In this document: positions 1 through 25,001 of the stretch, in pieces | How positions within the stretch are numbered: the first letter of the stretch is position 1 | How the letters are laid out: each line of letters opens with the position of its first letter | Translations under genes and position numbers: made by a program | Assembly: GCA_027460615.1 (NCBI GenBank) | Contig: JAPZAO010000124.1 | Span: forward strand, 1-25,001 | Reading direction: 5' to 3' | DNA from: Candidatus Methanoperedens sp. | Lineage (GTDB): Archaea > Halobacteriota > Methanosarcinia > Methanosarcinales > Methanoperedenaceae | Length of the DNA stretch: 25,001 bases | Notes under the pieces: generated by a model | What the model was told of the DNA's origin: nothing | The model's input: the letters and a program-made list of their open reading frames with translations, nothing else | Database searches by the model: none

Positions 1-155
1 AGCGTGGTGACAACGTTGCTGCCGACAAAGGGCTTTTTCCCGGTCGCCATTTCATAGAGCACGACACCGAAAGAGAAAAGATCACTGCGGGGATCGAGTT
101 CGTCGCTGCGGGCCTGTTCCGGCGACATATAAACCGCCGTCCCGGGAATGACTAT
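1..155 (-). pseudogene. Hanks-type Ser/Thr protein kinase, C-lobe fragment (runs off the left edge; 5' catalytic part missing)
   Basis: Minus-strand translation of 152..1 gives [51 protein letters not shown]. This contains kinase subdomain VIII (GTxxYMSPE) and IX (DxFSFGVxLYEM). The HRD/DFG and ATP-binding parts should lie upstream, at coordinates above 155, but that position is occupied by the CRISPR repeat. About 57% GC by hand count, the highest in the window. Confidence 0.5.
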
Positions 156-159
156 AATT

Positions 160-269
160 GTTTCAATCCTTGTTTTAGTGGATGTGCTTCTTGAATTAGA
201 ACATATAGTTTGTTCTACTAATTCATTACTCTGTTTCAATCCTTGTTTTAGTGGATGTGCTTCTTGAAT
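160..269 (-). CRISPR. Minimal CRISPR array: two identical 37-bp repeats and one 36-bp spacer
   Basis: GTTTCAATCCTTGTTTTAGTGGATGTGCTTCTTGAAT occurs at 160-196 and 233-269 (37/37 identical). The spacer is 197-232, TAGAACATATAGTTTGTTCTACTAATTCATTACTCT. The reverse complement of the repeat ends in ATTGAAAC, the usual 8-nt crRNA 5' handle. Transcription is therefore on the minus strand, away from cas4. Confidence 0.85.
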
Positions 270-377
270 CGCATGAATTTTCGGCTATTTAGGGCAAAAT
301 ATGCTCTATAATGGCTTAGATTTTACGCTCAAAATTCTTGGTGCAAAATTATAGATTGATTTATAAGAACAAGAAAA
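270..377 (-). promoter_or_regulatory. CRISPR leader (AT-rich, between the cas4 stop and the first repeat)
   Basis: A 108-bp non-coding AT-rich stretch directly upstream of the array in the crRNA sense. It has TATA-like runs (CTTATAAATC, CTATAATTTT on the minus strand) and three GCAAAAT/TCAAAAT motifs. Confidence 0.6.
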
Positions 378-1267
<890 letters not shown>

Positions 1268-1278
1268 TTAAGTTCCTC

Positions 1279-2247
1279 CTATTTTATCAGACTGTTCGCT
1301 ATGCTGTGGCATTCCATCTGGATCGTGTTCCTGACCTTGACATTGCGCCCGTTGTATTCGATTTCCTTATCGAGAGCATCATTTATCGCTGAAATCAACA
1401 CCGCTTTACCATCCTTATTCATGTATAAGCCGCCGGGGATTCTGTCGAATAAGCCATCATGCACCTGTTTTTTTGAAAAAAGGTTTATAACCGTCCTGTC
1501 GATATATATTCTGAAAATCTCAATAAGGTCGAAAACAAAGGATTTCTTGTTATAATTATCGGTGTGCAGGAAGCCCATATATGGGTCAAGTCCTGCGATA
1601 ATACATGCTTTTTCGACATGTGAATACAGAACCCCGTAACCGTAATTGAGGAGGCAGTTGAAGGCATCCTGCGCCGGGTCGCGGCTCCTGCCGTTGAATT
1701 TCCAGGCATCGGGCATGATGCTGCTCAGTGCTTCGAAATATGTCAGCGATGCCATGCCCTCAGTTCCCATAATCGAGCCGCGCTTTTCATCGAGCGAACC
1801 TTTCATGCCCATGAGGTCGTCCTTCAATTGGCTAATTTTCACAATGTACTGCCCGAAAGTCTCATAGTCATCGGGTCGGTTCTTTTTCAGGTCTTTGAGG
1901 AAATCAAGCTGATTTTCAATTTTCTGAACAATCCAGCCGCGCGCCAGGTTGAAACCCACAGATGAGGCTTCAGCTTCAAGCTGCCGGCGCCGGATGAGCG
2001 TTGTGCTACCAAGCTTGGAGTGCCACACCCTGCCGTAAGGATTGCCGAAGTAGTCCAGGAATACAATATCAATGTTGTTCTCAACTGCAAATTCGATAGC
2101 ATCCGTGGTAATGGTCGCTGAAGTTGTTATGAGTATGCTGTCCACCTTGTCTGCTGAGACCTCAAAGCTCTTGTCGTCGTTCTTTACAAGGAAGCAGTTC
2201 TTTTCCTTTTTGAGATACGCGCCGCGCGTGTTTATTACGAGTTGCAT
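1279..2247 (-). CDS. cas1: Cas1 integrase
   Basis: 322 aa with C-terminal catalytic-region motifs (GFLH, DLIEIFR). Immediately upstream of cas2. Its start overlaps the cas6 stop by 13 nt. Confidence 0.9.
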   Translation of the reverse strand: MQLVINTRGAYLKKEKNCFLVKNDDKSFEVSADKVDSILITTSATITTDAIEFAVENNIDIVFLDYFGNPYGRVWHSKLGSTTLIRRRQLEAEASSVGFNLARGWIVQKIENQLDFLKDLKKNRPDDYETFGQYIVKISQLKDDLMGMKGSLDEKRGSIMGTEGMASLTYFEALSSIMPDAWKFNGRSRDPAQDAFNCLLNYGYGVLYSHVEKACIIAGLDPYMGFLHTDNYNKKSFVFDLIEIFRIYIDRTVINLFSKKQVHDGLFDRIPGGLYMNKDGKAVLISAINDALDKEIEYNGRNVKVRNTIQMECHSIANSLIK

Positions 2248-2918
2248 TTTATAACTCCATCTCTCTCCAATTGTTTCACTGTCCCAAAGCCTCTTGAAAC
2301 CGATTTCCCGATGCCAAGATAATCAGGTATGAGGAAGTTGGTACAGAATCCTCCGATGAAGGTCATCACGTTTACATCTTTCAACCTGCTTTTCCTGATA
2401 TTTACATCAACATCGCATTTTATCGTATCGGGCACCTGATAATCTAAAGATTTTGACACGGAAAGAAGGTTCCCAATGAGCGTTTTTCTCAGGAATTCAT
2501 TTCTATCCTCACGACTCTTAAGACCATAGTACTTTTTGTAATTTTCTTGGTTGAGCGCAAGCCATGGCGTGGCGAACTCATAGGAATGTATCTTTTCCGA
2601 AATCCCGAACTCCTGGTTCTTCACAGAGATGCCCTTCTCCACGATCTCATAAACCTCCTCGCCGAGTTTTATTTCATCGTATTTATCATAAACCTGTTTT
2701 AAAACTTCGGCGCCGTCATTGATGCCGACGACCATCGGCGCGCCGCCTATCATCTTGTACTGCACGAGGGGATAGCGATAGATGAGCCTGTCGGCACTGT
2801 GCTGGTGGAGGAGGGAGTATTCGTTGAATTGGGTAGCGAAGAAGCCGCGCAGTTCTGGCGCGCTGCCGGTGATAGGGCGGGTGGAGGCGATGGTGAGGGT
2901 GAAGATTTTCAGGAGCAT
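2235..2918 (-). CDS. cas6: Cas6 (Cas6b-like crRNA endoribonuclease)
   Basis: YRYPLVQYK N-terminal RAMP motif and the Gly-rich C-terminal loop GIGKSVSRGFGTV. I place the start at ATG 2918 (MLLKIFTLTIA) rather than the upstream TTG at 2924. The decayed paralog at 3378 starts at the homologous Met (MNLKTPTLATA). Confidence 0.85.
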   Translation of the reverse strand: MLLKIFTLTIASTRPITGSAPELRGFFATQFNEYSLLHQHSADRLIYRYPLVQYKMIGGAPMVVGINDGAEVLKQVYDKYDEIKLGEEVYEIVEKGISVKNQEFGISEKIHSYEFATPWLALNQENYKKYYGLKSREDRNEFLRKTLIGNLLSVSKSLDYQVPDTIKCDVDVNIRKSRLKDVNVMTFIGGFCTNFLIPDYLGIGKSVSRGFGTVKQLERDGVIKCNS

Positions 2919-2935
2919 TTGCAATCCTCATCTGA

Positions 2936-2983
2936 TTTTATTTCATGATATGTATCAAAGTAATTTTTTATAAATCCGGCGCC
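2936..2983 (-). repeat. Orphan copy of an internal cas6 segment (region encoding ...YDKYDEIK)
   Basis: TTTTATTTCATGATATGTATCAAAG resembles cas6 2667-2692 (about 20 of 25). TTTATAAATCCGGCGCC (2967-2983) is identical to 3257-3273. The minus-strand translation is GAGFIKNYFDTYHEIK, against DGAEVLKQVYDKYDEIK in cas6. Confidence 0.8.
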
Positions 2984-3030
2984 GATAGGAAGCCGATGCA
3001 GCTTCTGTCTATAGAAATAACAAACCACAG
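2978..3030 (+). repeat. Copy A of a roughly 55-bp repeat element
   Basis: GGCGCC-GATAGGAAG-CCGATGCAGCTTC-...-CAAACCACAG. It aligns with copy B (3123-3177) and with the reverse complement of copy C (10214-10269). It is the most diverged copy in its 3' half. Confidence 0.75.
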
Positions 3031-3069
3031 GTGAAAGCAAAGAGCGCAAAGCGAGATGGAATATAAACA

Positions 3070-3098
3070 ACGAACTCAATACGAACTCGTACGAACTC
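3070..3098. repeat. 3x tandem ACGAACTC (period 10-11 bp)
   Basis: ACGAACTC occurs at 3070-3077, 3081-3088 and 3091-3098. Confidence 0.85.
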
Positions 3099-3122
3099 AT
3101 GGTTAAATATTTTAAACTGTTC

Positions 3123-3177
3123 GGCGCGCCAATATGAATCCGATGCAGCCTCAGGTAATCGAAAATATAAACCGCAG
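3123..3177 (+). repeat. Copy B of the roughly 55-bp repeat element
   Basis: GGCGCGCC-AATATGAAT-CCGATGCAGCCTC-AGGTA-ATCGAAAATATAAACCGCAG. Its 3' 20-mer matches the reverse complement of copy C at 19 of 20 positions. Confidence 0.85.
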
Positions 3178-3199
3178 ATGAACGCAGATAAACGCAGAT
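3173..3199. repeat. 3x tandem CGCAGAT (period 10 bp), extending the 3' end of copy B
   Basis: CGCAGAT occurs at 3173-3179, 3183-3189 and 3193-3199, within AACCGCAGATG / AACGCAGATA / AACGCAGATG. Confidence 0.85.
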
Positions 3200-3210
3200 G
3201 TTGTTGATTT

Positions 3211-3378
3211 TCATATTCTCCATATTTTTATTTCATCGTATTTATCATAAATCATCTTTATAAATCCGGCGCCGTCATGAAATCCCGGCGCGCCGTCTGT
3301 CGTGATGCTGCGCCGCGCCTGTGGGATGGGGAGGGCGGGGAGGCGGGCGGTGGCGAGGGTGGGGGTTTTGAGGTTCAT
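3211..3378 (-). pseudogene. Decayed cas6 paralog (N-terminus plus mid segment, internally deleted)
   Basis: From ATG 3378 the translation is MNLKTPTLATARLPALPIPQARRSITTDGAPGFHDGAGFIKMIYDKYDEIKIWRI*. A 26-bp block at 3226-3251 is identical to cas6 2667-2692. The GGCGCC and GGCGCGCC sites are conserved, with about 90 nt and about 9 nt deleted relative to intact cas6, and the product is only 55 aa. The ATG sits 2 nt after the cas3 stop. Confidence 0.8.
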
Positions 3379-3380
3379 AG

Positions 3381-5843
3381 TTAAAAAAGCAAGGTCCCTC
3401 CAGAACACGGTACGAATCCAGTTTCTTTATCATACCTAAACTTTAATTCATCTATTGAGACATAGGCTATTCCATTTTCATTTTCTGGCGCGGGAGCCTT
3501 ATCCTTGGGAATTGAAATTACATATTCATAGAAATCTTTTTTTATTTTTAAAAATTCTAACTTACGTTCAAAAGGTGATTTAATTTCTTGAACTTTATAG
3601 TATTTTTGTCTTACATTCTTTGCTTCATCATCAAGTTCTATAAAAATATCTGTCTTGTAAGAATCCTCTCTTATCAATTCAAAATCAGAAATCGGTATTC
3701 TTTTATTTCTGTCGGGATTTTTGTCATAAAAATACAAATCATAAATTGAATCAATTAATTTAGTTTGTGTTCCAGATTTCGCTTTTGCCAGTTTAAAATA
3801 ATCTTCGATGAGTTCTACAAAATCTACCTCTGGGATTTTATTTCTTTTTCCATTTTGAAATAAAGTATGGACAATATTTAATAAAACAGGATCATAAATC
3901 TTTGTGAATGAACTACCTTTTTCATTAATTAAATTCACTAAATGCATTTCCGCATTATCTAATCGTTTATTTCTATTGCATCTTCCAGCAACCTGTATTA
4001 TAGAATCTAACGGACCCATATCACGATAGACACAATCACAATCAATATCTACTCCTGCTTCGATAAGTTGCGTAGAAACAACTATAATCCTTTGATTATT
4101 TTTTATCGCTTTTCTTGCATTTTCGATTCTTTGCTTTCTTTCTTTCGGCGTGATATTTGTCGATAAATAGCATATTTTAAAAGGTAAACCTAATTCGTGG
4201 ATTTTATCTTTTATTAACTTATGAAACTCTAAAGAAGAACCAATTGTATTAAAAACAAATAAATATGAGTTTTTAGACCAATCATTTAATTCATTACAGA
4301 ACTCTACTATTTGCTTTTCTTTATTGTCTATCTGTAAACATACACGATTTAACTCTTCAGCCTTAAAATGATTTTTATAATTATCAACAAGCTCTTTGTA
4401 TTCTCCCTCATCAAAGATTAATGGCTTTGTAGCTGTCATCAAAATAATTCTACAATTAAAATATTCTGTCATCCCGATTAAAACTTTTCGTACTAAATTC
4501 CAATATTCGATCGGAATATTCTGTGCTTCATCTAAAATAATTATTGAATTCACTATATTATGATACTTCTTTAAGCTTCTATTTTTATATCCAATCAAAC
4601 TGTAAAATAGTTGAATAAAAGTTGTAACAATTACTTCTGATTCCCAGGATTCAATTAAGGCAAGGCTTTCATCCACATCCTTTTCTTTGTCAATATTTTC
4701 TGTTTTATAAAATATTTCTGAAAGATGATGATGTTTTAAAAGATATTGACTTTCGTTATCCTTAAAATCGATAATTTGGCTTAAGACTTCATCGAACACA
4801 GTATAGTTTTGATCTATGATACTTGTAAAAGGCAATGAATAGATAATCCTTGGCTCATTTTTTAGATTAAGATGGTTTTTTAGGATTTTTCGTAGTTTCA
4901 AACCCGCAGCTAAAGAAGTTAATGTTTTACCTGTTCCTGTCGGCGCCGTTAACGTAAAAATTTTTTGATCTATATTCTCAGGATTAGATATATTTTCTAT
5001 TACCGATTTTTGAATCTGATATCTAATAGCATTTATATTGCTCTTGTTTTTTTCTTTAAATTCAGGTTTGTTTAAATGAGTTTCTACAAGAGTATCAGTT
5101 ATTTCTTTTCGTTCAATTTCTTTAATATGTCCAGCGTGTTTTTTATCAGAATCAATTAAGATTGAATAGAGTAATAAGGTAATTAAAAAATAACTTATCT
5201 CTCTATTCTCCTTTTTTGAGTTGCTGTCTGTAAAATCGTAGTTCAATTTTCTTAATGGTTTTATTATTTTATCTAATTCTGGAAAACTCGCAAATGGGGA
5301 TTCATAACGATATAAATTGCATATAATACGTGGAAAATTCAATTCGTAACCTTGAAAAAGGACGGTATATATTTTTTCAATTTCTTTCTCCGACTTCTTT
5401 ATAGACAAAAGTTGTTCTCTGATAAAATTGAATTCTTTATCTAAATTTTTTGATTCTACATCACTATTAATGTCATTCAAATTACCATGATGATGCTTTA
5501 CAATAAAATAACCAAAAAGGGGCAGATAATTATGAATCTTATTATGTTCACCACTTTTGATTTTAACAAATTCTGATAAAACCTCAAACGTGAACAGTGC
5601 AGAAATTAAACCGTGATGAGTTAATCCGCTTTCCGATGTTTTTCCATAAAGGTAATCTTGGAAATATTGTGTAAATTTTCCAAAATCATGTGATATTCCA
5701 ACGAGATATGCAACATCTGATAAAAGATTTTTATCTAAATTAAGTTGCTTATCAAGTAATATTTTTTTTCCATTTTCTCCAACTATCTGAAGATGGTCTT
5801 TTAATCGAATATCTGGATTTAGGTGCGAAAAAAACTCTTTCAT
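3381..5843 (-). CDS. cas3: Cas3 (fused HD nuclease + SF2 helicase)
   Basis: 820 aa. HD-domain motifs (GISHDFGKF, VKHHHGNL), Walker A (LTAPTGTGKT), a DEAQ box (IILDEAQ) and a helicase C-terminal part. About 27% GC. Confidence 0.9.
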   Translation of the reverse strand: MKEFFSHLNPDIRLKDHLQIVGENGKKILLDKQLNLDKNLLSDVAYLVGISHDFGKFTQYFQDYLYGKTSESGLTHHGLISALFTFEVLSEFVKIKSGEHNKIHNYLPLFGYFIVKHHHGNLNDINSDVESKNLDKEFNFIREQLLSIKKSEKEIEKIYTVLFQGYELNFPRIICNLYRYESPFASFPELDKIIKPLRKLNYDFTDSNSKKENREISYFLITLLLYSILIDSDKKHAGHIKEIERKEITDTLVETHLNKPEFKEKNKSNINAIRYQIQKSVIENISNPENIDQKIFTLTAPTGTGKTLTSLAAGLKLRKILKNHLNLKNEPRIIYSLPFTSIIDQNYTVFDEVLSQIIDFKDNESQYLLKHHHLSEIFYKTENIDKEKDVDESLALIESWESEVIVTTFIQLFYSLIGYKNRSLKKYHNIVNSIIILDEAQNIPIEYWNLVRKVLIGMTEYFNCRIILMTATKPLIFDEGEYKELVDNYKNHFKAEELNRVCLQIDNKEKQIVEFCNELNDWSKNSYLFVFNTIGSSLEFHKLIKDKIHELGLPFKICYLSTNITPKERKQRIENARKAIKNNQRIIVVSTQLIEAGVDIDCDCVYRDMGPLDSIIQVAGRCNRNKRLDNAEMHLVNLINEKGSSFTKIYDPVLLNIVHTLFQNGKRNKIPEVDFVELIEDYFKLAKAKSGTQTKLIDSIYDLYFYDKNPDRNKRIPISDFELIREDSYKTDIFIELDDEAKNVRQKYYKVQEIKSPFERKLEFLKIKKDFYEYVISIPKDKAPAPENENGIAYVSIDELKFRYDKETGFVPCSGGTLLF

Positions 5844-5844
5844 G

Positions 5845-6588
5845 TTACATAAATGTTATATTGTCGGTATTTTTTTTATAGGTTACTTTGTAGAAGGGCT
5901 CATTCAAAGATACATTCAGGTCTTTTCCACTTTTTTCAAAAATATATTGCTCCAATCTCGTTATATCCCTATTTTCAGAAAAGTCAGCAGGCATTTTCTC
6001 AATGAGGTATTGCGAATTATCATCTTCAAACTTTAGACCTCGATCTTTAATAGCATTTTTTCTACAAACGCAATTTAATATTGCATCAGTATTTTTTTGT
6101 GGATCGGATAATTCTCCCACATCTATGAACTCTATCTCCGCTAAAAACTCAGTAATTCCTAAATATGGGGGATAAAAAAACTTTTGTTGTTCTAATCTCT
6201 CCTTAAATTCTTGGTGAATTTTTTCATGCTGAAAATAAATTCTATATACTATATCATAATTATTCAATGGGCGCACAATTTCCAATGGTATCGGAGTATG
6301 TTCCATTTTACCTGATAAAATCGAATCCATTGTGTAACTTTTGGTATTAGTATAATTCATTGTCTGCATGATTTTTCTAATCGGGGTTTTAATGGAAACA
6401 GCCACCTTACATTCAGAGTCACCAAACTTTTTATAATAAGTGTCTCTTTCATAACCTAAAAGCCCAGCCACAAGGCCCGTTATTACCGTTCTTGGAGGAA
6501 AGGAATAACTTAAAGAGGATGAATTAGTGAAATATTTTCTAAAATGTGCAAATGGTCCTTTTAGGTCAAATATTAAGATATTTGTCAA
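5845..6588 (-). CDS. cas5: Cas5 (subtype I-B type)
   Basis: The N-terminus FDLKGPFAHFRKYFTNSSSLSYSFPPRTVITGLVAGLLG is the classic Cas5 signature. TTG start with GAGGAG 6 nt upstream. The stop lies 1 nt from the cas3 ATG. Confidence 0.85.
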   Translation of the reverse strand: MTNILIFDLKGPFAHFRKYFTNSSSLSYSFPPRTVITGLVAGLLGYERDTYYKKFGDSECKVAVSIKTPIRKIMQTMNYTNTKSYTMDSILSGKMEHTPIPLEIVRPLNNYDIVYRIYFQHEKIHQEFKERLEQQKFFYPPYLGITEFLAEIEFIDVGELSDPQKNTDAILNCVCRKNAIKDRGLKFEDDNSQYLIEKMPADFSENRDITRLEQYIFEKSGKDLNVSLNEPFYKVTYKKNTDNITFM

Positions 6589-6622
6589 TGAAGTCTCCTC
6601 TATCTGATCTTTGATTTTTCAT

Positions 6623-7582
6623 TTAACTTACCATAATCTGGGCCAATTTTCCCTCTAATCCAGTTAATAAAGAACCTAAATTTCCATCTTTTACATCTTT
6701 TATTTGTAAATCTTTGTGTATCCACCAATTTATTTTTTGAATTTTGCCTTTATTGTAATCTAAAATTTTTTTCAATTCAGATAAATCCATATTATAATCT
6801 GTCACAAATCGAACTGGGGATTTTGCATCGGAATCTATTGCTACATATTTTCTTAGGTCGCCAAGTAAATATTCTGGTGAGTTATATTCTATTCTTAAAT
6901 ACAACCTGGGATATTGCCCGATCTTAGTCCGAGTAGCCATGAGAGGAATACTGTTTACTATTGCTTTATCCAGTAAACCTATATCATCATCCGTCAGATT
7001 GGTTTTCTCTGCTCTTTTTGCACTTATTATTCCATGAAAAGCAATAAGAGAGTAATCAACTCTGTAATCCTTGCCCATTGCCCCTTGTGTTTTCTCACTT
7101 TCAGAGCTAAAATGAGAAGTTATTCCATTTGAGTCAACGAGCGTAACCTTATTTAAAGAGTAGCCCCAATTGAATTGTACTGGCCCAATAAATTTTCTTG
7201 AAGAGCCCGGTTTATTTTTTTCACCTTTAATAGGCATTGTTGCTCCAAAAAAGCGGACATCGACAAGTTCAGAAAGTAAATCATCATCTAATAAATCTTC
7301 TAATTTGCTTACTTTTTTCTGTTGTGCAAGAATGTTTAATCTTTCTGTAGCATTAACCACGCGGCCATCGATGTTACAAACGAAAATTGTTTTTTTAAGA
7401 TATTGTTCAATATAATCTCGAATATATCTTTTTAATCGTAAGTCTGAAACAAGATTTATTTCTCTATCTACGTCCATTCTCGGTTTATTTTCATTGTCTG
7501 GGTCTCCATTCGGATTACACATCTTTGCATCATAGACAAACAATATCTCATGGTTGTTCGAAATAGTTTTTTCATTACTCAT
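6623..7582 (-). CDS. cas7: Cas7 (Csh2/Csd2-like backbone subunit)
   Basis: ILFVYDAKMCNPNGDPDNENKPRMD (NPNGDP motif). ATG at 7582 with GGAGG 8 nt upstream; the track ORF extends to a TTG at 7588. Confidence 0.85.
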   Translation of the reverse strand: MSNEKTISNNHEILFVYDAKMCNPNGDPDNENKPRMDVDREINLVSDLRLKRYIRDYIEQYLKKTIFVCNIDGRVVNATERLNILAQQKKVSKLEDLLDDDLLSELVDVRFFGATMPIKGEKNKPGSSRKFIGPVQFNWGYSLNKVTLVDSNGITSHFSSESEKTQGAMGKDYRVDYSLIAFHGIISAKRAEKTNLTDDDIGLLDKAIVNSIPLMATRTKIGQYPRLYLRIEYNSPEYLLGDLRKYVAIDSDAKSPVRFVTDYNMDLSELKKILDYNKGKIQKINWWIHKDLQIKDVKDGNLGSLLTGLEGKLAQIMVS

Positions 7583-9722
7583 TTTCAATTCCTCCTTCTA
7601 CTATTCTTTCTTCTTCCTTTGGTGGTTCTATTTTACCTGCGGTAATTGCCTGATAAGTTGAAAAACTATAACCAGATAAAATATAAAACACATTCTCCTG
7701 GTTGTTAAGTGGCCAATTACTGGAATAGGTATCCACCAATCGCTTATATTGATGGAATATGGTCTCATTATAGCCTAATATTTTATATTGTGTAAGTTTT
7801 TCAAAAATATCATTTGTCAAATGTATAATTGTCTGGATGTTCATACCTTGAAAATTTATTTTGTTCAAAATAGGTTTGGTTTTATGACCCGATAGGTATT
7901 GCCTGTTTCCAACATTTCCAACAATATACCCAAGCAAAAATAATGCTTTTCTTGGGTCATCATACGTTCCTATATCATTCCAGAATTTTGTAATTTCTTC
8001 TGGAACTGCAATATTTCCTTTTGATTCGTTCATTTTCAACCCTCTTAATAGATTTAGTTTATTGAAGAATAATAATGCAAAGTTTAATTGAATTGTTTTA
8101 AATTCTAAACTGCTTTTTAAATTGATTTTGGGAGAAATATTATATCCATTTCGTCCAAAATGAATTATTCTAATTATTTCAACAAATTGGTCGATTAAAA
8201 ACGAATAATCTATTTTTCTATCTGAAAAAATGGCGTCTAAAATCTCTAAAAATTTTGAATACGCAACATCATTAGCACTAATCGGAATGGTGTAATAAAT
8301 ACCATTCAAGTCAATTTTGAATGTTTTAATATCATTATAACTTTTCGTTACTAATTGGTTTATTTCAAGTTCCATGTTGTTTATTGTGTTCAATCTGCTC
8401 GGTGGCACATCTTTGATTAATCTTAAAATCTTAAAATCACTCTTTCCTTTTCTATAAAATAAATAATTTATAATAAAATTATTTTTTTCATCTCTAAATT
8501 CTTTGAATTGATTTAATTGATTATCGAGGTCGGAGAAAGAATTAAGATTTGTGACCACATTATTTATGTGTTTAATATATCCAGACAATTTCACGAAATC
8601 TAAGTTTGCATTTTTAAAAAGAAGTGTTGGGATGATGTATAGGTTTAACCCCCCGATATATGTTTTCATATTGTTTTCGATAAATCGCTCCCCGGTCATC
8701 AAATCCATATAGCATTCTTTGCAGATATTGAAATTCTTAGTGAATTTACCATCAAAATTGGATGAAAAACCAATTTTATCGGTCATATAAAATTTAAAAT
8801 TTAAGTTAGTAGTATTACTTGTAGTTTGAATATTCGTTTTATCGCAAAGAGAGCATCTACCAGCTTTCAGTAAATTTTTTTTATAATTTTTATTATTAAT
8901 ATCAAAAAGGCAATCTATTTTCTCATCAAAAAGCATTGCCCTGTATTCTTCTCGCTTTATAAGCAAATCATTGTTTAGTTTTACTGAATAAATTGAAACG
9001 CTATCTGTAGTCAAAGATTTACTGTCAAGTAAGTCTTCAATAAATTTCTTCCGCTTATCTTTGTATATCTTTAGTAAGAGATCTTTAATATCTATTTTAT
9101 CTAATTCATCGAGCTTTGATAAAATTTTATTTTTTAGCTCCTCTGAACTGCTTTTGGGAGATACTTCAAACTTTTCTTCTATATCAGAGCAAATATTTTT
9201 AATATCTTTTATTATCGAGTCGATTTCTTTTTTCGTATTTGCAGTTTCAAATCTGTTTTTAACCGTTCCTAACTTGTCTTCAATAAACTTTTTTTTCTCA
9301 TCTACAAAAATAAATTTCTCGGGTTTGATTGTACAGTTTCCATTCTCACTGATGAAAAATTCGTTTAGAACTTTTTTTAGACTTTCTTTGAGGTTTCCTT
9401 CTACCTTGTCCTGAATGTTAGCTATAGAGTCTTCAAGCAGATAATCTATATTTTTTGATGTAAGAAAAATCTGTGGTTTATTGCCAGGATTATTTCCTAA
9501 CCATAGGTATTCCTTTCCAGATTCTTCTTTTACTGCTTCGATCTCACAAATGATTTTCCCTTTTGCTTCATCAAAATTCAATGTCACAATACGTTGTTTA
9601 ATATATTCTCCCTTATTGTTGCGTTTTTCAAGGGGCAATTTTATACAAAGGTTTTCCAATAGCTTTTCTTTTCCTTCCTTTGCATTAATGAATTCCCCGA
9701 TGTTTCTTATCGCCTCAATCAC
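7575..9722 (-). CDS. cas8b: Cas8b (Csh1-like large subunit)
   Basis: 715 aa. Sits at the head of the cas7-cas5-cas3 block. Carries a Cys pair set (CSLCDK ... CKECY). GTG start at 9722 with GGAGGGGG upstream, and no in-frame ATG nearby. About 30% GC. Confidence 0.8.
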   Translation of the reverse strand: MIEAIRNIGEFINAKEGKEKLLENLCIKLPLEKRNNKGEYIKQRIVTLNFDEAKGKIICEIEAVKEESGKEYLWLGNNPGNKPQIFLTSKNIDYLLEDSIANIQDKVEGNLKESLKKVLNEFFISENGNCTIKPEKFIFVDEKKKFIEDKLGTVKNRFETANTKKEIDSIIKDIKNICSDIEEKFEVSPKSSSEELKNKILSKLDELDKIDIKDLLLKIYKDKRKKFIEDLLDSKSLTTDSVSIYSVKLNNDLLIKREEYRAMLFDEKIDCLFDINNKNYKKNLLKAGRCSLCDKTNIQTTSNTTNLNFKFYMTDKIGFSSNFDGKFTKNFNICKECYMDLMTGERFIENNMKTYIGGLNLYIIPTLLFKNANLDFVKLSGYIKHINNVVTNLNSFSDLDNQLNQFKEFRDEKNNFIINYLFYRKGKSDFKILRLIKDVPPSRLNTINNMELEINQLVTKSYNDIKTFKIDLNGIYYTIPISANDVAYSKFLEILDAIFSDRKIDYSFLIDQFVEIIRIIHFGRNGYNISPKINLKSSLEFKTIQLNFALLFFNKLNLLRGLKMNESKGNIAVPEEITKFWNDIGTYDDPRKALFLLGYIVGNVGNRQYLSGHKTKPILNKINFQGMNIQTIIHLTNDIFEKLTQYKILGYNETIFHQYKRLVDTYSSNWPLNNQENVFYILSGYSFSTYQAITAGKIEPPKEEERIVEGGIENE

Positions 9723-10107
9723 TTCCCATCCCCCTCCAGCCCACGCTCTCCCGCCCCCTCATACTCATACTCCTCCCGTGCCCCATCGGCGGGCTTTACA
9801 CCAGCGTTTTCGATACCTTTATTCAAACTATTACCACCAGCCACCTGTTTTTAATGCATTTAATCTCTGCATATTCATCCGTTTTTTATGCGATTGATTA
9901 TTTTGTAAACCACTCATCTCCATATATATCTTTTGAAAGCGGAGTGAAAGTGATTTTTTATTTGCCGCGTGAGATGAACACACTGATTTTGCCTTTGTTC
10001 TATTTCAGTTTTATGATGTTGCATAATTTAGTAACGTTACTTGTGTTACTATAGTCAAGTTCTTAAATAATCGTAACCCAAAAAACAGCCACATCTGGAC
10101 AGAATGA

Positions 10108-10123
10108 ACAGGATTTATCCTGT
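10108..10123. promoter_or_regulatory. Perfect palindrome ACAGGAT-TT-ATCCTGT in the cas8b upstream region
   Basis: 7-bp arms with a 2-bp spacer. A further half-site-like ATCCTGT follows at 10126-10132. Confidence 0.35.
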
Positions 10124-10213
10124 CAATCCTGTTATCCCGTCTGAAAAATGTTTAAATGACATATAAAAATCGAAATTACGGAAACTAACGAACCATGCTA
10201 TAAATTTACAAAT

Positions 10214-10269
10214 CTGCGGTTTATAATTTCGATCTGCATAGAAGCTGCATCGGTTTCCCTGTTGGCGCC
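10214..10269 (-). repeat. Copy C of the roughly 55-bp repeat element, inverted relative to A and B
   Basis: The reverse complement reads GGCGCC-AACAGGGAAA-CCGATGCAGCTTC-TATGCAG-ATCGAAATTATAAACCGCAG. Confidence 0.85.
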
Positions 10270-10297
10270 GTATATATTAATGCGATTTAATATATAC
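10270..10297. promoter_or_regulatory. AT-rich perfect inverted repeat GTATATATTAA-N6-TTAATATATAC (TATA-like, possible divergent promoter or operator)
   Basis: 11-bp arms at 10270-10280 and 10287-10297. It directly abuts copy C and lies about 100 bp upstream of the 10395 ORF. Confidence 0.35.
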
Positions 10298-10394
10298 AAA
10301 TTATATCAAAAAATCTCTTTCTCTCGGAGCGCACAATGAAGTACCCCTCTAACCTAAGATAAACTTAAGAATTAACGAGTAATAAAGAATAATC

Positions 10395-10619
10395 ATGCAA
10401 ATCCAAAAAGTCCTGAATCGGGTTGAAAACCTTGAAAAAGAAATATTGAAGGTAAAACGCAGCCTGTATTCCTACTCGGAAGTCTCTCGCATAAAATCGA
10501 AAAAGAGAATGCACACTGCAGCTCTTGAATTCTTAAAACTACAGGATATTCCGGATAAAATCAAAATAGACTCTGTTGAACTGGTTAGACGAGAGCGAAA
10601 GCATGCAAGAGGATATTAA
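10395..10619 (+). CDS. Small protein, putative antitoxin partner of the downstream PIN-like ORF
   Basis: 74 aa with a coiled-coil-like, basic C-terminus. Its stop overlaps the ATG at 10603 of the next ORF by 17 nt. No family recognised. Confidence 0.4.
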   Translation: MQIQKVLNRVENLEKEILKVKRSLYSYSEVSRIKSKKRMHTAALEFLKLQDIPDKIKIDSVELVRRERKHARGY

Positions 10620-10953
10620 AAACAACAGGGTTACTCTTGATTCTAACGTTCTGATCTCTGCTGTCAAGGAGAACGAAAAATACAGCCGTGATTGCAAAGA
10701 GCTATTAAGCCTTGTGGGCACATCATTTTTACTCTATCAACCTACAGTAACAATCATAGAACTATACAATGGAATTGGCAGGACAAAAGGAGAACCGTCT
10801 GCAAAGAAAGCATTAAAAGATTTTTACAATATGGTTTATCATCTTGAAGACTACGGTTCGCGAAGCCAGTGCGATATGATAAAACTAAAAGATGCTAAAT
10901 ATGATATTTGGCATGTGAGTGATGCGATTAAGGCTATTGGTTTCCATGAGTAA
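10603..10953 (+). CDS. PIN-domain-like (VapC-like) protein, possibly truncated
   Basis: RVTLDSNVLISAV (first PIN acidic strand), TIIELYNGIGR (second acidic residue) and SDAIKAIG (third). It ends before the usual C-terminal xDxF element. The track ORF starts at a TTG at 10576. Confidence 0.5.
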   Translation: MQEDIKNNRVTLDSNVLISAVKENEKYSRDCKELLSLVGTSFLLYQPTVTIIELYNGIGRTKGEPSAKKALKDFYNMVYHLEDYGSRSQCDMIKLKDAKYDIWHVSDAIKAIGFHE

Positions 10954-11079
10954 TTGAAACATATCTCTCAAAAGGCTGGTAGTGATTTCTTATGCGACCG
11001 CCCCTCCACTTCTCCCCTTCCCCAATTTCACAGTATAGAATATAAATTCCAATGACAGGTTTCTGATACAGGTTGCTCT

Positions 11080-12717
11080 ATGCGTGTTCTAATCATTGAT
11101 GGTTACGTGGATGAACCTGCATGCCTCGGCGTACCGCCGTACATGGCGCCCTATCCGAGGTATATAGCCGGCGCTCTTGTTGAAAGAGGGATACAGGAGC
11201 AGGATATAACCTACCGTACCATAGACCAGTTGCGCCAGCGCAAGGAAGTTTTCAGGTTCGACCTCAGCGTAATTATCGCCGGGATGACCGTTCCAGGAAA
11301 ATATCTTCGAGCCTCGCCGATAACCCGGGGCGAGCTCAGGGAACTCTCGCATCTTGAAGGTACAAAGGTAATCGGTGGACCTATCAGGCTGGGTTTCGGG
11401 GAGGAAGGCGGCTCGTCTGCAAAAGAACTGGCTGTTCCGGGATTTACGCTCGCAAAAAAGGACCTAGAGGCATTTGTTTACGATCTGGCTGGCAACCCAA
11501 AAGACCCCGGCGCCGTGGAACACAGGATGAGAACGACATCGGAAATAGGGAGATGGGGCGAAAAGGGCGCATTCATAATCCGCCAGCATCCAGATTACCC
11601 TTATGTGATGTGCGAGCTTGAAACCTACCGCGGATGCCCGCGCCACTCGCACTGCTCTTTCTGCACCGAACCCTTCTACGGGAAACCGGACTACCGTGAA
11701 ATAAAAGATGTGATTAAGGAAGCTGCGGCGCTCTATGCCCACGGCGCGCGCTATTTCAGGATAGGCAGGCAGCCTGATTTATTCATGTACCGGGCAAAAG
11801 ACGGCATCCCGAATCCTGATGCATTGGAGGAACTATACAGCGGGATAAGGAATGCAGCGCCTGAACTCAAGGTGCTTCACATGGACAATGCCAATCCGGT
11901 AACGCTTGCGCGGTATCCGGATGAATCGCGGGAGATTGCGAAAATCATTGTACGATATCACACATCCGGGGACGTGGCGGCGCTTGGCATGGAAAGCGCA
12001 GACCCTGACGTAATAAGGGCGAATGACCTGAAAGCCGCGCCTGATGAAGTTTTTGAAGCCATAAAACTCTTAAACGAAGTCGGGGCTGCGCGGGGAGCAA
12101 GCGGTCTTCCTGAACTTTTGCCCGGGATAAACTTTGTTCATGGCTTGAAGGGCGAGACAAAAAAGACATTTGAGCAAAACTATGAATTCTTAAAAAAAGT
12201 GCTGGATAGCGGCCTCATGGTGCGCAGGGTGAATATCAGGCAGGTAATGACGTTTGCAGGTACCCCGATGTCAGGCCATGACGAGCTTGTAAGGAAAAAC
12301 AAGGATATGTTCCTTCGCTACAAGGAAAAAATCCGAAATGAAATTGACCTTCCCATGCTTCGGCGCGTTGTGCCTGCCGGGACAATTTTGAAAGACGTGA
12401 GGACTGAAGTGTACGATAAAATAACATTTGCCCGCCAGCTTGGCACATACCCTCTTCTTGTCGGAATTCCTTTGAAGCTTGAATTAAACAAATCTTTCGA
12501 TATACTTGTAACTGACCACGGCCATCGGTCTATTACAGGGATTCCGGTGCCCGTAGATATAAACACGGCGCCCGTTAAATTGCTCCAGGTGCTTCCTGGA
12601 ATAGGAAAACAACAGGCTGCAGAAATAATCAGGGGAAAGCCGTTCAGGAACAAAGAGGATGTTATTAATAGGACATCAATCAGGGGATATATATTGGATT
12701 ATATTTCAACGGGTTAA
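11080..12717 (+). CDS. Radical SAM protein with an N-terminal B12-binding-like/Rossmann region and a C-terminal helix-hairpin-helix (COG1031-like)
   Basis: 545 aa. The cluster motif is YRGCPRHSHCSFC (CX5CX2C). The C-terminal VLPGIGKQQAAEIIRGKPF is a helix-hairpin-helix motif. Confidence 0.75.
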   Translation: MRVLIIDGYVDEPACLGVPPYMAPYPRYIAGALVERGIQEQDITYRTIDQLRQRKEVFRFDLSVIIAGMTVPGKYLRASPITRGELRELSHLEGTKVIGGPIRLGFGEEGGSSAKELAVPGFTLAKKDLEAFVYDLAGNPKDPGAVEHRMRTTSEIGRWGEKGAFIIRQHPDYPYVMCELETYRGCPRHSHCSFCTEPFYGKPDYREIKDVIKEAAALYAHGARYFRIGRQPDLFMYRAKDGIPNPDALEELYSGIRNAAPELKVLHMDNANPVTLARYPDESREIAKIIVRYHTSGDVAALGMESADPDVIRANDLKAAPDEVFEAIKLLNEVGAARGASGLPELLPGINFVHGLKGETKKTFEQNYEFLKKVLDSGLMVRRVNIRQVMTFAGTPMSGHDELVRKNKDMFLRYKEKIRNEIDLPMLRRVVPAGTILKDVRTEVYDKITFARQLGTYPLLVGIPLKLELNKSFDILVTDHGHRSITGIPVPVDINTAPVKLLQVLPGIGKQQAAEIIRGKPFRNKEDVINRTSIRGYILDYISTG

Positions 12718-12958
12718 AAATTTGCCATTCTTAATTAGTTGAAGGATGAAAAAATATAGTTTTTGATATTAAGACACAGGCAATGGTAATCCCGACCATT
12801 CTGGTTTTGCTCATAATGACGGTTTTTGTCGCAGTATTTCTCGCAAAGAAGAGGAATCCTGGAAAAGATAATTTTGTTATTTCACCCGAATAGCTAAATA
12901 CATCAAACGCAATAAAATCATATATTGCGGTTATTGGAGGTTAAAGAGGAGGTATAAT

Positions 12959-13186
12959 ATGGATAGAAAAGAAGCTATTAAATTATGCATTTGCAGGCTC
13001 TGCCCAACGTATATCGACTGCGGGGAAGAAATAGCATTTTGCCTTTCAACACCAGGAAAAAGCAAATGCATTAAATTGGAAAAAGGATGTTTGTGCCCGG
13101 GCTGCCCGGTTCATGAAAAAATGGGATTTAAATATGTTTACTATTGCATCCGCGGAAATGAAAAAGACCAGCCAGGAAGAAAGTAA
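12959..13186 (+). CDS. Cys-rich small protein (DUF2769-like)
   Basis: 75 aa with 10 Cys. Motifs CICRLCPTY, CLCPGCPV and YYC. GGAGG-rich RBS (AGAGGAGG) upstream of the ATG. Confidence 0.6.
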   Translation: MDRKEAIKLCICRLCPTYIDCGEEIAFCLSTPGKSKCIKLEKGCLCPGCPVHEKMGFKYVYYCIRGNEKDQPGRK

Positions 13187-13967
13187 AACCTGGAAATGCA
13201 GCGTATGCGGCTACATTTATAAGGGAAATGAGCCCCCTGAAGAGTGCCCCCAGTGCAGCAGTTCATCTAAAGAATATTCGGAACTGAAGGAGAAGCAAAA
13301 GCTTGGATATGATGGGAAAAAATTTGATGTGTTATTGATTAACGGAAGCTCCCACCGGGCTCATAATACCGGCGTTTTAACTGATTTGGCTGAAAAAACC
13401 CTCAAAAGCAAAGGCGTGAGTTTCAGGCGGTTTAACCTGAATGAACTGGATATCCAGCACTGCTGGTGCTGCTACAGCATGAGGGATTCGGCATGCACGT
13501 ACCCGTGCAGGAACCAGCTTGATGATGCGCCTGCGCTTCAAGAAATGATAGTTGATTCCAAGGCAGTGATAATCGCTTCCCCAATAAACTGGAATAATAT
13601 GTCGGCGCGGTTAAAGGATTTCCTGGACAGGCTGACATGCCTTCAAAATCTTTACTTGCTGAAAAAAGAGGGCTTGACAACAGGAAAAGTTATCGGGATT
13701 CTGGTCAACGGCCATGAAGATGGAGGAATGAAAACTGCGATGGACATTTTTATTTACTTCCAGCAAATGGGGTTTGTTCTTGCCCCTTTCGGTTTTATGT
13801 ACAGGACTCATGGCGCGCAATATAACGCAAAAACGGACAATGATTTCTTTAAAGATGACGAAAAATTAAAAAACGAAGTCGAAGGGATTGTCAGCAATGT
13901 TATAGAAACAATGAACCTGGATCTGGAAACTAAACTAAAAGACAGAATAGTTCCTGTCAGCGAATGA
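13158..13967 (+). CDS. Rubredoxin-type zinc ribbon fused to an iron-sulfur-flavoprotein-like / NADPH-dependent FMN reductase-like domain
   Basis: WKCSVCGY...CPQCSS (CxxC-x15-CxxC), then VLLINGSSHR, the compact Cys cluster HCWCCYSMRDSACTYPC, and IIASPINWNNMSARLKDFLDRL. The start is uncertain: the ORF opens at ATG 13113, and ATG 13158 reduces the overlap with the upstream gene to 29 nt. Confidence 0.65.
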   Translation: MKKTSQEESKTWKCSVCGYIYKGNEPPEECPQCSSSSKEYSELKEKQKLGYDGKKFDVLLINGSSHRAHNTGVLTDLAEKTLKSKGVSFRRFNLNELDIQHCWCCYSMRDSACTYPCRNQLDDAPALQEMIVDSKAVIIASPINWNNMSARLKDFLDRLTCLQNLYLLKKEGLTTGKVIGILVNGHEDGGMKTAMDIFIYFQQMGFVLAPFGFMYRTHGAQYNAKTDNDFFKDDEKLKNEVEGIVSNVIETMNLDLETKLKDRIVPVSE

Positions 13968-14046
13968 TATTAAGGCAATGGAAAGCGGTTCTTAATGACA
14001 GATGGTTATAAATACCATCCTGATAAATAATCATTGGAGGTTAATT

Positions 14047-14589
14047 ATGATTAGGAGTAAAATTGTTATCTGGATAGCAGCTATTGCTATCATATCTTCA
14101 TTAATATCGGGCTGTGTGAATCCACCCACTGGAACTCCCACGCCGGTCGTTACACCGGTAACAACACCGACTGCAACACCTATGACGACTCCCGAACCAA
14201 CGCCTGCCACTAGCGTTGTGGTTTTAACAGCCCCGACGACAGCGGTAGCAGGGCAGGGTTTTGTTGTAACCTGGCGGGTCAACAGTCCAACCCAGGTAAC
14301 TATTCCGCATACTGCAGTTCATTATGGTCCGGATTCGAAGTCCGAGCCCCTGACGCTTAAGAGTTATCCAGCTCTGACACCGGTCCAGAACGGAACAATA
14401 CCAAATGATTTCAGTGCAACCATAACCATCGGCAAGACAGGAGTCATATATTACAGGGCGCATGCAATTATCGGCGGCACAAACTACTGGTCTGATGAGC
14501 GGACGATCACCGTAACTGCACCGACGAATGTCTCATCAATGGTCACCCAGACTCCGACGACTACGGCAACCAGTTCCGGAGGATACTGA
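14047..14589 (+). CDS. Lipobox-anchored secreted protein with a Thr/Pro-rich linker and one beta-rich domain, function unknown
   Basis: GGAGG lies 7 nt before ATG 14047. Signal peptide plus LISGC lipobox. About 35 aa of TPTPVVTPVTTPTATPMTTPEPTPAT linker. Then a domain with HTAVHYG and YYRAHA motifs, and a Thr-rich tail. Confidence 0.7.
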   Translation: MIRSKIVIWIAAIAIISSLISGCVNPPTGTPTPVVTPVTTPTATPMTTPEPTPATSVVVLTAPTTAVAGQGFVVTWRVNSPTQVTIPHTAVHYGPDSKSEPLTLKSYPALTPVQNGTIPNDFSATITIGKTGVIYYRAHAIIGGTNYWSDERTITVTAPTNVSSMVTQTPTTTATSSGGY

Positions 14590-14620
14590 TACTGACTTCA
14601 CTTAAAAGTTAATTCAACTT

Positions 14621-14647
14621 AGGAGCCATCCGGTTCCTCATTTTTTT
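14621..14647 (+). terminator. Hairpin plus T7 run downstream of the 14047 gene
   Basis: AGGAGCC-ATCC-GGTTCCT (7-bp stem with one G-U pair), followed by CA and TTTTTTT at 14641-14647. Confidence 0.45.
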
Positions 14648-14719
14648 AAATTTGTCAAAATTTCAGTTCATAACCACAATCCTTATATTACTTTACATGC
14701 ATTGTAAAGTTAGATTCAC

Positions 14720-15178
14720 TTGAAGAAATGGATATTCGTATTACTTGCCCTGCTTGTGCTTATCTCAGGCTGTTTGAACTCCCGGGCGGTTAACACCGGT
14801 ACTTCGCCAAATAAGCCTGATTCAGAAAAATTAACTCTTCAAGGAGTGAAATTCTATACCGACCCATCGATAGCGCTGGGCGCTGCAAAAGAACAGGGGA
14901 AGCCTGTATTTGTTTATGCAAGGTCTGAATCCTGCGGCTGGTGCAAGAAATTCGAAGAAGAGACTTTTACGAATGAGAGTGTTATCAAGACATTAAAAGG
15001 AAACTTCATATTGGTTTCAATAGATGTGTACAACCAGAAGAACGAAACCAGGAATTTCAGGGTACGCGGTACTCCTGCTGAAATATTTCTTGATTCAAAC
15101 GGCACCGAGATAAAAAGGATACCCGGCTATACGGATACTGAAACGTTTCTTAACACAATAAATGATATCGGAAAATAA
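14720..15178 (+). CDS. Thioredoxin-fold lipoprotein (CGWC active site; DsbD-gamma / Thioredoxin_7-like)
   Basis: MKKWIFVLLALLVLISGC signal and lipobox; KPVFVYARSESCGWCKKFEEETF. TTG start; the nearby ATG is out of frame. Confidence 0.75.
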   Translation: MKKWIFVLLALLVLISGCLNSRAVNTGTSPNKPDSEKLTLQGVKFYTDPSIALGAAKEQGKPVFVYARSESCGWCKKFEEETFTNESVIKTLKGNFILVSIDVYNQKNETRNFRVRGTPAEIFLDSNGTEIKRIPGYTDTETFLNTINDIGK

Positions 15179-15180
15179 GA

Positions 15181-15200
15181 CCCCGTATTTAAATACGGGG
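15181..15200 (+). promoter_or_regulatory. Perfect 20-bp palindrome CCCCGTATTTAAATACGGGG between two co-oriented genes
   Basis: 8-bp stem with a TTAA loop, 3 nt after the stop at 15178 and 22 nt before ATG 15223. No following T-run, so it is not a classical terminator. Confidence 0.3.
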
Positions 15201-15222
15201 ACTATAAAAAGAGGCATGAAAA

Positions 15223-16482
15223 ATGAAGCCCGAAAAGAAAGGAAAAACTGTGAAAGCAAAGGATGAAAAAATCCAGAAAAATAAAGGAAATACCACATTG
15301 ATCATTGGAGTCGTGGCTGTAATCTTAATTGCCGGGGTAGCGTATGCTCTCCTTTCAGGCGGTGGCAATTCAACATCCACGAAAACATCTGGTAATCAAA
15401 TAAAATTCCCAAGTTTCGTATATACAAACCCCCTGACGCTTAAAGCATACACGTATGCCACCGAACATCTGGATTTGCTTGAACAAATACCGTGTTATTG
15501 CGGATGCGGCGGGCATTCGGGCCACAGGTTCCTGCGAGACTGTTTCATTCGCGATGACTGGACTTATGATGAACATGCCTCTTTCTGTGATACATGTGTC
15601 GGAGAGGCTATAAAAGTCCAGGATTACCTTGCACAGGGCAAGACGCTAACGGAAGCACGGGCGCTTATAGACCAGGAATACGGCACCAAATTCCCCGGCC
15701 AGAATACAAACACGCTTCCTGTAAGAGATGGTTATATACCCATACTCTCGCCTAAAACGGCTGGAGTACCCACGGCTGCTCCAACGCCTGCGGGAATTGA
15801 CCTTTCAAAATACAGCCTGCCTTCCAATTTCAAATCACTTGCAGACGGATTGAACCTCACGCCTGCCGGGGTTAATCGGGCTTATTTCATCAATACCAAA
15901 ATGCTCACCGGGACTGAAATGGAAGCCCAGTTTGTTAGCGGTTCAGTCCAGCCTGATTCGTTCTACGGTAAAAAGATAATCGGTATGTACAGCGCGGATT
16001 TCAGCGCTACTTCCTGGATCGAGTTGCATGACCTGGGTTATGACAGCACAAAAGATACAACGCTCCGGGCGCATGCTGAACCAGGATACGAAAACATCAT
16101 ATATACAAGACCGCTTATTTACGGGCACACCCAGAATGTGGATAATGTATTGAAATTGATAAAAGACCCGAAGAGCATGACCACATCGTATTCTACATAC
16201 AGGCCGCTGCTTGATGCAATTGATTACCAGAATGCTGCGTATGCGCTTGTAATAACTGAACCGCACAAGTTTTCTGATATTAATTATATGAGCATGACCC
16301 CTGTTTCAGGCAAGGTTGAACTTGTCAGGGCGTTCAATATAACAGACAATAAATCAATTCCCGCTGGTTTTAAGACGTATAATCCCCAAATGAAAGGCAA
16401 TATATTGATTATAAAGGAGACAGGCGCTCTGACAACAATCCAGGCAGATAACGACAATATAGACGCAGAAGCCATAACATAA
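15223..16482 (+). CDS. Membrane-anchored PCYCGC-motif protein with a large uncharacterised C-terminal domain
   Basis: Lys-rich N-terminus, one TM helix (LIIGVVAVILIAGVAYALL), then EQIPCYCGCGGHSGHRFLRDCF...FCDTCVGE. About 260 further aa carry no motif I recognise. Confidence 0.7.
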   Translation: MKPEKKGKTVKAKDEKIQKNKGNTTLIIGVVAVILIAGVAYALLSGGGNSTSTKTSGNQIKFPSFVYTNPLTLKAYTYATEHLDLLEQIPCYCGCGGHSGHRFLRDCFIRDDWTYDEHASFCDTCVGEAIKVQDYLAQGKTLTEARALIDQEYGTKFPGQNTNTLPVRDGYIPILSPKTAGVPTAAPTPAGIDLSKYSLPSNFKSLADGLNLTPAGVNRAYFINTKMLTGTEMEAQFVSGSVQPDSFYGKKIIGMYSADFSATSWIELHDLGYDSTKDTTLRAHAEPGYENIIYTRPLIYGHTQNVDNVLKLIKDPKSMTTSYSTYRPLLDAIDYQNAAYALVITEPHKFSDINYMSMTPVSGKVELVRAFNITDNKSIPAGFKTYNPQMKGNILIIKETGALTTIQADNDNIDAEAIT

Positions 16483-17208
16483 ATGCCAGCACCATCGGTA
16501 TTCCTGGTTTTCATAGCAGGCATGGCGACAGTGATAACGCCGTGCGTTCTTCCCATCCTGCCTGCAGTGCTTTCTGGTTCTGTGGGCAACCGGCTCCGCC
16601 CTGTCGCAATAGTCACGGGCATGTCCCTAACCTTCACGCTTATGGGACTGCTTGTTTCTGCGCTCACTTCTTTTTCATTTTTTGCAGAATACCTTCGCTG
16701 GTTCTCGATATTTTTCATTATCGGAATGGGTGCCGTATTATTTGATGATGATATTAACAATGCATTCGTAAATTTTTCAAGCTCTGTTGTTAACTTTGCA
16801 CGTACGCGTGTAACATTTTTCGGGAAAATCTCTTCAATCGCGCCAAGGGAAGGAATAACAGGAGGTTTCTTCCTGGGTATGTCTCTTGGAATTCTCTGGA
16901 TACCGTGCGTGGGCCCGATCCTCGGCGCGGTGTTTGCTTACGTGGCTGAGAGTACCGCAAGTACAGGCAATCTCCTGCATGGTACTTTCCTGCTGATAGC
17001 GTATTCACTTGGCGTCAGCCTGCCAATGCTCGCAATAGCATATTCGGGAAAGAGTATTTCGGGCAGGGTAAGCTGGTTTGTGAAAAGAGGACATTTCTTT
17101 AAGAAGCTCTCAGGCCTGATTTTAATACTTCTCGGATTGATGATGCTCTTCGGGATTGATAAATATCTCCAGGTAAAATTGCTCCCATATTTTCCGCCGT
17201 TAATTTGA
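16483..17208 (+). CDS. ccdA: CcdA/DsbD-family transmembrane thiol-disulfide electron transporter
   Basis: Two pseudo-symmetric motifs, VITPCVLPILPAVL and LWIPCVGPILGAV. Polytopic membrane protein. The ATG directly follows the upstream TAA. Confidence 0.85.
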   Translation: MPAPSVFLVFIAGMATVITPCVLPILPAVLSGSVGNRLRPVAIVTGMSLTFTLMGLLVSALTSFSFFAEYLRWFSIFFIIGMGAVLFDDDINNAFVNFSSSVVNFARTRVTFFGKISSIAPREGITGGFFLGMSLGILWIPCVGPILGAVFAYVAESTASTGNLLHGTFLLIAYSLGVSLPMLAIAYSGKSISGRVSWFVKRGHFFKKLSGLILILLGLMMLFGIDKYLQVKLLPYFPPLI

Positions 17209-17214
17209 GGAAAT

Positions 17215-18606
17215 ATGGATAAAAACCACAACGAAAATAACGAAAATAATGAAAAATCCGATTTGCTTGATGTCTATTTTTTCAGGAATCTTGTAAAAAA
17301 CAGGTTCTTCAGGCCTGCAGTCAATGTGATTTTCTTCATAGTGCTCTTGATAATTATTTATTTCGGGCTGTCAAGCGAACCCGACCTGCGGTTCCACGGC
17401 GGGATACCGTTTGCAACAACCATGATATGGGATATCTGGCACCCTCTGCTTGTTTTCACGCTCATCATTTTTGGAAGGCTCTGGTGTTTTGCCTGTCCCA
17501 TCGGCGCAGTCGGCGACTGGACGCAGTCTGTCTATAGTGTAAAAAAGAAATATCCTGAAAAGTACCGCAATCTCTGGATAGCGGTTATATTCTTCCTGTT
17601 CATTTTCGCGACTGAGCGGCATCTTTTCATGTTCACGAGGAACCCGCCGAACACCGCATACCTGCTTTTATTCTTCACCGGTCTTGCCGTGGCGATGGGA
17701 TTTATATACGAAAAACGAAGTTTTTGCCGTTATATCTGTCCTATCGGGCTTGTGCTCGGTTTATTCTCCATGCTCTCTGCAACAGAACTTCGCTGCAAGT
17801 CGAAAAAAACCTGCCAGGACCACGGTATCAAGGAATGCGTCATCGGAAACGTTGCAGGTAAAGCCTGCCCCGTCGGTGAATCCCCGCAGACCATGGAACG
17901 TAATAACCAGTGCATCATGTGCATGGAATGCGTCAAATCATGTTCAAAAGACAATATCCGCATAAGCCCGAGGCTTCCCGGCGCCGATGTCGTTAATATG
18001 AAAAAAACGCATCTTGACGAGGCATACCTTGTTCATGGTATTATCGTTATCTTCCTCTTTGTCCTGGGAATGGAACGGCTGCAATTCAGGAATATGATTA
18101 TCAATTTTGTTAAATCCACACTTCCTATCAATTCAATCACTTTCCTTGACCTTTACTGGAGAAATATGTGGGCAATCATAATATTTGCGGCTATAACGCT
18201 GGGTGCGGCAGGCTTGATGTATCTCTCTGCAAAAATGTCCTTTTCAGGAAAGAATACAAAACAAAAATTTATCGAGCTGTCCTACGCATTCCTCCCTCTA
18301 AGTTTATCCGTTTACCTGGCTGAAAACACATTCCGTTTATTAAAAGGGCTGTTTTTCATTGTCGGCGTCATAGGGCAACTCTTCGGTAAAGTATGGGAAT
18401 TCGCAGTAGATTTTGATGCCATTGACCATGTGCAAATAGCATTATTAAGTGCAGGTTTTATATTTACAATATGGGCAGGGTATCTTATCAGCAAAAAGGT
18501 ATCAAATAGCGAACATGAGTTGAAACAGGGCATGATAGCTTTGGGTATTGTTGCGATTATTTATCTGGGTATCGGAGTAAGGATATTGACGCTGCCAATA
18601 GTATAA
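17215..18606 (+). CDS. NapH/MauN/CcoG-like integral-membrane polyferredoxin
   Basis: GRLWCFACPIGAV and KRSFCRYICPIGLV membrane-proximal Cys motifs, a cytoplasmic-type CIMCMECVKSC plus C-x5-C-x6-C...CP ferredoxin segment, and several TM helices. Confidence 0.7.
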   Translation: MDKNHNENNENNEKSDLLDVYFFRNLVKNRFFRPAVNVIFFIVLLIIIYFGLSSEPDLRFHGGIPFATTMIWDIWHPLLVFTLIIFGRLWCFACPIGAVGDWTQSVYSVKKKYPEKYRNLWIAVIFFLFIFATERHLFMFTRNPPNTAYLLLFFTGLAVAMGFIYEKRSFCRYICPIGLVLGLFSMLSATELRCKSKKTCQDHGIKECVIGNVAGKACPVGESPQTMERNNQCIMCMECVKSCSKDNIRISPRLPGADVVNMKKTHLDEAYLVHGIIVIFLFVLGMERLQFRNMIINFVKSTLPINSITFLDLYWRNMWAIIIFAAITLGAAGLMYLSAKMSFSGKNTKQKFIELSYAFLPLSLSVYLAENTFRLLKGLFFIVGVIGQLFGKVWEFAVDFDAIDHVQIALLSAGFIFTIWAGYLISKKVSNSEHELKQGMIALGIVAIIYLGIGVRILTLPIV

Positions 18607-18741
18607 ATTTATTTTATAACTGTCTACACATATCGTAAAGTATATGTCTGCATAAGAAAATGAATTAAAACAAAAATAAGCAAAAAACACCGATTAAAAC
18701 CACATAGCTTATATCCAATTCCAGTCAATCAGGAACCAAAT

Positions 18742-19224
18742 ATGAAAACCAAGAAACTTCTGACAATACTTGTATTAATATTGATAATCTCTTTCGCTTA
18801 CGGCTCTTACAATATCGCTCTTTCAAAATTCACGCTGTCAGATAAAAATAATACATATCTCGGCGGTATCAAATTCTATCGCTCGGATTTCGGTCTTGAA
18901 AAAGGATTCCAGATAGCACAGCAGGAAAAAAAACCGGTCATGGTGTATTTTTGGGCAATATGGTGCCAGTACTGCGCAAAATTCCAGACCGATACTCTCG
19001 GTAATCCGCAGGTGAAACAAATACTGGAGAATGATTATGTTCTCGTGGCAATGGACCTTGATGTTGACAGGGATGCTGCAAGCAGGTACGGTGTCGGCTA
19101 TCCGCCTTATCTGGTTTTCATGGACCCGAACGGCAATATACTCCAGAGGGTCCCGGGAGCGGTGGGTCCAGACTACCTGCTGCCCATAGTGACACAGGTA
19201 AGAGATACGGTCAGGAGCAAATAA
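18742..19224 (+). CDS. Thioredoxin-fold membrane-anchored protein (CQYC active site), paralog of 14720-15178
   Basis: N-terminal TM helix; GGIKFY...KPVMVYFWAIWCQYCAKFQTDT. It aligns with GVKFY...KPVFVYARSESCGWCKKFEEET in the other copy. The stop lies 1 nt before the ccmF ATG. Confidence 0.75.
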   Translation: MKTKKLLTILVLILIISFAYGSYNIALSKFTLSDKNNTYLGGIKFYRSDFGLEKGFQIAQQEKKPVMVYFWAIWCQYCAKFQTDTLGNPQVKQILENDYVLVAMDLDVDRDAASRYGVGYPPYLVFMDPNGNILQRVPGAVGPDYLLPIVTQVRDTVRSK

Positions 19225-19225
19225 A

Positions 19226-21499
19226 ATGATAACTTTTGGTGATTCAATACTTTATTTAAGCATTCTCGTAAGCGTTGTTGCGCTTATCGGGCTGATATTC
19301 AAAGAAAAAAATATCGATATCCTGAACAGGTTCGTTTCGCCCTTGATATTCCTGACTGCAGGGCTTTTGACTTTCGCTTATCTCCTTATTACCTATTATT
19401 TCGTGGTGAGCGACTTTACCTACGAATACGTCTGGCAGTACTCAAGCCGCGACCTCCCGCTGATTTATAAAATAGCCGGGACATGGGCGGGTCAGCCGGG
19501 CACATACCTGCTGTGGGTATGGGTGATATTCATCTCCGCGGCATGGCTTGCACAAACAACAAAGCATGCAACAGCCCTGGCAAGAAGGACACAGATAATA
19601 ACTGTAGCTGCCGGGATATATTTTTTAGTGCTTACGCTTATCCAGACCCCATTTAAGTCCATTTATGATTTATCAGGTGTGCCCGCGGGTTTTGTACCCC
19701 CGGACGGCAGCGGTCTTAACGTGCTGCTTGTGAACTTCTGGATGACCGTCCATCCGCCTCTTATTTTCATCGGTTATGCAGCCATGACCATACCTTTTGC
19801 TACTGCCATAGTGTACCTGCTTACAAAAGATGAAGGCTGGGAAGAACTGGGCAGGCAGTGGGCGCGATTTACCTGGTTATTCCTTGGTATGGGCATAGCC
19901 GTGGGCGGCGTCTGGGCATACCTTGTATTGGGCTGGGGCGGTTTCTGGGCATGGGATCCTGTCGAGACTGCATCATTCATTCCCTGGCTTACACTCACGG
20001 GCTATCTCCATGCAACATCTCTTCACAGGAAAAATAAAACAACTTTCTCGATAGCAGCACCGATGCTTGCTGCGGTTTCGTTCATTCTGATCCTGTACGC
20101 CGCCATCGTTGTCCGAAGCGGGATTTTCAATTCAGTCCATGCCTTCGGGGAGACGTCCACAGGCACATTACTGATCATTTCTATCGTGATAGCCACAGTG
20201 GTATCCCTAGTTCTTGGCCTGCGGCGGTACTTTGAAGAGACTGAAACGGTTGAAGAAGATAAAGGGCTCTGGAACAAAACAAATGTCTTCTATATAACCC
20301 TGCTCTTATTCGTTATCCTGGCTTTCATATCTTTCTGGGGTATCACTTTCCCGGTGTTCATCCAATTGACACAGGGGCTTAAAGTGAATGTTGCCTCCGA
20401 CACCAAGAACTTTTTTAATATATGGAGCTATCCTTTCACCATCATATTACTGCTGGCGCTCGGGTTCTGTTTGAGCTATAAGGAATCCGATAAAAAAACC
20501 CACATACAAAACCTTGCTGCGGTTGCCGCGCTCTCAGTCATAGCAATGTTTCTCCGAACAGGGAATTTCTATGTTCTTGACCACACAAGCCCGTTCTATG
20601 TACGTGAACCCACCCTCTATAAACTGATAGGTTCCATCTCGCTCATTTCCATCTTCCCGTCGCTTCTTTATGCTTCATGGGCAATAGCAAACCGGCTTCG
20701 GGAATACCTGCTCATCACCAGCCTCCGCCCCAGGATAAAAGGAATCGGCATAGCAGCAGTGCACTTTGGAGTGGTATTCATAATTTTTGGCGCGATTATC
20801 AGTTCCAGTTTCACATCCTCGATGGACAATATTAATATTCCGCTTACTTCAAAAGGAGAAGTGGTCGACGTCGGCAATGGCTATGGTGTGAAGTTTATTG
20901 ACCTTTCAACGAGCAGCCTGACGGGAAACACCCAGCCCTCCCCCGGGACTCCAATTGCAGATATCCTGAGCAACCCGTCGGCTTATGAAGGGACAAGTGT
21001 AAAAATAAGCGGGGAAATAACAAATATAAGTTCACTGGAGGGGCACGGCACACTTGTGGAACTGACCGATAATTCAGGAAGCATGTGGGCCGTATTTTCA
21101 GGAAATATCACAGAAACCATCGGCTCCGGGCTGACCGTGACAGGTAATATCATGACCGGTTTTGAGCAGCCTGTTCTAAGTGCAGTCAGCGGGGATAGTC
21201 TTGATACATCGAACAGGTATAATGTCCAGAATGTTAAACTTGAAGTTTACCAGAACCAGCGGATGATTGGCAGCGGTGTAGCCGAATACCTTTCGGGAAA
21301 TGGCGGGAGCGGGACGTTCCCTATGGTTGACAGGAGCATTACGGGTACGGATGTATATGTTATTTTCCAGGGCGAGAGCGGCGGTTATATCCCCCTTACG
21401 TTGAAAATTATCCCGGCGGTTAATTTTGCATGGGCAGGCATTTTACTCTTTGCCTTGGGGATAATCCTGATAATGGGTACGAAATCCAAAACCGGATAA
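19226..21499 (+). CDS. ccmF: CcmF (System I cytochrome c heme lyase subunit) with an extra periplasmic insert
   Basis: 757 aa, polytopic. WWD signature WGGFWAWDPVETASFIPWL. The C-terminal periplasmic domain and last TM helix (NFAWAGILLFALGIILIM) resemble CcmF. Confidence 0.85.
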   Translation: MITFGDSILYLSILVSVVALIGLIFKEKNIDILNRFVSPLIFLTAGLLTFAYLLITYYFVVSDFTYEYVWQYSSRDLPLIYKIAGTWAGQPGTYLLWVWVIFISAAWLAQTTKHATALARRTQIITVAAGIYFLVLTLIQTPFKSIYDLSGVPAGFVPPDGSGLNVLLVNFWMTVHPPLIFIGYAAMTIPFATAIVYLLTKDEGWEELGRQWARFTWLFLGMGIAVGGVWAYLVLGWGGFWAWDPVETASFIPWLTLTGYLHATSLHRKNKTTFSIAAPMLAAVSFILILYAAIVVRSGIFNSVHAFGETSTGTLLIISIVIATVVSLVLGLRRYFEETETVEEDKGLWNKTNVFYITLLLFVILAFISFWGITFPVFIQLTQGLKVNVASDTKNFFNIWSYPFTIILLLALGFCLSYKESDKKTHIQNLAAVAALSVIAMFLRTGNFYVLDHTSPFYVREPTLYKLIGSISLISIFPSLLYASWAIANRLREYLLITSLRPRIKGIGIAAVHFGVVFIIFGAIISSSFTSSMDNINIPLTSKGEVVDVGNGYGVKFIDLSTSSLTGNTQPSPGTPIADILSNPSAYEGTSVKISGEITNISSLEGHGTLVELTDNSGSMWAVFSGNITETIGSGLTVTGNIMTGFEQPVLSAVSGDSLDTSNRYNVQNVKLEVYQNQRMIGSGVAEYLSGNGGSGTFPMVDRSITGTDVYVIFQGESGGYIPLTLKIIPAVNFAWAGILLFALGIILIMGTKSKTG

Positions 21500-21512
21500 A
21501 GGTTTTTGAACT

Positions 21513-21543
21513 CTTTGCGGTGAAAAAATCGCGCACCGCAAAG
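21513..21543. terminator. Hairpin between the convergent ccmF and 21596-22702 genes
   Basis: CTTTGCGGTG-N11-CACCGCAAAG, a perfect 10-bp stem. A T5 run at 21503-21507 follows the ccmF stop. Confidence 0.4.
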
Positions 21544-21595
21544 ACGTCAGGTTTTGGAAAATCAATTTATCAGATAATAAGACCCGTCCTTACAT

Positions 21596-22702
21596 TCACT
21601 CTAAATCCGATACAGTAACGAACTCCCCCAGCCTTTTTATCGCATCGTATCTCTCTTTTTTATCAATCCTGGCGCAGTCCAGTGATTCCTGCAATACCCG
21701 GATTGAATTATCATATACTTCCCTGTCCACTGGATACGGAAAACCATCCTTTCCACCATGCGTGAAACTATACTTCACAGGGTCCTGCCAGCTCGGTGCG
21801 CTCCCGTACACCAGATCCGAGATGAGAGCAAGCGCGCGTATCTTTTTCGGCCCCATGCCTCCAAGCGATACCAGTTCCTCATAGTTTTTCGGTTGCAACT
21901 CGTATGCTCTTTTCAACACCTCCATTCCCCGCTTACTTATATCGATATCCAGTACCGGGTGACGGGGAGGGAGCCCGAACCCGGTTTCAAAATCAGCCAG
22001 CATCCGCTGTTTCGAAGGTTTCAGGTATTTCCTGAGGTGTTCCGGATTGTCCTTAATAAGGTCAAGGCTTATCCTGCGGCAGGATTCACTTTCGCCTGCG
22101 GTCATATCCATGACATTCGTTTCCTTCCTGTCGCAGCAGATGCCATTTTTGGGCTCAATAAAGCCACTCATGGAATCTGAAAGCCAGTGATAGCGGCGCG
22201 CATAATCAGTATTCATGCCCTGCTGCACCACAGCCCAGTCGCCCTTTTCTGTGAAGAAAAAGCAGTGGTGATATAACTGGTAGCCGTCCTGGATGCAGGA
22301 ATTGTCCACCTTTGCAGCCATCCTGCTTGAATATTTTAATCTCTCTATCTTATCAGTGGAAAGTGAGAAAATCTCGCCATTCTTTTCAATCTCATCCGGG
22401 GCTTTTCGCGATACTGCGCCTTTTCCGCCTGCGACTGTTATGCCGTGCTCTTCAGGCGACAGCGCCATCTTGAGCGCGCCGCAGGTTGTTGTGGTTGTGC
22501 CGGATGAGTGCCAGTCAAACCCGAGCACGCATGAGAACGCCTGGAACCAGTAAGGGTCGGATATTCGCTTTAAAAACTCATCACGTCCGTACTCATAAAT
22601 GAGTGCCTCGGTTATTCCTCCCGCCAGCTTCACCATTCTCTTAAAGAGCCATGCAGGGGCTTTTCCGCCGTGGAGGGGCAGGCTTACAGTACCGGTGCGC
22701 AT
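21596..22702 (-). CDS. Conserved archaeal protein, DUF763-like
   Basis: 368 aa. The N-terminal LPLHGGKAPAWLFKRMVKLAG and FDWHSSGTTTT motifs match my recollection of DUF763. No catalytic motif recognised. Confidence 0.6.
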   Translation of the reverse strand: MRTGTVSLPLHGGKAPAWLFKRMVKLAGGITEALIYEYGRDEFLKRISDPYWFQAFSCVLGFDWHSSGTTTTTCGALKMALSPEEHGITVAGGKGAVSRKAPDEIEKNGEIFSLSTDKIERLKYSSRMAAKVDNSCIQDGYQLYHHCFFFTEKGDWAVVQQGMNTDYARRYHWLSDSMSGFIEPKNGICCDRKETNVMDMTAGESESCRRISLDLIKDNPEHLRKYLKPSKQRMLADFETGFGLPPRHPVLDIDISKRGMEVLKRAYELQPKNYEELVSLGGMGPKKIRALALISDLVYGSAPSWQDPVKYSFTHGGKDGFPYPVDREVYDNSIRVLQESLDCARIDKKERYDAIKRLGEFVTVSDLE

Positions 22703-22743
22703 GAATAGAGGTTGTCTGCCTAAATATTAAATGTAATGAAAGC

Positions 22744-23814
22744 ATGGTGAAAGTGTATGAAAAAACTTTATCAAAGTTTTATCAAAAGAAGGGGTATGCA
22801 AAGCATACCCCCATACCGCATAAAGCGAGGTGTCGCTTTATGAACGCCGCGATAAAAGCAGAGCTTATCTCAATCGGCGCAATCGATATCGACCCCTCAC
22901 TCCTTGGCAGGCTCACAATTCCCACAGCAGGTCCCGGCGCTGGCGGCAAGGCTTTTTTCTTCAGGTCTGGAAAGCACAGGGTAAGGCTTGTTGTGGATAG
23001 CGGCTCGCCACTGCGCGCCGTAAAGGACGATGGGGATATAGTAATATTAAAAGGCGGGAAAGAGCTTGTCAGGGGAACCATCGAAGAAGAACTCATCCAT
23101 TGTCCTGAACAGGCATATATCACCATGAGCGAGCGCTGCATTTATGACTGCAAGTTCTGTCCTGTGCCAAAGCTTAAGGGCAAGGTCAAATCGACAGAAG
23201 AACTGCTGGCGCTTGTTGAAGAAGCGTACAATCTCGGGAAGATGAAGGGAATCTCGATAACTTCAGGTGTGGAAGTGTCTCCTGAAAAAGAAGTTGAAAG
23301 GGCGGTGGAACTTGTCAAGGCGCTGCGGAAATATAATGTAACAATAGGCGTCTCGGTATATCCCACAAGAGATTCATCGCGCCTTTTGAAAGAGGCGGGC
23401 GCGAGTGAGATAAAATACAATGTGGAGACAATGGACAGGGAGATTTACGACAAATATTGTAAAAAGCCGCCTCTTGATTTCACGCTTGATTGCCTGAAGG
23501 ATGCAGTCAGGATATTCGGGAAAAACCACGTATTCACGAATTTCATAGTCGGGCTTGGCGAGACAGACGAAACGGTTGAGAAATACTACGAGGAACTTGC
23601 CAGAATGGGCGTTATCCCTATAATAAGAGCAGTCGGCGTGCATCCCCTGCGGTTTGGAGAACTTGAAGCTGAGCGCCCGACTGCGGAAAGGCTCCTGAAA
23701 CTTGCGAAAATGTCACGGAGGATACTTGATAAATACGGGCTTGATGCAAGCGTAGCGAAGACTATGTGCCTCCCCTGCACGGGATGCGATCTGAACCCGC
23801 ATATCGACCTTTGA
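22744..23814 (+). CDS. Radical SAM protein (BioB/LipA-like core) with a roughly 125-aa N-terminal extension and a C-terminal CX2CX2C motif
   Basis: MSERCIYDCKFCPVP (canonical CX3CX2C) at about residue 132. TIM-barrel-like core (GISITSG, NFIVGLGET). C-terminal MCLPCTGCD. Confidence 0.75.
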   Translation: MVKVYEKTLSKFYQKKGYAKHTPIPHKARCRFMNAAIKAELISIGAIDIDPSLLGRLTIPTAGPGAGGKAFFFRSGKHRVRLVVDSGSPLRAVKDDGDIVILKGGKELVRGTIEEELIHCPEQAYITMSERCIYDCKFCPVPKLKGKVKSTEELLALVEEAYNLGKMKGISITSGVEVSPEKEVERAVELVKALRKYNVTIGVSVYPTRDSSRLLKEAGASEIKYNVETMDREIYDKYCKKPPLDFTLDCLKDAVRIFGKNHVFTNFIVGLGETDETVEKYYEELARMGVIPIIRAVGVHPLRFGELEAERPTAERLLKLAKMSRRILDKYGLDASVAKTMCLPCTGCDLNPHIDL

Positions 23815-23815
23815 A

Positions 23816-24217
23816 ATGATTAACGAAATCAAAATCTCTCACCGTGATATTGAGCTTATAAAGGCAGAGCTTGAAGCCAACAAGCCCTACGAGGCCTGCG
23901 GCGTGCTGGTGGGAATCATCAACGGTAGCACCGCGCTCGTGGAAAAAGCCCTGCCTGTGACAAATACGAAGCGCACGAGGACAAGTTTTGAGCTTGACCC
24001 GAAAGAGCATTACAACGCATGGAATGAAGCCGAAAAGGATGGCATGGAGATTGTTGGTGTATATCATACTCATCCGGTTTCTTCTGCTGTGCCATCGCTG
24101 TGGGACAGGGAAACTATGCAGAACGATACTTCAGTGTGGCTTATCGCAGGCGCTGACGGGATGAGGGCGTATGTGTGGGAGAATGACGTGAAGGCTGTGA
24201 AAATTACGGAATATTGA
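23816..24217 (+). CDS. JAMM/MPN+ metalloprotease-domain protein
   Basis: 133 aa. YEACGVLVG (catalytic Glu region) and the complete HTHPVSSAVPSLWD motif (HxHx7Sx2D). The ATG lies 1 nt after the upstream TGA. Confidence 0.8.
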   Translation: MINEIKISHRDIELIKAELEANKPYEACGVLVGIINGSTALVEKALPVTNTKRTRTSFELDPKEHYNAWNEAEKDGMEIVGVYHTHPVSSAVPSLWDRETMQNDTSVWLIAGADGMRAYVWENDVKAVKITEY

Positions 24218-24407
24218 TGAAACTTCAAATTAGAGTTAATCTGAAAATTTCTTGCCTTTTCTTCTTATATTACTTGAATACTTTCTTTATTTAAAGGAAC
24301 AGAATAATGTTTTTGGAACATATCAGAGGATAATCGAACTACAAAAATTCCATCTTCTTCTTTAACAAGTACTCCAATTTTTTTACCGTTACATACTACG
24401 TCACCTA

Positions 24408-25001
24408 CTATTTCCATATCATCGCCCTCTCCAGCCCCTCCATCGCAACCTTATTCAACCGCTGCGCCCTTGCCTCGGTCTTCCCCTCTGAAAATACCCT
24501 TACCTTAGGCTCAGTCCCGCTCGCCCTCACAAGGAACCAGCCGTCAGTGTAATCCACGCGCACGCCATCCATATCCGACAACCGTTCGAAATCCTGGGGA
24601 ATCTCCTGCTTCAGCCTGTCCAGGATCGCCTCTGTGTCCGTACCTGCAGGAAGCGTTTTCGCATCTTTTATCTGGTAATATTTCGGATACGTTGCCACAA
24701 GCTCAGAAAGCGTCATCCCTTCCTTTGAAAGTATACCTGCCATTACCCCGGCAAGCATCGGCCCCTCGCGGCTCCACTCAAGCAGGACCGAGCCGTGTTC
24801 CTCAAGCCCAACCTGCGCCCCGCATAAGAGTTTTGCCTGCGCAAGATACGGCTCACCGACCGGCGTGTAAATAACCTCGGCGCCAAGGGTACCAGCAACG
24901 TGTTCAATGATGTTTGAGAATGCAATCGTCACAGCAATTATCTTTTTCTTGTCTTTACATTGCCGCAGCACATGGTCTGCAATTATCGATGCAGAAAAAT
25001 C
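24408..25001 (-). CDS. Phosphoglucomutase/phosphomannomutase-family protein (GlmM-like), 3' part; the 5' end lies beyond the window
   Basis: C-terminal domain signature FLVRASGTEPKVRVFSEG. The frame stays open to position 25001. The sugar-binding loop reads GLEEHGS instead of the more usual GxExSG. Confidence 0.7.
   Translation of the reverse strand, partial: DFSASIIADHVLRQCKDKKKIIAVTIAFSNIIEHVAGTLGAEVIYTPVGEPYLAQAKLLCGAQVGLEEHGSVLLEWSREGPMLAGVMAGILSKEGMTLSELVATYPKYYQIKDAKTLPAGTDTEAILDRLKQEIPQDFERLSDMDGVRVDYTDGWFLVRASGTEPKVRVFSEGKTEARAQRLNKVAMEGLERAMIWK

Follow-up and report, generated by a model that had tools for sequence, protein, structure and literature searches.

Archaeal CRISPR-Cas loci are known to exchange their interference modules: near-identical adaptation modules have been found combined with non-orthologous type I modules, including modules of differing subtypes (Vestergaard, Garrett and Shah 2014, PMC3973734). 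Such exchange is said to be especially common for subtype I-B, and toxin-antitoxin genes occur scattered through these loci (PMC3973734). In Methanoperedens, jumbo extrachromosomal elements carry chimeric CRISPR-Cas loci whose cas parts best match different Methanoperedens genomes, which argues for cas-module exchange within Methanoperedens (PMC13444090). We analyzed a 25,001-nt stretch of a contig (hereafter, the window) from a Candidatus Methanoperedens metagenome-assembled genome (MAG). It contains a CRISPR-Cas locus of type I-B in which cas8b-cas7-cas5-cas3 is followed by cas6b-cas1-cas2-cas4-CRISPR. The four effector genes are likely to constitute an exchangeable cassette that sits in a conserved docking site and is swapped among Methanoperedens. 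The features of the locus are as follows (L numbers denote other loci used for comparison).

1–158: protein-kinase fragment that adjoins the CRISPR array (from translation)
160–269, minus strand: CRISPR array of two 37-nt repeats and one spacer (Rfam RF01320 CRISPR-DR7, 2 matches of 51.8 bits; repeat family D6)
378–2918, minus strand: resident processing and adaptation genes, mid-GC, conserved across Methanoperedens loci
378–977, minus strand: cas4 (NCBIfam Cas4)
974–1267, minus strand: cas2 (NCBIfam Cas2)
1279–2247, minus strand: cas1 (NCBIfam Cas1)
2235–2918, minus strand: cas6b (Pfam Cas6b_N and Cas6b_C)
2940–3050, minus strand: element copy A (profile HMM E 4.7e-24)
3084–3205, minus strand: element copy B, the fullest in the window (HMM E 1.4e-32)
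3187–3379, minus strand: R1, cas6b 5′ pseudogene stub, with its ATG (3376–3378) 2 nt past the cas3 stop
3380–9703, minus strand: putative exchangeable effector cassette, type T1 (NCBIfam models), without nucleotide homology to L007
3381–5843, minus strand: cas3 (NCBIfam Cas3 HD and helicase)
5845–6588, minus strand: cas5 (NCBIfam Cas5b)
6623–7588, minus strand: cas7 (NCBIfam Cas7/Csh2)
7575–9722, minus strand: cas8b (NCBIfam Cas8b/Csh1)
9704–10049, minus strand: UP, conserved upstream arm (promoter-like region, 5′ UTR, initial 19 nt of cas8b)
10211–10297, plus strand: element copy C, in the opposite orientation to A and B (HMM E 4.4e-17)
10395–10953, plus strand: toxin-antitoxin-like pair, a 74-aa ORF (10395–10619) and a PIN-domain protein (10576–10953; Pfam PIN 23.5 bits, slightly under the cut-off, the gene call in L002 being PF01850)

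All four ORFs of the T1 cassette are intact. A preliminary description of this DNA had noted the low GC content of the effector block next to a cas6-cas1-cas2 module in the mid-40s and a sharp change where cas3 stops and cas8b starts, and both observations hold. The block (3381–9722) has a GC content of 29.6%, compared with 45.9% for cas6b-cas1-cas2 and 46.1% for the host DNA (11080–25001); the GC profile confirms the borders (24–35% in sliding segments across 3500–9500, 42–55% in host genes), and the block behaves as a replaceable cassette. It is similarly set apart from the host by the tetranucleotide distance (0.52–0.62 within the block, 0.18–0.34 outside), and it differs strongly in codon usage from the remainder of the locus (GC3 of 0.21–0.28 for cas3, cas5, cas7 and cas8b, 0.59 for cas6b and cas1, 0.41–0.59 over the adaptation-side genes, and 0.44–0.62 for host genes). 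All Methanoperedens cassettes show a GC content of 0.27–0.38, with 0.42–0.49 for cas6b and cas1. The AT-rich composition of all cassette alleles (GC3 of 0.2–0.3) would fit a fast-turnover, horizontally circulating gene pool; however, lasting low GC could stem from selection rather than from turnover.

Cas6b, Cas1, Cas2 and Cas4 of the related loci L006–L045 are 78–100% identical in amino acid sequence to those of the window, and no fewer than seven non-orthologous effector cassettes, all of low GC and including a type I-D module, are found in related loci between the same flanks. The cassettes in loci with Cas2 at 93–96% and Cas1 at 79–89% identity are T1, T1b, T2, T3, T4, T5, T6 (which carries its own cas6) and the type I-D module. 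Non-homologous effectors occur even in relatives with near-identical adaptation genes and a shared radical-SAM neighbor: L006 and L007 share with the window the radical-SAM protein (95% amino acid identity), Cas1 (95%), Cas2 (100%), Cas4 (95%) and Cas6b (90%), whereas their Cas8, DevR-type Cas7, Cas5 and Cas3 are unrelated to those of the window. The flanks form two families, UPa/R1a and UPb/R1b, each paired with several cassette types, and the CRISPR repeats are 91–95% identical among loci with T1, T1b and T2 cassettes. L039 matches the window at 88.5% identity over the 3′ 1.65 kb of cas3, but at 64–81% over the short stretches that can be aligned elsewhere in the cassette, which shows that recombination takes place within cassettes as well. 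In L024 and L028, the T1 cassette (89% identical to the window), cas6b (86%) and cas1-cas4 (83%) show similar identities and have therefore co-diverged.

The breakpoints were inferred from homology blocks, not from direct observation of recombination events. Nucleotide homology between the window and L007 (82–92% identity in the flanks) stops at 9704, 19 nt into cas8b, and returns at 3379, the border at the ATG of the cas6b 5′ pseudogene. The UP arm, 82.5% identical to L007 at the nucleotide level, contains a promoter-like CACTTTCAC..CGCTTTCAAAAGATATATATGG with a TATA-like motif at about 9922–9935 (assigned by motif) and a ~175-nt G-rich 5′ UTR with GGAGG, within which 9724–9785 is C-rich on the plus strand; nhmmer matches to UP were obtained in L006/L007, L024–26, L028, L038, L041, L042 and L085. 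R1 is 90.7% identical to L007 in nucleotide sequence despite the non-homologous cas3 genes, and it matches Cas6b (BLASTP E 5e-9). This confirms the earlier proposal that its G-rich tract (3321–3366; C-rich when read in the sense direction) corresponds to the N-terminal part of a remnant cas6b. R1 follows cas3 in cassette types T1, T2, T3, T4 and T1b; in L042 and L074, cas3 abuts an intact cas6b, presumably the ancestral state. The two border tracts (72% G at 3321–3366, 60% C at 9724–9785) had been presented as mirror images, with the caveat that their similarity might be a low-complexity coincidence. The caveat was justified: the local alignment score of 23 was reached by 147 of 2000 shuffles and equalled by a reversed-sequence control, so that no homology between the tracts was detected and their likeness is compositional only.

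Under the cassette-exchange reading, the docking site would comprise the UP arm (promoter-like region, G-rich 5′ UTR and first cas8b codons) and the R1 arm (C-rich cas6b 5′ end), and the whole cassette would be replaced by DNA from another Methanoperedens-type locus recombining within these arms. The presence of differing cassettes between the same flanks supports the replacement component of the initial proposal, apparently as recombination within the conserved flanks; the distinct low-GC donor that was part of that proposal was not identified, and the search for a donor replicon yielded no match among viral contigs and only a 3% match among plasmids. T6 (L085) has its left junction within the G-tract, and UP and R1 are both missing from the I-D locus (L044), so a simple double crossover in the arms cannot explain every event; some events were probably homology-facilitated illegitimate joins that left cas6b 5′ stubs and cas8b stubs as scars. 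Ahead of its own cas8, L007 still has GTGATTGAGGCGATAAAAA, six codons left over from a T1-like cas8b; judging by this stub, the visible swap occurred in the L007 lineage, not in that of the window, whose cassette is probably an old resident. Spacers, repeat, Cas6b and adaptation genes would be retained through the exchange, so that, if this is true, the host changes its interference machinery without losing immune memory, presumably driven by anti-defense pressure.

The preliminary description also reported three copies of a ~55-bp element, copy C being inverted. The copies and their orientation were recovered (the pattern GGTTTNTNNTTTCNATN{5,10}GCTGCATCGG matches 2993–3026 and 3140–3173 on the minus strand and 10218–10253 on the plus strand, with none in 100 shuffles; B and C are complementary at 21 of 22 positions), but the profile HMM extends all three to the coordinates listed above, and they are therefore longer than 55 bp. 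In copy A, GGCGCC marks the joint between the core and an AT-rich stretch derived from cas6b, with the TATA-like TTTATAAA (2968–2975) ~50 nt upstream of the cas6b ATG, a probable cas6b operon promoter. Copy B encompasses three ATCTGCGTTY iterons, the core, GGCGCGCC and the TATA-like GAACAGTTTAAAATATTTAAC, and is followed by three GAGTTCGTA iterons (3070–3099, one of two tandem repeats in or near this copy, the other at 3173–3200); it lacks the left hairpin arm and gives no fold signal (z +0.97). Copy C, also without a fold signal (z −1.06), departs from the other copies directly past GGCGCC and is situated ~100 nt upstream of the toxin-antitoxin pair; it belongs to an insertion (~10050–11021) that includes this pair and is missing in the syntenic L007 (homology gap). 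The element accompanies such insertions; elsewhere, in unrelated regions that include core-gene ones, it likewise neighbors toxin-antitoxin genes. Full copies (L016, L017) are ~105-nt imperfect hairpins with GGCGCC/GGCGCGCC ends (z −3 to −4), and precisely at GGCGC(GC)C the sequence to the right of the element switches among no fewer than four alternatives. In nearly all related loci, regardless of the cassette, the resident cas6b is preceded by a sense-oriented copy; among the other loci with sequence upstream of cas8, an inverted copy there is not clear in L024–26, L028 and L008–10, and L041 has only a weak match (E 5e-4). The element is a fragment, or right half, of a ~105–280-nt iteron-bearing palindromic intergenic repeat that stays with the flanks. 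On the cas6b side it probably functions as a promoter or operator, and a promoter role is likewise suggested for UP by its motifs.

Could exchange be actively stimulated or directed, beyond passive homology, by the G-/C-run tracts (prone to G4 or R-loop formation) and/or the GGCGCGCC-ended hairpin repeat? The tracts exceed the 99th background percentile in every Methanoperedens-type locus examined and are absent from the outgroup loci L050, L053, L066, L073 and L078, two of the three strict G4 motifs of the window lie exactly at the borders, and the hairpins and common divergence point of the element are compatible with such a role. However, the C-tract consists of conserved cas6b N-terminal codons that are equally C-rich in intact cas6b, the G-tract includes the ribosome-binding GGAGG, the strict G4 motifs show no conservation among relatives, cassette junctions lie away from the element, and there is no linked recombinase; we regard active stimulation as unlikely. 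Slightly less plausible still is a single recent import of Cascade-cas3 from a phylogenetically distant low-GC organism that replaced the native effectors in this genome. The strong GC3 and tetranucleotide contrast with the rest of the contig and the sudden borders speak in its favor, but among the nearest listed Cas3 relatives (71–96% identity), those named or with the locus examined come from Methanoperedens/Methanoperedenaceae or from loci of the same architecture, every other cassette type is equally low in GC, the T1 cassette and adaptation genes co-diverged in L024/L028, and the cas8b stub marks the L007 lineage as the swapper.

A non-autonomous mobile element that moves Cascade-cas3 had been offered as an alternative; with the inverted copies (possibly together with the G/C tracts) as its ends, it now appears very improbable. 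Inverted copies do flank the block in the window, L002 and L007, but the element and both tracts are fixed while the cargo varies, the inverted upstream copy is not conserved, homology breaks off ~180 nt (left) and ~500 nt (right) inward of the element copies, the copies in the window are half-elements that lack hairpin potential, and no transposase or integrase was detected in the window. Occurrence of the same repeat beside toxin-antitoxin genes in core-gene regions also speaks against this reading, and the data do not support Cascade-cas3 as the cargo of a mobile element. An assembly chimera, in which a low-GC block of another organism was mis-joined into a Methanoperedens contig, is extremely unlikely: several short-read contigs do terminate 19–130 nt from the borders, but these junctions recur in independent assemblies (L002, an NCBI MAG, is 99.97% identical over both borders), L003 and L004 likewise run across the two of them, and the T1 cassette is joined to cas6b-cas1 in L022, L024–26 and L028.

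The full copies of the element resemble MITE/REP-like repeats and integron attC sites in being ~105-nt hairpins dispersed between genes, beside small toxin-antitoxin cassettes. Unlike MITE and attC systems, the element has no transposase or integron integrase nearby; no attC R′/R″ core (GTTRRRY) was recognized in it by eye, no target duplications were identified, and the window copies are truncated halves. O-antigen and capsule loci exchange cassettes of atypically low GC via conserved flanks under diversifying selection. The locus analyzed here is similar in that non-homologous low-GC blocks occupy one chromosomal site and are probably exchanged through conserved flanks; the cargo, however, is an immune effector complex that must fit the retained Cas6b, repeat and spacers, and instead of housekeeping genes, a 5′ UTR and a pseudogene stub serve as arms. 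The case described from the Methanoperedens jumbo elements (PMC13444090) is a type I/III-A hybrid carried by an extrachromosomal element of ~40% GC, whereas the window has a chromosomal locus with a I-B effector block of ~30% GC as the exchangeable unit. Cassette replacement is an event of a known kind, modular exchange of archaeal interference modules (PMC3973734), with which this locus shares near-identical adaptation genes combined with non-orthologous effectors as well as toxin-antitoxin genes. It differs in that the borders are mapped to the nucleotide, the conserved arms being the promoter/5′ UTR and the 5′ end of cas6b, in that stubs of cas6b and cas8b can be seen as scars of earlier swaps, and in that one genus contains at least seven alleles, of which every one is ~15 GC points below the adaptation genes.

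The cas genes of the window, all on the minus strand, make up a type I-B CRISPR-Cas system that comprises the effector genes as well as cas6b, the adaptation genes and an array:

9722-7575, minus strand: cas8b, TIGR02591/TIGR02556 (Cas8b/Csh1), score above cut-off
7588-6623, minus strand: cas7, TIGR02590 (Cas7/Csh2), score above cut-off
6588-5845, minus strand: cas5, TIGR02592 (Cas5b), score above cut-off
5843-3381, minus strand: cas3, Cas3 HD and helicase models, scores above cut-offs; intact, 820 aa
Between cas3 and cas6b: non-coding stretch of 460 nt
2918-2235, minus strand: cas6b, Pfam Cas6b_N and Cas6b_C
Downstream of cas6b, minus strand: cas1, cas2 and cas4 (TIGR00287, TIGR01573 and TIGR00372), then the leader
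269-160, minus strand: CRISPR array, two RF01320 repeats

The placement of cas6b after cas3 is atypical and common to the relatives of this locus. A Cas6b of identical sequence is on record for Candidatus Methanoperedens sp. The array consists of two repeats only, compared with at least eight in the near-identical locus L002, and a fragment of a Ser/Thr protein kinase gene (1-158, minus strand) is joined directly onto the distal repeat (159-269); a deletion, a rearrangement or a join made in assembly could account for the short array and the kinase fusion.

Related loci were gathered by exact look-ups of the Cas1 and Cas3 sequences and by searches for Cas6b relatives; exact-protein look-ups with Cas6b (which has a TTG start) and with the neighbouring radical-SAM protein produced no match. 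One of these loci, L002 (GCA_027460485.1), is the window locus at 99.97% identity. The syntenic locus L006/L007 (GCA_049690315.1) shares with the window the radical-SAM neighbour (95% amino acid identity), Cas1 (95%), Cas2 (100%), Cas4 (95%) and Cas6b (90%), and encodes an unrelated effector module that consists of a 579-aa Cas8 without a match to any family, a DevR-type Cas7, Cas5 and a 745-aa Cas3. The nucleotide alignments between the two are as follows.

Nucleotide homology between the window and L007
12707-11022: radical-SAM gene, 91.8%
10049-9704: upstream arm (UP), 82.5%
3379-3187: downstream 5' pseudogene stub of cas6b (R1), 90.7%
cas6b: 91%
cas1 to leader: 91.8%

No alignment was obtained anywhere between 9703 and 3380, and the replaceable unit (the cassette) is therefore window 3380-9703 (6.3 kb). 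This is the unit that the preliminary description had proposed; alternative modules between the same flanks, which it suggested looking for, were found in L006/L007 and in the other cassette types. The Methanoperedens-type loci, with Cas6b, Cas1 and Cas2 that are 78-90%, 79-95% and 93-100% identical, respectively, to those of the window, carry at least seven cassettes.

Cassette types in the Methanoperedens-type loci
T1: window, L002, L021, L024-26, L028; the window type
T1b: L039; hybrid
T2: L006/L007, L029, L074; DevR type
T3: L008-10, L040
T4: L038, L041, L042
T5: L035
T6: L085; own low-GC cas6 included
I-D: L044/L045; type I-D module

Between non-orthologous modules, the effector proteins are 0-46% identical or belong to another subtype (I-D), and the CRISPR repeats remain 91-95% identical across the T1, T1b and T2 loci. 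The combination of related adaptation genes with non-orthologous effectors, at the same site and between the same flanks, argues for exchange of the interference module. In the case of I-D, a complete module (Cas3', Cas10d, Csc2 and Csc1, with its own cas6; L044 3128-9748 and L045) sits upstream of cas6b-cas1-cas2-cas4 genes 80-94% identical to the window set. The T1b locus L039 is a mosaic in which 5468-7122 matches window 5171-3517 at 88.5%, that is, only the 3' 1.65 kb of cas3, with short alignable stretches at 64-81% elsewhere in the cassette; this restriction implies a crossover inside cas3, so that crossovers are not restricted to the arms.

The arms themselves carry traces of past exchange. 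UP (alignment A2) contains a conserved promoter-like box, CACTTTCAC..CGCTTTCAAAAGATATATA, which is TATA-like at about 9922-9935 and may function as a promoter, followed by a G-rich 5' UTR with GGAGG and the first codons of cas8b (MIEAI..). In L007, GTGATTGAGGCGATAAAAA is followed by a stop codon, so that six codons of a T1-like cas8b survive as a stub, and just downstream of it begins the locus's own cas8; the stub is direct evidence for T2 having taken the place of a T1-like cassette in that lineage. At the other border, the cas3 stop is separated from the cas6b ATG by 0-12 nt in every cassette type, and the cas6b that follows cas3 is intact in L042 and L074 and elsewhere is the stub R1, which matches Cas6b residues 59-85 (E 5e-9) and the N-terminus of which resembles the MNLKTFTLTLASTRP start of its relatives. 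There are two flank families, UPa/R1a and UPb/R1b, each paired with several cassette types; T4 is seen with both upstream families, abutting an intact cas6b in L042 and R1b in L038/L041.

What these loci show directly is the homology structure, together with scars and reassorted flanks. Most probably, the cassettes are swapped between Methanoperedens-type loci by recombination within the arms. Some of the swaps would be homology-facilitated illegitimate joins that leave stubs, such as R1, a second cas6b fragment fused to element copy A (2940-3050), the 85-aa Cas6b_N fragment in L024 and the cas8b stub in L007. With recombination as the presumed pathway, escape from anti-defence may be the selective driver.

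The cassette differs sharply in composition from its surroundings. Its GC content is 29.6%, as against 45.9% in cas6b-cas1-cas2 and 46.1% in host DNA, and the GC profile of the window shows that the fall noticed initially is real and abrupt; inside the block, tetranucleotide distances from host DNA are two- to threefold those of host chunks. The contrast is stronger at synonymous sites than overall, with GC3 of 0.21-0.28 in the four effector genes, 0.59 in cas6b and cas1, and 0.44-0.62 in host genes. By GC3 and oligonucleotide usage, the block is thus compositionally foreign DNA of the horizontally circulating type. All Methanoperedens-type cassettes have GC of 0.27-0.38, compared with 0.42-0.49 in the adjoining cas6b/cas1. 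The effector proteins are not intrinsically low-GC because outgroup effectors can match their adaptation genes, as in L050, where homologous effectors have GC of 0.52-0.57 and the adaptation genes 0.50-0.55.

The preliminary description invoked a low-GC donor. No distinct one was found: the close Cas3 relatives (71-96%), where named or fetched, come from Methanoperedens/Methanoperedenaceae or from loci of the same architecture, and the next named relatives (51-59%) are scattered over Methanosarcina, Methanoregula and others. Identity of the window to L024/L028 is 89% in the T1 cassette, 86% in cas6b and 83% in cas1-cas4, a co-divergence which suggests that the cassette in the window is an old resident and that its AT-richness is long-standing. 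A virus or plasmid origin was considered and rejected, given that the element pattern and Cas7 have no viral-contig matches and the only match of the block, at 3%, is to cas3 of a Deferribacter plasmid. The Borgs of Methanoperedens have a GC content of ~33% (PMC9605863; PMC13444090); no evidence tying them to these cassettes was found.

The cassette borders are marked by a G-rich tract on the left (3321-3366, 72% G) and a C-rich tract on the right (9724-9785, 60% C), which are kept in all Methanoperedens-type loci examined and absent in the outgroups L050, L053, L066, L073 and L078. Read along the cas strand, each has a mundane explanation, the G tract holding the ribosome-binding region and the C tract being the N-terminal codons of cas6b; the left tract had been correctly assigned to the N-terminus of a cas6b remnant, being the antisense of the C-rich codons of R1. 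The supposed mirror-image similarity of the tracts fares worse: the score obtained is also reached in 147 of 2000 shuffles and equalled by the reversed control, on which grounds mirror homology was rejected, leaving a resemblance at the level of composition. The predicted RNA duplex between the tracts (-90.5 kcal/mol vs -68 ± 6 for mononucleotide shuffles) is given no weight because such shuffling destroys base runs. Strict G4 motifs occur at both borders in the window, yet are not conserved in relatives, and were dropped as a border feature. In L021 (4226-4480), the C-run tract of the cas6b stub is expanded to >100 nt (CCCCACCCCCC...CCCCCCTCCCCCACCC...), so that a border tract can grow rather than decay. 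A third C-rich tract, CGACCGCCCCTCCACTTCTCCCCTTCCCC (window 10995-11025), lies at the far end of a toxin-antitoxin insertion absent from L007.

The inverted element copies reported previously, A and B (3084-3205) on the minus strand and C (10211-10297) on the plus strand, are all three real (3 pattern matches in the window vs 0 in shuffles), and B and C are complementary at 21/22. A scan of 185,579 species genomes with the strict pattern yielded 7 stretches, 6 of them in Methanoperedens MAGs; the lone other match, in a Verrucomicrobiae MAG (L015 1993-2030), has unrelated, GC-rich flanks and is therefore probably due to chance. At three of the loci recovered, none of them a cas locus, the element lies between toxin-antitoxin pairs (RHH-PIN, DUF4258-DUF2283, HicB-HicA) in core-gene neighbourhoods, and no integrase, transposase or recombinase was found near these copies. 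The element hairpin belongs to an intergenic unit of ~280 nt (L016 6836-7116; L017 1397-1632 and 2540-2834; L020 7703-7832) that separates toxin-antitoxin cassettes (RHH-PIN, DUF4258-DUF2283, HicBA) in other Methanoperedens MAGs, where the cassettes are inserted between core genes (CODH/ACS, ribosomal proteins, QueC). In L016 and L017, the element is complete and forms a hairpin of ~105 nt (z -3 to -4) that is part of a unit of up to ~280 nt; its layout is GGCGCCGAT..CGATGCAGC, three ATCTGCGTTY iterons, the core and GCTGCATCG..ATCGGCGCGCC. The window copies are right halves and give no fold signal; an Rfam search for structured RNA in the window returned the CRISPR repeats only. Three sets of phased ~10-bp repeats flank the core (CGCAGATGAA x3, ACGAACTCAAT x3 and CTTTGCG-like x3, at 3173-3200, 3070-3099 and about 3040-3060), and their recurrence in other genomes points to protein-binding iterons.

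With a profile HMM, nearly all related loci, the I-D locus included, prove to have a sense-oriented copy in the interval from the cassette to the resident cas6b, so the element belongs to the cas6b side whatever the cassette; it carries a TATA-like TTTATAAA ~50 nt ahead of the cas6b ATG, at about 2968-2975 in the window, possibly a promoter. An inverted copy upstream of cas8 is present once in the window and L002 and twice in L007, with a weak, possible one in L041, and is absent in L024-26, L028 and L008-10. Copy C lies in a 1-kb insertion with a PIN toxin-antitoxin pair that is absent from L007; given this location and the lack of conservation of the upstream copy, the inverted bracket is a local by-product of toxin-antitoxin-associated repeats and does not mark the termini of a mobile element. 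Derivation of the whole element from a decayed cas6b (alignment A1) was rejected: only R1 and the part of copy A after GGCGCC are cas6b-derived, and the core is an independent repeat found at non-cas sites too. The right-hand sequences of the copies diverge exactly at GGCGC(GC)C.

Several observations concern the strains and neighbourhoods. Window 1966-10871, which spans the cas locus and one half of the PIN gene, matches L002 at 99.97%. Beyond it (10872-13630), identity drops first to 96.5% and further out to 92%, a step that suggests that the whole locus was recently recombined or transferred between strains. Between its radical-SAM and flavoprotein genes, L002 carries two additional genes; it lacks 96 nt of cas1 (window 1870-1965; in-frame deletion) and 55 nt of cas4 (window 838-892; frameshift). 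Damaged adaptation genes are therefore found in the strain with the long array, and the two-repeat array in the strain in which these genes are intact. In related loci, the cas3-cas6b and cas6b-cas1 intervals contain inserted MNT/HEPN and AbiEi/AbiEii pairs (L008 7342-10004; L021 4507-5381; L024 13361-15449; L006 7251-8082); in L024, the HEPN gene overlaps the cas6b start, and the 85-aa fragment precedes the pair. Five independent Logan short-read contigs (L003, L004, L107, L108, L005) each comprise precisely one T1 cassette and stop 19-130 nt past its borders, as would be expected if the assembly graph branches where the borders are polymorphic, or if coverage is lost in the G/C-run tracts.

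This locus shows at nucleotide resolution how an archaeon can change its interference machinery and still retain spacers, repeat, Cas6b and adaptation genes. Within a single genus, one conserved site accommodates no fewer than seven alternative cassettes, one of them of a different subtype. It makes testable, in Methanoperedens populations, the rate of effector-module turnover under anti-CRISPR pressure, the tolerance of one repeat by different Cascade variants and the location of the AT-rich cassette pool. For annotators, the caution is that neither a composition jump nor a repeat at the border of a cas module has to signify a mobile element.

The preliminary description offered, as an alternative, a non-autonomous mobile element that moves Cascade-cas3 blocks; here, the element copies stay while the cargo changes, and terminal inverted repeats travelling with the cargo were not found, a clear upstream inverted copy being present only at the window/L002/L007 site. 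There is no transposase or integrase among the window ORFs, and no target-site duplication was seen at 3380 or 9703. Unlike type I-B CAST, which combine Tn7-like tnsA/B/C and tniQ with loss of cas3, the window encodes an intact Cas3 of 820 aa, and no Tns or TniQ was detected among the ORFs scanned. The hairpin repeats between toxin-antitoxin cassettes in L017 invite comparison with attC-separated integron cassettes; the 8-kb loci contain no integrase, and no GTTRRRY core was evident by inspection. The locus is accordingly neither a transposon, nor a CRISPR-associated transposon, nor a demonstrable integron. It is conceivable, albeit highly improbable, that the G-run 5' UTR, the C-run cas6b stub and the iteron-bearing, GGCGCGCC-ended hairpin repeat could form a dedicated docking and switching apparatus that actively promotes the exchange of effector and toxin-antitoxin cassettes in Methanoperedens, in which case the AT-rich reservoir might lie on Borg-like (~33% GC) extrachromosomal elements; its analogue would be the G4-stimulated cassette gene conversion of antigenic variation. 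The closest precedent is modular exchange of interference modules, in which near-identical adaptation modules are paired with three different subtypes and I-B is reported to be especially prone (PMC3973734). The locus is a well-resolved new instance of this phenomenon and contributes mapped arms and visible scars, together with cargo that is AT-rich throughout and a single genus with at least seven alleles.
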